This document shows, one piece after another, positions 1 through 64,000 of a stretch of 64,000 nucleotides of DNA (its first letter is position 1; every line of letters starts with the position of its first letter). Both the position numbers and the translations under genes were made by a program. The notes below the pieces were generated by a model. The model saw only the letters and a program-made list of their open reading frames with translations. It did no database searches and was not told the origin of the DNA. The stretch is from an uncultured Candidatus Saccharibacteria bacterium (GTDB taxonomy: Bacteria > Patescibacteriota > Saccharimonadia > Saccharimonadales > JAUPVS01). The stretch is from contig CAYPFM010000004.1 of the NCBI GenBank assembly GCA_964410185.1, positions 4,134 to 68,133 of the forward strand, written 5' to 3'.

Positions 1-1
1 T

Positions 2-82
2 GGCGACACCATCGTGACAGCCTCGGGCAAGCATCCGGGTGTGGTTGGCACAACTGATACAATAAAAGTACGCGTTCTCTAA
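2..82 (+). CDS. pyk: pyruvate kinase, C-terminal fragment (runs off 5' edge)
   Basis: The open frame from the window edge ends GDTIVTASGKHPGVVGTTDTIKVRVL-stop. This resembles the conserved pyruvate kinase C-terminus. It lies directly upstream of pgk and tpiA. Confidence 0.5.
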   Translation, partial: GDTIVTASGKHPGVVGTTDTIKVRVL

Positions 83-101
83 GCACAGCAAGGGTGGGGT
101 G

Positions 102-1394
102 ATGTTTAAGAAGCAAACAATTCGGGATATCGACCTCAAGGGCAAACAAGTCTTATTGCGTGCCGATTATAATGTCCCGCTGCTAGCCGACGGTCATATC
201 GCCGATGACTATCGCATCCAACAGTCTCTCCCCACTATCAAGTATCTCGTAGAACAAGGCTGCAAGGTGGTGATATGTTCACATATGGGTCGTCCCAAGG
301 GCAAGCGCGACAAACACTGTAGCCTCAAGCCGGTTGCCAAACACCTCCAAAAGCTACTGGGGCAGCCAGTTGCCTTTGCCGATGACTGCATTGGTCCTCT
401 GGCCGAAAAGGCTGCCAGCGAGCTTAAAGCGGGCGAGGTTTTGCTGCTCGAAAACTTGCGATATCACCCGGAGGAAGAAGCCAATGATGCCTTTTTTGCG
501 AAGGCCCTGGCTCGTTTAGGCACGGTCTTTGTACAGGATGGATTTGGGGTTGTGCACCGAGCACATGCCTCGACGGAGGCCATTACGCATGAGCTACCAA
601 GCGTCGCTGGTCTGCTATTAGAGAAAGAGTACGTTACCCTGACCGAAGCAACCAGCGACCCCAAACGGCCCCTGATGGCCATTATCGGTGGGGCAAAGAT
701 TGCCGATAAACTCGAAGTATTAGAACGTTTTGTGGCGATTGCCGACTTTGTGGCGATTGGTGGTGCCATGGCCAATACTTTCTTGCTGGCTATGGGTATC
801 GAGACAGGCAAGAGTCTTACCGATCCGGAAGACCTGCCACTTGCCAAGAAAATCATGGAATTAGCCAAAGAAAAGGCCAAAAAACAACCCTTCGTCTTCT
901 ATTTACCGCAGGACGGTGTGGTGGCTACCGCATTAGACAAGAATGCTCATACCAGAATTGTAGATTGGCAGGCTCACGTTATCGCCGATATCGAAAATTA
1001 TCCCAAACGACCGCCTCGCCAAGCTGGTGTGGTCAAAGCCAATGAGCTTATCTTAGATATTGGTCCATTCTCCGGTGCTTTTATAGCCGGTGGCATTCAG
1101 TTAGCTAGTACGGTTATCTGGAATGGCACTATGGGTGTTACCGAAATCAGTGCGACGAGTGGACTGGGCCCAATTGGTCCATTTGCCCATGGCACCGAGT
1201 TAATTGTCGAAGCTTTGCTTGGCCAATTTGGTCATCGACCATTTAGTATTGTCGGCGGCGGCGATACCGTTTCGTACGTTGAGGGGCGCAAGCTAACCGA
1301 TAGTTTTAACCACGTTTCCACCGGCGGCGGCGCCAGTTTGGAGCTAATGAGCGGAAAAAAACTGCCGGGTATTGAGGCCTTGCAGAATAAATGA
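102..1394 (+). CDS. pgk: phosphoglycerate kinase
   Basis: Motifs RADYNVP, SHMGRPKG, GGGDT and STGGGA are present. ATG at 102 is preferred over GTG at 99 because of the upstream agggtgggg. Confidence 0.95.
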   Translation: MFKKQTIRDIDLKGKQVLLRADYNVPLLADGHIADDYRIQQSLPTIKYLVEQGCKVVICSHMGRPKGKRDKHCSLKPVAKHLQKLLGQPVAFADDCIGPLAEKAASELKAGEVLLLENLRYHPEEEANDAFFAKALARLGTVFVQDGFGVVHRAHASTEAITHELPSVAGLLLEKEYVTLTEATSDPKRPLMAIIGGAKIADKLEVLERFVAIADFVAIGGAMANTFLLAMGIETGKSLTDPEDLPLAKKIMELAKEKAKKQPFVFYLPQDGVVATALDKNAHTRIVDWQAHVIADIENYPKRPPRQAGVVKANELILDIGPFSGAFIAGGIQLASTVIWNGTMGVTEISATSGLGPIGPFAHGTELIVEALLGQFGHRPFSIVGGGDTVSYVEGRKLTDSFNHVSTGGGASLELMSGKKLPGIEALQNK

Positions 1395-1421
1395 GCTACA
1401 ATGTAAGGAAGCGTAAGCACT

Positions 1422-2207
1422 ATGGCAGATAGAACACTCATCGTCGGAAACTGGAAAATGCACCTGAACGTTAGTCAGGCCAGTCTTTTGCTGCATCGTT
1501 TACAGGAACGGGTACGGATTAGTAACGACATCGAAGTGGTGCTGGCACCCAGTATGCTGGTCTTGCAGCCGTTATCGGTACGCCTGGACCGGCGCAAGTT
1601 CCGCCTCGCAGCCCAGAATGCCTATGCCAAGGACGAGGGCGCTTTTACGGGCGAAGTTTCGTTTACCATGCTGCGCGACCTGGTTCATTACGTTATTATT
1701 GGTCATTCTGAGCGCCGGATTTACTTTGGCGAAAGCCTCGAAATGATTCGCGACAAAGTTGCCGCCTGTGTTCGCAATGAAATCACCCCAATCCTGTGCG
1801 TTGGTGAAACTCACGAGGAACGTAAGAACGGCGAAACTAAGCAAGTTTTACACGACCAAGTCACCACCGCCCTGGCTGACCTGACGGCCAAAGAGGTGCA
1901 AAACATCGTTATTGCCTACGAACCAGTCTGGGCGATTAGTACCTTTGGTGGGGAACTGGCCAAACCTGGTGAAGTGCAGAAAGAAATGGATTATATTCGC
2001 CAGCAGGTCGCCCATCTTTATGGTCCGAAGGCCGCAAAGATGGTGCGCGTACTCTACGGGGGCAGTGTTGACGACCAGTTGGCTGGTGGCTATCTGGCTA
2101 TCCCCGGTTGCGATGGCGTATTAGTTGGCGGCGCGAGCATCAACTATCATAAGTTTTCTGGCATCATCGATAGCGCCTATCGCCTCAACCGCACACCCGA
2201 AAAGTGA
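1422..2207 (+). CDS. tpiA: triosephosphate isomerase
   Basis: Motifs GNWKMH, IGHSERR and AYEPVWAI are present. Confidence 0.95.
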   Translation: MADRTLIVGNWKMHLNVSQASLLLHRLQERVRISNDIEVVLAPSMLVLQPLSVRLDRRKFRLAAQNAYAKDEGAFTGEVSFTMLRDLVHYVIIGHSERRIYFGESLEMIRDKVAACVRNEITPILCVGETHEERKNGETKQVLHDQVTTALADLTAKEVQNIVIAYEPVWAISTFGGELAKPGEVQKEMDYIRQQVAHLYGPKAAKMVRVLYGGSVDDQLAGGYLAIPGCDGVLVGGASINYHKFSGIIDSAYRLNRTPEK

Positions 2208-2236
2208 TAAACACAACAGGAACAGCCGCGCTGGGC

Positions 2237-2245
2237 TGGTATAAT
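2237..2245 (+). promoter_or_regulatory. extended -10 box TGGTATAAT upstream of pcrA
   Basis: The exact sequence TGGTATAAT lies 7 nt upstream of the GTG start at 2253. Confidence 0.5.
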
Positions 2246-2252
2246 AATTGAC

Positions 2253-4421
2253 GTGTTAGATGACGTATTAGTGGGGCTCAATGCCGAGCAACAAAAGGCC
2301 GTTCAAGCAACTGAAGGGCCTTTATTAATCTTGGCCGGTGCTGGCAGTGGTAAGACCAAAACTCTGACTCACCGCATTGCCTACATTATCGGCAGCAATA
2401 AGGCGACTCCCTATAATATTCTCTCTGTAACCTTTACCAATAAAGCGGCGGGCGAAATGCGCGAGCGAGTTGCTCATTTGCTCGGAGCCCGATCCGAAGA
2501 CCGAGCTTTTATGCCGTATATGGGGACCTTTCACAGCATCTGTGTCCGCTTGCTACGACAGGATGGCGAGGCGGTCGGTATCCCGCGTAACTTCGTGATT
2601 TTTGATGAGGGCGATCGCCAGGCAACGGTGAAGCGGGCCAGCAAACAGTTGCACATTGACGAAAAGGCCTTTCCACCACGCGTTATTGGCGGCCTGATTA
2701 GCAGTGCTAAGAACGAACTGCTCAGCCCGCAGCAGTATGCCGGTACAGCGAACAGCCCAGCTCAAAAAGTAGCCGCCCAGATTTTTCCGATTTACCAGAG
2801 TGCTCTCAAGGACGCCATGGCCTTAGATTTTGATGATTTGATTGGTCGTACCGTGTCACTTTTAGAGAACCATCCCGACGTGCGGGCCAAGTGGCAAAAG
2901 CAGTTTAAATACGTCATGATTGACGAGTACCAAGATACCAACGCCGCTCAGTACAAGCTGATTAAACTACTGACAAACGAAGACGCGAACGTTGCTGTGG
3001 TCGGGGATGACTGGCAGTCGATCTATTCTTGGCGTGGCGCCGACTTTCGTAATATTTTGAATTTCGAAAAAGATTATCCCAAATGTACCGTCATCAAGTT
3101 AGAGCAAAACTATCGCAGCACTAAAAAGATCTTGGAAGCCGCCCACGCCGTAATTACCCAAAACCAGCAGCGGTCCGATAAAAAACTCTGGACAGATGCC
3201 AACGACGGAAGCCCCGTTCAAGTCGTGCCAGTTGGTAGTGAACGGGCCGAGGGTGAAGCGATTGTTCGTCGCATTCGTACGTCCGTTGACATGCGCATTC
3301 GCAACTACAAAGATTTTGCTGTCCTGTATCGCACCAACGCCCAGAGCCGATCGGTTGAGGAAACCTTTATCCATTACGGGATTCCGTACCGCATTGTCGG
3401 TGGCCAACGCTTTTATGACCGCAAAGAAATCAAGGATTTGGTAGCCTATCTGCGCCTGATTTATCAGCCAGAAGATAGAGCCAGTTTTGACCGCGTGGTG
3501 AACGTGCCAACTCGTGGGATTGGCGCGAAGTCATTGCAAAACTTCAATGAGTGGCAGGCCGATAATCATTTAACCCTCGAAGCCGCTTTACGGACTGTCG
3601 GTACCTGCCCGACACTCAGTGGCAAGGCCCGCCAGGGTTTAACCGAACTAGCCGACATTATTCAGGTCTCGCGTGACCTTATGGAGAACACGCCACTTCC
3701 AGTACTGCTCGACTCGCTTTTGCGCCGCCTCGACTACTTGCGTTTCTTGAGCGACGGTACGCCACAAGGCGAGTCACGCCAGGAAAACGTCAAAGAGCTG
3801 GTCGGCGTAGCTCAAAGCTATCAAGAAGTTGGCATTGCCGGCTTCCTGGAAGAGATTTCGTTAATTAGCGACCTCGATAGCTGGGAGAGCGATGGCAACG
3901 CGGTGACCTTGATGACTCTACACGCCGCCAAGGGCTTGGAGTTTCCAGTGGTCTTTATGACGGGTATGGAAGAAACTATCTTCCCTCATTCGCGGGCGCT
4001 GTATGACCAGTCCGAAATGGAGGAAGAGCGTCGGCTTTGTTACGTAGGCATGACGCGCGCTCGCGAGGAGCTTTACATGAGTTACGCGAGTGGTCGTATG
4101 CTATACGGCGGTATTCAACATAATCCGCCCAGCCGTTTTTTAAGCGAAATCGATGGCCAAGTACAAACCAATAGCCTGAGCGCTTTTGGTGGCGGCTTTA
4201 ATAACGTAAATGCTGATAAACTTGGCGGAGAGCCGCAATATCAGCCAGTTGATGATGAACCACGCTACCTACCAGAGCTGAATGAAGGTGATAACGTCAA
4301 GCACTCGTTGTTTGGTAATGGCACCATCCTTGAGCTCGACGGCGACAATGCCACTATTTACTTCCGGGGGAAGGGGACCAAAAAGCTTAACATCGCCTTT
4401 GCCCCGCTCGAGAAACTGTAA
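2253..4421 (+). CDS. pcrA: ATP-dependent DNA helicase, UvrD/PcrA family
   Basis: Walker A GAGSGKT is present, with DEYQDTN, QNYRS and C-terminal helicase motifs. Confidence 0.9.
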   Translation: MLDDVLVGLNAEQQKAVQATEGPLLILAGAGSGKTKTLTHRIAYIIGSNKATPYNILSVTFTNKAAGEMRERVAHLLGARSEDRAFMPYMGTFHSICVRLLRQDGEAVGIPRNFVIFDEGDRQATVKRASKQLHIDEKAFPPRVIGGLISSAKNELLSPQQYAGTANSPAQKVAAQIFPIYQSALKDAMALDFDDLIGRTVSLLENHPDVRAKWQKQFKYVMIDEYQDTNAAQYKLIKLLTNEDANVAVVGDDWQSIYSWRGADFRNILNFEKDYPKCTVIKLEQNYRSTKKILEAAHAVITQNQQRSDKKLWTDANDGSPVQVVPVGSERAEGEAIVRRIRTSVDMRIRNYKDFAVLYRTNAQSRSVEETFIHYGIPYRIVGGQRFYDRKEIKDLVAYLRLIYQPEDRASFDRVVNVPTRGIGAKSLQNFNEWQADNHLTLEAALRTVGTCPTLSGKARQGLTELADIIQVSRDLMENTPLPVLLDSLLRRLDYLRFLSDGTPQGESRQENVKELVGVAQSYQEVGIAGFLEEISLISDLDSWESDGNAVTLMTLHAAKGLEFPVVFMTGMEETIFPHSRALYDQSEMEEERRLCYVGMTRAREELYMSYASGRMLYGGIQHNPPSRFLSEIDGQVQTNSLSAFGGGFNNVNADKLGGEPQYQPVDDEPRYLPELNEGDNVKHSLFGNGTILELDGDNATIYFRGKGTKKLNIAFAPLEKL

Positions 4422-4894
4422 TGAAAGCACTGCAACGAATCCTTGGGCCCCTGGTTTTTTGGCTCAGCTGGCCAGTTGCTTTTATCTACTTGAGGCTTGG
4501 CAGTCGCACAAGAGTATTAATTATCGTTGAAGACTGCGTTTTGCTGGTCAAAGGTCGTTTTGGTCTCGATGATTGGAGTTTGCCTGGTGGTGGACTGCAT
4601 CGAGGCGAAGCGGCGGAGGAGGGGGCCGTGCGTGAGGTTGTCGAAGAAACTGGCATCCAACTCGATACTGAGCAACTTCAATTTTTATATTCGACCAGGG
4701 CTAAAACTAAGGGCCTCCAGTTTAATTACAGCTGCTTTTATGTCAGGCTCACCCAAAGACCACCGGTAAAAATACGGCTGGCCGAAATTGCCGAGGCGGG
4801 CTGGGTTCCGCTGCAAGATGTTTCGGCCGACAATGCTTCTTCAACCACTTGCGAGGCCGTCCAGGCTTGGTTGAAACACGAGAGTTTGCTATAA
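4421..4894 (+). CDS. NUDIX hydrolase
   Basis: The Nudix box is GGGLHRGEAAEEGAVREVVEETGI. The start overlaps the pcrA stop (TAATG). Confidence 0.85.
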   Translation: MKALQRILGPLVFWLSWPVAFIYLRLGSRTRVLIIVEDCVLLVKGRFGLDDWSLPGGGLHRGEAAEEGAVREVVEETGIQLDTEQLQFLYSTRAKTKGLQFNYSCFYVRLTQRPPVKIRLAEIAEAGWVPLQDVSADNASSTTCEAVQAWLKHESLL

Positions 4895-4969
4895 TATGTG
4901 ATGCTAGCTATGACTTTGTGTGTCCTGTTATAATCTGTTGAAAGCATAAACTGTCCGTTAGCAAACACT

Positions 4970-6220
4970 ATGCATACACCCAAGCGTACACCTACGAAAA
5001 AACCCCAAGAGGAGCCCGAAAAGCGGATCCATCGGCTTAAAAATCATCCGTTTGTTGTGCCTGTTGTCACCTTTTTAGCCCTGTTCATGATTACCATGCT
5101 GGGCTTTATTTTCGTTGGCGGCAAGACGGTCGGCCCAAGCGATAGCCATATTGTTCGTCTCTATGTCGATGGTCGGCAACAAACCTTACCAAGCCGAGCT
5201 GCCACCGTAGCCGATTTGTTGGCTGCTAACAAGATTGAGGTAGGGGAGCACGATGTTGTTGAGCCTGCTAAAGACGCTCAGATTACGGATGATAACTTTA
5301 GCGTCAACGTCTATCGCTCACACCCGGTTACCATTATTGATACCGATGCTAATGGCAAGAAGACCTCAGTTATCACCAATACGGCCCAGCAAGCTCCCGA
5401 AGCCATTGCCAAGCAGGCTGGCATCGAAGTTTTGCCAGAAGACAAAGTGACTGTTGCCCGTGCCGATGACATCACTCAAGAGGGTATTATTAGCCAGAAA
5501 CTGGTAATTGACCGTGCCCTACCAGTGAATATTAATCTATACGGAAGCCCGATAACCGCCCGAACCCAGGCCAATACTGTCGGCGAAGTTCTGTCCGAAA
5601 AGAACATCAAACCGCAGCCAACCGACACGGTTACGCCAGCTCTCAATACGCCGCTGACGCCTAATATGCAGATATTCGTCGTTGTCGTTGGCAAGCAGGT
5701 TATTACCCAGGAAGAAGAAGTTCCAGCGCCTGTCCAGACAATTCTTGACCCGTCACTAGCGAACAACAAAACGGTGGTACAGACCGAGGGTAGTCCAGGC
5801 AAGAAGCTCACCACCTATGAACTCCAGATGGAAAATGGCAAGGAAGTCAGCCGGAAGCTGATCCAGGAAGTTATTTCGGTTCAGCCGGTTACTAAGGTTA
5901 TCGCCAAGGGTACCAAGATTGTCGAGACCAGAATTAGCGGCGATAAGTCTGCCATTCTGTCGGCCGCCGGTGTGCCTATCAGCCAACAATCAGCCGCTGA
6001 TTTTGTGATCTCACGTGAGTCAGGCTGGAACCTAGCTGCCCGCAATAGCGGTGGTTGTTTAGGTCTTGGCCAAGCCTGCCCGGGTAGTAAGCTGGTTAAT
6101 GCCTGCCCTGACTGGGATAGTAACGCTGCCTGTCAGGTCGGCTTCTTTAATGGATATGCCAGTCGATATGGTGGTTGGCAGGGTGCCCAAGAGTTCTGGT
6201 TGCTGCACGGTTGGTGGTAG
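4970..6220 (+). CDS. membrane-anchored DUF348/G5 cell-wall protein with a C-terminal lysozyme-like (Apf/SLT-like) domain
   Basis: It has an N-terminal TM segment, DUF348-like repeats and a G5-like segment (VVQTEGSPGKKLTTYELQMENGKEVSRK). The C-terminus reads SRESGWN...GLGQ...YGGWQGAQEFWLLHGWW. Confidence 0.75.
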   Translation: MHTPKRTPTKKPQEEPEKRIHRLKNHPFVVPVVTFLALFMITMLGFIFVGGKTVGPSDSHIVRLYVDGRQQTLPSRAATVADLLAANKIEVGEHDVVEPAKDAQITDDNFSVNVYRSHPVTIIDTDANGKKTSVITNTAQQAPEAIAKQAGIEVLPEDKVTVARADDITQEGIISQKLVIDRALPVNINLYGSPITARTQANTVGEVLSEKNIKPQPTDTVTPALNTPLTPNMQIFVVVVGKQVITQEEEVPAPVQTILDPSLANNKTVVQTEGSPGKKLTTYELQMENGKEVSRKLIQEVISVQPVTKVIAKGTKIVETRISGDKSAILSAAGVPISQQSAADFVISRESGWNLAARNSGGCLGLGQACPGSKLVNACPDWDSNAACQVGFFNGYASRYGGWQGAQEFWLLHGWW

Positions 6221-6340
6221 GGGAGCTCCCAGTACTAGCATGAGCCTACGTCCTCGGCTGAAGCCTGCGAATGTAGACTCATACCAATACTGCTCGCTTA
6301 GTCTGCGGGCAGGTAGGATGACGATGGTATACTGCTGGGC

Positions 6341-6892
6341 ATGAAGTCTTTAGTTTTAGTAACCGGTAACGAAGGCAAGCTGCGCGAGTGGCAACGGTTG
6401 CTGCCCTCAAGCATTCACCTGGAGCCTTTCGATCACGACCTCCCCGAAATTCAAAGTCTTGATTTAGAGGCAATCGTGAGCGACAAGGCGCGCCGGGCGT
6501 TTGCAGAAGTCGGTAGGCCAGTTGTGGTGGAAGATATCTCAGCCGGCTTGATTGAGCTAAATGGCCTGCCCGGACCATTTATTAAATACTTCGAAAAGCA
6601 GCTGGGGAACGACGCCTTGCATGTCTTAGCGAGTAGCGAGTCAGCTGAGGCGATCGTTACCTGTTTAATTGGCTATTGTGACGGCAAGAATGACTTCACT
6701 GTTAGAGCCGAAATCAGTGGCACCGCCGTTTCGGCTCGGGGTGACAATGGTTTTGGCTTTGATAAGTGTTTTATGCCAAAGGGTCAGACTAAAACCTACG
6801 GACAGATGACACCCCAAGAAAAAGATGCCATCAGTCATCGAGCCAAGGGCATTAGCTTGTTTGTAAAGCGACTAAACGAGCTCCAGCTATGA
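6341..6892 (+). CDS. rdgB: non-canonical purine NTP pyrophosphatase (RdgB/HAM1 family)
   Basis: Motifs VTGNEGKLREW, GFGFD and SHRAKG are present. Confidence 0.85.
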   Translation: MKSLVLVTGNEGKLREWQRLLPSSIHLEPFDHDLPEIQSLDLEAIVSDKARRAFAEVGRPVVVEDISAGLIELNGLPGPFIKYFEKQLGNDALHVLASSESAEAIVTCLIGYCDGKNDFTVRAEISGTAVSARGDNGFGFDKCFMPKGQTKTYGQMTPQEKDAISHRAKGISLFVKRLNELQL

Positions 6893-7695
6893 CCGATCAG
6901 CCCTACGCCAAGAAATCGCTCGGCCAGCACTGGCTCAACGATCAAGCAACGCTTGAAGATATTTGTGATGCCGCTGAACTTTCGGCTGGTGACACGATCC
7001 TTGAGATTGGCCCAGGCCCGGGAGCACTCACCAAGCTGCTTGTCAAAGAAGTGAAGCAGGTGATAGCCGTTGAATTTGATGAGCGGTTCGCCAAGGCACT
7101 ACTCAGCAACGTCAATGCCAAGAACCTGTCGGTTACCCACGAGGACATTCTTAAATTCGACTTAACAAGTCTGCCAAAAGGCTACAAGGTGGTGGCCAAC
7201 ATCCCGTACTACCTAACCAGCAACTTACTTCGGGTGTTGAGTGAATCGACAAATCCGCCACAAACAATTGTGCTACTGATTCAAAAAGAAGTCGCTGAAC
7301 GAGTCGCTGCCAAGCCAGGAGACATGTCCCTGTTGAGTGTGAGCGTGCAGCTGTACTACCAGGCACAACTTGGGGTTAAGGTGCCAGCCCATTTGTTTAG
7401 TCCGCCTCCCAAGGTAGACTCGCAGGTGCTTATATTGAAACGCCGGGGCGGGGAGCTCTTCCCTGATGTGACGGAGCAGCAAATTTTAACAGTGGTCAAA
7501 GCCGGATTTTCGGCTCGCCGCAAGACGTTATTAAACTCGCTCAGTGCAGGGTTGCGCCAAGATAAAGCACAAATTATAGCATCGCTCCAGGCTGCCAACC
7601 TTGACCCAACGCACCGGCCCCAGGAGCTGAGCCTGGAAGATTGGCATCGGCTGACACAAGTACTTCTCCACAACTCCCCTACCCCAAACACTTGA
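6889..7695 (+). CDS. rsmA: 16S rRNA (adenine1518/1519-N6)-dimethyltransferase
   Basis: It carries LGQHWL and the SAM motif EIGPGPGALT. The start overlaps the rdgB stop by 4 nt. Confidence 0.9.
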   Translation: MTDQPYAKKSLGQHWLNDQATLEDICDAAELSAGDTILEIGPGPGALTKLLVKEVKQVIAVEFDERFAKALLSNVNAKNLSVTHEDILKFDLTSLPKGYKVVANIPYYLTSNLLRVLSESTNPPQTIVLLIQKEVAERVAAKPGDMSLLSVSVQLYYQAQLGVKVPAHLFSPPPKVDSQVLILKRRGGELFPDVTEQQILTVVKAGFSARRKTLLNSLSAGLRQDKAQIIASLQAANLDPTHRPQELSLEDWHRLTQVLLHNSPTPNT

Positions 7696-7740
7696 CGTGT
7701 TAAGTATTGGCCTGATAGACTACCTTCATAGGAGAGCGTA

Positions 7741-8202
7741 ATGCGCCCTAGTAATAAAATCGGCTTTCTCATCCAACACCTTGCCTTCTCGCTTGGCCGT
7801 ACCAACGACCAGGTTTTGCAAGAACGACTCGGGATAGGGTTTTCACAATTCAAACTTATGATGGTGCTGCAGAAGATGCCTCATATCCAGCAAAAACAAA
7901 TTGCGAGCGCGCTCAACCAAACCGAGGCCAGCATTAGTCGGCAAATTAAGCTCTTGCACGAGAAGAATTTGCTTCAAACGACCGTGAGCCCCAAGAATCG
8001 TCGGGAGCATATCACGACACTGACCGGTAAAGGAGTTCGCTATACGGAAGAAGCCCGCCGTATCTTAAACGACTATTATCAGCCTATGTTTGCCCAGCTG
8101 AGTGATAAGGATCAAGAACAACTCGCGCAACACCTCACGACGCTTCATGATGCCGTCTGTACAAGTAGTGGTGACATGTGCCAAAAATATATAAATGATT
8201 AA
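7741..8202 (+). CDS. MarR-family transcriptional regulator
   Basis: It has a winged-HTH-like segment, QKQIASALNQTEASISRQIKLLHEKNLL. It is adjacent to an MFS exporter. Confidence 0.8.
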   Translation: MRPSNKIGFLIQHLAFSLGRTNDQVLQERLGIGFSQFKLMMVLQKMPHIQQKQIASALNQTEASISRQIKLLHEKNLLQTTVSPKNRREHITTLTGKGVRYTEEARRILNDYYQPMFAQLSDKDQEQLAQHLTTLHDAVCTSSGDMCQKYIND

Positions 8203-8213
8203 GAGGAACAGGA

Positions 8214-9527
8214 ATGACAAAAAAACCAGTTAATTTATCAAAACGAGCTTTACCGATTGTCCTTTTTACGGTATTCCTCGATGTTTTAGGTGTCGGTATT
8301 CTGATGCCAATTTTGCCGCAAATGGTCTTTCGGGTGTTCTTGCCCGCTGGGTTCTCATACAATGGGGCACTGATTACACTCGGTTGGCTGGTTGGTATTT
8401 ATCCGTTGATGCAATTCATCGCAACGCCAATTCTTGGCCAATTATCTGATCGTTATGGTCGCAAACCAATTCTTGGCTTTAGTTTGGCTGGTACAGCGGT
8501 TGGTTACGCAGTTTTTGCGATTGCGATTATTACCAAAAATATCCCACTACTATTCCTGTCGCGTGCCTTTGACGGTATTACCGGCGGTAATATTAGTGTG
8601 GCCCGCGCGGTTATTGCTGACGTTAGTAAGCCCGAAGAGCGAACTAAGAACTTCGGGCTGATTGGTGCCGCCTTTGGCGTTGGCTTTGTCATGGGGCCAT
8701 ACATTGGTGCCCGTTTGGCATCACCGAACGTGAGTTTCTTTGGTTTGTTCCATACACCAGGATGGTTTAGTGCCGCCACGCCTTTCTGGTTTGCGGCGAT
8801 CCTAGCAGCCGTCAACGCTATTTTGGTTTTGGCTATCCTACCCGAGACACACCAGCATATCGACAAGAAGCTCAAAATGATTTGGTCAAAGTCACTGCAG
8901 AATATCCGCAAAGCCGCAGCGGCTCCAGGTCTCCGGGTCGTCTTTACCTCAGAGTTTCTGTTCTACGGAGGCTTCACCTTCTTTACGACCTTTTTCCAGA
9001 TTCTGCTGATTCAAAAACTACATTTTACGCAAAGTAATGTTGGTGATTTCTTTGCCTATATCGGCATCTGGATTGCGATTACTCAAGGAGCGATTACGCC
9101 ATTGCTGGCCAAGCGATTCAAGAACTACCAGGTATTACGATTCACGTTCTTTGGCATGGGGCTGGTGCTGTTTTCGATGTTGTGGCCAACGAATACCAGT
9201 CAGTTACTCTTGGTGACGCCATTTATCGCTATGTTCGTTGGCTTGACGATGGCCAACACCTCGGCCCTAGTGAGCCTGTCGGCCGGTCCAGAAATGCAGG
9301 GAGAAATTCTTGGTATTGATGCCAGCGTCCAAGCCTTAGCGCAGGCCATTCCAGCTATTATCAGTGGTTACATTGCCACCATGGGTATTAATATGCCGGT
9401 CATTGTCGGTGGTGTGATTGTAATGCTAGCCGGTGTTATCTTTGTAGTCTTCTACAAACCATCGAATCACATTTTGCACGAAGATCCGGCTACACTAGCA
9501 GCCGAAGCCATGTCTGCCGCAAGCTAG
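8214..9527 (+). CDS. MFS transporter (drug/H+ antiporter-like)
   Basis: It has about 12 hydrophobic segments and MFS loop motifs (LSDRYGRKP). It pairs with the MarR gene. Confidence 0.85.
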   Translation: MTKKPVNLSKRALPIVLFTVFLDVLGVGILMPILPQMVFRVFLPAGFSYNGALITLGWLVGIYPLMQFIATPILGQLSDRYGRKPILGFSLAGTAVGYAVFAIAIITKNIPLLFLSRAFDGITGGNISVARAVIADVSKPEERTKNFGLIGAAFGVGFVMGPYIGARLASPNVSFFGLFHTPGWFSAATPFWFAAILAAVNAILVLAILPETHQHIDKKLKMIWSKSLQNIRKAAAAPGLRVVFTSEFLFYGGFTFFTTFFQILLIQKLHFTQSNVGDFFAYIGIWIAITQGAITPLLAKRFKNYQVLRFTFFGMGLVLFSMLWPTNTSQLLLVTPFIAMFVGLTMANTSALVSLSAGPEMQGEILGIDASVQALAQAIPAIISGYIATMGINMPVIVGGVIVMLAGVIFVVFYKPSNHILHEDPATLAAEAMSAAS

Positions 9528-9545
9528 ACATAAGCGCTATAAAAA

Positions 9546-9554
9546 TGGTATAAT
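9546..9554 (+). promoter_or_regulatory. extended -10 box TGGTATAAT for tmRNA
   Basis: The exact sequence TGGTATAAT lies 8 nt upstream of the mature-looking tmRNA 5' end GGGGCUG. Confidence 0.6.
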
Positions 9555-9562
9555 AATCTGAC

Positions 9563-9965
9563 GGGGCTGAATTTTAAGCTCGACGTTGGACTTTATCAGT
9601 TAGATCCCGCAGGTCGCTTACTCAGCGTTATAGGGTAACCAAGTATAGATGCAACATCTAAACTTCGCGATGCTAAGGTAGCTGTAGCAAACTTGTTTGC
9701 ACGCAGTGACTTTGCTTTCGCACTAGCTGCCTAATTCGTTAGACAGCCGTTTCGCAATCGATACCAGGTAGATTAACGAAGCGCTATATCATCTGGTTGC
9801 TTGCTCATACCTGACTCAAGATGAGTACTAAGACTATGAGTCTGCTCGATGCGTTGTTTGGTCTACTCATAGACGCATCGCTAAGACCAATAAGTAGACT
9901 ACACCTGTAGACGGCTAACAAAGATAAACTAGCGGACCCGGGGGCAGTACCCGGCAGCTCCACCA
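9563..9965 (+). ncRNA. ssrA: tmRNA (transfer-messenger RNA)
   Basis: The 5' GGGGCTG pairs with the 3' CAGCTCC-ACCA, including the G3:U pair. UCGACG lies near the 5' end. An internal tag ORF at 9687-9734 (GCA AAC ... GCT GCC TAA) encodes ANLFARSDFAFALAA. The 3' end aligns in layout with E. coli GGACGCGGGUUCAACUCCCGCCAGCUCCACCA. Confidence 0.88.
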
Positions 9966-11478
9966 TAAGAGACTTTTCGGTAAACGAAAGGTCTTTTTTG
10001 ATTGGCTCTAAGGAGTAAAGAGGGCTTATTCGAGGGGTGCCAACTTTTTGCTGGGAGTTAAACGATATCCCGCCTGGGAGTATGAGTTGTTGGCACCGCA
10101 CCCTCTCGTCATGATCAAGTTTCCACCAATCCTCGCGAAGCTTGTCGGTATAACTTAATCCAAAGTTCACGAAATCAAGCATACCAGCATCAAGATTATC
10201 CTTTGTGCTGATCACGTCTTTGACCTGATGGATTTCAAGTTTGATTTTGTCTATCTCTAGGCGGAGGTCTTGTTTGTATTCATGGTTCGCTCTTGCCATT
10301 TCCCGGACCAAACTAGACTTTTCTTCTTCGAGTGTGGCTACTTGTTTTTTGAGGGACTTGATTTCTTTAAGTGTTGCACTCTGTTTTTCTTTCCATACTA
10401 TTTCCAGAGCCTCGATAAAAGCTGACTGTTGTTTGCCAGTGTACTTAATTCTTGAGAGCCTTTCTGATATCTTTTCGTGTACCACATCGCGATGGTAGGC
10501 TTTCCTGCAAGTTCTACAGTGGTACTTATTGTAGTAGCGAGTCACCTTTTTTGCGTAGCCGTTATTCTTCCTCGATCCTGTAAACTTGCTATTTTCACCG
10601 CAATCTTCGCAGAAAAGAAGCTTGTTCATTGGAAACTCGGGGTTGTATTGCTTGCGTGGCCCTCTCAGTCTTACCTTGCCCGTAAACATTTCTACTAGCT
10701 GGTCATGATCATCCTGCGTAATCATTGGGGGATGCAAACCATTTTCGTTCCTAGCATTAACTTGCTTTTTGATTTCCACGATGCCTGCGTAGTATGGATC
10801 CAACAAAATGGCCCTGAACTTATCTGTTTTATATGGTGCGTGGTTGGTTGTAAACTCGCTTTGATTGAGACGCTTGAGTGCCTGAAGGGGAGTATATAAT
10901 CCACCGAGAACATCGTTGAATGCCCTTTGTAGGGGTTTAAAGGTTGTAGGATGAGGCTGGTGAATGCCAGGCTTCGAGCCCTTTTGATAACCAGGTTTTG
11001 GAGGCATGGTATAGCGACCTTCTTTTATGGCTGCACGGTGCCCCGATATTGACTTACGCTGCCGCTCCTCGTTACTGCCCTCAGCCTGCATGAACTTAGT
11101 GAATTTAAGCATCTTAGACATTAAATCGTCTCTGTTAAGACTCATATCGGATGCATACCAAACTTTTACATTCAAGAGGCTAAAAGTCACCTCATAGTAC
11201 GGGCCTTCGTACGCAGACCTCATGAATCGGTCTGGCTCATCAACAATCAAATACCTTACTCTTTTGTTTTGCTTACAAAAGTCGAGCATTTCTCTCAAGT
11301 CCTTTCGGGTTACGTTTGTCCCCGCTTTGCTCGAGACGTTGCCAGACCAGTTCTTGATTATCTCCACGTCTAATGCTTTGGCGGCATTACGAACAGAAAT
11401 CTCTTGTCGATTCAAACTATTGTTCTCTCGTTGCTCCGCAGTCGACACCCTACAAAGTGATATGGCTAGTTCGCGCAC
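9805..11478 (-). CDS. large serine recombinase (integrase), integrated-state form with 52 C-terminal codons antisense to tmRNA
   Basis: The N-terminal resolvase catalytic motif is LCRVSTAEQRENNSLNRQE. A Cys-rich zinc-ribbon segment reads CEDCGENSKF...YHCRTCRKAY. A long coiled-coil segment follows (LKKQVATLEEEKSSLVREM...). The start is GTG at 11478. Confidence 0.9.
   Translation of the reverse strand: MRELAISLCRVSTAEQRENNSLNRQEISVRNAAKALDVEIIKNWSGNVSSKAGTNVTRKDLREMLDFCKQNKRVRYLIVDEPDRFMRSAYEGPYYEVTFSLLNVKVWYASDMSLNRDDLMSKMLKFTKFMQAEGSNEERQRKSISGHRAAIKEGRYTMPPKPGYQKGSKPGIHQPHPTTFKPLQRAFNDVLGGLYTPLQALKRLNQSEFTTNHAPYKTDKFRAILLDPYYAGIVEIKKQVNARNENGLHPPMITQDDHDQLVEMFTGKVRLRGPRKQYNPEFPMNKLLFCEDCGENSKFTGSRKNNGYAKKVTRYYNKYHCRTCRKAYHRDVVHEKISERLSRIKYTGKQQSAFIEALEIVWKEKQSATLKEIKSLKKQVATLEEEKSSLVREMARANHEYKQDLRLEIDKIKLEIHQVKDVISTKDNLDAGMLDFVNFGLSYTDKLREDWWKLDHDERVRCQQLILPGGISFNSQQKVGTPRISPLYSLEPIKKDLSFTEKSLMVELPGTAPGSASLSLLAVYRCSLLIGLSDASMSRPNNASSRLIVLVLILSQV
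9956..9965 (+). repeat. attL core, AGCTCCACCA (left copy of a 10-bp direct repeat)
   Basis: An identical 10-mer lies at 14709-14718. It forms the tmRNA acceptor 3' strand and CCA end. Confidence 0.75.
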
Positions 11479-11492
11479 AAGAACCCCCGATC

Positions 11493-11714
11493 TTAATAAT
11501 CAAATTCAACATACCCCCTGCCTTCTGGGATTATCGACTGCTCTGAGTCAGTATTCAAGTCCTTGTACTCTGATTCATATCTCGAGAAGAGAAAGTTAGC
11601 CAACTCTAAAAGCTCTCGTTGGGTCAAGCTGTCTGGTGTTTTTTTGATAAATTGAATACGGTTTCCCGGTAATCGGGTATGGGGAGCAGAAGAGTCGGGG
11701 TCGTGACGAAGCAT
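11493..11714 (-). CDS. hypothetical 73-aa protein upstream of the integrase (candidate directionality or regulatory factor)
   Basis: The ORF ends 14 nt before the integrase start on the same strand. No motif was recognised. Confidence 0.4.
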   Translation of the reverse strand: MLRHDPDSSAPHTRLPGNRIQFIKKTPDSLTQRELLELANFLFSRYESEYKDLNTDSEQSIIPEGRGYVEFDY

Positions 11715-12199
11715 TTTTTAGCACCGAGTTAACGCCCGTTTCGTTTTTACTCGTTGCTTCGTAATGCTATTAGTTCGTCATGCGTCCTGGGCTTAATTGC
11801 ACTATAGCACCAAAGCAGATATTGTCAAGAGGCTAATGCTTATCCCGAGAATTTTCGTTCCGCGTTTACGCTAATACCCACTATGAGCTTACGAGACCCA
11901 CGTTTATACCTTAGAAGGTTAGGCTTTGTTAGTCCTAAAACATCCTTTTTCTTCCTTATAAATTCGACACTTTGTTAGGGCACTCTCGGTGGTTTCCGGC
12001 CGTTCGTATACGCCTTTGGTGTCAGTAGGCTGGCTTCCACGCATGGCCACGGGTTAAGGTTGAATATTCTGCTGTACGGTGGATGGGACCCGAACGGTTC
12101 TGGCCCCTGGGTGTCACCAGTCTTATTTTGTGTAATAATACCTCCAAGCGATGCAAGTCGCCCACGACCTAACCCGAGCAATCGGTATGGTCATGAAAT

Positions 12200-12241
12200 C
12201 TACGTGAATATTAATCCCGTCGTTGGGTTCTATTCACGTAG
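12200..12241. repeat. 11-bp perfect inverted repeat CTACGTGAATA / TATTCACGTAG with a 20-nt spacer
   Basis: It was read directly from the sequence. It lies about 90 nt upstream of the cargo membrane-protein gene. Confidence 0.6.
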
Positions 12242-12331
12242 TCGTAGCTGGAAACAGTTATGGTGGCCTCGGTCACGCCTCAGCGGCGGGTTTTTAATTG
12301 CCGCCTGCTGCCACTAACATTAGGAAGCATC

Positions 12332-12844
12332 ATGGAATTATTTACTACCCCGCCAAATTCACCCATACTTGCCGCGCTCATTATTGTTTATTTTCTGCTA
12401 GCAGCAGTAACAACTTTTGAAATAAGAGTAATTCAGTCACAAAAAAGTAAAGTTCAACAGGCCGGCCAGGTATCGTTGCCTGCTTGGACAGGTATTTTCG
12501 CTTATTTAATGTGGTTAGCCTGGTTGGCGATCTTTTTGTTGAACTGGCAACTTGCGCTGGTGGTTTTTGTACTCAAGTTCATTCTCAAAGTTTTGCCTGT
12601 TCTGGAAATCTTCGGTAGCTTCATCCTGACACCTATCAAACGCACACAACTCGGTACAAATGACGGAGAAAGTAGTGACGAAAGCCGGAATCGTTTAATC
12701 GAAAACTTGGAGAGCATTAAGAATGGCAAAACTTCGCCGGAGGCAAAACAGCGTTTTTCGTCTAAGTTAATCAAGGCGTCGCCATTGAGCGAAGAAGAAA
12801 AGCTCCAATTACTCGAACGGCTTGAGAGCGATTATAAGCGGTAA
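12332..12844 (+). CDS. hypothetical membrane protein (about 3 TM segments plus a charged C-terminal tail), element cargo
   Basis: ATG at 12332 is preceded by aggaag. The hydrophobic segments are ILAALIIVYFLLAAV, IFAYLMWLAWLAIFLL and LALVVFVLKFIL. The track start at 12260 would place hairpins inside the coding sequence. Confidence 0.6.
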   Translation: MELFTTPPNSPILAALIIVYFLLAAVTTFEIRVIQSQKSKVQQAGQVSLPAWTGIFAYLMWLAWLAIFLLNWQLALVVFVLKFILKVLPVLEIFGSFILTPIKRTQLGTNDGESSDESRNRLIENLESIKNGKTSPEAKQRFSSKLIKASPLSEEEKLQLLERLESDYKR

Positions 12845-13034
12845 AAGACCTTCGAGAGGGTAAATAGGCATGCCGTTTTTTTAAATGGCTTACAGGGCCT
12901 TACAAACAGTCTGATGGCATATAGCACTCGACATATGAGAGTGCCAATAGTATAATGGCGGTATTAAGTGGAGGCCCTCGGTTTACTACCCCTGGTCACC
13001 ACCTGATGACCATTATTTAAGCGAGGGTAATATC

Positions 13035-13604
13035 ATGAGAGATCAATTCTTTAAGGTACCGCTTCATCACTATAAGTCGGACCTTCTTGACAATATTAGT
13101 CAGGCGATTAGGCGGACAAACGCAAAGGAGCTTGACGACGATTTTGGCAGGGAGGCCATTATGCGACATAAGCTCGACAGTGTAGCCATAGACTGGGACA
13201 CGCTCCAGATGCTTCCTGACCACCGTGAGGAAAGAGTAATCTCTGAAGGTATGCTTGGCCCCGAAGAACAAGTGATACCAGTTTACACTTTCGAAGTAAA
13301 ATTTACAGGGGACAGACGCTTATTTGGCATCAGTCCAAGCACTAGTCGGGTATGGACTTTTCACGCAGATGTCACCGGTGACACGATCTCTTTCCAGATT
13401 AGAGGCGCCGATAAAGCCAAGCTGGAACAAGTAAAGGCCAATCTGACCCACGACATTGGGCAGCTTAACCAGGAGATAGCTGGTTTTAACAATGAGCTTG
13501 AACAAGTTGTGACCTCGGGGATCGAGGCGCGTAAAAAAGTACTAGCCGAAAACAACAAGGGCCAAGATGTCTTCGGTGTTCCTATTAAAACGACGAAAGA
13601 ATAA
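13035..13604 (+). CDS. hypothetical 189-aa protein, element cargo
   Basis: This is a long ORF with normal amino-acid composition and a C-terminal coiled-coil-like segment. A TATAAT box lies about 80 nt upstream. No family was recognised. Confidence 0.65.
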   Translation: MRDQFFKVPLHHYKSDLLDNISQAIRRTNAKELDDDFGREAIMRHKLDSVAIDWDTLQMLPDHREERVISEGMLGPEEQVIPVYTFEVKFTGDRRLFGISPSTSRVWTFHADVTGDTISFQIRGADKAKLEQVKANLTHDIGQLNQEIAGFNNELEQVVTSGIEARKKVLAENNKGQDVFGVPIKTTKE

Positions 13605-13610
13605 GCTGTA

Positions 13611-14501
13611 ATGGATAAGCCGGAGGAAGAATTAAAAAAGGCTTTAGAGAGTGGTGATGGTCCCCCAATCTTAAGATTTATTATTGCAACTTTGGCTGGC
13701 GCCTCATCGGCTGCGGGGCAAGCGATCGGTGCCAAAGTTGGAGGTGCTGCTGGCGCCCAGGCAGGTGAGGTTGTAGGTAACGTCGCTGCGGGTGCTATCG
13801 GGGGTGTTCTGAGCGCCAGTTCCGAGAAAGACCAGAGGAGAATCAACGAAATAGTACAGATGTGGCTAAAAATGCAGTCTGACGAAATAAAAGAGATAGG
13901 CACTACTATGTTTGAGGTGATGGCTCGCCTGGATTTAGAAGATGAGCGAGTCCGAGAACGCTTAGAGAGCCCTGAGTACCTAAGGCTCATTAAGAAGTGC
14001 TTTCGTGACTGGTCTGCTGCCGAGAGTGAAGAAAAGCGTGTCTTAATCAGGAATCTGCTAATTAATGCTGCCGGTGCCCACATCACCACAGATGACGTAG
14101 TAAGTTTATTTGTTACGTGGATCGATAACTACTCCGAAGGTCATTTTAAAATAATTCGAGCAATCTACAACCATGACGGGAGTACTCGCAGGGATATCTG
14201 GCTCCGCATGAATGAGACAACTGTGTTGCCACGAGAGAACTCCCCAGAGGCCGATTTATTTAAGCTGCTTGTTCAGGATCTCAACATGGGCCACCTGATT
14301 CGTCAGCATCGGCCAGTTGATCATGCTGGTAACTTTATAAAGCAACAGCCAATACGTCGTGGGAGCGGGGGAGGTCAGGGCTTTACCTCGGCCTTTGATC
14401 AGGCAAAGCGGTATGAACTTACCGGGCTTGGAGAGCAGTTTGTGCACTACACTATGTCAGAGTTTGTTAAGAAAATTAGCGCTCCAGCAACAGATCAGTA
14501 A
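13611..14501 (+). CDS. hypothetical 296-aa protein with an N-terminal Gly/Ala-rich glycine-zipper segment, element cargo
   Basis: It starts 6 nt after the previous stop. The segment FIIATLAGASSAAGQAIGAKVGGAAGAQAGEVVGNVAAGAIGGVL has a GxxxG-type periodicity. Confidence 0.65.
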   Translation: MDKPEEELKKALESGDGPPILRFIIATLAGASSAAGQAIGAKVGGAAGAQAGEVVGNVAAGAIGGVLSASSEKDQRRINEIVQMWLKMQSDEIKEIGTTMFEVMARLDLEDERVRERLESPEYLRLIKKCFRDWSAAESEEKRVLIRNLLINAAGAHITTDDVVSLFVTWIDNYSEGHFKIIRAIYNHDGSTRRDIWLRMNETTVLPRENSPEADLFKLLVQDLNMGHLIRQHRPVDHAGNFIKQQPIRRGSGGGQGFTSAFDQAKRYELTGLGEQFVHYTMSEFVKKISAPATDQ

Positions 14502-14587
14502 CTTGGTCGGGATGTCTTGACCGGAGTGTTTCCTCTAGCCTGGAGATGCGGTGATCAGCACTAGGCTTAAGGGGCTCAGTACGTACC

Positions 14588-14718
14588 TCAAGGACGGGGG
14601 TGATACCCGTTGAGCACATCCTTGTTCTTATGCCTTGACCAATCTACGGCCAGGATATTCTTCCAGCGCCCCTGTTCTTGTGTGAGCCGGTGCCAATTAT
14701 CTCGCACAAGCTCCACCA
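14588..14718 (-). other. displaced 3' coding segment of the serine integrase (joins in frame on excision)
   Basis: The minus-strand frame reads VELVRDNWHRLTQEQGRWKNILAVDWSRHKNKDVLNGYHPRP-stop. Its codon phase relative to the 10-bp core is identical to that at attL. Confidence 0.7.
14709..14718 (+). repeat. attR core, AGCTCCACCA (right copy of the 10-bp direct repeat)
   Basis: It is identical to 9956-9965. The flanks diverge immediately on both sides. Confidence 0.75.
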
Positions 14719-14916
14719 AGAAAAATGACTCATCGCAAGATGGGTCTTTTTTCTTGGCAGGGAATATGTGTCGGGTACTGCCCGAGAGGGTGAGAACCGC
14801 CACGGGCAGTTCTCACCCCATGAATACAGTTACCTCTGCGATTTGGCTACTATTTGCTTATGCTTGCAATGTCCCAAACCTCAATCTATAGTGCCACGAA
14901 AGCAAGGAGACGTACT

Positions 14917-15438
14917 ATGCCGCAAATTGATAAAATTGAACTAGTTGGGGATGCTTTTTATATGGCTTGCCCGTCCTATGAAGAAGCAGGAAAGAGCATT
15001 GCTAAAGAAAGTCCTGACAAGTATTTGACCATAGTGAAACCCTTTATGCCCTCTGTACTCGGTTGCTTGGTAGAGGTAGATGGTCAACAATCAATCAGGC
15101 TAGTTGGAGAACAAAGAGCCGGTGTCGTCCCACGCCATATGCATGGCCTACAAGAAGGCGTTACGGCTTCCACATTATCTTCGTTGGAAATCGACTTAGT
15201 TGCGCATGTTGAACCAAGGGACAGCGAGTTGCTAGATAGGGGTTTAGCCTGGGTAGCCGTTGGAGCCGAAGCAAAGCCGCTCTTTAAGATGGGTATCCTG
15301 CCACATTCTGGTGCCACCGCTAGTGAAATTACTGAACGTTTAATAATTGCAGAGTTTCGGGCAGTTGAAATGATAAATGGCGTTCTAAATTCAGACCCAC
15401 TTGCTCCGTATTCACAGAAATATTCCGCCGCCGCGTAA
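14917..15438 (+). CDS. hypothetical protein
   Basis: ATG at 14917 is preceded by aaggag at a 7-nt spacing. No motif was recognised. Confidence 0.6.
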   Translation: MPQIDKIELVGDAFYMACPSYEEAGKSIAKESPDKYLTIVKPFMPSVLGCLVEVDGQQSIRLVGEQRAGVVPRHMHGLQEGVTASTLSSLEIDLVAHVEPRDSELLDRGLAWVAVGAEAKPLFKMGILPHSGATASEITERLIIAEFRAVEMINGVLNSDPLAPYSQKYSAAA

Positions 15439-15525
15439 GCAGGGCGAATACCCCCGAGGTACTACTAGTTTCTTTCGGTTTTCAGCGCAAGAAGGGTCCT
15501 TTTCTTTGAAAAACTTGACGAAAAG

Positions 15526-15534
15526 TGGTATAAT
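15526..15534 (+). promoter_or_regulatory. extended -10 box TGGTATAAT
   Basis: The exact sequence TGGTATAAT lies 7 nt upstream of ATG 15542, giving a leaderless-type layout. Confidence 0.55.
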
Positions 15535-15541
15535 AATACCT

Positions 15542-16273
15542 ATGGAAATGGTTCGTCATACGGTTATACCAGACTCTCATGGTCAATATGAGCTGGTTAG
15601 CCGCATGATCGATCATCACTTAGACATGACCGACCACTTCTTGTTCTTGGGTGATGTTCTCAACGGGCCTAATAGTGCTAAGTTGATTCAGTTGATTCGT
15701 TCGCTCGGGGAGCGAGCGACGACCATCGTCGGTAACCATGAATGGGTCGCCCGTAATGCCCTGAGCCATTCGATTGACCCAATGGTGGCAGTCTGGCGGG
15801 ATGAAATCTGGCCAGGTTACGAGGAGGATACGCTGCAAAGTTATGGCATTCATCCAACCGGCAAGTGGTCGCGTGATGCCCAAGCATTGCAGGAAGTCAT
15901 GGCCGAAACAGGCGACTTGGACTGGCTACACAGCTTGCGTCCATACTTTGAAACCGACCAATTTATTGGTGTGCACGCTGGACCGGAACGAAACTTTGCT
16001 TGGGCAGAGCAGGCTGCTGCCATGGATCTGCTGATTGGCTACGACGCGCGGCTGCATGATGAACCCGCCCCAATCTTTGATGGCCGACTGGGCGCGATTA
16101 AAGATGTGCCAGAGCTGGTTGATGCACGCACATTTGTTACTGGACACCTTCACCTGACGCTTCCGGCAGAGCAACGCCGTGCTGAGCGCAAGATCGGGCT
16201 GGCATCACCGCTTAACAGGGGCGCACCACTCTACGTGTGGCAGAGTGACCAAGACCGTATTTACGCGCATTGA
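15542..16273 (+). CDS. metallophosphoesterase (calcineurin-like phosphatase family)
   Basis: Motifs IPDSHG, GDVLNGP, GNHE and GHLH are present. Confidence 0.8.
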   Translation: MEMVRHTVIPDSHGQYELVSRMIDHHLDMTDHFLFLGDVLNGPNSAKLIQLIRSLGERATTIVGNHEWVARNALSHSIDPMVAVWRDEIWPGYEEDTLQSYGIHPTGKWSRDAQALQEVMAETGDLDWLHSLRPYFETDQFIGVHAGPERNFAWAEQAAAMDLLIGYDARLHDEPAPIFDGRLGAIKDVPELVDARTFVTGHLHLTLPAEQRRAERKIGLASPLNRGAPLYVWQSDQDRIYAH

Positions 16274-16308
16274 CATGCACGCAAAACATTATATAATCAA
16301 AAGTAGTT

Positions 16309-16953
16309 ATGCTAAAGCATAGAATCAATTATCCTATACCAGTCGAAGCTGTTGCCCCCGATGGCGAGCCCTTGTGGCTTTGGGCCCCGTCGCCAGTCGT
16401 TGAGGCGGCTGAGCGGCTGTTGCCGCGCAATTCACGCATAGTAGACCTCGGCGCTGGTCGTGGTGCCAATGGTATGTTTCTGGCCATGCAGGGGCACGAG
16501 GTGATTTCGGTTGAATCAAGCGCCCAAACCGTGCGCGAGGGACAACAGATTGCTCGAGCACTTGGCTCCACGGTCATGACCCACCGTTTTGTGCGTGCTG
16601 ATATGCGTGAGCTTGATCTTGCCACAGAGTTCGGCCCACAGGATGCTATCCTTGCAATTCGGTCATTGCAACAGGTAAGTATGGCCGAGGCAGAAACAGC
16701 CGTTGCTACAATGCAAGCTGCTACCACTCCCGGAGGTCTCAATGCCGTCCAGGCCTACATAGCCCGTCCAGACCAAAAACCCTCGTTGCCTCACTTAGCT
16801 CTGTTTGAACCAGGACAGCTGGAGGCTACCTATCAACAGGCTGGTTGGGAGACGGCGCACCGTGAATCCCAGCTCCACGAACTGGATTACAGCATGGGTT
16901 TACCCCAATGCCGATCAACGACCCAGTTGATTACCGTCAAGCCGACCGCATAG
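16309..16953 (+). CDS. SAM-dependent methyltransferase (TehB-like)
   Basis: The SAM-binding motif is VDLGAGRGANGMFLAMQGHEVISVE. Confidence 0.8.
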   Translation: MLKHRINYPIPVEAVAPDGEPLWLWAPSPVVEAAERLLPRNSRIVDLGAGRGANGMFLAMQGHEVISVESSAQTVREGQQIARALGSTVMTHRFVRADMRELDLATEFGPQDAILAIRSLQQVSMAEAETAVATMQAATTPGGLNAVQAYIARPDQKPSLPHLALFEPGQLEATYQQAGWETAHRESQLHELDYSMGLPQCRSTTQLITVKPTA

Positions 16954-17119
16954 CCTTCTGATGGAAGTGATCCCGATGCCGTTGCAGGGCAGACGTTTGC
17001 GGCCGCAGTTGTTCGCTCGATTGATATTGGTCGACGCCAGTTTGGCAAGACAACCACTATCAACACTCGCGGCTAGAGCGGCAATATGCTAACTCCCCCT
17101 GGTGTATCGTTGTAACTTA

Positions 17120-17128
17120 TGCTATAAT
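17120..17128 (+). promoter_or_regulatory. extended -10 box TGCTATAAT upstream of typA
   Basis: The exact sequence TGCTATAAT lies 58 nt upstream of the typA ATG. Confidence 0.5.
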
Positions 17129-17143
17129 TAGCGGGAATTAAGT

Positions 17144-17172
17144 AAGCGCTTGTTTACAAACGAGCGCTTTTT
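17144..17172 (+). terminator. terminator-like hairpin plus T-run in the typA leader
   Basis: AAGCGCTTGT..ACGAGCGCTT forms a stem of about 10 bp with one G.U pair, followed by TTTTT. It lies between the -10 box and the typA SD and start. Confidence 0.45.
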
Positions 17173-17186
17173 ATTAGGAAAATAAT

Positions 17187-19016
17187 ATGGCAGATCTTCA
17201 AGACCCAACTAAAATCCGTAACATCGCGATTATCGCCCATGTTGACCATGGTAAAACTACCCTGGTCGACGGCCTATTAAAGCAGTCCCAAACCTTCCGC
17301 GACAACCAGGCTGAGATGAGTCAAGATCTGATTATGGACAGTGGTGACCAAGAAAAAGAACGCGGCATCACCATTACTGCCAAGGTGACCGCCGTGCAAC
17401 ACGGTGATTACCGCATTAACATTATCGACACTCCTGGCCACGCCGACTTTAGCGGTGAAGTAGAGCGGACGCTCAACATGGCTGATGGCTGCATCCTGAT
17501 TGTCGATGCTCAAGAAGGCCCAATGCCGCAAACCAAGTTCGTACTCGGTAAGGCTCTGGCCAACGAGCTCAAACCAATTGTTATTATTAACAAGATTGAC
17601 AAGCCTGCTAGCCGCATCAAAGAGGTGGAAGACGAGCTGGCTGACCTATTCTTGGAACTAGCCGTCCACGAAGACCAGCTGCACTACCCGGTCTATTACG
17701 CCATCGGCCGCGCCGGTAAGGCCTGGACAGATATTCCCGCTGACCCAGAAGCCGCCGCTGATCTCGATGTTGTCTTTGACGCCATCATCAAAGACGTTCC
17801 GGCCCCTAAGATTGAACTCGACAAACCCTTCCAGATGATGGTAACCGCACTGGCCTGGGACACCTTTAAAGGCAAGTATGCCATTGGCCGCATCACGCGC
17901 GGTTCAGTAAAACCCGGTGAAGCCGTTAGTCTTTGTAAAAAAGACGGTACCATTGCCAAAGCCAAAGTTGACCTGGTCTTTATGAGCCATGGCGTCAGCC
18001 GTTTTGAAGTCCCTGGTGGCGTAGCCGGCGATATTGTTCAGCTGACCGGTATTGGTGATGCCCAAATTGGCGAGACTATCGCCGACGCGGATCAGCCCGA
18101 AGCTCTACCTGTCATCGAAGTTGAAGCCCCAACCCTGAAGATCTACCTTGGCCCAAACACCAGCCCAATGAAGGGGCAAGAAGGTGAGTTCACAACTTCT
18201 CGTCAGATTGGCGAACGCCTGCAAAAAGAGCTTGAAACTAATGTTGGTTTACGCGTTGAAGACGAAGGCATCGGCTTCTTAGTCGCCGGCCGCGGTGAAC
18301 TGCACTTATCGGTTTTGATTGAAACCATGCGCCGCGAAGGCTATGAATTTGAAGTTGGCCGCCCACAGGTTGTTACTCGAGACAAGGACGGCGCCGTTGA
18401 AGAGCCTGTCGAAGAAGTGATTATCGAAGTACCGGCCGAACATGTTGGTACCGTCCAAATGGAACTCGGTAAGCGTCGTGCGACATTGAAAGAACAATTT
18501 GCCAGCCCGAAGGGTGTTACTAAGCTGATCTATGAAATGCCAACTCGCGCCTTGTTAGGTATGCGAAACATCTTGCTGACCAACACCAAAGGTACCGTGA
18601 TTATGAACAGCCTGATTACCGGCTATCAGCCTTTGGGTCAGCCGTTGCAGCAGCTCCGTAACGGCGTCTTGATTGCCTTTGAAACCGGCGTCACCACACC
18701 GTACGCTCTGCAGAATGCTGAAGCGCGCGGTACCACTTACATTGGCCCTGCTGAAAAGGTCTATGCCGGGCAAATTGTTGGCTTGAATACCCGCCAAGAA
18801 GACATGGAAATTAACGTTTGCAAAGCCAAGCACCTGACTAACATGCGTAGTAGTTCATCAGATGGCGTGGTCCAGCTGACGCCGCCAACCATCTTTAGTC
18901 TTGAAGAGTGTCTGGACTTTATTGAAAACGACGAGTTGCTCGAAGTAACACCAAAGTCATTGCGCCTGCGCAAACGTGAACTTGATCCCAACAAGCGCAA
19001 ACGCCAAGCCAAATAG
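17187..19016 (+). CDS. typA: translational GTPase TypA/BipA
   Basis: It carries AIIAHVDHGKTTLVD and DTPGHADF. The length and layout are those of the EF-G-like TypA family. Confidence 0.95.
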   Translation: MADLQDPTKIRNIAIIAHVDHGKTTLVDGLLKQSQTFRDNQAEMSQDLIMDSGDQEKERGITITAKVTAVQHGDYRINIIDTPGHADFSGEVERTLNMADGCILIVDAQEGPMPQTKFVLGKALANELKPIVIINKIDKPASRIKEVEDELADLFLELAVHEDQLHYPVYYAIGRAGKAWTDIPADPEAAADLDVVFDAIIKDVPAPKIELDKPFQMMVTALAWDTFKGKYAIGRITRGSVKPGEAVSLCKKDGTIAKAKVDLVFMSHGVSRFEVPGGVAGDIVQLTGIGDAQIGETIADADQPEALPVIEVEAPTLKIYLGPNTSPMKGQEGEFTTSRQIGERLQKELETNVGLRVEDEGIGFLVAGRGELHLSVLIETMRREGYEFEVGRPQVVTRDKDGAVEEPVEEVIIEVPAEHVGTVQMELGKRRATLKEQFASPKGVTKLIYEMPTRALLGMRNILLTNTKGTVIMNSLITGYQPLGQPLQQLRNGVLIAFETGVTTPYALQNAEARGTTYIGPAEKVYAGQIVGLNTRQEDMEINVCKAKHLTNMRSSSSDGVVQLTPPTIFSLEECLDFIENDELLEVTPKSLRLRKRELDPNKRKRQAK

Positions 19017-19059
19017 CTAGAATTGACATCGACGAGCATTAACGTAAACTCAGATTAGT

Positions 19060-19644
19060 ATGTCTGACACCGATGCCTCACAGTCGCCGCAAGACCCAAC
19101 CTGGGATGCTTTTGATAAGGCCGAAAAGGAAAAGGCTGCACAGCTGGAGGCAGCCTACCAGGCCACCGAGCAAAATAATAGCTATCTGTTAAATCAGCTT
19201 GCCGGCATCGAAGACATGGAACTCACTTTGGTTCGTGGCTTGTCTGACGCCGCAACTGATGGCCCGCAGAGGCTCAACTTGCCAGTAACCAATGCATCTT
19301 TATATCTGCGGCCCGATAGACGGGAAGAGTTGCAACAACAAGGCGAGGATGATCTCGTCGTTAATAGCAAAGGAAATCCTTTCACCATTGTTGGTGATAT
19401 TCCTCCGCGCACAGAAAAGCTCATCGAGGATTTGATAAAGCATACCGAGGCAGTGCCGAACCAGACAGACAGCACTCAGCTTGAGGAAATTTGGTCGGGT
19501 AATATCGCAGGTCAGCCAATTGAGTTGGTTTTCTATCACCAAAGCCGGACCGTTATTCTGCCAGACAATGAGACTACGGAGCCGGTCTTGTCTTTGCGAG
19601 CCTTTCGAGGACGGTATCGAGACGCCTCCCCAGCCAATCAATAG
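19060..19644 (+). CDS. hypothetical acidic protein
   Basis: The ORF has plausible composition. No motif was recognised. Confidence 0.5.
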   Translation: MSDTDASQSPQDPTWDAFDKAEKEKAAQLEAAYQATEQNNSYLLNQLAGIEDMELTLVRGLSDAATDGPQRLNLPVTNASLYLRPDRREELQQQGEDDLVVNSKGNPFTIVGDIPPRTEKLIEDLIKHTEAVPNQTDSTQLEEIWSGNIAGQPIELVFYHQSRTVILPDNETTEPVLSLRAFRGRYRDASPANQ

Positions 19645-19825
19645 ATTGACTATTTTTACAAATCGTGCTAATGTATAAGTATTGTTCAATTGAATCCAAA
19701 GTTTGTTCGCTATTACTGAGGCTTCATCTGTGACAATCACAGCTATACAAGCCGTCTGGCATCTCAGCCAAAGCCCAAAAAGCTAAGTAATAACAATCTA
19801 TAACAAACCAAAGGATTCTTTTTTT

Positions 19826-21016
19826 ATGGCCTACGCCTATCGATCCCAAACTAATAACCGTAATCGCCGCAACAGTGGTGGCTCACGGGCTCCACGTCGC
19901 CGTGGTGCGCAGTATATTGACCCCAGCCGCTTTATTAAAGCTGCTAAGCCAGTAACCCCACAGACCGAATATGTGCCAACCCACAAGTTCGACGATTTTA
20001 ACGTGCACGAAAAGATTAAGTCTAATCTGCGCGCTAAGGGTTTTGTGACCCCAACCCCAATCCAAGACCAAACTATTATCCCAGCCCTCGAGGGTAAAGA
20101 TATCATCGGTATCGCCAACACAGGTACTGGTAAAACAGCCGCTTTCGCGATTCCTATTTTGAATCGCTTGCTAACCGACCGTAATGCCCGCGCTTTAATT
20201 GTGGCCCCAACCCGTGAACTGGCTCAGCAGATTGACGAAGACATCCGTTCGATGGCTAAGGGCAGTGGTCTCTTTGGCGCTGTTGTCATTGGCGGTGAGC
20301 CAATCGGCCGCCAGCTGCGTGACCTCCGTTCTAACCCGCAGATTGTCATTGGTACCCCTGGTCGTATTAAAGACCACTTGGAGCGCCGCACACTTAATCT
20401 CAGCCGCTTTAACATGATCGTGCTCGACGAAGTCGACCGCATGTTAGACATGGGTTTTGTCGATGATGTGCGTGAAATCCTCAGCCACCTTGCCGAAGAA
20501 CGTCAGTCGTTCTTCTTCTCGGCTACTTTGGATACTCGCGTCAACAACCTCATCCAAACCTTTTCACACGATCCAACGACAATTTCTATCAAGACCGGCG
20601 AAACCAGTGATAACGTTGATCAAAACATCGTCCAATACGGTGGCAACATGGAAAAGATTGAGAAACTGCATGATATCTTGCTCGAAGACCACGTTACTAA
20701 AGTAATCGTCTTTGACGAAACACAGAGAAGTGTCGAGCGCTTGAGCCAAGAGCTGATCGCCCGCGGCTTCCCGGCCGTTTCGATTCATGGTGGCAAGAAC
20801 CAAGGCCAACGCCAACGTGCCTTAAACAGCTTTAAAACTGACCAGGTGAGCATTTTGGTGGCAACCGACGTGGCCGCTCGTGGTATTGACGTCAAAGACA
20901 TTAGTCACGTTATTAACTACACCCAGCCCCAGAGTTACGAAGACTACGTGCACCGCATTGGTCGCGCCGGCCGTGCTGGCAAAACCGGTTACGCGCTAAC
21001 CTTTGTTGTGCGCTAA
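19826..21016 (+). CDS. DEAD-box ATP-dependent RNA helicase
   Basis: It carries the Q motif PTPIQ, ANTGTGKTAAF, LDEVD, SAT and HRIGRAGRAG. The N-terminus is Arg-rich. Confidence 0.9.
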   Translation: MAYAYRSQTNNRNRRNSGGSRAPRRRGAQYIDPSRFIKAAKPVTPQTEYVPTHKFDDFNVHEKIKSNLRAKGFVTPTPIQDQTIIPALEGKDIIGIANTGTGKTAAFAIPILNRLLTDRNARALIVAPTRELAQQIDEDIRSMAKGSGLFGAVVIGGEPIGRQLRDLRSNPQIVIGTPGRIKDHLERRTLNLSRFNMIVLDEVDRMLDMGFVDDVREILSHLAEERQSFFFSATLDTRVNNLIQTFSHDPTTISIKTGETSDNVDQNIVQYGGNMEKIEKLHDILLEDHVTKVIVFDETQRSVERLSQELIARGFPAVSIHGGKNQGQRQRALNSFKTDQVSILVATDVAARGIDVKDISHVINYTQPQSYEDYVHRIGRAGRAGKTGYALTFVVR

Positions 21017-21075
21017 AGCAGGAGTAAAACGCTGCTGCTTGCATTTAGTTCAGTCTGAGGGCATGCTTATGGGCA

Positions 21076-21726
21076 ATGTCAGAACGAACACAACCCAGCA
21101 ATCAGGCAGATAAAAGTAGCCCTCTGCCGCCTAGTTTCCGACTCGAAAGAATAGCCTCTGGCTTAGTGGGGCGTATCGCACAATCAGATATGGTTTGCAT
21201 AAAAGAGGCGGGCGGACAGGTTACGGCTGCTAGTCACTATTCTGTTGGATTGGTTTCCCATCGGGAAACTCGCCCGCTACTAAAGGCGTACTATGAACAA
21301 AATAGGGGTCGTCACTTACCGCTAGAAGAAATTATTAAATTGACGCGTAGTCCGCTTGATAATAGGCTCACAGAGCCACAATACGGTTTGCCGGTATTTG
21401 GGTTCAAGCGCAGTGAGGCAATTTATGGCACAAAACTGAGCGTTGTCATCGGCGACACCGAAGGTATTATGCAAAAAGAACGAGAGCGTTACTTACGTAA
21501 TCTATGCCGAGTCATTGGTGTCGAGGCTGAATTTACTGGTTTTGAGGCCGATTTCAGAGTCGCTCAAGTATATGAAAATGGAGACATTGCTGCAATCGAA
21601 GAGATTGTGAGCCGTTGCTTGCCAGACAGCATTGATTTGAACAGCGTCACCTCTTCGCCACAGGTTGATGATCTGACTTTGGCTCCAGGCTCAATTCAGG
21701 CCCAAACTAATTACGACAAACATTAG
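21076..21726 (+). CDS. hypothetical protein
   Basis: The ORF has plausible composition. No motif was recognised. Confidence 0.5.
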   Translation: MSERTQPSNQADKSSPLPPSFRLERIASGLVGRIAQSDMVCIKEAGGQVTAASHYSVGLVSHRETRPLLKAYYEQNRGRHLPLEEIIKLTRSPLDNRLTEPQYGLPVFGFKRSEAIYGTKLSVVIGDTEGIMQKERERYLRNLCRVIGVEAEFTGFEADFRVAQVYENGDIAAIEEIVSRCLPDSIDLNSVTSSPQVDDLTLAPGSIQAQTNYDKH

Positions 21727-21731
21727 TTATG

Positions 21732-21740
21732 TGGTATACT
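21732..21740 (+). promoter_or_regulatory. extended -10-like box TGGTATACT
   Basis: It lies 139 nt upstream of the start of the RRM protein gene. Confidence 0.4.
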
Positions 21741-21879
21741 AGGCTTGCTAGAAATAAGCTGCTACATAACGTTTGTTAGTTCTAGGTTAATATAAGTTAA
21801 GTGTTTCTGAGGAGCAGCTAACTGGAACTCGTTTTACAAGAGCCAGATTACCTCCGAGCAACCAAAGGAGTTAATATCA

Positions 21880-22146
21880 ATGGCTACTAAATTATTTGTC
21901 GGTTCCCTTTCATGGGGCGTTACAGACGACCAACTGAAGGAATTTTTCACTCAGGCTGGTACCGTTGTATCTGCAAAGGTCATCACTGATCGCGACACAA
22001 ACCGCTCAAAGGGCTTCGGCTTTGTTGAGATGTCAAGCGACGAAGAAGCTAAGGCTGCTGTTGACAAGCTCAACAACCAGGAACTTGATGGTCGTACCAT
22101 CAACGTTAGCGAAGCTCGTCCTCGCGAAGAACGCCCTCGTTACTAA
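21880..22146 (+). CDS. RRM-type RNA-binding protein
   Basis: RNP2 is KLFVGSL and RNP1 is KGFGFVEM. An SD sequence (aaggag) lies upstream. Confidence 0.85.
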   Translation: MATKLFVGSLSWGVTDDQLKEFFTQAGTVVSAKVITDRDTNRSKGFGFVEMSSDEEAKAAVDKLNNQELDGRTINVSEARPREERPRY

Positions 22147-22170
22147 TTAGTTAGTACCGAACGTTCAAAA

Positions 22171-22196
22171 GCCCGCCAGCAATGGCGGGTTTTTTG
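22171..22196 (+). terminator. intrinsic terminator
   Basis: A GCCCGCC / GGCGGGT stem with a 6-nt loop is followed by TTTTTT. Confidence 0.8.
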
Positions 22197-22206
22197 TTGT
22201 CAGCGT

Positions 22207-22452
22207 ATGATAAGGAAGATGAGTCAAAAGTATATCTTCTTTCAAAAACCCAACTTGCCGCTGATTGTGGCTTTTGTGGCTTGGATTTTGTCACACGTCT
22301 TGCCGTACGGGAAACTTAACTTTGCGGCCGCCCTGATCTTCTTTGGAGCGCTGTTTACGTGGGCTTGGTTGGAGATTTTTGATGGCGCCAACAACTTCCG
22401 CCGAGGGCTCGGCGTAGTCGTAATGGCCTTCATTATCATTAATCGACTATAA
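22207..22452 (+). CDS. small membrane protein (2-3 TM segments)
   Basis: It has hydrophobic segments. The start is ambiguous, at 22207 or 22219. Confidence 0.5.
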   Translation: MIRKMSQKYIFFQKPNLPLIVAFVAWILSHVLPYGKLNFAAALIFFGALFTWAWLEIFDGANNFRRGLGVVVMAFIIINRL

Positions 22453-22495
22453 CCACCTTGACCTTAACCATAAGGGCTCCTAAGCTAGTAGTAAG

Positions 22496-23770
22496 ATGTT
22501 GAATAAAGCCAAAACCGTCGTTCGGCTCATTCTGCCTGGACATAAACACAACGAGCTCAGTAAGTCAGACGTACATGCTGCCCGGCATTACATCGCTCAT
22601 TACTGGAAGCGTTTGGAACGTTTTCATCCTAAGGACGATGAGACGCTGTTTGGTCTGCCCAAGCCGTACCTGGTGCCAGCCTATGAGGAAGGGCACAGCT
22701 TTGACTTTAATGAGCTCTATTACTGGGATAGCTACTTTATGGTGCAGGGGCTCCTCGATGAAGACCATAAAAAGTTAGTGATGGGAATTTTGGAAGACTT
22801 GGTGTATCTGCAAAAACGACTCAAAATTGTTCCGAATGCTTCGCGCACATATCTGACGGGCCGTTCGCAGCCACCGCTGCTAACTTCATTTATCTTTGAC
22901 GTTTATGATACTTATAAGCTCGATAAAAAATGGCTGGCTACTAACATCGAAGTCGCCCAAAATGAGTATTACAACGTCTGGATGGGAGTGTCTAAGCCCA
23001 ACGAACGCCAAATTTTTCGTGGGCTGAGCCGCTACTACGACATCAACTATCTGCACGACTTGGCTGAAGCCGAAAGCGGTTGGGACATGACGCCGCGGTT
23101 TGGCCGCAAAGCACTCAACTATTTACCGGTCGATCTCAACGCCCTGCTGTATAAGTACGAAACTGATTTCGCTCGTGCCGCCACTATTGCCGGTGATGAG
23201 GAGGCAGCCGAATCATGGCTGGCTCGTGCCAAATCGCGCCAAGAAACCATGGATGAATTGATGTGGAGTCCTTCGCGCGATTTTTACTACGACTATGATT
23301 TTGCTCGCCAACGCCGTGGCTCAGTCAGTTCACTCGCCGGCTTTTACCCGATGTGGGCGGGTATGGTCACGCAAGAACAGGCCGCCAGATTGGTACGAGC
23401 CCTTAAAAAGTTCGAAGAAAAGGGCGGTCTGGCGACTACCGATCAGCAGTTTAATCAACGGCTGCCAGGGCAAATACCAGGTACTGGCAACACCCCCACC
23501 CAATGGGCTTATCCAAACGGCTGGGCACCGCTTCACTTCATTATCATCAGGGCCTTGCAGCGCTATGGTTATGACGATGACGCCAAGCGAATCGCTACAA
23601 AATGGCTCCGCACTAACCTGGCCTGGTTCAACAAAGAAGGGGTATTTTTGGAGAAGTACAATGTTGTTAACCCTGACAAACCACCGATGAAGGGTGTCTA
23701 TCCATCACAGACTGGTTTTGGTTGGACTAACGCGGTGTTTGAGCGGCTGTGTCAGGAGTTTGTCGACTAG
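22496..23770 (+). CDS. alpha,alpha-trehalase (GH37-like)
   Basis: Motifs RSQPPLL, SGWDMTPRF, QWAYPNGWAPL and GFGWTN are present. Confidence 0.85.
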   Translation: MLNKAKTVVRLILPGHKHNELSKSDVHAARHYIAHYWKRLERFHPKDDETLFGLPKPYLVPAYEEGHSFDFNELYYWDSYFMVQGLLDEDHKKLVMGILEDLVYLQKRLKIVPNASRTYLTGRSQPPLLTSFIFDVYDTYKLDKKWLATNIEVAQNEYYNVWMGVSKPNERQIFRGLSRYYDINYLHDLAEAESGWDMTPRFGRKALNYLPVDLNALLYKYETDFARAATIAGDEEAAESWLARAKSRQETMDELMWSPSRDFYYDYDFARQRRGSVSSLAGFYPMWAGMVTQEQAARLVRALKKFEEKGGLATTDQQFNQRLPGQIPGTGNTPTQWAYPNGWAPLHFIIIRALQRYGYDDDAKRIATKWLRTNLAWFNKEGVFLEKYNVVNPDKPPMKGVYPSQTGFGWTNAVFERLCQEFVD

Positions 23771-24473
23771 CAGCCGCGCCAGGATAGAAAGTATCTCGAA
23801 GATTGCCCAACGCAGAAGCGAAGACCATACTTTCTTCGTCTAGGAACGGCGTTACTGCCGCGACGACGCTTTCGCCAAGCAGGCCGTGAATATCCAGATC
23901 ACGGTCGTCGACATCATTCGCGTGCTGTTCCAGGTTAACGATGGAGAAGTGGTCATTGAAGTGAGCCGAGGCATCAAATGCGGCTAACTGTTGGCTTGGC
24001 GGATCGATGGTCTTTAGGATCCGTCGGGCGTGGTAGCGACCAGAAGGGCGAAAGAGTAGTGGCTCCATTTTGACCAGCTCCTGAGTTCCGCGCCGCAGGG
24101 CCTCATCTAGAATGACAGCGTGCTCGGCCCGAACTTCTGTAAAGAGGACTGTGCCAACCATACTGGCGGCACGCTTTTTGTACTGTTCGAACCTGGCTGG
24201 CTCAGCGGATCGTGACTCATGCAAGGCAAAGTTGGCAACACGAGCCAGCAGCTGTCCAAAATCATGGTCAAAACCATCTTGCGTACGGTATACCTCATTC
24301 AGATGTCGCGGATCGAGTGCCGCCATTTGAACTTTACGCATGTTATGGCCCAAAATGGCGCCAAACTCATCCAACTCAGAGCGATGTTGACCCATCGCGG
24401 TATCGACAGCGCGAACCGAACCTTCAATCAGGCGTGTTTCTCGTAAAGTCTCCTCAGACGAACTGAATACCAT
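23727..24473 (-). CDS. hypothetical protein
   Basis: The start is set at MVFSSSEE (24473), where a -35/-10 promoter lies immediately upstream. It overlaps the trehalase 3' end convergently by 44 nt. Confidence 0.55.
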   Translation of the reverse strand: MVFSSSEETLRETRLIEGSVRAVDTAMGQHRSELDEFGAILGHNMRKVQMAALDPRHLNEVYRTQDGFDHDFGQLLARVANFALHESRSAEPARFEQYKKRAASMVGTVLFTEVRAEHAVILDEALRRGTQELVKMEPLLFRPSGRYHARRILKTIDPPSQQLAAFDASAHFNDHFSIVNLEQHANDVDDRDLDIHGLLGESVVAAVTPFLDEESMVFASALGNLRDTFYPGAAASRQTPDTAAQTPR

Positions 24474-24483
24474 AATAACTAGG

Positions 24484-24512
24484 ATTATACAATGAATATA
24501 AGCAAAAGTCAA
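24484..24512 (-). promoter_or_regulatory. sigma70-type promoter, TTGACT-17 nt-TATAAT
   Basis: On the minus strand, TTGACT lies at 24512-24507 and TATAAT at 24489-24484. The ATG follows 10 nt downstream. Confidence 0.6.
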
Positions 24513-24559
24513 TGTAATTACCGTTTCCAGATACGCCGCCAACAGGTTAAACTGTAGGT

Positions 24560-26029
24560 ATGAACTATTTTGTGACAACCTCAATTCCATATATGAATGG
24601 CGACCCGCACTTGGGTCACGCTATGGAGTTCTTGTATGCCGATATCTTAGCTCGCCAGGCTCGTAAACGGGGAGCACCCGTCATCTTCAGTACTGGTACT
24701 GATGAGCACGGCAGCAAAGTGGCCGAGAAGGCAGCCGAACTTAAGTTGACGCCCCAAGAACTGGTCGACAAAATGAGTCAAAAGTTCCGCGATTTGCAAA
24801 AAGAACTCAATATCAGCAATGATCGCTTTATTCGGACCACCGATGCTGCGCACGAACAGCGTGCCCAAATCATTTGGAAGAACCTTGCCAAGGACATCTA
24901 CAAAGGTAGTTACGTTGGTATGTACTGCACGGGCTGCGAGTCGTTTGTAACTGAGGCTGTAGCCAAAGAGAACAAGGGCATCTGTCCGCACCACAACAAG
25001 CCATATGAAAAGATTCAAGAAGATAACTACTTCTTCCGACTGAGTAATTACGCGCCGCAAATTCTCAAAGCAATTGAATCTGGTTCCTTCCGCATCGTGC
25101 CGGCGACCCGCAAGCACGAAATTCTTCAGGTTATCAAAGATGGCCTCGAGGACGTTAGTATTTCTCGGCCCAAAGAGAAGGTCGCCTGGGGCATCCCCGT
25201 GCCAAGTGATCCAAGTCAGGTCATGTACGTTTGGTTTGAAGCGCTGATGAACTATATTACGGTGCTCGGCTACCCGGAACATGCTGACTTTAAGAAGTTC
25301 TGGCCGGCTAATGTTCAGGTAATCGGCAAAGATATTCTCCGTTTTCACGCGGCTATTTGGCCCGGCATGTTGCTGGGGCTTGGTTTGCCACTGCCCAAAA
25401 CACTGTATGTACACGGCTTTGTGGGCGTGAATGGCGAAAAGATGAGCAAGAGTTTGGGAAACAGCATCTCGCCCCACGCGATAATTGATAAATGGGGAGC
25501 CGATGTATTTCGCTACTTCTTTGCGCGCCACATTCCAAGTTACGAAGACGGTGATTTTACCTGGGAACGCATAGAAGATGCCTACAACAACGAGTTAGCT
25601 AATGAGCTGGGTAATGCCGTCCAGCGCACAGTGGTGATGATCCAAAAGAACCTCAATGGTATCGTTGGAGATATTCCCTCCGCCAATCACGACGTCGCTA
25701 AGTACGAAGCTGCTTTGGAAGACTGTAAGTTTGACCGGGCACTGGACGAGGTGTGGGAGCAGGTTCGTGGTTTGAACCAATATATCGACGAAGAAAAGCC
25801 GTGGGAGCTGGCCAAGTCGGGTGATTTGGAGCACTTGCGCGAAGTTCTGGCCTACCAGGTGAGTTGCTTACTAGAAATTGCCAACATGTTGGAGCCTTTT
25901 ATGCCCGACACCGCCTCCAAAATTATCTATGTCTTCAACGAGGGTGTCGTCCGTCCACTTGAGGGTACACTTTTCCCACGTACCGACCCCACCGCTGATA
26001 AGTCGGCTGCCAAACCTGCTAAGGCCTAG
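24560..26029 (+). CDS. metG: methionyl-tRNA synthetase
   Basis: The HIGH-type motif is DPHLGH and the KMSKS motif is EKMSKSLGN. Confidence 0.95.
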   Translation: MNYFVTTSIPYMNGDPHLGHAMEFLYADILARQARKRGAPVIFSTGTDEHGSKVAEKAAELKLTPQELVDKMSQKFRDLQKELNISNDRFIRTTDAAHEQRAQIIWKNLAKDIYKGSYVGMYCTGCESFVTEAVAKENKGICPHHNKPYEKIQEDNYFFRLSNYAPQILKAIESGSFRIVPATRKHEILQVIKDGLEDVSISRPKEKVAWGIPVPSDPSQVMYVWFEALMNYITVLGYPEHADFKKFWPANVQVIGKDILRFHAAIWPGMLLGLGLPLPKTLYVHGFVGVNGEKMSKSLGNSISPHAIIDKWGADVFRYFFARHIPSYEDGDFTWERIEDAYNNELANELGNAVQRTVVMIQKNLNGIVGDIPSANHDVAKYEAALEDCKFDRALDEVWEQVRGLNQYIDEEKPWELAKSGDLEHLREVLAYQVSCLLEIANMLEPFMPDTASKIIYVFNEGVVRPLEGTLFPRTDPTADKSAAKPAKA

Positions 26030-26031
26030 CC

Positions 26032-26799
26032 ATGCAATTTATAGACACTCACTGTCACATTCAGGAGGATGGCTACGGACTTGACCCAGAGGTGGCCATT
26101 AAGAACGCCAGCTTGGTAGGCGTTGATCGTTTGATTGTGGTGGGCACCACACTGGAGCACAGCCAGTCGGCGGTCACCTTTGCACAAGCCCATGATAAGG
26201 TGTGGGCTAGCATTGGTCTGCACCCGCACGAAGCGCATCATTATGTGAATGACGGCGAAGCCCTCTCTGCCTTTAAAGCTTTGGCTGGCCAGTCTAAGGT
26301 GGTAGCGATTGGCGAGTGTGGCCTGGACTATTTCTACAATCACTCACCGGCCGAGGCCCAAAAAGAGTTACTGCACTTTCAGCTGGCACTGGCTCAAGAA
26401 TACAAATTACCGGTTATTTTTCATGTTCGGGATGCCTTTGATGATTTCTGGCCCATCTTCGACCAATACAAGGGGCTTAAGGGGGTGATTCATAGTTTTA
26501 CAGCTGATACGGCGGTTTTGGAGCAAATCCTGGCTCGCGGTCTCTGCATAGGTATCAACGGCATCATGACTTTTACCAAAAATGCTGCTCAGCTAGCAGC
26601 CGCCCGAGCTATCCCGCTGGATAGACTGGTCCTAGAAACTGATGCTCCCTTCTTGACTCCGACCCCTTTTCGTGGTACTATCTGTGAGCCCAAATATGTA
26701 CGTGTGACTGCCGAGTTTATGAGCCGCTTGAGGAATGAATCTCTCGAGGACATCGCCACGGCTACCACGCACAATGCGGCGCAGTTATTTAAGCTATGA
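26032..26799 (+). CDS. tatD: TatD-family metal-dependent hydrolase/DNase
   Basis: It carries FIDTHCH, GECGLDY and the downstream His/Asp motifs. Confidence 0.9.
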   Translation: MQFIDTHCHIQEDGYGLDPEVAIKNASLVGVDRLIVVGTTLEHSQSAVTFAQAHDKVWASIGLHPHEAHHYVNDGEALSAFKALAGQSKVVAIGECGLDYFYNHSPAEAQKELLHFQLALAQEYKLPVIFHVRDAFDDFWPIFDQYKGLKGVIHSFTADTAVLEQILARGLCIGINGIMTFTKNAAQLAAARAIPLDRLVLETDAPFLTPTPFRGTICEPKYVRVTAEFMSRLRNESLEDIATATTHNAAQLFKL

Positions 26800-27167
26800 G
26801 CAAACACAACCAAGAACGCGCGAAACAACAACCAGTAGATCCTGAAACCAGGCACCTACAGTTGGTTCGGAGTAGCGAGTTGGAACGAGCCGTTGAAAAG
26901 GCGTTTCGTTCGATGGATGAGAATCATCATGGCGCTGCGCTAAAACTTACTCCCCCTCCGGCCGAAAACGTAGTGAGCCTGGATGACTATCGTCAACGCC
27001 AAGCCATGCAAGACAGCCAACCAACCCAGACGCCAGGCGTTGACCAGGAATTTGCTGACAACGTTGTGAGCTTAGCCGATCCCCGCCAGCGTGTTGCCCA
27101 GGCCCTTGCCGAGCAGGAAAATCAGCTAAACACACGGGAGATGTTCGATGCTCCAGAAGCTGCTTAA
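26796..27167 (+). CDS. hypothetical protein
   Basis: Its start overlaps the tatD stop by 4 nt. No motif was recognised. Confidence 0.5.
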   Translation: MSKHNQERAKQQPVDPETRHLQLVRSSELERAVEKAFRSMDENHHGAALKLTPPPAENVVSLDDYRQRQAMQDSQPTQTPGVDQEFADNVVSLADPRQRVAQALAEQENQLNTREMFDAPEAA

Positions 27168-27513
27168 GTCGCTTGGCGACCAAAAAGCTCAAGATCGCCG
27201 TGCCGAACAGTACCGCGAGCTCATTCGTCGTGAGGCAAAAATTGGTGGCCAACTGTTTGGCCCTATTCCGGCTGGGCACCGCCGAGAATTCTTTTGTTTA
27301 GACGAACACACCTGGATCTGGTTTGAAGAATGGACCGATAACACCGGCCAGCGCCAATCACGTACAACACGGTATAACGTGCGACCAAAAGGCATAATCA
27401 AGAACCAGGACGGCCAACCAAGCCGCTACATCTCGCTCGACGAGGCTCGTAATTTGTATCAAGCGATTGAACTATACAAAAAACGCATCGATGCTGAGTA
27501 TGATCTATCTTGA
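27148..27513 (+). CDS. hypothetical protein
   Basis: It overlaps the previous ORF by 20 nt. It is Trp-rich (HTWIWFEEW). No family was recognised. Confidence 0.5.
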   Translation: MLQKLLKSLGDQKAQDRRAEQYRELIRREAKIGGQLFGPIPAGHRREFFCLDEHTWIWFEEWTDNTGQRQSRTTRYNVRPKGIIKNQDGQPSRYISLDEARNLYQAIELYKKRIDAEYDLS

Positions 27514-28633
27514 CTACGCCGCTGCCACGCCACTAGACGAGAAGGTCGAAGCGGCCATGCAGCCCTACTGGCGCCAGAAATTCTATAATCCCTCCGCCAA
27601 CTATTTGTCTGGTCGCGCTGTGGCCGCCGACATTGCTCGTGCCCGCGCGGTGGTAGCTCAGCAACTTGGCGCCAAGCCCAGCGAAATTATTTTCACGGCT
27701 GGTGGGACTGAAGCGGATAACTTAGCTATCAACGGCATCATGCAGCGGTACCCAGAAGCTAATCTGCTTGTTAGTGCTGTTGAGCATGAAGCTATTTTGC
27801 AAGTCGCAACAAACTATAACTGTCAGCAGATTCCGGTTGACGCTCAGGGTACGGTTGACCTTGAGGCCCTGGCAAAGCAGATTGACGACCAAACCGTTCT
27901 GGTTAGTGTTATGTACGCGAACAATGAAATTGGTACAATCCAACCTCTGCGAAAAATCGCTGACCTCATAAAGCAAGTTTTGGCCGATCGACAAAAAGAC
28001 GGTAATAAGCTGCCCCTGTATTTCCATACCGACGCCAGTCAGGCCGCCAATTACCTAGACGTTCACGTCAGCCGTTTGGGCGTGGATTTGATGACCCTTA
28101 ACGGTGGAAAAATGTATGGCCCCAAGCAAACGGGGGCCTTATTCGTGCGAGCCGGTTTGATTTTACAGCCCCAAGTTCAGGGTGGTGGGCAAGAACGCGG
28201 TTTGCGCAGTGGTACCGAGAATGTTGCCGGTATTATTGGGTTTGCGAAGGCACTTGAAGTTGCTCAGTCAACGCGCACCCAGGAGGTCGCTCGCTTGAAC
28301 GATTTGCGAGACCGGTTTGTCTTGGGTCTTAGCAGTAAAATCCCAGCTGTCGTGATTAACGGCAGCAAGCAGCGGTTGCCCAACCTTGTGCACCTCACCA
28401 TCCCGGACACGGATAACGAGCGCGTCATGATGGAACTCGATGAGCAGGGGATTATTTGTGCGGTTGGCTCGGCCTGTAGCGCCAGTAATGACGAACCATC
28501 GCATGTCTTAAAAGCCATCGGTCTCAGCGAATCGAGCGCACAGAGTTCTTTGCGGTTCAGTATGGGTCGCCAAACTTCTTGGAATGACCTCGAAACAACG
28601 ATTTTGGCTCTCCAAAAAATCGTTCGTGCCTAG
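27500..28633 (+). CDS. cysteine desulfurase (class V aminotransferase, NifS/IscS-like)
   Basis: It begins MIYLDYAAATP and carries HTDASQA, a PLP-lysine region GGKMYGPK and the active-site region GSACSA. The start was chosen at the conserved N-terminus. Confidence 0.85.
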   Translation: MIYLDYAAATPLDEKVEAAMQPYWRQKFYNPSANYLSGRAVAADIARARAVVAQQLGAKPSEIIFTAGGTEADNLAINGIMQRYPEANLLVSAVEHEAILQVATNYNCQQIPVDAQGTVDLEALAKQIDDQTVLVSVMYANNEIGTIQPLRKIADLIKQVLADRQKDGNKLPLYFHTDASQAANYLDVHVSRLGVDLMTLNGGKMYGPKQTGALFVRAGLILQPQVQGGGQERGLRSGTENVAGIIGFAKALEVAQSTRTQEVARLNDLRDRFVLGLSSKIPAVVINGSKQRLPNLVHLTIPDTDNERVMMELDEQGIICAVGSACSASNDEPSHVLKAIGLSESSAQSSLRFSMGRQTSWNDLETTILALQKIVRA

Positions 28634-28729
28634 TTATCAATAAACCAGGGGTCAGATGCTTTCCCCAGAAGATGCTTTGCGCTATACTACCCACAAGGCT
28701 ATAAACATAAGCAGGGTGGGCGAAGTACT

Positions 28730-29356
28730 GTGGAAATCTGGTTCATAACTATCCTAGGCGTTATCTTGGTGGCACTATTGGGGCTGATAGTTTGGCTTGT
28801 ACCCGGCTTGACTAAAAAACCAAAAGCAGTCGCCAAACACCCCGCAATTAAGGACTACGATGTCGCCACCGCTAAAGAGGTAGATCGTATTTTTGACGAT
28901 GCGTTCCGCCAAGAACTGCGCAACCGCGGACTGCTCCATTTTGAGAAAATTATTAACGAGAACGCCATGTTCTTAAAGCAGGACCTGCTCATAACAGCCT
29001 CGCAAGTTAATGACTACATGAAGCAGGAGATAAAGCGCACCCTAACAGAGGAGTTCGCGAAGTACGAGACTTCCATTAGTGACGCTAAACAGTTGGCTGT
29101 TGACTCCATCAATAAGACCCAGCGAGCAATCGAAGAGCAGCGCACCATCCTGACCGATCAGATGAACAAACAGGTTGAAATTGGCAAAGAACAAATTATG
29201 GCACGCTTCGAAAGTAACATGGCGGACATCATCAATCACTACGTGATGATCGCCATCGGCGACCAAATTGACCTAAATGACCAGCTGGAATACATCATTG
29301 CCGATCTGGAAGCCAACAAGACGGCAATCATCGAGGATATTAACCATGGCGCCTAA
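28730..29356 (+). CDS. atpF: ATP synthase subunit b-like (single TM segment plus a long helix)
   Basis: It has a GTG start, an N-terminal TM segment and a long charged helical region. It lies first in the atp cluster. Confidence 0.6.
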   Translation: MEIWFITILGVILVALLGLIVWLVPGLTKKPKAVAKHPAIKDYDVATAKEVDRIFDDAFRQELRNRGLLHFEKIINENAMFLKQDLLITASQVNDYMKQEIKRTLTEEFAKYETSISDAKQLAVDSINKTQRAIEEQRTILTDQMNKQVEIGKEQIMARFESNMADIINHYVMIAIGDQIDLNDQLEYIIADLEANKTAIIEDINHGA

Positions 29357-29852
29357 GGCAGCGACCACGGCCGCCGAAATTATTAGCTTGCCACCAACCC
29401 TGATAAGTCGGGTTGATGCCATTCGGCTGGGCCGTGAAGTGGAGGCGATCGGTCATTTTTATGAGCAGCAGGCCCATCATCACACCAAAGGCGAGCCAAC
29501 TAGGCTGAGCCCAATCCTGGAGGCTATTACGGCAGGCAACCAGCTCAATCTTGCTCAAAAAGCTGACCGTACCCGCCTACAAGAGTTCCTGGATGATCTC
29601 AAAAAAGAAGCCCCAACTCTCCACATGAGCTTTGCGGCCGAACCATCCGGGGCTTTTACTGCCAAGCTGATAACGTGGTTGCGTGACGAGATACATCCAC
29701 TAATGTTGCTTGATATTGGCTTACAACCAACCATTGCGGCTGGCTGTATTATTCGTACCGAAAGTAAGTACATCGATTGCAGTATTCGCCAAAACCTCGT
29801 GCAGAGTAAGCCAAAGCTGCTCGAACTGATGCGAGGAACAAAAAATGCCTGA
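29346..29852 (+). CDS. atpH: ATP synthase subunit delta (OSCP-like)
   Basis: It lies between the b and alpha genes. The C-terminal region is OSCP-like. The start at 29346 overlaps the b stop. Confidence 0.6.
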
Positions 29853-31277
29853 GACGCAAGCGAGCCGGCACTTTCAGCAGCTTGTTAAAAAGGGGCAGCC
29901 CGTCGGTGAGGTTATCTCTGTTGATAGCTTTTTAGTGCGGGTCAAAGGGTTGCACCCGGTTAGCGTGCACTCATTAATCATGTTTGAGGATGGTAGTAAG
30001 GGCTTCGTCCACCATATTCTTGAAGACTTTGTGATTGTTTTGCACCTGGGTGGCGAATCACTTGTGCCCGGCTTGCTGGCGGTAGTGCAGCACGATGAGC
30101 TAGTTTCAAAAGTGGGCAAGGACTTTATTGGACGCGTTGTTTCGGTCAGTGGCGAACCGCTGGATGGCAAGGGCCCCATCGCTGCCGACGCGGTCTGGCC
30201 GGTGTTTAATAAGGCCCCGATGCTTTACGAACGTGAGATGCTCAACGACCAGCTTGAGAGTGGCGTTATGGTAGTCGATGCCTTGTTCCCGATTGTTCGC
30301 GGCCAGCGTATTGCCATTATTGGGGATAGCAAAACCGGTAAAACCACCCTAGGCACACAACTCGCCATTAATCAGAAGAACACCGATATCACGGTGGTTT
30401 ACGCGCTGATATCGAAGCGCCGCAGCGACGTCGATGCCTTGCTGACGCGGCTTGAGGAAAACGATGCACTCAAAAATGCCATTGTGGTAGTCTCCAACTC
30501 ATTCGAATCTCTGATTACCAGCTATCTTGCTCCCTATGTCGCCTGTTCGATGGCGGAGTATTTATGGCAGAAAGAAAAGCGGGACGTGGTGATTATTTAT
30601 GATGACCTGACCAGTCATGCCCAAGCCTACCGCGAAATTGCCTTACTGTCTGGCACCAGCCCTGGGCGTGATTCTTACCCCGGCGATATGTTCTATGCTC
30701 ACTCGAGTTTGCTGGAGCGAGCCGGGCGACTGAGTAGTACACACAAAACCCTGACCTCATTGCCGCTGGTTTTGGCCAACGGTGGTGATATTACAGCCTT
30801 TTTGCCAACCAACCTTATGTCTATCACCGATGGTCAGTGGATTCTGGACATGGATATCTTTCGTGACTCAATTCGCCCGGCTTTGAGTACTGGCCTGAGC
30901 GTGACTCGTGTCGGTGGACGTGGCCATAATAAGCGCCAGAAACAGCTGGCCGCGCAGACCTTTCGGGTTTTGGCGGCCTACCGTCAAGCCGAAGAGTTTT
31001 CACGTTTCGGCACCGAGCTGGCCATTGAAGCAAAACGTGATTTAGCCACTGGTAAACGGCTCCGTGAGCTTATGACCCAAGCGCCAGGCGAGAATTTTAG
31101 TGTGATGAGTCAGCAACTTATGCTCGATATCGTGCTTAACCTGGGCGACAACGAAGTGCTTGATATTCGCATGATGAAGCAGTCGGTCGGCGCTCTAGCC
31201 AGCAAGATTAAGGACGAGCCTGGTTACCAAGCTGCCCTGGAGACGCTCAAGACAAAGAGCCTGATGGGGTTACGTAA

Positions 31278-31281
<4 letters not shown>
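29845..31281 (+). CDS. atpA: ATP synthase F1 subunit alpha (compact, 478 aa)
   Basis: Walker A is GDSKTGKTT, and [14 protein letters not shown] and DITAFLPTN are present. Confidence 0.9.
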
Positions 31282-33442
<2,161 letters not shown>

Positions 33443-33450
33443 GAATTTAT

Positions 33451-33774
33451 ATGACCATACGACAAGACGCTAGTACGGGCAAAATGGTTGATGATGGTAA
33501 GCCCTCGGCGGCAGTATCGCCAGACGCCGAGAACCGGATGCACATCAAGGTCTATTCGCCGTTTCAGACGTATTTCGATGATGTGGCCGAGAGCATTTCG
33601 GGAACCAACGAAACCGGCAACTTTGATATCCTCCCCAAGCATCACAACTTCATAACACTTCTGAGTGCTGGTGACTTAGTGATTCGCACCCCGACCGACA
33701 AGCGAACCATCAAAATCTCTCGAGGCATGATGCACGTTAAGGCCAATAATGTGATTGTTTTTTTGGACGTTTAG
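33451..33774 (+). CDS. atpC: ATP synthase F1 subunit epsilon
   Basis: It follows the beta gene. The motif GNFDILPKHHNFITLL is typical of epsilon. Confidence 0.75.
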   Translation: MTIRQDASTGKMVDDGKPSAAVSPDAENRMHIKVYSPFQTYFDDVAESISGTNETGNFDILPKHHNFITLLSAGDLVIRTPTDKRTIKISRGMMHVKANNVIVFLDV

Positions 33775-33788
33775 ACGCCTGCATAATA

Positions 33789-33842
33789 GTGCCCATTGCT
33801 ACGGCTTCGACCTCGAGGGTCTGCAGATGTAGCAATGGGCAC
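33789..33842. repeat. conserved-core hairpin element, copy A
   Basis: A 13-bp perfect stem (GTGCCCATTGCTA / TAGCAATGGGCAC) encloses the 28-nt core CGGCTTCGACCTCGAGGGTCTGCAGATG. Confidence 0.8.
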
Positions 33843-33904
33843 CATCATCCAGGCTAAACATCCATAACACAAGCAAAGGAAGGGTGGTAAAACAGGGGTG
33901 GATT

Positions 33905-33913
33905 TGCTATAAT
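33905..33913 (+). promoter_or_regulatory. extended -10 box TGCTATAAT
   Basis: It lies 9 nt upstream of the mnmA ATG at 33923. Confidence 0.55.
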
Positions 33914-33922
33914 TTACAACAT

Positions 33923-34978
33923 ATGGCAAAGCAAAAGGCCCAAAAAGTTTATGTCGGTTTGAGTGGCGGTGTCGATAGCTCGGTAACCGCGGCTTTGCTA
34001 GTGGAGCAGGGCTACGAGGTCACGGGCGTGTATATGAAGAACTGGAGCCAAGACCTACCTGGCTTTGCCTGTCCGTGGAAGGACGATTATCAGGATGCAA
34101 AGCGGGTGGCTGTTCAGCTCGGTATTCCGTTCAAGATGTATGATTTTGAAAAACAATATCGTCAAAAAGTTGTCGACTATATGGTGGCCGAATATCAGGC
34201 GGGCCGAACGCCAAATCCTGATATTATGTGCAACCAAGAGGTAAAGTTTAAAATATTTCTAGAGACAGCCCTGGAGGATGGTGCCGATCTAATTGCCACT
34301 GGGCATTACGCACGCACTCGGGAGGGCCAGCTGCTAACAGCCGCGAATGTCGATAAGGACCAAACCTACTTTTTGTACCGAGTCACACAAGAGGCTTTGC
34401 AACATAGCCTGATGCCGATAGGTGACTTTAAAACCAAGGACCAAGTGCGGGCGCTCGCTAAAAAATTCAAGTTGGTCACAGCCGCCAAAAAGGACAGCCA
34501 GGGTATCTGTTTTGTTGGTAAGGTAGGTATCAAAGAATTCTTGTTGCACGAGCTTGGTCCACAAAAGCCAGGCGCGATTGTTGACGAACAAGGAGTTACG
34601 ATTGGCCAGCACGACGGCGCTATCTTTTACACCATTGGTCAGCGGCACGGCTTAGATGTAGGTGGTGGTTTGCCCTACTATGTGGTTGGTAAAGATATGG
34701 ACAAGAACGAAGTTTATGTGACCACCAACCTGGACGATGGCAAGTTGTGGCACAAACAGCTGATCCTTAAAGACGTACACTGGATAAATGGGGCCCCAAC
34801 AGCAAAGAAACTACAAGTCCGAACCCGCTATCGGGCACCATTGGTGGATTGCACCATCTCGGTTTCACCAGACACCGTAGCGGTTTTGCTAACTGATGAG
34901 GTTCGGGCGATTACGGCTGGCCAGTCTGCCGTCTTCTATGACGGTGATCGGGTAGTGGGCGGCGGAATTATAAGCTAG
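33923..34978 (+). CDS. mnmA: tRNA-specific 2-thiouridylase
   Basis: It carries the PP-loop GLSGGVDSS. The length and motifs fit MnmA. Confidence 0.9.
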   Translation: MAKQKAQKVYVGLSGGVDSSVTAALLVEQGYEVTGVYMKNWSQDLPGFACPWKDDYQDAKRVAVQLGIPFKMYDFEKQYRQKVVDYMVAEYQAGRTPNPDIMCNQEVKFKIFLETALEDGADLIATGHYARTREGQLLTAANVDKDQTYFLYRVTQEALQHSLMPIGDFKTKDQVRALAKKFKLVTAAKKDSQGICFVGKVGIKEFLLHELGPQKPGAIVDEQGVTIGQHDGAIFYTIGQRHGLDVGGGLPYYVVGKDMDKNEVYVTTNLDDGKLWHKQLILKDVHWINGAPTAKKLQVRTRYRAPLVDCTISVSPDTVAVLLTDEVRAITAGQSAVFYDGDRVVGGGIIS

Positions 34979-35501
34979 TGATTTGATCGAGATCGGTGAC
35001 AAGCCGATCGCCTTCGACGATAGTTTGGCTAGGAATTTCGAGATCGTAGTTGATCTCGGTTCGGGTGCCAAGCGCAACTTTATCACCAAGACTGGCTCCC
35101 AGTAAGACGATGCTTTCATCGCCAATCTGGCAGTCGCTACCAACCTGTACGCCATGATCTAGCTGAACATTATCACCTACAAGGACGCCAGCACCGATAA
35201 CAACAAAGTTACCGAGGCGCACATTCTCGCCAATCTGCGTACCGGGACCAATCCGCTCGACGTTGCCCACCCGACTCTGATGAGTGAGCGTGATGGTGAC
35301 ACCACGATCGATTGGGCGCTCACCTGTTGCGAATTGCTGTCGTTGTTGCAGCTCTTTGTTTATACAATGCCCGGCAATTTCCCGAACCAGCGCGCGCAAT
35401 AAAAAAGCACTGTCAGTTTGTACTAGTAGGCGATCGGTAGGCCGTTCGAGGCTATCTAAAGAAATAAAAAATCCTTTCGGTTCAACCAGAAAGGACGTCA
35501 T
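34968..35501 (-). CDS. hexapeptide-repeat (left-handed beta-helix) protein, acyltransferase-like
   Basis: It has hexapeptide repeats of the [LIV]-G-x4 type (IGENVRLGNFVVIGAGVLVGDNVQL...). A GGGGAGGA SD lies before the ATG at 35501. Confidence 0.7.
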   Translation of the reverse strand: MTSFLVEPKGFFISLDSLERPTDRLLVQTDSAFLLRALVREIAGHCINKELQQRQQFATGERPIDRGVTITLTHQSRVGNVERIGPGTQIGENVRLGNFVVIGAGVLVGDNVQLDHGVQVGSDCQIGDESIVLLGASLGDKVALGTRTEINYDLEIPSQTIVEGDRLVTDLDQITSL

Positions 35502-35658
35502 GTGCGATATCCTCCCCGGTAAACGGGCTAGGTGGAGCACCTTATCTTTCGATAGGTTGCCGGCAGGTCATCAAGCTAGATCTCTCGCTGCACTCTTTAT
35601 ATGGTTAGGTTGTAAAGGTCGAGATTTAGTATAAACCAATCGTTAATTATTACAAATC

Positions 35659-35667
35659 TGGTATACT
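35659..35667 (+). promoter_or_regulatory. extended -10-like box TGGTATACT
   Basis: It lies 9 nt upstream of the alaS ATG. Confidence 0.5.
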
Positions 35668-35676
35668 CTAACAGAT

Positions 35677-37569
35677 ATGAATGCACAAGAAATTCGCCAA
35701 GCCTACCTAGACTTTTTCAAAAAACAAAGGCACGTGGTAATTCCACGCGCATTGCTGGTGCCCTACAACGACCCAACGACTTTGTTTACTGGGTCTGGTA
35801 TGCAGCCGATGATTCCATATCTTTTGGGGGAAACACACACCGACGGCAAGCGACTCGTCGATAGCCAAACTTGTCTGCGCACCCAAGATATTGAAGAAAT
35901 TGGCGACAACCGGCACACCACGCTCTTTGAGATGCTGGGTAACTGGAGTCTGGGTGATTACTTTAAGGTGGAGCAAATTAACTGGATGTTTGAGTTCCTG
36001 ACGGAAGTCGTGGGGCTCGATCCCAGTAAGCTATACGTGACCTGTTTTATCGGTGCTCCCGAGTATGACATTCCTAAGGACAGTGAAGCCGCCGAGCTAT
36101 GGCAGAAATTATTTGAGTCCAAGGGGCTAAGTAATGGCGTCGCCGACATTGGCTCCGAGGAAGATGGCTATCAGCGAGGCATGAAAGCAGGCGAGCGCAT
36201 TTTTTACTATGATGGCTCAAAAAACTGGTGGAGCCGAAATGGTAATCCCGAAAAAACACCGATAGGCGACCCGTGTGGACCTGACTCGGAAATGTTCTAC
36301 GATTTTGGTATCCCGCACAACCCTGATTTTGGTACACACTGCCACCCAAATTGCGATTGTGGCCGCTTCATGGAGATTGGCAACAATGTCTTCATGGCTT
36401 ATCGCAAAGAGGCCGATGGCAAGTTCGTGCCGCTGGAGAAGCCAAATATTGATCACGGTTCAGGCTTGGAGCGTATTGCTGCTGCTGCCCTCAATGACCC
36501 CGATGTCTTTAAGATCAGCCTGCTATGGCCAATTATTCAAAAGCTCGAGAAGCTGAGCGGTAAAAAATACGACAGCCACACCAGTAGCATGCGTATCATT
36601 GCCGATCACTTACGTGGTGCAACCTTCTTGGCTGTCGATGGCGTAGTGCCGAGCAATAAAGAGCAGGGTTATGTTATGCGTCGCATGGTTCGTCGCGCTA
36701 TTCGTTTTGCCTTTGAACTGGGGATTGAGCAGAACTTCTTACAGGAGGTGGTGCCCGTTATTACTGGCCTGTACGAAAAGGATTTCCCAGAAGTCGAAGC
36801 TGCTCGCGATAAGGTTATCGAAACCCTGGTTCGCGAAGAAAAGGTCTTTCGCCAGACGCTCCGCAAGGGCGTCAAAGAGCTGCAAAAGATGGGCAGCAAA
36901 GGCATGCTCAACGGTGAACACGTCTTTACGCTCTACGATACCTATGGTTTTCCAACCGAGCTAAGTGTCGAAGAAGCGGCTATGCAGAACATTGAAGTCA
37001 GCAAAACCTGGCAAAAAGAATTTGAAGCCAAGATGAAGGAACAACGAGAACGCAGCCAAACCGCCAGCAAGGGCACCTTTAAGGGTGGCCTGGGTGGTCA
37101 AACCCTGCAGCACAAGAAGTACCACACGGCCACGCACCTGATGTACCAAGCGCTGCGTGATGTTTTGGGTGACCACGTCGTCCAGAATGGCTCCAATATT
37201 ACCGAAGAACGGCTACGGTTTGACTTCAGCCATCCCGAAAAAGTCACTCCAGAACAGATTAAACAAGTTGAAGACATCGTCAACGAGCAAATCGGTAAGG
37301 ATCTAAAGGTGAGCTGGAAAGAGTATCCCACCAAGGTTGCTCGCGAAGAAAAACATGCCTTGGGACAGTTTGGCGACCGCTATGGCGACACCGTGAAGGT
37401 CTACAAAATGATTGCCGATGGTGCTGACAAGCCGTTCAGCTTTGAAATTTGCGGTGGCCCTCATGTTGACCACACCCTGCAGTTATTCGAAGACGGCAAG
37501 AAGTTCAAGATTATCAAAGAAGAAGCTAGTTCGGCCGGTATCCGTCGCATCAAAGCTGTTCTTCGGTAA
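35677..37569 (+). CDS. alaS: alanyl-tRNA synthetase, compact form (630 aa) ending after the editing domain
   Basis: It carries FTGSGM, NWSLGDYFK, the editing-domain motif HTATHL and CGGPHV. It ends at GIRRIKAVLR, so no C-Ala domain is encoded. Confidence 0.9.
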   Translation: MNAQEIRQAYLDFFKKQRHVVIPRALLVPYNDPTTLFTGSGMQPMIPYLLGETHTDGKRLVDSQTCLRTQDIEEIGDNRHTTLFEMLGNWSLGDYFKVEQINWMFEFLTEVVGLDPSKLYVTCFIGAPEYDIPKDSEAAELWQKLFESKGLSNGVADIGSEEDGYQRGMKAGERIFYYDGSKNWWSRNGNPEKTPIGDPCGPDSEMFYDFGIPHNPDFGTHCHPNCDCGRFMEIGNNVFMAYRKEADGKFVPLEKPNIDHGSGLERIAAAALNDPDVFKISLLWPIIQKLEKLSGKKYDSHTSSMRIIADHLRGATFLAVDGVVPSNKEQGYVMRRMVRRAIRFAFELGIEQNFLQEVVPVITGLYEKDFPEVEAARDKVIETLVREEKVFRQTLRKGVKELQKMGSKGMLNGEHVFTLYDTYGFPTELSVEEAAMQNIEVSKTWQKEFEAKMKEQRERSQTASKGTFKGGLGGQTLQHKKYHTATHLMYQALRDVLGDHVVQNGSNITEERLRFDFSHPEKVTPEQIKQVEDIVNEQIGKDLKVSWKEYPTKVAREEKHALGQFGDRYGDTVKVYKMIADGADKPFSFEICGGPHVDHTLQLFEDGKKFKIIKEEASSAGIRRIKAVLR

Positions 37570-37660
37570 TTCTCAGCTCACTCACAGCTAGGCTCGTTAT
37601 CCTGTTGTTGAGTTTGAGAGACTTACTTCATACTGGTCACCTAAGATGTTAGAATAAAAG

Positions 37661-38959
37661 ATGATTATGCTTGAAAAACTGAAGCGTCTACAAAAGACAT
37701 CTAAAAAGGGCAACGAACAGTATATTGTTGGATTAGATATTGGGACCGAATACGTCAAAGCTCTGATAGGTTCACTGAACGGTGACAAGATTGAGATTAT
37801 TGGCGTGGGACGGGTACACCAAGAGCTCAACGATATGCAAGCCGGGGCAATTGCTGATATTACTGGAGTGGTTCGCAATTGTAACGAGGCTCTGAACATC
37901 GCCGAGAAGCAGGCCGGCACTACCGTTCGCACCGGTGTTATTGGGATTGCAGGAGAACTGGTAAAAGGCACCACGACGACCGTGCGGGCAAGTCGCAAAA
38001 ATGCTACCAAAGCCCTGGACGTACCAGAAATTGAGAAGATTATTGGTTTGGTCCAAAAACGTGCCGAAGATCGTGCTAAGCAACAACTGGCCTGGGAGCT
38101 CGGCGGAAAAGATGTTGAAGTCCGTTTAGTAAACAGCGCCTTAGTCGGCATCGAAATTGATGGCTATAAAGTGACCAACCCGATTGGCTTCCAAGGCAAA
38201 GACGTGGTCGTGCAATTATATACGGCTTTCGCACCACTCATCCACATTGGTGCCTTGGAGCGAACCGCCCAAGAGCTCGATCTGGACCTTTTGGCCGTAG
38301 CTGCCGAGCCGTTTGCGGTCTCGCGGGCAGTGATTGGTGATGATCCCAATGCCAACATGAGTGCCATACTGATGGACGTTGGTGGTGGTACAACTGACAT
38401 CGCTGTGATCAACGATGGTGGCGTACAAGGAACCAAGATGTTTGGCATCGGCGGGCGGGCGTATACTCGTTCGGTCGAGAAAGACCTGGAGGTTTCGTTT
38501 GCACAAGCCGAAGAGCTAAAGGTCGGCTTGCATACCAACAAGACGCCACAGCCAAAGGTGCCAGCCATCGAAAAAGCCCTCCAAAAAACGGCCGATGTCT
38601 GGATTAACGGCGTCGAATTAGCCCTGGCCGAATTTGATAAACTGGACCATCTGCCCAATCGAGTTCTATTATGCGGCGGTGGCTCTTCACTTGATGTATT
38701 GGTCGACACCCTAAATCAAAGCGACTGGTATGGGCAACTACCATTTACCCGCAAGCCGGTTGTCCAGTATATTAAACCAGAGCAAATCCAGGGTATTATT
38801 GATAAGACGGGTGATGCTGCCGATCATACCTTCGTCACTGCCATGGGCTTGTTGCGGGTTGGTGCCGACACCTTGCAACAGCAAGATGCGCCAGCTAGTT
38901 CTGGTGGCTCCCCAGGTGGGTCGGTTAAAGAGCGATTAAACAGGATGTTACAGGTATGA
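37661..38959 (+). CDS. ftsA: cell division protein FtsA (actin-like ATPase)
   Basis: It carries IVGLDIGTEYVKAL, DVGGGTTDIAV and LCGGGSSL. The C-terminal tail is amphipathic. Confidence 0.75.
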   Translation: MIMLEKLKRLQKTSKKGNEQYIVGLDIGTEYVKALIGSLNGDKIEIIGVGRVHQELNDMQAGAIADITGVVRNCNEALNIAEKQAGTTVRTGVIGIAGELVKGTTTTVRASRKNATKALDVPEIEKIIGLVQKRAEDRAKQQLAWELGGKDVEVRLVNSALVGIEIDGYKVTNPIGFQGKDVVVQLYTAFAPLIHIGALERTAQELDLDLLAVAAEPFAVSRAVIGDDPNANMSAILMDVGGGTTDIAVINDGGVQGTKMFGIGGRAYTRSVEKDLEVSFAQAEELKVGLHTNKTPQPKVPAIEKALQKTADVWINGVELALAEFDKLDHLPNRVLLCGGGSSLDVLVDTLNQSDWYGQLPFTRKPVVQYIKPEQIQGIIDKTGDAADHTFVTAMGLLRVGADTLQQQDAPASSGGSPGGSVKERLNRMLQV

Positions 38960-40653
38960 GCGAAGCCCAAAAAGACACCATTTACATTGATGTTGATGAC
39001 GAGATTACCGGCATTATCGACAAGGTAAATTCCAGCGATCACAAGATCGTTGCTTTGGTGCTGCCTAAACGCGCCACGGTTTTGCAAAGCATTGTTAATA
39101 TGAAGCTCCTCAAGCGGAACGCCGATAAGTCTAAAAAGAAGCTAGTCCTTATTACTTCCGAAGCTGGGCTATTGCCTTTAGCTGGCGCGGTTGGTTTGCA
39201 TGTTGCCAAAAACCTGCAGTCTAAGCCAGCTATTCCATCTGGTCCCGACACCAGTGACGATATTCCCGAATCATTAGTGAACGAAGAAGAATTAGAATCA
39301 GAAGACGATGAAGAACCGGAAATCGATGACAGTAAAGCCATCGGCGAGTTAGCTGGTGTGGCCGCCGTAGCGGCCGTTATGCCGGAAGCCGAGGAGACCA
39401 TTGACCTAGACAATAGCGATGAAGCCATTGCTGCCGAAGCTCCCGCCAAAGCCAGTAAAACTAAAACACCAAAGCCCAAGAAAGATAAGAAGCTCAAGGT
39501 GCCAAACTTTGAGCGCTTCCGCAAGTTGCTTATCTTTGGCGGTATTGCCCTCGTGGCGTTGCTCGTGGGCGGCTATTTTGCCATCATAAAGATGCCGAAG
39601 GCAAAGATCGTCATTACCACTGACACCTCTACGACGAATCCAACCATCACCTTTACAGCCAACACCAGCACCAAGACATTCGACGAAGCCGGCAAAGTGG
39701 TTCCAGCTGAACTAGCAACTGTTAAAAAGACCGATACTCAGACCGCACCGGCCACCGGACAGAAAAACAATGGCAATAAAGCAAGCGGCACAATTAGTAT
39801 GAGCGCCAAGGTCTGTAATAGTATTTCGGCTCCAAGCTCGGTGCCATCTGGTACAGGCGTCAGTGCTAATGGCCTGACCTATATCACCCAACAAGACGTG
39901 GCGTTTACTTTTGATAATATTTCTGGCGGCTGTATCAACTTTAAGTCAAATGGTACAACAATTACTGCCCAAAATGGTGGCGCCAACTACAATACGGCGT
40001 CGACGAGTTTTGCGGTAGCTGGGCGATCTGATGTTACTGCTAGTGGGAGCGCCAATGGTGGTACCGACAACATGGTTAAAGTTGTTTCACAGGCTGATGT
40101 TGATGCCGCTAAGGCAAAAATGAATAGTACCACTGCGACTGACGCGGCCAAAAATGAGCTCACGGCCAACCTCAAAAAAGATGGCATGATGGCCATTACT
40201 TCCAGCTTTGCAGTCGATGGACCGAACATTACCAGCACCCCAAAGGTGGGTGAACAGGGTGACTCGGTTAGCGTTGCTGGGGTTACCACGTATACGATGC
40301 TCGGTGTTAACGAGGCCAATCTGAACACCCTGGTCAACAATCAGCTCAAAGGCCAGATAGATGCCAGCAAACAGTCTGTGCAGGATAATGGCTTGAGCGG
40401 GGCTACCTACACAGTTAATGGCAAAGATAACCCACAAGTGAGCGTTCAGACGACGGCAACAATTGGTCCGAATCTTGATACGGAATCAATTAAAAAAGAG
40501 GTGGCCGGCAAGAAGAAGGGGCAAACTATCGACATTATCCAGGCCCGCCCATCAATCAAGAGCGTAACCGTCAGTTATAGTCCATTTTGGGTAAGTAAGA
40601 CGCCGACTGACCCCAAGAAAGTAACGATTACCTTTGACAAAGCTACAAAATAG
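38956..40653 (+). CDS. hypothetical bitopic membrane protein (cytoplasmic N-domain, acidic linker, one TM segment, Thr/Ser/Ala-rich ectodomain)
   Basis: Its start overlaps the ftsA stop (ATGA). The TM segment is LLIFGGIALVALLVGGYFAII. No family was recognised. Confidence 0.6.
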   Translation: MSEAQKDTIYIDVDDEITGIIDKVNSSDHKIVALVLPKRATVLQSIVNMKLLKRNADKSKKKLVLITSEAGLLPLAGAVGLHVAKNLQSKPAIPSGPDTSDDIPESLVNEEELESEDDEEPEIDDSKAIGELAGVAAVAAVMPEAEETIDLDNSDEAIAAEAPAKASKTKTPKPKKDKKLKVPNFERFRKLLIFGGIALVALLVGGYFAIIKMPKAKIVITTDTSTTNPTITFTANTSTKTFDEAGKVVPAELATVKKTDTQTAPATGQKNNGNKASGTISMSAKVCNSISAPSSVPSGTGVSANGLTYITQQDVAFTFDNISGGCINFKSNGTTITAQNGGANYNTASTSFAVAGRSDVTASGSANGGTDNMVKVVSQADVDAAKAKMNSTTATDAAKNELTANLKKDGMMAITSSFAVDGPNITSTPKVGEQGDSVSVAGVTTYTMLGVNEANLNTLVNNQLKGQIDASKQSVQDNGLSGATYTVNGKDNPQVSVQTTATIGPNLDTESIKKEVAGKKKGQTIDIIQARPSIKSVTVSYSPFWVSKTPTDPKKVTITFDKATK

Positions 40654-40654
40654 C

Positions 40655-41086
40655 ATGGCCAGTCAAAACCCTAACGCCCGTATTGTTGCCCTAGACATTG
40701 GCGCCAAGCGCATCGGTGTTGCGAGTGCCAATGTTGTGGCTCGTTTGGCTGCACCCTACAAGACCCTAGAAGTTACCGACGGTGTCGTTGAGGATATCCG
40801 GCAGATTCTGGCTGAGCAGACAGCGGTTGCCTTGGTCCTGGGGTTACCAAGAGGCATGCAAGGCCAGGACACGGAACAGACGCGGACCGTGGAGGAGTTT
40901 GGCAACAAACTCAAGCAGGCGGTTAGTGTCCCAATCTATTGGCAGGACGAAGCCATGACCTCTCGCCTATCCGAAGATAAACTCAAAGCAAATAAGAAAA
41001 CCTACCAAAAGGGTGAAATCGACGCCCTGGCAGCTACCTTAATTTTGGAAGACTTTTTGACGAATCACAGTGAGGAAATTCTGTGA
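40655..41086 (+). CDS. ruvX: YqgF/RuvX-family putative pre-16S rRNA nuclease / Holliday junction resolvase-like
   Basis: It carries ALDIGAKRIGVA. The start was chosen at MASQNP. Confidence 0.85.
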   Translation: MASQNPNARIVALDIGAKRIGVASANVVARLAAPYKTLEVTDGVVEDIRQILAEQTAVALVLGLPRGMQGQDTEQTRTVEEFGNKLKQAVSVPIYWQDEAMTSRLSEDKLKANKKTYQKGEIDALAATLILEDFLTNHSEEIL

Positions 41087-42126
41087 TGCGTAAAACAAGG
41101 AGCCACCGTAAACGCTGGCTGATTGGTGGCGCTATTGGCCTAGCCATTTTAGCCATCGTGGTTGGTGGTGTTGTTTGGTGGGTGCACGACTATTACCAGC
41201 GCAGCCTTAAACCGGTTAGCAGCAGTCAAACAGCGGTAGTTGTAACTATTCCGGAGGGCTCAACCGTTAACCAAATTGCCACAATCCTAGAGAAGAAGCA
41301 TTTAATTCGCAGTGCCAAGGTGTTTACGCAGTATGTGCGCACCCAAAACCAGCAAGAAAAGTTACAGGCCGGCACCTACTCCTTGCGACCGAGTCAGAGC
41401 GTAGCCCAAATTGTCGATATTATGAACGGAGGTGATGTTCTGAAAAAACTGTTCACAATTTTGCCCGGGCAACGCATCGATCAAATTAAGAGCGCTATGA
41501 TTAATGCTGGATTTGACGCCACAGAAGTAGAAGCAGCCTTTAATCCGGCTTTGTACAAGAACCATCCCGCATTGGTTGATAAGCCTGCCGAAGCCAGTCT
41601 AGAGGGCTATTTGTATCCTGATTCTTACCAAAAGATAGCCGAAACGAAGCCTCAGACGATTGTTCAGCAGTCACTTGATGAAATGCAGAAACATCTCACA
41701 CCCCAGATGCGAGATGCTTTTGTGGCTCAGGGCTTGACGGTGCATCAGGGGGTAACTCTCGCGTCTATTGTGGAGCAAGAGGTATCAAAACAAGCAGAGC
41801 GTACTCAAGCCGCCCAAGTGTTCCTTTTGCGCCAACGGAAAGGCATGCCGCTTGGTTCAGATGTTACTGCGTTCTATGGCTCTACACTGGCAGGAAAAGC
41901 ACCTTCGCTCAGTTATGACTCGCCATACAATACGTTAATTCATACTGGCTTTCCTCCAGGTCCAATTAGTAATGTGAGCGATTCATCCATGCAAGCGGTT
42001 GCGTTCCCAGCTAACACAGACTGGCTCTATTTTGTTGCTGGCGACGATGGTACTACACATTTTTCACACACCCTCGCCGAACACCAAAACCTGACAAAAC
42101 AGTACTGCAAAAAACTTTGCCAATAG
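41083..42126 (+). CDS. mltG: endolytic murein transglycosylase (YceG-like)
   Basis: It has an N-terminal TM segment and carries LEGYLYPDSY and LASIVEQE. Confidence 0.85.
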   Translation: MMRKTRSHRKRWLIGGAIGLAILAIVVGGVVWWVHDYYQRSLKPVSSSQTAVVVTIPEGSTVNQIATILEKKHLIRSAKVFTQYVRTQNQQEKLQAGTYSLRPSQSVAQIVDIMNGGDVLKKLFTILPGQRIDQIKSAMINAGFDATEVEAAFNPALYKNHPALVDKPAEASLEGYLYPDSYQKIAETKPQTIVQQSLDEMQKHLTPQMRDAFVAQGLTVHQGVTLASIVEQEVSKQAERTQAAQVFLLRQRKGMPLGSDVTAFYGSTLAGKAPSLSYDSPYNTLIHTGFPPGPISNVSDSSMQAVAFPANTDWLYFVAGDDGTTHFSHTLAEHQNLTKQYCKKLCQ

Positions 42127-42321
42127 CGTTCTAAAAATGGTAAAAACGACCAAAATTTGCTATAATGCTGCCTACAACTGTTTATGTGAATTATCACTGT
42201 AAACGGTTGTTTTATCTGGAGAATCTTTATTAGTAGCAATACAAACGTCTTAGTCCAAAAACGAGTTATTCGTTTTAGAGATTACTGGCGAATCAGTACC
42301 TACAAGCGACTGTTTAAGCAA

Positions 42322-43389
42322 TTGCCTAAACGGTCGCGTAAGCGTGCAGTTCGGTATGGTTTGCTAGCCGCTAACCTCTTGTTGTTGGCTGTCGTGGCTG
42401 GCTTTGTCATAACTGGTCGTCAGACCGTAAGTGGCGGCCGTGTTTCGAACCAAGCGGCCGCGGTTGGTAGCTCGTCAAGCACTGTTGTTAACCCGCTCGA
42501 CCAACTGTCGTCAGCCGATATTGCCGTGCACATTGCCCGGGCCGCCAATCTTGATGAGTCCCAAGCAGTTACCAACAAGGCCGATACCGTTAATGCGCAA
42601 CAAGTTGTGAGCTCGGCGAACCAGAGCGTCATCGCCAAGCCTCAGGTTGTCTCTGACGGCCTAAAGTCACGTAAGGATATCCAAACCTACACCGTGGTGG
42701 CCGGTGATACGGTTTCTAGCGTCGCCACCAAATTTGGCATTACTTCAGACACTATCCGCTGGTCTAATAACATTAGTGGTGAAAACCTGACTGTTGGCAG
42801 TCAGATCCTCATCTCTCCTGTTAACGGTATTGTTTACCAGGTCAAGGCAGGGGACACAGCTGATGCCCTCGCTTCAAAATATCACTCCAACGTTGATTTG
42901 CTGATCGCCATGAACGACGCCGAAATCGGTGGTTTGCCAGTCGGCCAGTATATTATCATTCCTGGCGGATCACCTGCCACCGTTACAACCGCTCGTCTGA
43001 CGCCAGCCAACACAGCCCTATCTGGTGGCTTTGCTTGGGGCGGTTATGCTGCCGTTTACGGAAGCAACGGTTATGATTATGGTTACTGTACTTGGTGGGC
43101 TGCTAACCGCCGCGCTCAAGTTGGTCGTCCGATTCCAAGCAACTTAGGGAATGCCAGCACCTGGAAGGTCTTGGCTCAACGAGCTGGCTTTGGTGTCGGC
43201 AATGCTCCTGCTGCCGGGGCGGTTATTTGGACGCCACCACGCGATTATTATGGTCACGTTGGCTTTGTTGAGGCTGTAAACGCCGACGGTAGTGTGACTG
43301 TTTCCGAAATGAACGTCTATGGATGGGGCCGCACAAACACCAAGACTTTGTCTCCAGCAGAAGCCGCAGCATACTCCTACATTTACTAG
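42322..43389 (+). CDS. LysM-repeat / CHAP-domain peptidoglycan hydrolase
   Basis: It has two LysM-like repeats (YTVVAGDTVSSVATKFGI and YQVKAGDTADALASKY). The CHAP-like C-terminus reads GYCTWWAANRR...GHVGFVEAV. The start is TTG and is uncertain. Confidence 0.75.
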   Translation: MPKRSRKRAVRYGLLAANLLLLAVVAGFVITGRQTVSGGRVSNQAAAVGSSSSTVVNPLDQLSSADIAVHIARAANLDESQAVTNKADTVNAQQVVSSANQSVIAKPQVVSDGLKSRKDIQTYTVVAGDTVSSVATKFGITSDTIRWSNNISGENLTVGSQILISPVNGIVYQVKAGDTADALASKYHSNVDLLIAMNDAEIGGLPVGQYIIIPGGSPATVTTARLTPANTALSGGFAWGGYAAVYGSNGYDYGYCTWWAANRRAQVGRPIPSNLGNASTWKVLAQRAGFGVGNAPAAGAVIWTPPRDYYGHVGFVEAVNADGSVTVSEMNVYGWGRTNTKTLSPAEAAAYSYIY

Positions 43390-43452
43390 CATCCTAGCAA
43401 GGTTCAAGTAAACCGCCTGGACACTTCCTCCTAACAGAGGTAGAATAAGCCT

Positions 43453-44718
43453 ATGTTTGTGGATAAAGTTTCGGTTTCAATTCAGGCTGGCGACGGCGGC
43501 GACGGCAAAGTCAATTTTCGCCACGAGAAATTCGTCGATCGTGGCGGTCCTGATGGCGGCGATGGCGGTCATGGCGCGAGCGTCATTTTTGAAGCCAGCC
43601 GAAATCAAAACACGCTCGCTACCTTTCGCTACCAAAAACAGATCAAGGCCGAAAACGGCATTAGCGGTGATAAGCGAAAACGCCATGGTGCCAATGGTAA
43701 GGACCTGATTGTGAAGGTGCCAGTTGGTACGGTAGTTACCAATGAAGAGGGCGAAGTGTTAGCCGACTTAACAGATGACGGACAGCAAGCCGTGATTGCC
43801 AAAGGTGGTCGTGGGGGCTTTGGGAACGCCCACTTTATTTCCTCTACTCGCCAGGCTCCCCGTGTAGCCGAAAAGGGTGAAAAAGGCGAGCAGCTCGAAG
43901 CCGAACTGGAGCTTAAAATGATTGCCGACGTTGGTTTGGTTGGACTGCCAAATGCGGGCAAGTCTACTTTTTTGGCCGCCGTTAGTCATGCCAAGCCAGA
44001 AATCGCCGACTATCCGTTTACGACTTTGCGCCCCAACTTAGGCATGGTCGAGGTTGATAAGTCACACAGCCTGTTAGTTGCCGACATCCCGGGATTGATC
44101 GAAGGCGCCAGTCAAGGAAAGGGCTTAGGTGACGAATTTTTGCGCCATGTGGAACGAACCAGCGTATTGTTGCACTTGATTGATAGCTACCAAGACGACG
44201 TAACGGCTGCTTACAAAACGATTCAGAATGAATTGAAAACCTATGCCGTCGACTTGACCAAGCGTCCGCAGATGGTGGTACTGTCAAAAATTGACGGCCA
44301 GACTGACGAAGCAATTGCCGAAAAAATGCAGGCGCTCCAGAAGGTCATCCCTAAAAACACCGAACTATTCGCAATTTCGGCTCAAAGCCACACCGGTGTT
44401 CAGGAACTGCTCTATGCCGTTCAGAAGATTGCCGTTAAGCAGCGAGCCGCCAATGCTAAAAAGGCCGCCAAGGTCCTGCCAGTTATTAAGCTAGAAAAAG
44501 AAGATGGTTGGCGTATTGAGAAGACAAAGAAGGGCTATCTTGTTTCTGGTCAAAAGATCGAGAGTTTTGCGGCTCGTACTGATTTTGGAAACACCTATGC
44601 CGTGGCTCGCCTCCGTGACATCTTTAAGAAGATGGGCATCACGAAGGAGCTTGGGCGTTTGGGCGCCGAACCAGGCGAGACAATTACCATTAACGGTAGC
44701 GAAAGCATCGAGTATTAA
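43453..44718 (+). CDS. obg: GTPase Obg/CgtA
   Basis: It has the Obg fold motif AGDGGDG and the G1 motif GLPNAGKST. Confidence 0.95.
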   Translation: MFVDKVSVSIQAGDGGDGKVNFRHEKFVDRGGPDGGDGGHGASVIFEASRNQNTLATFRYQKQIKAENGISGDKRKRHGANGKDLIVKVPVGTVVTNEEGEVLADLTDDGQQAVIAKGGRGGFGNAHFISSTRQAPRVAEKGEKGEQLEAELELKMIADVGLVGLPNAGKSTFLAAVSHAKPEIADYPFTTLRPNLGMVEVDKSHSLLVADIPGLIEGASQGKGLGDEFLRHVERTSVLLHLIDSYQDDVTAAYKTIQNELKTYAVDLTKRPQMVVLSKIDGQTDEAIAEKMQALQKVIPKNTELFAISAQSHTGVQELLYAVQKIAVKQRAANAKKAAKVLPVIKLEKEDGWRIEKTKKGYLVSGQKIESFAARTDFGNTYAVARLRDIFKKMGITKELGRLGAEPGETITINGSESIEY

Positions 44719-46163
44719 TGGCCGCCAGCCTATTTTTCTACGACCTCGAAACCAGCGGTATTAACCCGCGCAGCGCCCGAATCATGCAGTTTGCCGGCCA
44801 GCGCACCGACCTCAATCTCAAGCCAGTGGGCAAACCGGTCAACCTATTGATTAAGCTGACAGATGACGCGCTGCCCGAGCCAGACGCCATCATGGTTACT
44901 GGCATTACGCCGCAGCACACTCGGGCAGAAGGTATGACCGAGGCCGAATTCTTAAAAATATTTCACCAAGAAGTCTCAACACCGGGGACAATCTTTGTCG
45001 GCTTTAATACCATCCGTTTTGACGATGAATTTATGCGTTATCTGAATTACCGTAACTTCTATGATCCGTATGAATGGCAGTGGCAGGATGGCCGCGGTCG
45101 CTGGGATCTGCTAGACGTCGTGCGGTTGACCCGAGCTCTACGCCCAGAGGGCATCACCTGGCCCTTTAGTCCAGACGGTAAACCATCTAATCGGCTTGAG
45201 CTGCTGACGAGTGTCAATGGGCTTGAGCACGTGGGAGCCCATGACGCTTTGGCCGATGTGAAAGCGACGATTGCGGTGGCTCGGCTTATTCGCAATAAGC
45301 AAACCAAGCTGTTTGATTATCTGTTATCGATACGAAATAAAAAAGACGTCGCCGAGCTGGTAGAAAAGGGTCAACCGTTTGTCTACGCTTCCGGCAAGTA
45401 CTCGGCGGAGTTTGAAAAAACCACCGTTGTGACCAAGCTGGTTGATCATCCGGATCGACAGGGAGTGGCTGTTTTTGATTTACGTTTTGACCCGGCTGAC
45501 TACATTGATAAAACGGCAGTGGAACTGGCTGAGTTGTGGCGTTACAAAAAAGACCCGAGCGAGCCACGCCTACCAGTCAAGTTATTGTTGTACAACCGCT
45601 GCCCGGCGGTGGCGCCATTGGGTGTCTTAGATGAAGCCAGCCAGGAGCGACTAAAGCTAGACCTAAAAACCATCCAAGCCCATCACAATAAGCTGAAAGC
45701 AGCTAAGGACTTTGGCGCCAAGATTGTCGAAGCCATCGAGATACTGAACAAAGAACAACAAACGCGCTTAGTCACCAACGAATTAGATGTTGATGCGCAG
45801 TTGTATGACGGGTTTTTCAGTAAGCCTGATCAAACAGTGATGCGCGCGGTGCGGGCAGCGGAGCCAAGCGAAATTACGGAATTTGCCGATCGTTTTCAGG
45901 ATCCTCGCCTCAAAGCGCTCATCCCGCTCTATAAAGCTCGGAATTTCCCAAAATCATTGTCAGCCGAAGAACGAGAGCAATGGGAAGCCTATCGTCTTCA
46001 GGCGCTGGCCGGCAGTGGTAGTCAGAGTCGGCTCCACAAGTTCTTTGCACGACTCGAAGAGCTCATGGCTAACAAACACCTGAGCGAAGAAAAGCGCTAC
46101 CTGCTTGAAGAACTACGGCTCTACGGCGAGAGTATTATGCCTGATCCAGACTTCGCAAACTGA
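44718..46163 (+). CDS. sbcB: exodeoxyribonuclease I
   Basis: It carries FFYDLETSG and HDALADV (DEDDh). The length fits ExoI. Confidence 0.85.
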   Translation: MAASLFFYDLETSGINPRSARIMQFAGQRTDLNLKPVGKPVNLLIKLTDDALPEPDAIMVTGITPQHTRAEGMTEAEFLKIFHQEVSTPGTIFVGFNTIRFDDEFMRYLNYRNFYDPYEWQWQDGRGRWDLLDVVRLTRALRPEGITWPFSPDGKPSNRLELLTSVNGLEHVGAHDALADVKATIAVARLIRNKQTKLFDYLLSIRNKKDVAELVEKGQPFVYASGKYSAEFEKTTVVTKLVDHPDRQGVAVFDLRFDPADYIDKTAVELAELWRYKKDPSEPRLPVKLLLYNRCPAVAPLGVLDEASQERLKLDLKTIQAHHNKLKAAKDFGAKIVEAIEILNKEQQTRLVTNELDVDAQLYDGFFSKPDQTVMRAVRAAEPSEITEFADRFQDPRLKALIPLYKARNFPKSLSAEEREQWEAYRLQALAGSGSQSRLHKFFARLEELMANKHLSEEKRYLLEELRLYGESIMPDPDFAN

Positions 46164-46329
46164 TGAAGTCAAAGTGACGCTGCGTTTGCTGGGTCTGTTT
46201 TTCGGTGTGCCAACGGTACAGCTTATAGCCACCAAAAATGACCAGAGGAACCATAATCAGCTGAAACCAGCCGTAAGTAAGTTGAAAATGAGTACCTGGA
46301 ATCTGTCCCAGGACAATTAATTGCATCAT
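46135..46329 (-). CDS. possible 64-aa small membrane protein
   Basis: It reads MMQLIVLGQIPGTHFQLTYGWFQLIMVPLVIFGGYKLYRW... A TTGACT-16 nt-TAAAAT promoter-like motif lies upstream on the minus strand. It overlaps the sbcB 3' end by 29 nt. Confidence 0.35.
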   Translation of the reverse strand: MMQLIVLGQIPGTHFQLTYGWFQLIMVPLVIFGGYKLYRWHTEKQTQQTQRHFDFISLRSLDQA

Positions 46330-46471
46330 AGCCCGAACCCTGTTTAACCTTTGTACTAATTTTAAATCTATTTGCAAGAAAGTCAACTGTATTTTATAGA
46401 ACTTATGCTTTGAGAGACGCCTTGTATTTGCTATCATCACAGTAAGGTTGCATAAATACATAAGGAGTCAG

Positions 46472-47335
46472 ATGGCCGCACACAAACAAGGCTTACCACC
46501 AAGCCCACTTGAGGGGTATCCTGCTTACGGTGCGGTACACGACATACGACCAGCTGGCATCAGGGATTTTTTGTATGACTTTGGCAGAATCGCTGACGGA
46601 GTCTTTGCTGATGAGATCGAGCCGGCAGAGGTTAATCCCATCCCTGATTACACGAGTGACGAGGAATTTGACGACACCCCAATCTTGCTTGGTGATGATT
46701 CTGAGACAGAAGAGGCTGTAGAAACAGTTTCGCTTCAAATCATAGACCCCAACACACGCCTGCCACGAGTCATTGAAGCTAATGCGAACTATGACTCACG
46801 CCAGTATTACCGCGTTTTCGATCCAGAAAGCCTTGGTGTTAGTGTGGTTGAGATGGATCCTTCCCGCCGCGCGGCACAAGCGGTACGGGCGATATGGGAG
46901 AAGAACGACTTTGGCGCCGTTGAAAACGAGGCACGCAACGAAATCGATCGCATCCTGCCTGCAAATGTCGCGAAGCTTCGGTTTAACCGTGTTGAGGGGG
47001 TTGGTCGTCGGCTGGCAAACTACCCTAAAGATGATGTTCAGCAAAAGCTGGCGCTTATGCCTGATACCAATGAGTTTATAGAAACATATGATCTTATAGA
47101 GCGTGAAGCTGAGATAATTATCAGAGCAATTCGTAGTCGACTAAAGCAATTTGTCTATCCGTGGGACATTACGCCTCATCTAACATTTGCGGTTTTTCGT
47201 ACGGGCGCAGACCCAGATCAGATTAAGCACATCAAGTCGGTCACTAATAAGAGGCTGGCCGAGCAGCCAATGGTAGTACCACTTGGTGACCTGACCTTTC
47301 GGCACAAAATTGCTCGTAGCAAGAAGCGACGCTAG
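46472..47335 (+). CDS. hypothetical protein
   Basis: ATG at 46472 is preceded by aaggag. The N-terminal half is acidic. The C-terminal segment contains PHLTFAV (H-x-T). No family was confidently recognised. Confidence 0.55.
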
Positions 47336-47371
47336 TAAAACTCCTTAAAAATCTGTATAATAAACCGACCT

Positions 47372-50182
47372 ATGAGCGACGCGATTGTAGTTAAGGGAGC
47401 CCGCGAACATAACCTCAAGAATATTGATGTTACTATTCCGCGCGGCAAACTTGTGGTCATTACCGGGCTATCTGGCTCGGGTAAGTCATCGTTGGCGTTT
47501 GATACGATTTATGCCGAAGGCCAGCGCCGCTACGTCGAGTCGCTCAGTTCTTACGCTCGTCAGTTTTTAGGTTTGATGGAAAAGCCCGATGTCGACCAGA
47601 TTGACGGCCTCAGCCCAGCTATTTCGATTGACCAGAAGTCGACTAGTCGCAACCCACGTTCGACCGTTGCGACCGTCACCGAGATCTATGATTACTTACG
47701 TTTACTCTATGCTCGCATTGGTGTGCCGCATTGCCCGGTTTGTAGCAAGCCAGTGGCCCGCACTACCAGTGCTGCCATAGTCGACCAAATTACCAGCTTA
47801 CCTAAAGATGCCAAGCTTATGATTCTGGCACCGATTGTATTGGCAAAAAAAGGCGCCTTTGAGCATATACCCGAACAGTATGGTCGGGCTGGTTTTGCCC
47901 GGGCGCGCGTCGATGGTGTGGTTTACGCACTGGATGAATTCCCGCAACTCGACAAAAACTATAAACACACCATCGAGATTGTGGTTGACCGTTTGGTTAA
48001 TTCTGACGAAAGCCGTGGACGCCTGGTGCAATCAGTTGAGCAAGCGTTGGAGGTTGCTGACGGTAAGGTTGCGGTCCTGAATGCCGATACTAATGCCGAG
48101 ACGGCCTATAGCCTCAAATACGGTTGTTTAGATCATCCCGATGTTGCCATTCCCGAGCTTGAACCACGGACCTTTAGTTTTAATAGCCCACAGGGTGCTT
48201 GTCCCGTTTGCACGGGGCTTGGCTCTCGTTTAGAGGTTGACCCCGAACTGGTCATCCCAAATGGACGACTAACGCTCGCAGAGGGCGCCGTACGGCCGTA
48301 CAACCGTATAAATACCGATAACTGGTATATGAAAAAGCTGCAAGCAGTTGCCGAACGGTACGGTTTTAGTACGCAAGTACCAACGAGTGAGCTAACCGAA
48401 GATCAGGTCCAGAAGATTCTGTATGGTACAGGCAACGAAACCTACAAGGTTGCCTTGGGTGTGGGCCGGAGTTTTGAGACCACCTATGAAGGTGTTATCC
48501 CAAACCTGGAACGACGTCACAAAGAGACCGACAGCGACTTTATGCGCCGCGATATCGAGCGCTTCATGCAAGAACGCCCCTGCCACGCCTGCCATGGCCG
48601 TCGGCTCAAGCCCGAGGTTTTGGCCATTACCGTGGGTGGTCAGTCAATTATGGACGTATGTGAGCTTTCGATTGATGACGCCGTCGACTTTTTCAATAAC
48701 CTCAAGCTGAACGAAAAAGATGCCCATATTGCGACGCAGGTCTTTAAGGAAGTGTGTTCACGTTTACAATTTTTGCAGGACGTTGGGCTAAACTATCTAA
48801 CCTTGTTGCGGAGCGCGGTGACGTTAAGTGGTGGGGAAGCGCAACGAATTCGCTTGGCCACTCAGATTGGTTCGGGTCTGCAAGGCGTCTTGTATGTGCT
48901 TGACGAGCCATCGATTGGTTTGCACCAGCGTGATAACGAACGGCTAATCCGAACTCTCAAACACTTGCGCGATCTTGGTAACACCGTCATCGTGGTTGAG
49001 CATGACGAAGATACCATTCGCACCGCCGACTTCTTGCTGGATATTGGCCCTGGCGCGGGTGTGCATGGTGGTCACGTGGTGGCATCTGGTACGCCGGAAG
49101 CTGTGGCCAAGGTCCCCAAGAGTGTCACCGGCCAGTACCTACGTGGCGAAAAAACCATCCCAGTTCCCAAGAAACGCCGCAAAGGGAATGGCAAGGAGCT
49201 GGTTATCAAGGGTGCCCGCGAGAATAACTTACAAAATGTTACCGCCACCATCCCACTTGGCGAAATGGTCGTCGTAACTGGTGTTTCGGGTTCGGGTAAA
49301 TCCAGCCTGATCAATGACATCTTGGCCAAAGAGTTGCAGGCTCGTTTGCACCGCGCTAACACTGTTCCTGGTCGTCACGATGACATTGAGGGCATCAAGC
49401 AACTAGATAAAGCGATCGTGATTGACCAGTCACCGATTGGCCGGACCCCACGTTCTAATCCAGCTACCTACACCGGTCTCTTTACGCCGATTCGTGAATT
49501 ATTTGCCAGTACGCCCGAAGCCAAGCTACGTGGTTACGCAGCTGGTCGCTTCAGCTTTAACGTCAAAGGTGGTCGCTGCGAGAACTGTGCCGGTGACGGC
49601 ATTATCAAGATCGAAATGCACTTTTTGCCCGATGTCTACGTGCCATGCGAGGTTTGTCATGGCCAGCGATACAATCGTGAAGCGTTAGAAATTCACTACA
49701 AAGGCAAAACGATTAGTGACGTGCTGGGTATGACGTGTGAAGCGGCGCTTGAATTCTTTGGCAACATCCCGGCGATTGCGCGCAAATTGCAGACGTTGGT
49801 TGACGTTGGTTTGGGTTACATCGCTCTGGGGCAGTCAGCGACAACTCTCAGCGGTGGGGAAGCGCAGCGTATCAAGTTGGCCACTGAACTGTCGCGTCGT
49901 CCCACTGGCCGCACCTTGTATATCTTAGACGAGCCAACCACCGGCTTGCACATGGCCGATATTGCCAAGCTGCTACATGTCTTGCACGCCCTGGTTGACG
50001 CCGGCAACAGCATGATTATTATCGAACATAACTTGGACGTCATTAAGGCTGCCGATCACATTATTGATATGGGCCCCGAAGGTGGTAGCGGCGGCGGTCA
50101 GATTATCGCCGAAGGTACGCCAGAACAGGTTGCCAAGGTCGCCAAGTCATACACCGGCCAGTTCCTCAAACGAATGCTCTAA
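47372..50182 (+). CDS. uvrA: excinuclease ABC subunit A
   Basis: It has two ABC modules (GLSGSGKSS and GVSGSGKSS), LSGGEAQR twice, and zinc-finger Cys pairs. Confidence 0.97.
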
Positions 50183-51979
50183 TTAAGCCTGCGGCACGCC
50201 AATGTAACCACCACTCTGGTGAGCCCACAGCTTGGCATAGATACCATCGCTATTCTTCAATAGCGATTCATGAGTGCCAAGTTCAACAATCTTGCCCTTA
50301 TTCATAACGGCGATTTTGTCCATTTTCTGAATTGTACTCAGGCGGTGAGCAATAACTAAGGCAGTGCGGTTTTCCATCAACTTAAATAGAGCCTTCTGAA
50401 TGTATTGCTCGCTCTTGCTGTCCAGAGAGCTGGTGGCTTCGTCCAGCACCAGGATGGGAGCGTCTTTCAGTAAGGCGCGGGCAATGGCTACTCGCTGGCG
50501 CTGACCACCCGACAGCTTGACGCCGCGTTCACCAACCAGCGTATCGTAGCCTTTGGGTAGATCCTTTATGAACTCGTCAACATAGGCCTTTTTGCCAACG
50601 GCCCGAATCGCGGCATTGTTGGCACTTGGTTTGCCGTAGGCAATATTTTCGCTAATACTGCGGTGGAAGAGTAGCGGTTCCTGGGGAACATAGGCAATTT
50701 TGGTTCGGAGCTGATGTTGCGAGAGCTGCCGTATGTCAATGCCATCAATCGTGATAGAACCATCACTGACATCCATAAAACGGAGCAACAGCTTGGTCAG
50801 GGTGGTCTTGCCACTACCGGAGTAGCCAACCAGGCCGACCTTTTCTCCCTGCGAAATCTCTAAACTAAAATTCTTGACGGCGTTGGTGTTCTTGGCGGTG
50901 TCGTTATACCGATAGGTCACATTGCGGAGGGCGATATTAAACTTGGCGCTGCGCGGCAACCGTTTTGGGTGTGGGATATCAACCACGGCGGGCTTGATAA
51001 GCATGGTCTTCATGGCTTGATGGGCTGCACTCATAGTTGACTCGTAGGCTTTGATTAAGTCGGCGATATCTTGTGTCGCCACAACAAGTTTAATGACATA
51101 CAACTGAACCAGAATTACGATGGCGATAGAGATGGTGTGATTTTGATAAAGGCGTGACGTAATAATCAGGAGTAAAAACGTGGCTATGGAGGCCAAAATC
51201 ATACGCCCCAAGTCGGCTGGTATGGAGGTCATCCAAGAAAGGTATTGCACGTCAGCCAGTTTGTTCAGGGAGATGTTCATTCGTTTTGTTTCGTACTGCT
51301 CAGCAGCAAAACTTTTAACGGTCAGACCATGGGCGAGGGCATCGCTAATAACGCCAGCCGTTTCGCTGTTGGCTTCGCTCAACATGCGTCGAAACCGTAT
51401 CCGCCACTTGGTAATTGCGATTGTGAAACTAAGAACCAGTAGCATCGATAGTAGGGTGACGGCCGCCAGGGCCAGCGACTGATAGCCGATAATCAAAATA
51501 CTGGAGACGACAATGATGACCTGCTTTACGAACCCGTTGAACAAAAGCTGGTCGTAGTCATCAAGTGACTCACGCAAACGGGTTGCCTGGGAGCCAAGTG
51601 CTCCAAGGTAGGTGTTATTGAGAAACTCGTAATCTTTCTCTAGGTAATTGCTAAAAACCACGCGCTGCACGTACTTCATGGCCGCCCGAGCATTGCGAAT
51701 GACCGCGTAACCGCCAACACCCCACAACAGACAGTAGGCAATCGCCAAGACGAGTATAGAAAAAGCATAGCCAGGCACTTTGTCGAACTGTTGGGTGATA
51801 ATTGCCTGCAAACCATAGGCCACCTGGAAAGGAATAAGAATATTGTAAACCAGCAAAGCCAGAGGGCGCGTCAAGAACCAGACGGTAATTCCCGGCACAT
51901 CCTCTAGCCAGGCCCGCCGGAAAAGGCGATGAATAGCGCGGGCGGCCTCACGGTCGCGAGTAGTATACGTCCCCAACAT
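50183..51979 (-). CDS. ABC exporter, fused permease/ATPase (MsbA-like)
   Basis: It carries GYSGSGKTT, LSGGQRQR and ILVLDEATS. The N-terminal domain has 6 TM segments. Confidence 0.9.
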   Translation of the reverse strand: MLGTYTTRDREAARAIHRLFRRAWLEDVPGITVWFLTRPLALLVYNILIPFQVAYGLQAIITQQFDKVPGYAFSILVLAIAYCLLWGVGGYAVIRNARAAMKYVQRVVFSNYLEKDYEFLNNTYLGALGSQATRLRESLDDYDQLLFNGFVKQVIIVVSSILIIGYQSLALAAVTLLSMLLVLSFTIAITKWRIRFRRMLSEANSETAGVISDALAHGLTVKSFAAEQYETKRMNISLNKLADVQYLSWMTSIPADLGRMILASIATFLLLIITSRLYQNHTISIAIVILVQLYVIKLVVATQDIADLIKAYESTMSAAHQAMKTMLIKPAVVDIPHPKRLPRSAKFNIALRNVTYRYNDTAKNTNAVKNFSLEISQGEKVGLVGYSGSGKTTLTKLLLRFMDVSDGSITIDGIDIRQLSQHQLRTKIAYVPQEPLLFHRSISENIAYGKPSANNAAIRAVGKKAYVDEFIKDLPKGYDTLVGERGVKLSGGQRQRVAIARALLKDAPILVLDEATSSLDSKSEQYIQKALFKLMENRTALVIAHRLSTIQKMDKIAVMNKGKIVELGTHESLLKNSDGIYAKLWAHQSGGYIGVPQA

Positions 51980-52003
51980 AATGTCGACAGTATAGCAGCA
52001 AAA

Positions 52004-52654
52004 TTATTTAGCTGGTGAACGACGAGTGATTTTGGCCCACAGATCGTGGCGAATCTTCTTATCTTTGATGATATGTAAAATCATCGGACTAAACGTAAAC
52101 AAGGTGGCTATCAACACCATTGGCAGTAGGTACTTATCGATGTTAGGAATCTTGCTGCCTAGCCAATGACCAAGCATGATGACACCACCACCCCAGAGTG
52201 TCGCGCCAACAATGTTAAAGGACAAAAAGCGCTTGTACTTCATTTTGCCAACGCCAGCCACGAGTGGTGCGAAGGTCCGGATGATTGGTACGAAACGAGC
52301 CAGGATGATTGTTTTGCCACCGTGTTTTTCGTAGAATGCCTCGGCTTTAGTAATGTATTCTTGACGGAAGAACAGGCCGTCTTCTTTACGAAAAATTTTG
52401 TGCCCAGTGCGACGGCCGATTGTGTAGCCAACGCTATCACCGATAATTGCTGAAACAATTACGACAAGTAAGAGCCAGCCGAGCGGTAGTTTGCCTTGGG
52501 CGGCAAAAAAACCGGCTGTGAACAAAAGTGTGTCACCAGGCAGGAAAAAGCCGATCAGGAGACCAGACTCAGCGAAAACCATACCGCCAATCAGCAGGAG
52601 GCCGGTTAGGACGCCGGCGCTTTGCAAAAGGTGCTCAGGATTAATACCAAACAT
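52004..52654 (-). CDS. DedA-family membrane protein
   Basis: It carries GFFLPGDTLLFTAGF and a DedA-type topology. Confidence 0.85.
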   Translation of the reverse strand: MFGINPEHLLQSAGVLTGLLLIGGMVFAESGLLIGFFLPGDTLLFTAGFFAAQGKLPLGWLLLVVIVSAIIGDSVGYTIGRRTGHKIFRKEDGLFFRQEYITKAEAFYEKHGGKTIILARFVPIIRTFAPLVAGVGKMKYKRFLSFNIVGATLWGGGVIMLGHWLGSKIPNIDKYLLPMVLIATLFTFSPMILHIIKDKKIRHDLWAKITRRSPAK

Positions 52655-52700
52655 GTCACCCTAGCTTAACCTAGATGCCCACCTACCGTCTAGGGAAAAA

Positions 52701-52777
52701 AGCATATGAGCAGTCGTGAACGCTGCTTCTGCAGGCCGTTAGGCCGAAGTCGCAGCGTGAAGTATTGCTCATATGCT
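52701..52777. repeat. conserved-core hairpin element, copy D (divergent)
   Basis: A 12-bp outer stem (AGCATATGAGCA / TGCTCATATGCT) and a 7-bp inner stem (ACGCTGC / GCAGCGT) enclose the core TTCTGCAGGCCGTTAGGCCGAAGTC. Confidence 0.75.
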
Positions 52778-52810
52778 GCTATACTATAGGTTACAAACCA
52801 AGGAGGAACA

Positions 52811-53482
52811 GTGTCTACCCAACAGGATATTTCGATTACATTACAAAACCGTGAAGCTTTGGGCAAGGCCGTCAAACAATTACGTAAAGATGGTCAGGTG
52901 CCAGCTGTTATTCATGATCACGGAAAGCCGTCGATTCATGTTATGGCTGCCTATGTACCAATGTTCAAGGTCTATCGTGAAGCCGGTAAACACCATCCCG
53001 TCCACCTAACAGTTGATGGCAAGAAGTATCTCGCCATTATCCGCGACGCTGATTTTGAGCCTCGTAAGAACATGCTTCGTCATGTTGTTTTTAACGCCAT
53101 CGAACAGAATAAGCCAGTTGAAACCGAAGTCCCAATCATCTTTGAAGGTGATGCTGAGGCCGAGAAGGTTGGCTTTATGGTTCTACGACAGCTCGATAAC
53201 ATCGAACTCAAGGCTCTACCGAAAGATTTGCCCGACCAGGTCGTGGTTGATATTTCTGGCCTGGCCGCAGTCGGCGATAAACTGCATGTATCTGATATCG
53301 TCGTGCCAACAGGTGTGACTATTCTGACAGACGCCGAACATCCGGTTGCTATGGTGGATGAGCCACGCTCACTGGCCGCTGCTCAAGCCGAAGAAGATGA
53401 AGCTGCTGCTGCCGAAGCCGCCGAAGCTGCGGGCGAAACCGCCCCAGCTGCTGACAACAAAGAAGCTTCCGAAGACGAGTAA
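52811..53482 (+). CDS. rplY: ribosomal protein L25/Ctc family
   Basis: It starts at GTG after an AAGGAGG SD. It carries LRKDGQVPAVIH. The C-terminal tail is acidic and Ala-rich. Confidence 0.85.
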   Translation: MSTQQDISITLQNREALGKAVKQLRKDGQVPAVIHDHGKPSIHVMAAYVPMFKVYREAGKHHPVHLTVDGKKYLAIIRDADFEPRKNMLRHVVFNAIEQNKPVETEVPIIFEGDAEAEKVGFMVLRQLDNIELKALPKDLPDQVVVDISGLAAVGDKLHVSDIVVPTGVTILTDAEHPVAMVDEPRSLAAAQAEEDEAAAAEAAEAAGETAPAADNKEASEDE

Positions 53483-53488
53483 TAAACA

Positions 53489-54280
53489 ATGGGCGGGACC
53501 GAGGCTGCGGCTTTTAACGGAAACGCCGAAAAATTCGCTGACTACGCCGAGACCGTTCGCGGTTATGTGCGCTACGAAGTGGTGCACCGGAATCTAGCTG
53601 AGTTAGTTGCTTCTGGTCCGCTTGATGTGGTTGATATTGGCGGTGGTGCTGGTATTGATACGCTTTGGCTGGCTGAGCTCGGGCATACCGTTACACTGAT
53701 AGAACCAGCCCAAGACCAGTTGGAGCTTGCTCACGAACGAATCGCGCAAGCGCCCGAGGCAGTTCAAGCCAGGATCACCTGGATCAAAGATGGCATAGAC
53801 ACGGTGCCGAACTTAGCCGGACGCTTTGATTTGGCGCTGTCACACGGAGTGGCGATGTATATGCCCAGTCCACAGGCCTACATCAAGAAGCTCACCAGCT
53901 TATTAAAGCCAGGTGGTCGGCTTTCGGTGCTAGAAGGCAACTACTTTGGTAAGGAGGCGGAACTGGTTGTTGACCAAAAATGGTCAGACCTCAAACCGTT
54001 TCAACAAACCCAAAGAACCACCAATAATGTTGATCGGGAAGCCCATTACTTTAAGCCGCCCGAACTGCGTGATGTGTTGCAACGCAATGGCATTAATCTG
54101 CAGGCGTGGAGGGGAGTTCGTGTCATTAGTGACAACATGCACCAACCGATTACTGATTTCACACCGGCTGAGCTGCGTGCAATTGTTGATGTTGAGTACT
54201 CACAAGGTCGAGAAGAACATATCCGATGGCACGCCCAAATGCTTCATTTCATCGGCCAAAAAGTTCCCACCCAAAACTAA
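53489..54280 (+). CDS. class I SAM-dependent methyltransferase
   Basis: The SAM motif is VVDIGGGAGIDTLWLAELGH. Confidence 0.75.
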   Translation: MGGTEAAAFNGNAEKFADYAETVRGYVRYEVVHRNLAELVASGPLDVVDIGGGAGIDTLWLAELGHTVTLIEPAQDQLELAHERIAQAPEAVQARITWIKDGIDTVPNLAGRFDLALSHGVAMYMPSPQAYIKKLTSLLKPGGRLSVLEGNYFGKEAELVVDQKWSDLKPFQQTQRTTNNVDREAHYFKPPELRDVLQRNGINLQAWRGVRVISDNMHQPITDFTPAELRAIVDVEYSQGREEHIRWHAQMLHFIGQKVPTQN

Positions 54281-56059
54281 CTAGTCTTCTAAAAATCCTC
54301 CGCTCTGGTGGGCCCACAGCTTGGCGTAGAGACCTTTCTTGGCAAGCAGTTCATCATGTGAGCCACTTTCGGCAATACGCCCCTTATCAATCACAAGCAC
54401 GCGATCCATGTTACGAAGTGTCGACAAACGGTGGGCAATTGCGATAACTGTTTTATGTTGCCACAGAGCCTCGAGCGCTTCTTGCACGAGCACTTCACTC
54501 TCGGAGTCGAGGGCACTGGTGGCTTCGTCCAAAATTAAGATTGGCTTGTTGTCGAGGAAGGCGCGCGCGATGGCAATGCGCTGGCGCTGACCAGCAGACA
54601 GCTTGACGCCGCGTTCACCAACCAGGGTGTCATAGCCACCACTTATCTTGGCGATAAACTCATCGGCATGAGCCTGCTTGGCCGCGTTGACGACCTCATT
54701 CCGTGTAACTGGGCGACTGGTGGCGTAGGCAATGTTTTCGGCTATGGTGCGGTGAAAGAGGCTGGTGTCCTGGGGAACATACGAAATCAGCTGCGAGACT
54801 ACGGCCGAGTTAACGGCTTCTCCGTCGAGGCGAAGTGAACCCGACTTAATCTCGTAGTAATCAAGCAATAGTTTGGTCAGTGTTGTCTTGCCACTCCCGC
54901 TTTTACCAACGATACCAATCTTCTCGCCCTTGCGTATTGTAAGTGAGATATCGGTCAAGACATCGACATCGGCTTTGTCGGGGTAGGCAAAACTGATGTG
55001 ATCTAACGCGAGACTCTCATTCAGATGCTTGGTCGGTTCGGCCGTTTTAAGAAGATCAGAGGTTGTATCGATTATCGTTTTACCAAACAGATAGACGTGC
55101 GCCTCTTCCATGCGTGACAAACGCAGGTTGAATTGCGACAAGTACCAGACTCCTTCCCAGACCGTGGTTGAGAACAGCAAAATAGCAGAAAGTAGTGTCG
55201 CCAATTGTGTAATGCTCAATTGATGATGCAAGAAGAGGTAAACGTTCATGACGATCGTAATCGTCCAAATCAGGTCGCGAACAAAAAACGACATGCTGGC
55301 CCAGAACCACATTGACCATACATAGGACTGGTTGGCGCGCTTCAATGTCTTGGTCTGTTCGCTGGCGATGATTGCTGATTCTTCACGTTCTTTATGGAAA
55401 GACTTAACGTTTACAAAGTTGGCGATGGTATCGATGATTTTGCCATTCTTTGTCGACTGGGTATCAGCCAGAAGACCTTCGTATTTGGCACTGTTTTTAA
55501 TGGTGTGCCGCCCAACTAAGTACATACCGATAAGACCGGTGATGAATATAACCCCAGTTTGCCAGTTAATCGAAGCCAGGATAAAGATTAAGGCAACCAG
55601 GCTCACTGCCTGAGCGGTGTAGTTATAACAGAGGTTTTCGATAAAATCGCGGAGCTCTTGGCTGAGGTTGGTGATATATGATGCCACCTTACCGGTGAAC
55701 TTATCAACAAAGTAGGGGTATGGTCGGGATATCACCTTTTGAAACAGGATGTTCTCGTACGTGTAGCTCAACGCTTTCACCAGCTTTAGATAGACGAATT
55801 CACTAAATCGCCAAGCCAGGTTGTGCCCACTACTGAGGGCAATTAACACAATAGTTAAAACGATAACCTGGTGATGATTTGGGGTTGGGGCCGCCAAAGC
55901 CCCAACCAACTTACCGATGTAAACGGGGATCACCGCCAGCATTAAGTCGGCGATTATGAAGCAGGCGAACACTATTACAAAGCGCAGCTTGAATCTCGCC
56001 ATGTAGCGTAGGAAGGAGCGCAACGAGTAATACTGCTTTTTTGGTTTGCGTTTAGTCAT
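54281..56059 (-). CDS. ABC exporter, fused permease/ATPase
   Basis: It carries GKSGSGKTT, LSAGQRQR and ILILDEATS. The start was chosen at MTKRKPKK, overlapping the upstream ABC gene by 8 nt. Confidence 0.9.
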   Translation of the reverse strand: MTKRKPKKQYYSLRSFLRYMARFKLRFVIVFACFIIADLMLAVIPVYIGKLVGALAAPTPNHHQVIVLTIVLIALSSGHNLAWRFSEFVYLKLVKALSYTYENILFQKVISRPYPYFVDKFTGKVASYITNLSQELRDFIENLCYNYTAQAVSLVALIFILASINWQTGVIFITGLIGMYLVGRHTIKNSAKYEGLLADTQSTKNGKIIDTIANFVNVKSFHKEREESAIIASEQTKTLKRANQSYVWSMWFWASMSFFVRDLIWTITIVMNVYLFLHHQLSITQLATLLSAILLFSTTVWEGVWYLSQFNLRLSRMEEAHVYLFGKTIIDTTSDLLKTAEPTKHLNESLALDHISFAYPDKADVDVLTDISLTIRKGEKIGIVGKSGSGKTTLTKLLLDYYEIKSGSLRLDGEAVNSAVVSQLISYVPQDTSLFHRTIAENIAYATSRPVTRNEVVNAAKQAHADEFIAKISGGYDTLVGERGVKLSAGQRQRIAIARAFLDNKPILILDEATSALDSESEVLVQEALEALWQHKTVIAIAHRLSTLRNMDRVLVIDKGRIAESGSHDELLAKKGLYAKLWAHQSGGFLED

Positions 56060-57821
56060 CGATAAATCCTCCGCTCTGGTGTGCCCACAGCTTGGCGTAG
56101 AGACCATTGTTCTTGAGTAACTCATGATGTGTCCCTTGTTCGGCTATCTCACCTTCCTTCAGAACGATAATCCGATCCATCTTCTGAATGGTACTGAGGC
56201 GGTGGGCGATTACGATGGCGGTGCGACCTTCCATCAGCTTCCATAGAGCATCTTGGATCAAGACTTCGCTCTCGGAGTCGAGGGCGCTAGTGGCCTCATC
56301 GAGCACGAGGATTGGCGCGTCTTTAATCATGGCGCGAGCAATGGCAATGCGTTGCCTTTGACCACCAGATAGCTTGATGCCGCGCTCACCAACCAAAGTG
56401 TCATAACGGTTCGGCAGCTGCTCAATAAACTCATCGGCGTGAGCAAGTTTGGCGGCCTTTTCGATTGCTGCTGAACTTGCCTTAGGATTACCGTAGGCAA
56501 TATTTTCGGATAACGATCGGTGGAAGAGCAGTGGTTCCTGGGGTACGTAAGCGATAGTTTGGCGCAGACTTTCTTGAGTGACTTGGTCAATGGCTTGGCC
56601 ATCAATCAAGATTTCTCCCGATGGAATGTCCATGAAGCGTAACAACAGTTTGGTGATAGTTGTTTTGCCGCCACCACTTGGCCCCACCAGCCCAACCCGC
56701 TCACCGGCCGCCACGCTAAAGCCCAGCTGCTTAAACAGTTCATCCTTGTTTTCGGCGTGGGCAAAAGAAACGTCCTTAAAGGCGATACTACCATCCTTAA
56801 CTTTGATTTTGCGGGCATCGGGGAGGTCCTGGACGCTGCTATCTTGGTTGAGGATTTCGGTCATTTCGGCCGCATCTGAGATATTCTGTTCGAGGTTCTT
56901 AGTAATGTTGCTAAGCCCCCACAGGTTGGCTATGGCTTGGGTGATATAGACCTGTGCCAGAATAAAGACACTGATTGTGATGGCATGATTTTTAATCGCG
57001 TATATCGACACGGTTAGTACGAGGACTTGTAGTGTCGACATCATGATGCCAAAAACCGCATCGTTCTTGATTGTTCGTATCCAGTAGGCATAGCCCTTAT
57101 TGGCTCGATCGTGAGCCAGGCTATTGTAGGCACCTAATTCATGCTTTTCGGCGGCGAACGTCTTAATAGCACCAATGTTACCCATGCTATCAGCCAAGTA
57201 GCCGGTGAGCTTGCTGTCGGCAGCGGCCCGGGCACGACCCAATGAAATTCGTCGAATCGTCAGATGAATATTGATGGCCAGAAACAAAATTGACCACAAC
57301 ACGATAACGAAGGCCAGCAGCGGTGAGTAGATGAAGAGTATGGCCGACGAGAAAAACAGCAATATAACTAGTTGCGACACGTTAATGACAAAGGTGTCCG
57401 TAACCGTGACGTAGCCGTTAACCAACCGGTTGGTCTGATTTACCAAGGCACCACTAAAGCTGTTGTTATGGAACTGCATGCTTTGGTGAATGAGATGATC
57501 ATAAATTCGCCTATGTAGGCTGACGATTACTTTGGTTTCTGTCCTAGACAGCAGTACGAGGCCGGCATCGATAAAGAATTGCGCCACAAGTGCAACTACC
57601 GCAAACAGAACGAAACGTCCAATAAATGTGCTCCACTCTAGGTTCGCCTGGTTTTTGATAATCAGATCAAAGGTACTGGCTACAATCAGCGGCAGCAATA
57701 ATTTTTGCAGCAATATACCACTGGACCACGTCAGGTTGGTGGCCAGAAACATCCACTTATGAGCAAGGTTTTCCTTGGCATACAGCTTGATAGTTTGTTT
57801 GGTGGTTGAGGTGTTTTTCAT
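56052..57821 (-). CDS. ABC exporter, fused permease/ATPase (likely heterodimer partner of 54281-56059)
   Basis: It carries GPSGGGKTT, LSGGQRQR and ILVLDEATS. Confidence 0.9.
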   Translation of the reverse strand: MKNTSTTKQTIKLYAKENLAHKWMFLATNLTWSSGILLQKLLLPLIVASTFDLIIKNQANLEWSTFIGRFVLFAVVALVAQFFIDAGLVLLSRTETKVIVSLHRRIYDHLIHQSMQFHNNSFSGALVNQTNRLVNGYVTVTDTFVINVSQLVILLFFSSAILFIYSPLLAFVIVLWSILFLAINIHLTIRRISLGRARAAADSKLTGYLADSMGNIGAIKTFAAEKHELGAYNSLAHDRANKGYAYWIRTIKNDAVFGIMMSTLQVLVLTVSIYAIKNHAITISVFILAQVYITQAIANLWGLSNITKNLEQNISDAAEMTEILNQDSSVQDLPDARKIKVKDGSIAFKDVSFAHAENKDELFKQLGFSVAAGERVGLVGPSGGGKTTITKLLLRFMDIPSGEILIDGQAIDQVTQESLRQTIAYVPQEPLLFHRSLSENIAYGNPKASSAAIEKAAKLAHADEFIEQLPNRYDTLVGERGIKLSGGQRQRIAIARAMIKDAPILVLDEATSALDSESEVLIQDALWKLMEGRTAIVIAHRLSTIQKMDRIIVLKEGEIAEQGTHHELLKNNGLYAKLWAHQSGGFIDD

Positions 57822-57823
57822 GT

Positions 57824-57844
57824 CACATCGCCTCCTGCGATGTG
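57824..57844 (-). promoter_or_regulatory. 8-bp hairpin presenting the SD sequence AGGAG in its 5-nt loop, 2 nt before the ABC exporter ATG
   Basis: The minus strand reads CACATCGC-AGGAG-GCGATGTG-AC-ATG. Confidence 0.4.
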
Positions 57845-58029
57845 GTTAGTTCGGTAAAATGAATAGTTTGTTTTGAGGAGAGATACGGAAGCGCTTAGCA
57901 CGCCATAAGGACGGGCTGATAACTGCCGAAGTTTGTTGTTTTGATCATAGCCACGTCCTTTCCGTTAGTTTTATAAAGATTCACCAATAATAACACAGCT
58001 GTCAAGCATTATCAAAGAATCATCAAAAA

Positions 58030-58038
58030 TGGTATAAT
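58030..58038 (+). promoter_or_regulatory. extended -10 box TGGTATAAT
   Basis: It lies 9 nt upstream of ATG 58048. Confidence 0.55.
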
Positions 58039-58047
58039 ATCAGCCCT

Positions 58048-58950
58048 ATGAATAAGGTGATACTCTACTATAAATTCGTGCCCGTTGCCGACCCGGCAAT
58101 GACCGTCCGTTGGCAAAAAGAATTATGTGCCCGTTTAGGCCTAAAAGGTCGGATTATTGTTAGCCCCCACGGCATTAACGGTACGCTCGGCGATGACATC
58201 GAAAGCCTTCGCGAATATAAGCGCGAAATGAACCGTTCAGTAACCTTTAAGGACATTGTTTATAAGTGGAGTGACGGCACTGGTCATGATTTTCCTCGCC
58301 TCAGCGTCAAGGTGCGCGACGAGCTAGTTGCTTTTAAGGTACCCGAAATAAAGGTTGATGATAAGGGTGTGGTTGGCGGCGGCAAACACCTTAAACCTGA
58401 ACAGGTCCATAAGCTGGTTGAAGAGCGCGGTGATGACGTTGTCTTCTTTGATGGTCGTAATGCCTACGAAGCTGCTGTTGGTCGCTTTAAGGGCGCGGTC
58501 GTACCCGACACCAAAACAACCCATGATTTCGTAAAGGAAATTAGAAGCAAAAAATACGAAGATATTAAAGACAAGCCGGTCGTGACCTATTGTACTGGGG
58601 GCGTGCGCTGCGAAATCCTCAGCGTCATTATGAAGGAAGAGGGTTTTAAAGAGGTCTACCAGATGGACGGTGGTGTTGTGAAGTACGGCGAAAAGTACGG
58701 CGACGATGGCTTATGGGAAGGCACACTGCACATTTTTGATGATCGTATGCAGCACAAGTTCTCCGACAAGGCCGTTGATATCGGCGAGTGCGTCCACTGT
58801 GGTGGCAAAACCAGCAACTATATTAACTGTGCCAACATAGCCTGTAATCGCTTAGTGTTGGTTTGTGAAGCTTGTGACGATGGCCAAAGTGTCTGTGACA
58901 AAGCCGAATGTAAAAGCATGGTAAAGCATGAACAAGCAGCTCGAAGCTAA
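58048..58950 (+). CDS. trhO: rhodanese-domain protein, YceA/TrhO family (tRNA U34 hydroxylase-like)
   Basis: It has a UPF0176-like N-terminus, the rhodanese loop YCTGGVRCE and a C-terminal Cys cluster. Confidence 0.8.
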   Translation: MNKVILYYKFVPVADPAMTVRWQKELCARLGLKGRIIVSPHGINGTLGDDIESLREYKREMNRSVTFKDIVYKWSDGTGHDFPRLSVKVRDELVAFKVPEIKVDDKGVVGGGKHLKPEQVHKLVEERGDDVVFFDGRNAYEAAVGRFKGAVVPDTKTTHDFVKEIRSKKYEDIKDKPVVTYCTGGVRCEILSVIMKEEGFKEVYQMDGGVVKYGEKYGDDGLWEGTLHIFDDRMQHKFSDKAVDIGECVHCGGKTSNYINCANIACNRLVLVCEACDDGQSVCDKAECKSMVKHEQAARS

Positions 58951-60442
58951 GTTAGCCGAGCTCCCCAAAGACCCAGGCGTTTATTTTCACAAAGATAAAA
59001 CGGGTGAGATTATCTATATCGGTAAGGCGGCCAATCTTCGCAACCGTGTGCGACAGTACTTTCAGGTTAGCCGTGTTCGTGACCCCAAAACGGATGCCCT
59101 AGTGGCCGAAATTGTTGATGTTGAATGGATTACTGTCGAGACCGAAATGGATGCCCTTTTTTTAGAGGCAGAGCAGGTGCGTCGCTATCTGCCGCGCTAC
59201 AACATCCTGCTGCGCGATGACAAAAGCAGTAGTTACGTTCGCATCGACTACGAAAGCCAACACCCAACGGTTACAGTCACGCGCAGACCGCTGGATGATG
59301 GCGCTACCTACTATGGCCCCTACTTCAATACGGTGGCCGTTAAGCGGGCATTGAAATACCTCCGCAAACCATTCCCATATTCGACCCACACCAACAACAT
59401 ACCTAAACGGGCTTGCTTGTTGTATCACCTTGGGCTTTGCCCTGGACTCGAGGAGGACAAGACCAGCTTGGCCGATTATCGCGTTAATCTGCACAAACTT
59501 GCCAAATACCTCAAAGGGGAGCGCAGTCAGCTGATTCGTCAAGTCGAGCGCGAGATGAATGGCTACGCCAAAGCCGGTCAGTATGAGGAAGCCGCCGTGG
59601 CGCGCAATCAGCTGTTCGCCCTTAAGGGCTTGAGTCGGCAAATTATCTTTTCCGACAAGGAGTTTATGGACATCAGCAAAGACAAGGGATTATCTGGCCT
59701 GGCCGACTTGCTTGGTCTGAAAAAGGTGCCCAAACGGATCGAAGGTTACGATATTAGCCACATGTCTGGTACGGATACCGTGGCCAGTATGGTGGTATTT
59801 ACAAACGGTATTCCCGATAAAGCCGAGTATCGAAAATTCAAGATGCGTATTCCAGGTAATGACGATTTTGCCCATATGAACGAAGCAATAACGCGTCGGC
59901 TGAGTGAAAAAAACCGCAAAGCCTGGGGCACGCCCGATGTCTTCCTAATCGATGGCGGGAAGGGTCAACTGAGTGCGGCGATAAAGGCTCGTGACGTGGC
60001 CGGTTGCCAGCACATCCCCATGATTGGTTTAGCAAAGCGTGAGGAAGAAATTGTCATCCAACGGGACATGTCGGCAGTCACACTCAATCGAGAGGTTGTC
60101 CAGACGAGCAACGCTATGCTGACCCAAGACGATGCATTTATCAGAGTGCTCTTACCCAAATCATCGCACGTCGTTAAGCTGTTGCAGCGCATTAGGGATG
60201 AGTCGCACCGTTTTGCGGTCAGTTATCATAGTGTACTCAAAGCCAACCGGCAAACTAGCAGCATGCTTGATGATATCCCTACGATTGGTCCGGCGACGCG
60301 CAAGAAACTGCTCAAAACCTTCGGTTCGATGCGCGGACTATTGCAGGCTCGACAGATAGAAATCGAAAAACTGGTTGGTCCCACCAAGGCGGCCATCTTA
60401 AAGCAGTATCTTCATGCCTACAAGAAGCAAAATGGGCAATAA
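58928..60442 (+). CDS. uvrC: excinuclease ABC subunit C (compact, 504 aa)
   Basis: The GIY-YIG motif is GVYFHKDKTGEIIYIGKAANLRNR. A UVR-like helix (QYEEAAVARNQL) and a C-terminal HhH motif (IPTIGPATRKKLL) are present. Confidence 0.9.
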   Translation: MNKQLEAKLAELPKDPGVYFHKDKTGEIIYIGKAANLRNRVRQYFQVSRVRDPKTDALVAEIVDVEWITVETEMDALFLEAEQVRRYLPRYNILLRDDKSSSYVRIDYESQHPTVTVTRRPLDDGATYYGPYFNTVAVKRALKYLRKPFPYSTHTNNIPKRACLLYHLGLCPGLEEDKTSLADYRVNLHKLAKYLKGERSQLIRQVEREMNGYAKAGQYEEAAVARNQLFALKGLSRQIIFSDKEFMDISKDKGLSGLADLLGLKKVPKRIEGYDISHMSGTDTVASMVVFTNGIPDKAEYRKFKMRIPGNDDFAHMNEAITRRLSEKNRKAWGTPDVFLIDGGKGQLSAAIKARDVAGCQHIPMIGLAKREEEIVIQRDMSAVTLNREVVQTSNAMLTQDDAFIRVLLPKSSHVVKLLQRIRDESHRFAVSYHSVLKANRQTSSMLDDIPTIGPATRKKLLKTFGSMRGLLQARQIEIEKLVGPTKAAILKQYLHAYKKQNGQ

Positions 60443-60451
60443 TCGCTAGTT

Positions 60452-60460
60452 TGCTATAAT
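60452..60460 (+). promoter_or_regulatory. extended -10 box TGCTATAAT
   Basis: It lies 11 nt upstream of ATG 60472. Confidence 0.5.
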
Positions 60461-60471
60461 AGATTAAAGTT

Positions 60472-61695
60472 ATGTACCACCACTTCTCTTCGGAGTTCTT
60501 TGTGAGGAACCGCGCCCGTCTGCGCGAACTGTTTGTGGGAACCGCGCCAATCGTCCTCACTGCTAATGGTGTACTACAGCGTAACAGCGACGTAACCTTT
60601 CCGTTTCGCCAAGACAGCAGCTTCTGGTATCTAACCGGCATTAATGATCCGGGCGTGATTCTTGTGATGGACAAGGGGAAGGAATATCTCATTCTGCCCG
60701 AGCAAGAGAGCTACTTTGATATTTTTCACGGTGGCTACAACCAGGAGCAACTGCGCACAATCTCTGGCATCACAACAATCTACAATCAAGCCGATGGCTG
60801 GAAGCAGCTCGGCAACCGTCTTAAGCGAGTCAAGCACGTTGCAACGCTTGCGGCCTCACCAGCTTATGTGCAGCAACTCGGTTTTTATGCTAACCCGGCC
60901 CGTGCTCAGTTAATTACCCGCATCAAAGAAGAACGGAGTGATATCGAACTTCTGGACTTGCGACCGCAACTGTCATTGATGCGCGTCATAAAGCAGGCCC
61001 CTGAACTGGCGGCAATTCAAGAAGCCATTGATATTACTGTAAAGGGCCTCAAGTTTACCCAAAAACACACCTACGCCTACGAATATGAGGCCGAAGCCGC
61101 TCTGAGCACCATATTCCGCAAAGCCGGCGCTCGCGGTCATGGTTTTAGCCCGATTGTTTCGGCTGGCGCTCGTGCCTGTGCCCTCCACCAAGAAACTAAC
61201 GACGGTCCAATTGGGCCCAAGGAGCTGCTGACCCTGGATGTTGGCGCTGAAATTGACAATTATACGGCTGATATCACGCGCACCTACAGCCAGGGCAAGA
61301 ACCCGACCAAGCGTCAGCGTAATGTGCATGCTGCCGTATTGGCCGTACAGGAGTACGGATTCGGGTTGATCAAGCCTGGTGTAACTATCCGCGATAATGA
61401 AAAACTAGTTGAGCACTACATGGGTGAAAAACTGCGCGAACTCGGTCTGATTAAGACGATTGACCGTGACAGCGTGCGTGAATTCTTCCCACACGCCACA
61501 TCACATTACCTTGGTTTGGACGCCCATGACGCCGGCGACTATGATCGCCCACTCGAGCCAGGCATGGTGTTGACGGTTGAGCCAGGAATTTATATACCCA
61601 AAGAGGAAATTGGCGTTCGGATTGAGGACGACCTGCTGGTAACCAAAGATGGCTACAAGGTCCTAAGCGGTCGTCTGTCTCGCGATATCGCCTAA
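60472..61695 (+). CDS. pepP: Xaa-Pro aminopeptidase (M24 family)
   Basis: It carries DVGAEIDNYTADITRT, HATSHYLGLDAHD, VEPGIY and RIEDD. Confidence 0.85.
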   Translation: MYHHFSSEFFVRNRARLRELFVGTAPIVLTANGVLQRNSDVTFPFRQDSSFWYLTGINDPGVILVMDKGKEYLILPEQESYFDIFHGGYNQEQLRTISGITTIYNQADGWKQLGNRLKRVKHVATLAASPAYVQQLGFYANPARAQLITRIKEERSDIELLDLRPQLSLMRVIKQAPELAAIQEAIDITVKGLKFTQKHTYAYEYEAEAALSTIFRKAGARGHGFSPIVSAGARACALHQETNDGPIGPKELLTLDVGAEIDNYTADITRTYSQGKNPTKRQRNVHAAVLAVQEYGFGLIKPGVTIRDNEKLVEHYMGEKLRELGLIKTIDRDSVREFFPHATSHYLGLDAHDAGDYDRPLEPGMVLTVEPGIYIPKEEIGVRIEDDLLVTKDGYKVLSGRLSRDIA

Positions 61696-61696
61696 A

Positions 61697-61772
61697 GGCT
61701 AGAAACGATTCCTCAGACTGCGGCTTCGGCCTCATGGGCCTGCAGATGCAGTCTGAGGAATCGTTTCTAGCC
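61697..61772. repeat. conserved-core hairpin element, copy B
   Basis: A 24-bp perfect stem (GGCTAGAAACGATTCCTCAGACTG / its reverse complement) encloses the core CGGCTTCGGCCTCATGGGCCTGCAGATG. It begins 2 nt after the pepP stop. Confidence 0.85.
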
Positions 61773-61789
61773 TTGCGCAATACAAGAAT

Positions 61790-61867
61790 GAGTCTTGGAC
61801 AACACCTCTCCTTACATCTGCAGGCCCTTGAGGTCGAAGCCGTAAGGAGGGGTGTTGTCGGAGACTC
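61790..61867. repeat. conserved-core hairpin element, copy C (core inverted relative to copy B)
   Basis: A 25-position stem with 2 U.G pairs (plus-strand sense) and 1 mismatch encloses CATCTGCAGGCCCTTGAGGTCGAAGCCG. It ends 2 nt before a TGCTACAAT box. Confidence 0.8.
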
Positions 61868-61895
61868 GTGCTACAATAGTACTTAAGTTTATATT

Positions 61896-62267
61896 ATGAA
61901 TAGTGGCATCGGAAGATTTTTGGTTCGTTGGTTTGTCTGTGGCTTCGGCCTCTGGATAGCCGCTGCTCTATTGGGCAGTGGCCGCATTACCTTTGGCAAT
62001 GATTTTGTTGTCATTATCGTTTCTGGACTCTTGTTAGCCATTCTTAACACCGTTATTAAGCCCTTGGTCGTGCTGTTATCTTTGCCGGCTATTCTGTTTA
62101 GTTTGGGGTTATTCATGATTGTTATTAACGGTTTGATGGTACTCCTGGCCAGTCGACTTTACTCACCATTGCACGTTAACAACTTTGGCGCCGCGATGTT
62201 AGCCGGTATGGTGATCGGATTTGTGAACTATTTAGTCACTACCATCCTCGATAGCCAGCGCAGTTAA
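61896..62267 (+). CDS. 4-TM membrane protein (YvlD / phage-holin-4-like family)
   Basis: It has four hydrophobic segments. Its size and pattern resemble YvlD-type proteins. Confidence 0.65.
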   Translation: MNSGIGRFLVRWFVCGFGLWIAAALLGSGRITFGNDFVVIIVSGLLLAILNTVIKPLVVLLSLPAILFSLGLFMIVINGLMVLLASRLYSPLHVNNFGAAMLAGMVIGFVNYLVTTILDSQRS

Positions 62268-62306
62268 GCCTTTCCGACAAGCGCACTTTGCTCTACAATA
62301 GAACCA

Positions 62307-62519
62307 ATGAGTTTATATAACTATCTGACGATTGTTTCAGCGGTCATCCTTACTATATTGGTTCTCGTACAAACCCGTGGCGCAACCCTTGGTGCCGGTC
62401 TGGGTGGTGGCGGTGAAGTGAACACCGTACGACGCGGTTCCGACAAGACCCTCCATCAATTTACGATTATCATGGCCGTTGTCTTTTCGGTGTCAATTTT
62501 ACTGAGCGTGACAGTTTAG
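62307..62519 (+). CDS. secG: preprotein translocase subunit SecG
   Basis: This 70-aa protein has two TM segments and a central Gly-rich loop, GAGLGGGGE. A TACAAT box lies 7 nt upstream. Confidence 0.8.
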   Translation: MSLYNYLTIVSAVILTILVLVQTRGATLGAGLGGGGEVNTVRRGSDKTLHQFTIIMAVVFSVSILLSVTV

Positions 62520-62545
62520 CCGCAAGGCTAAGTAAGAGGTGGTGC

Positions 62546-64000
62546 ATGGTTGATCGAGCAACAAAACTCCGCTGGCGCAGACGCTTCCGACGTAGTCGTA
62601 AGCAAGTTGAGAATATTGGCGAGCAAGCCGAGCAACAGTTTGAAGAGCACTTAGTAGGGCGCCTGGGGCGTCTTTGGCAGGTGCGACGATTCTTGCTGGC
62701 CTGGGGTTTACTCATCACGCTTCTAATCAGCACCTTAGTAATTCAAACGCGCGGGCTGAGCGCCTACTATCAAACCCAACAGCCAATTCCAGGAGGCACC
62801 TACACCGAGGGTATCCTCGGAACCTTCACCACTGTTAATCCGCTGTATGCGACTGGCTCTGTTGATAGTTCTGTCTCGCGGCTCGTATTCAGCGGTCTCT
62901 TTAAATATAACGACCAAAACGCCTTGGTTGGTGACCTGGCTCAGTCATGGGCAGTCAACGAACGAGGTAATGTGTATACCGTTGTCTTAAAGCCAAATCT
63001 GCATTGGCAGGATGGACATGTGCTAACGGCTGCTGATGTAGTCTTTACTTACCAAACAATTCAAAATCCAGATGCCGAATCACCGTTATTCAATAGCTGG
63101 CAGGGAGTTAAAGTTGCTGCCGTCGATAGCCGAACGGTGACATTTACTTTACCGCAAGCACTCAGCTCATTCCCGTACTCGATGGTAAACGGCCTGATAC
63201 CGAGTCACATTCTTAAGAATACCCCGGTCACACAGCTGCGATCGATTCCATTCGATACGACCAATCCGGTTGGAGCTGGACCGTTTAGCTGGAAGACGAT
63301 TGAAGTAACCGGTAATGACACCGATAAACGTGAGGAAAGGGTTGCCTTAGCACCCAATAAATACTATGCCGGTGGTGAGCCGAAACTCGATGGTTTTATT
63401 GTGCGCGCCTTTCACAACCAGGATGCTCTGATTACAAGCTTTAACAAACAGGAACTTGATGCGGTGGTTGGTTTTAATAAGGTTCCGCCGCAAATTGCCG
63501 AGCATAGTTCGGTTCGTCAGTATAGCTTTCCGCTGACAAGCCAAACAATGATATTCATGAAGCTTGGTGATGGGCCGTTGGCTGATACGCAAGTGCGAAA
63601 AGCGCTAATTATGGCCACCAATGTTCCAAACATGATCAATAACCTTGGCTACCCAGCCCAAACAGTCGATGAACCATTGCTCCGCTCCCAGCCTGGTTAT
63701 GACCGGAGCTTCGCGCAGGCCGGCTTTAATCCAGGTCTTGCCAATCAGGCTCTCGATGCCGCTGGCTGGACGAGAGGCGCAGATGGTATGCGTAGCAAGG
63801 CTGGTCAACCACTGACATTCCGCCTCGTCACCGAAAATACACCTGAGTACACCACCGTGACAGATCAGCTCAAGAAAGACTGGAAAGACGTGGGCGTCAA
63901 TGTGCAGGTTAGTCTTCAGCCAGCCGGGGATTTGCAAACGGCCCTGGCTTTTCACACCTACGACGCGTTGCTCTACGGCATTTCGATTGGTGTTGATCCG
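62546..64000 (+). CDS. ABC transporter substrate-binding protein, family 5 (peptide/nickel type), N-terminal part (runs off 3' edge)
   Basis: The open frame from ATG 62546 to the window end is exactly 485 codons and is not in the supplied track. It has an Arg-rich N-terminus and a TM anchor. SBP_bac_5-like segments follow (YTEGILGTFTTVNPL, VKFTLPQ-like, NPVGAGPF). Confidence 0.8.
   Translation, partial: MVDRATKLRWRRRFRRSRKQVENIGEQAEQQFEEHLVGRLGRLWQVRRFLLAWGLLITLLISTLVIQTRGLSAYYQTQQPIPGGTYTEGILGTFTTVNPLYATGSVDSSVSRLVFSGLFKYNDQNALVGDLAQSWAVNERGNVYTVVLKPNLHWQDGHVLTAADVVFTYQTIQNPDAESPLFNSWQGVKVAAVDSRTVTFTLPQALSSFPYSMVNGLIPSHILKNTPVTQLRSIPFDTTNPVGAGPFSWKTIEVTGNDTDKREERVALAPNKYYAGGEPKLDGFIVRAFHNQDALITSFNKQELDAVVGFNKVPPQIAEHSSVRQYSFPLTSQTMIFMKLGDGPLADTQVRKALIMATNVPNMINNLGYPAQTVDEPLLRSQPGYDRSFAQAGFNPGLANQALDAAGWTRGADGMRSKAGQPLTFRLVTENTPEYTTVTDQLKKDWKDVGVNVQVSLQPAGDLQTALAFHTYDALLYGISIGVDP

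Follow-up and report, generated by a model that had tools for sequence, protein, structure and literature searches.

A family of long intergenic hairpins with a common tip and unrelated stems in Saccharibacteria and distant bacteria

Five hairpins with a common tip in the window

Five hairpins of one family were identified in the window (the whole 64 000-nt stretch of DNA that was analysed). They are long and intergenic and have an asymmetric tip of 26–28 nt in common, on stems that are unrelated to one another. The strand that reads CAUCUGCAG...CGAAGCCG is referred to below as the M strand, and the strand listed for each copy is that of M.

Hairpin A: 33764–33864 (about 100 nt), minus strand; core 33802–33829; covariance model score 65.5 bits
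Hairpin B: 61695–61774, minus strand; core 61721–61748; 27 perfect bp; 67.6 bits
Hairpin C: 61785–61872, plus strand; core 61815–61842; 58.9 bits
Hairpin D: 52701–52777, plus strand; core 52726–52752, variant UU...UC; 53.8 bits
Hairpin E: 6230–6292, minus strand; core 6249–6273 (CAUUCGCAGGCuucaGCCGAGGACG); diverged fifth copy; 15.7 bits, E = 0.03

Hairpins A, B and E lie directly 3′ of plus-strand genes (atpC, pepP and a G5-domain gene, respectively) with M on the minus strand, and C and D have M on the plus strand and ends that abut the extended −10 box of the next gene. Hairpin A separates the stop codon of atpC (33774) from the promoter of mnmA, TGCTATAAT (33905–33913), and in its outer stem the last atpC codons and the stop codon pair with an inverted copy downstream. 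Hairpin B begins at the pepP stop codon and C stands back-to-back with it, the 3′ end of C adjoining the extended −10 box TGCTACAAT (61869–61877) of the following gene. Hairpin D lies between a divergent dedA-like gene (start 52654, minus strand) and the rplY promoter TGCTATACT (52777–52785), and E lies between the G5-domain gene and a Ham1-family gene.

Four of these cores had been reported in an initial annotation made from the sequence, and they stand where it placed them: the pattern CTGCAGNCC-N3-6-GGNCGAAG matches the window four times (A–D only) against 0.00 matches expected from 100 shuffles. The predicted minimum-free-energy hairpins A–D have z-scores of −7 to −12, and no inverted repeats in the window are longer than those that flank these four cores. 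With 47 genuine copies as its basis, a covariance model recovers A–D at 54–68 bits and adds E, where it matches 6238–6284 (minus strand; CAUUCGCAGGC-uuca-GCCGAGGACG), a variant also found at L123:986–1031. Hairpin D has a second, symmetric loop (GUGAA/GUGAA) and a run of U6 on the strand opposite M. The arms of the five window copies have nothing in common beyond 3–5 bp next to the tip, and compared with the rest of the window the stem sequences gave no match, either as ‘spacers’ or as copies of other loci.

The earlier observation was therefore real but understated, as it had missed the strand asymmetry, the fifth copy, the spread across phyla and the origin of some outer stems by inverted duplication of the flanking gene end, all described below. 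The long clamping stems exist but are longer than had been given (B, for example, has 27 perfect bp), and the statement that they share no sequence holds between most copies but not within subfamilies, which share 5–16 bp and a second loop. The position at operon borders in intergenic DNA was also correctly described except for D, which lies between divergent promoters and not after a gene.

Anatomy and covariation of the tip

Members of the family are intergenic hairpins of 60–130 nt that can be recognized by the tip, for which the consensus is C-AU-CU-GCA-[GRCC-loop-GGYC]-GA-AG-CC-G. Reading from the base upward, a C-G pair closes the outer stem and is followed by a 2 × 2 (or 3 × 2) loop AU/CC, which in the Firmicutes-type tip is replaced by AAU/CC. 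Above this loop are two pairs, C15-G36 and U16-A35, then a GCA/GA loop, and the apex is a G+C stem of 3–7 bp with a cap that is mostly GNNA and otherwise a C-N-N-G-A pentaloop.

The covariation that the initial annotation had read from four inner hairpins is borne out by the larger set. In the 47 genuine copies the inner-stem pair R21-Y31 is G-C in 36, A-U in 10 and G.U in one and is never unpaired, nor is it ever A.C, although the search pattern permitted A.C. For the outer stem the covariation score was 0.371 as compared with 0.143 in shuffled data (none of 500 shuffles scored as high). Within the tip, U16-A35 has changed to C-G in copy E and in L123:986, C15 has changed to U in L190 (giving a U.G pair), and column 24-28 alternates between C-G, G-C and U-A among copies with a triloop. 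The additional copies found by the model differ in the inner stem (GGUCC/GGAUC, GGCCC/GGGCC, 3-bp stems and also G-R-[CCGCC...GGCGG]-G-C with a purine–purine mismatch) and leave AUCUGCAG and CGAAGCCG unchanged, although it should be noted that the apparent invariance of the tip is partly accounted for by the retrieval of copies with an exact pattern. Subfamilies have the first 5–16 stem bp and a second GUGAR/GUGAR loop in common; in the ‘D-like’ subfamily this symmetric loop lies 6–7 bp below the tip at fixed spacing. In the Firmicutes type about 70 nt are conserved (GGAAGACAUUAAAGCGAAC-AA-tip-CC-GUUCGCGUAAUGCCUUCC) within a G+C-rich outer stem, and a U tract often comes next.

The M strand is kept foldable

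The 5′ arm of each element was aligned to the reverse complement of its 3′ arm and transition mismatches were counted per strand. As a transition mismatch is G.U on one strand and A.C on the other, these counts tell on which strand the ability to fold is maintained. G.U pairs in the window-like CPR group numbered 68 on the M strand and 14 on the other, 27 elements leaning toward M and one the opposite way (P = 2 × 10^−7), and in the window alone the count was 11 to 0. The bias tracks the orientation of the tip and not the strand of the genome. Predicted folding energies (M versus opposite strand, kcal/mol) were −64.6 versus −50.3 for A, −59.9 versus −61.2 for B, −55.5 versus −41.0 for C, −47.3 versus −40.1 for D and −38.3 versus −19.6 for E, whose opposite strand scarcely folds, so that M is the more stable by 7–19 kcal/mol in four of the five copies. 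Firmicutes-type copies showed no M-strand wobble bias (8 versus 14, counts that are non-independent and dominated by one inherited position). In the lineage of the window, then, it is the M strand that stays foldable.

Promoters, U tracts and neighbouring genes

All copies of the family are intergenic. Where an element adjoins the 3′ end of a gene, M is antisense to that gene in about 15 out of 20 clear instances (from crude ORF calls), A, B and E among them. Twelve extended −10 promoters were found within about 120 nt of an element, six on each side of M and all directed outward; none of the 12 points into a hairpin, so that transcription of M in the window's lineage is taken here as an assumption. 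CPR-type copies show no consistent enrichment of a U tract, with averages of 3.1 T in the 10 nt that follow the M-strand hairpin and 3.7 A in the 10 nt that precede it. The absence of a U tract noted initially is thus true of the M strands in the window, where a terminator scan found none at A–D, but not of the opposite strand of D with its U6. A U tract does lie 3′ of M in L115, L062 and L129 and in several copies of the Firmicutes type, L161 among them, and those U-tract copies that could be resolved (L062, L115 and the Firmicutes-type L161 and L173) are in sense orientation after a gene. Together with a copy within an Alicyclobacillus pre-rRNA (see below), these U tracts and sense positions show that M is transcribed in some lineages.

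The promoters themselves are of the extended −10 type (TGNTAYAAT), at 33905–33926, 61869–61898, 52777–52813 and about 6321–6343 in the window and also in L184, L188 and L190. Some of the −10 elements lie only 7–10 nt before the start codon (mnmA, Ham1), which suggests that the mRNAs from these promoters may be leaderless. Upstream of mnmA a block AAAACAGGGGTRRATTTGYTATAAT (33889–33913) is conserved in L181–L185 and L187, with or without a hairpin, to a degree that exceeds the need of a −35 region.

Gain, loss and growth at orthologous loci

The AtpD and PepP homologues assign the clade of the window to Saccharibacteria/Saccharimonadales. Syntenic loci of relatives were fetched via these homologues, and three loci (atpC-mnmA, pepP and dedA-rplY) provided both filled and empty orthologous sites. 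The atpC-mnmA spacer is filled in the window, L181, L182 and L164, with identical orientation in all four lineages, and empty in L187 (89% AtpD identity; ...gacgttTAG-ccgcctaatgatgtgg-taaaacagggg), L184, L185 and L183. Filled sites read, in order, left flank; inner stem, tip and inner stem; the left flank again as an inverted copy; and the right flank, which is ancestral. The inverted copy of L181 and L182 takes in 24 nt or more of atpC coding sequence (gtgattgtctttctagacgtttaa pairing with tcaacgtccaggaagacaatcac), and since the coding sequence is ancestral the far arm must be the derived copy; this pattern would be the signature of palindrome growth by fold-back (template switching). L181 and L182 have DNA that is 85% identical, yet at this one site their tip variants and inner arms differ. 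At the pepP locus, L188 and L190 have the stop codon followed immediately by CTACAAT, where the window has an insertion of 176 nt (B + C) with arms unrelated to the flanks. The dedA-rplY locus is empty in L188 and L189, and the window and L190 have orthologous hairpins there, with arms about 75% identical that differ by compensatory double changes (caTAtg/caTAtg versus taATtg/caATtg) and by new U.G pairs on the M strand.

Orthologues of A agree in orientation, as do those of D. The conflict between the phyletic patterns of these two hairpins requires at least one loss or independent gain. At some empty sites nothing separates the stop codon from the −10 box of the gene that follows, and degenerate remnants at empty sites were not found even with filters off. 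Since empty sites have no hairpin of any kind, whole hairpins (arms and tip) are gained, and the suggestion of a small element inserting into the loops of existing hairpins has to be given up. Comparison of filled and empty sites at the three loci revealed no target-site duplication and no conserved ends, and no near-identical copies were seen at different loci. The family is thus gained, lost and expanded by lineage. In its stems the pairing is constrained and the sequence otherwise free to evolve, and a stem can become longer when the flank is duplicated in inverted form.

Distribution of the family

About 65 long hairpins with this tip were found in metagenomic contigs of Saccharibacteria/CPR and in one Clostridia-type MAG. 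Of 59 metagenome loci retrieved, about 45 have long hairpins. Clear hairpins occur in two low-G+C Saccharibacteria MAGs (L062 and L115), on three contigs of the MAG ‘Eubacterium sp. UBA3782’ (L101, L104 and L110) and, as one clear copy, in Alicyclobacillus fastidiosus (L004). This last copy (4855–4903, minus strand) lies between the genes for 23S rRNA (4986–7930, minus) and 5S rRNA (4721–4837, minus), and as it is on the same strand as the rRNAs it is sense within the pre-rRNA. A scan of genome contigs with a loose pattern gave 118 matches, most of which are chance matches in high-G+C coding DNA. The covariance model and search of related sequences that had been proposed at the outset therefore describe a broad family, with copies that stay intergenic and covariation that extends beyond the first four.

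No genuine copy was found in IMG/VR, GenBank phages or PLSDB plasmids, and literature searches by sequence string and keyword found no description of such a hairpin family. The earlier statement that it could not be matched to a known RNA family was upheld by Rfam 15, which at gathering thresholds (window and 16 loci) reported only tmRNA, LOOT, SAM and tRNAs. Scans of the elements at E ≤ 10 gave only sub-threshold microRNA precursors and potC, the latter at 22.9 bits against a cut-off of 44 and through stem letters only.

Copy number varies, with five per 64 kb in the window as against 0–1 per approximately 20 kb in relatives, and Ga0209023 contigs have up to three copies in 2.7–5 kb. Adjacent CPR-type pairs have the order (−)(+) in five of five cases, and Firmicutes-type copies are sometimes found in tandem arrays with a period of 87–89 nt. 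In L126 and L145 neighbouring hairpins have common inner arms and tips that are flipped relative to each other.

Some copies adjoin genes for stable RNAs (L168 12412–13195; L125, L156 and L160); one is about 100 nt past an array of seven tRNA genes and another directly adjoins the 3′ terminus of an opposite-strand tRNA gene. Short contigs often terminate at these hairpins. Short-read assemblies seem to break there, and the family is therefore probably under-represented in MAGs. L180, a 918-nt Logan contig (SRR12404947) identical to window positions 32914–33831, ends inside hairpin A.

Comparison with known systems

We rate the family as closest to REP/BIME elements or to hairpin terminators, what is new being the design of a conserved apex on a free stem and the occurrence of one tip across phyla. 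Like REP, BIME and REPIN elements, these are abundant intergenic hairpins at gene ends that occur singly, in inverted pairs and in arrays, with lineage-specific expansion, long persistence and a strand-specific single-stranded form. The REPs of any one genome, however, have a conserved stem (GTAG/CGTC head) and a variable loop, in contrast to the present family with its unrelated stems and a tip conserved even across phyla; the present hairpins are also far longer (60–130 nt) and no RAYT was seen with them, there being no Y1 (HUH) RAYT among 20 window ORFs or the Pfam hits precomputed for syntenic loci totalling about 200 kb. As in intrinsic terminators, a G+C-rich, tetraloop-capped hairpin lies just 3′ of a stop codon, with a U tract in L115, L062 and several Firmicutes-type copies, but intrinsic terminators have stems of 5–12 bp and no conserved asymmetric 26-nt tip, as against 20–50 bp here, and most copies here are antisense to the upstream gene and lack a U tract on the M strand in the window.

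Some substrates of RNase III-type enzymes are recognized through the apex, such as the AGNN hairpins of yeast Rnt1p and those with the apical motifs read by Drosha/DGCR8. As an analogy only, they resemble the family in having a conserved apex, free stem sequence and a long double-stranded stem, but their motif is unrelated to the present tip, and we know of no bacterial enzyme of this type that recognizes an apex. The ssoA origins of rolling-circle plasmids carry a conserved CS-6 loop and an RSB site on a variable long hairpin. They too are long hairpins with little conservation save for short unpaired or apical motifs and with one working strand, but they are plasmid-borne and single-copy, whereas the present family is chromosomal and multi-copy with no plasmid match.

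Comparison of copies confirmed that the conserved apex and variable stem, as first proposed, are the reverse of what is found in REP, MITE or attC repeats. A MITE is rejected because there are no terminal inverted repeats or target duplications at the three filled/empty loci, an integron attC site because attC conserves the R and L boxes at the base and varies at the apex, and a REP defined by a conserved stem because the arms of the five window copies are unrelated. An intrinsic terminator defined by a U tract is rejected for the window copies, such tracts occurring in some relatives only. The hammerhead ribozyme (CUGANGA ... GAAA, three-way junction) is rejected since the tip (CUGCAG-stem-CGAAG) is two core nt short, lacks A15.1 and forms a two-way junction, and Rfam gave no hammerhead match at E ≤ 10. 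A kink-turn (three-nt bulge and tandem G.A) appears to be excluded, as neither strand has the arrangement with GA on both sides, and so does a sarcin–ricin loop (AGUA/GAA), because the change of U16-A35 to C-G would mean a Watson–Crick pair where A.A is needed. SRP domain IV, a T-arm and look-alikes of dif/Xer sites were rejected by sequence logic and covariation. A restriction-site role for CTGCAG was also rejected, as the site is not depleted in number (11 observed, 14.9 expected).

Possible nature of the element

The reading that we favour, tentatively and with somewhat less than even confidence, is that of a REP-like, ‘tip-defined’ structured repeat which, as an RNA hairpin, works at the boundaries between transcription units, the tip being a fast-folding nucleus and probably the binding site of a factor. 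Action as RNA is suggested by the purine-rich non-canonical loops, the GNNA caps, the tolerance of G.U pairs, the pre-rRNA copy and the copies with U tracts. Whole hairpins are gained where only a very short spacer separates a stop codon from the extended −10 promoter of the next gene, and according to this proposal the element, as a very stable and fast-nucleating RNA hairpin, might there block or insulate against read-through and spurious divergent transcription and might mark or protect RNA ends. The non-Watson–Crick loops of the tip would be a putative docking site for a conserved host factor, candidates being RNA polymerase, its accessory factors or an RNA-processing enzyme. With a U tract, as in some lineages, the element would be a complete intrinsic terminator, and in the window's lineage it is a hairpin without a U tract, the M-strand transcripts of which would have to arise from read-through or from divergent initiation at neighbouring −10 boxes. 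We infer that it spreads in a REP-like manner. Of the ideas put forward initially, that of a new structured RNA or DNA motif, or apical module on terminator-like hairpins, is the best fit, U-tract copies being present in low-G+C Saccharibacteria and in the Clostridia-type MAG.

A reading of the family as a mobile element in ssDNA is retained because orientation is mixed and the U tract is missing, and the ssDNA/REP-like and DNA-site readings are both retained because M is mostly antisense and D lies between divergent promoters. The first of these, that the hairpins are selfish, non-autonomous REP/REPIN-like repeats mobilized as ssDNA of M polarity by a putative tip-recognizing enzyme, with incidental effects on transcription, is a realistic possibility, though doubtful. 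It accounts well for the presence/absence polymorphism at three orthologous loci with the conflicting patterns of A and D, for the lineage-specific expansion with its high density and Ga0209023 clusters, for the back-to-back pairs, the arrays of 87–89 nt and the nested subfamilies (the flipped pairs of L126 and L145, with common inner arms), and for a strand-specific fold irrespective of local gene direction and a 6:6 orientation relative to promoters. Against it, the 20 window ORFs and the syntenic-locus Pfam hits include no HUH/Y1 transposase or reverse transcriptase, and the sole recombinase seen is the serine recombinase of an island next to the tmRNA gene. There are also no target-site duplications, conserved termini or near-identical copies at separate loci, the family is absent from the IMG/VR, phage and plasmid collections, and one copy is in sense orientation inside an rRNA operon. 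An identical tip across phyla would in addition fit a conserved host partner better than a co-evolving transposase.

A bolder variant, which we consider rather unlikely, would be an ‘apex-first’ repeat in which a self-folding module of about 26 nt seeds hairpins at new intergenic sites, the stems coming from local fold-back copying and the single-stranded form being read by a factor conserved in Saccharibacteria and Firmicutes, a logic distinct from that of REPs, MITEs, attC sites and terminators.

It is improbable that the element works as a site in DNA, through cruciform or hairpin extrusion or a duplex-binding protein, as a topological or roadblock insulator between transcription units. Such a role would suit the placing of D in an untranscribed gap between divergent promoters, the hairpins directly against −10 boxes and the back-to-back pairs, which resemble opposed polar sites, and an asymmetric centre of 26 nt would stabilize long palindromes in DNA. 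A cruciform or duplex should not, however, prefer G.T over A.C on one strand, and the counts were 68 and 14; moreover, purine-rich non-canonical loops and GNNA caps are typical of RNA, and other lineages have U tracts 3′ of M and, in one case, a sense copy within a pre-rRNA.

Precursors of small RNAs, with the tip as the handle for a ruler-type double-strand-specific endonuclease and the variable stems as the product, seem very improbable. The conserved apex on a variable 20–50-bp stem, the second loop of the D-like subfamily at a fixed 6–7 bp from the tip and the fact that Rfam yields only sub-threshold look-alikes of microRNA precursors would agree with this, but the stems match nothing else in the window and nothing in the phage collection, some merely copy the end of a neighbouring gene, and we know of no candidate nuclease. 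An artefact of assembly or amplification (inverted chimeras) or a chance repeat, which might be thought of because short contigs often end at the hairpins, is excluded by the finding of the tip in dozens of independent assemblies including one complete isolate genome, by the expectation of no copies by chance in the window and by the hairpin at one locus across four lineages.

Saccharibacteria/CPR genomes are tiny and have almost no intergenic DNA, yet in the lineage of the window hairpin inserts of 80–180 nt are found at several operon borders and are kept at the same loci across divergence to roughly 75–85% nucleotide identity. The identical tip in Saccharibacteria, the Clostridia-type MAG and the Alicyclobacillus rRNA spacer points to an unrecognized RNA (or ssDNA) recognition module and partner. 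If the element is a termination or processing signal it would shed light on the delimitation of transcription units in organisms with few canonical terminators, and if it is a replicator a conserved apex with a free stem would be a new architecture for bacterial repeats. In either case the family is a definite candidate for inclusion in Rfam and for Term-seq in Saccharibacteria, now that these have become tractable.

Other features of the window

The window also contains the following features.

9563–9965, plus strand: tmRNA gene (Rfam, 67.5 bits)
9805–11478, minus strand: large serine recombinase ORF
12166–12276, plus strand: LOOT RNA
14716–14757 and 14788–14818: canonical terminators (hairpin plus T)
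35504–35605, minus strand: SAM-I riboswitch
42306–42337: near-perfect palindrome

ARAGORN found no tmRNA. The 3′ end of the tmRNA gene is overlapped by the recombinase ORF, beyond which are about 5 kb of ORFs without Pfam hits, the LOOT RNA and the two terminators, and the region 9563–16300 looks like an island integrated at ssrA. The SAM-I riboswitch scored 44.5 bits against an Rfam threshold of 44.4 and lies upstream of the minus-strand ORF 34968–35540 (hexapeptide-repeat-like in syntenic loci), the called start of which overlaps it. The palindrome, of 32 nt (GCGACTGTTTAAGCAATTGCCTAAACGGTCGC), overlaps the start of ORF 42322–43389 and is unrelated to the hairpin family.
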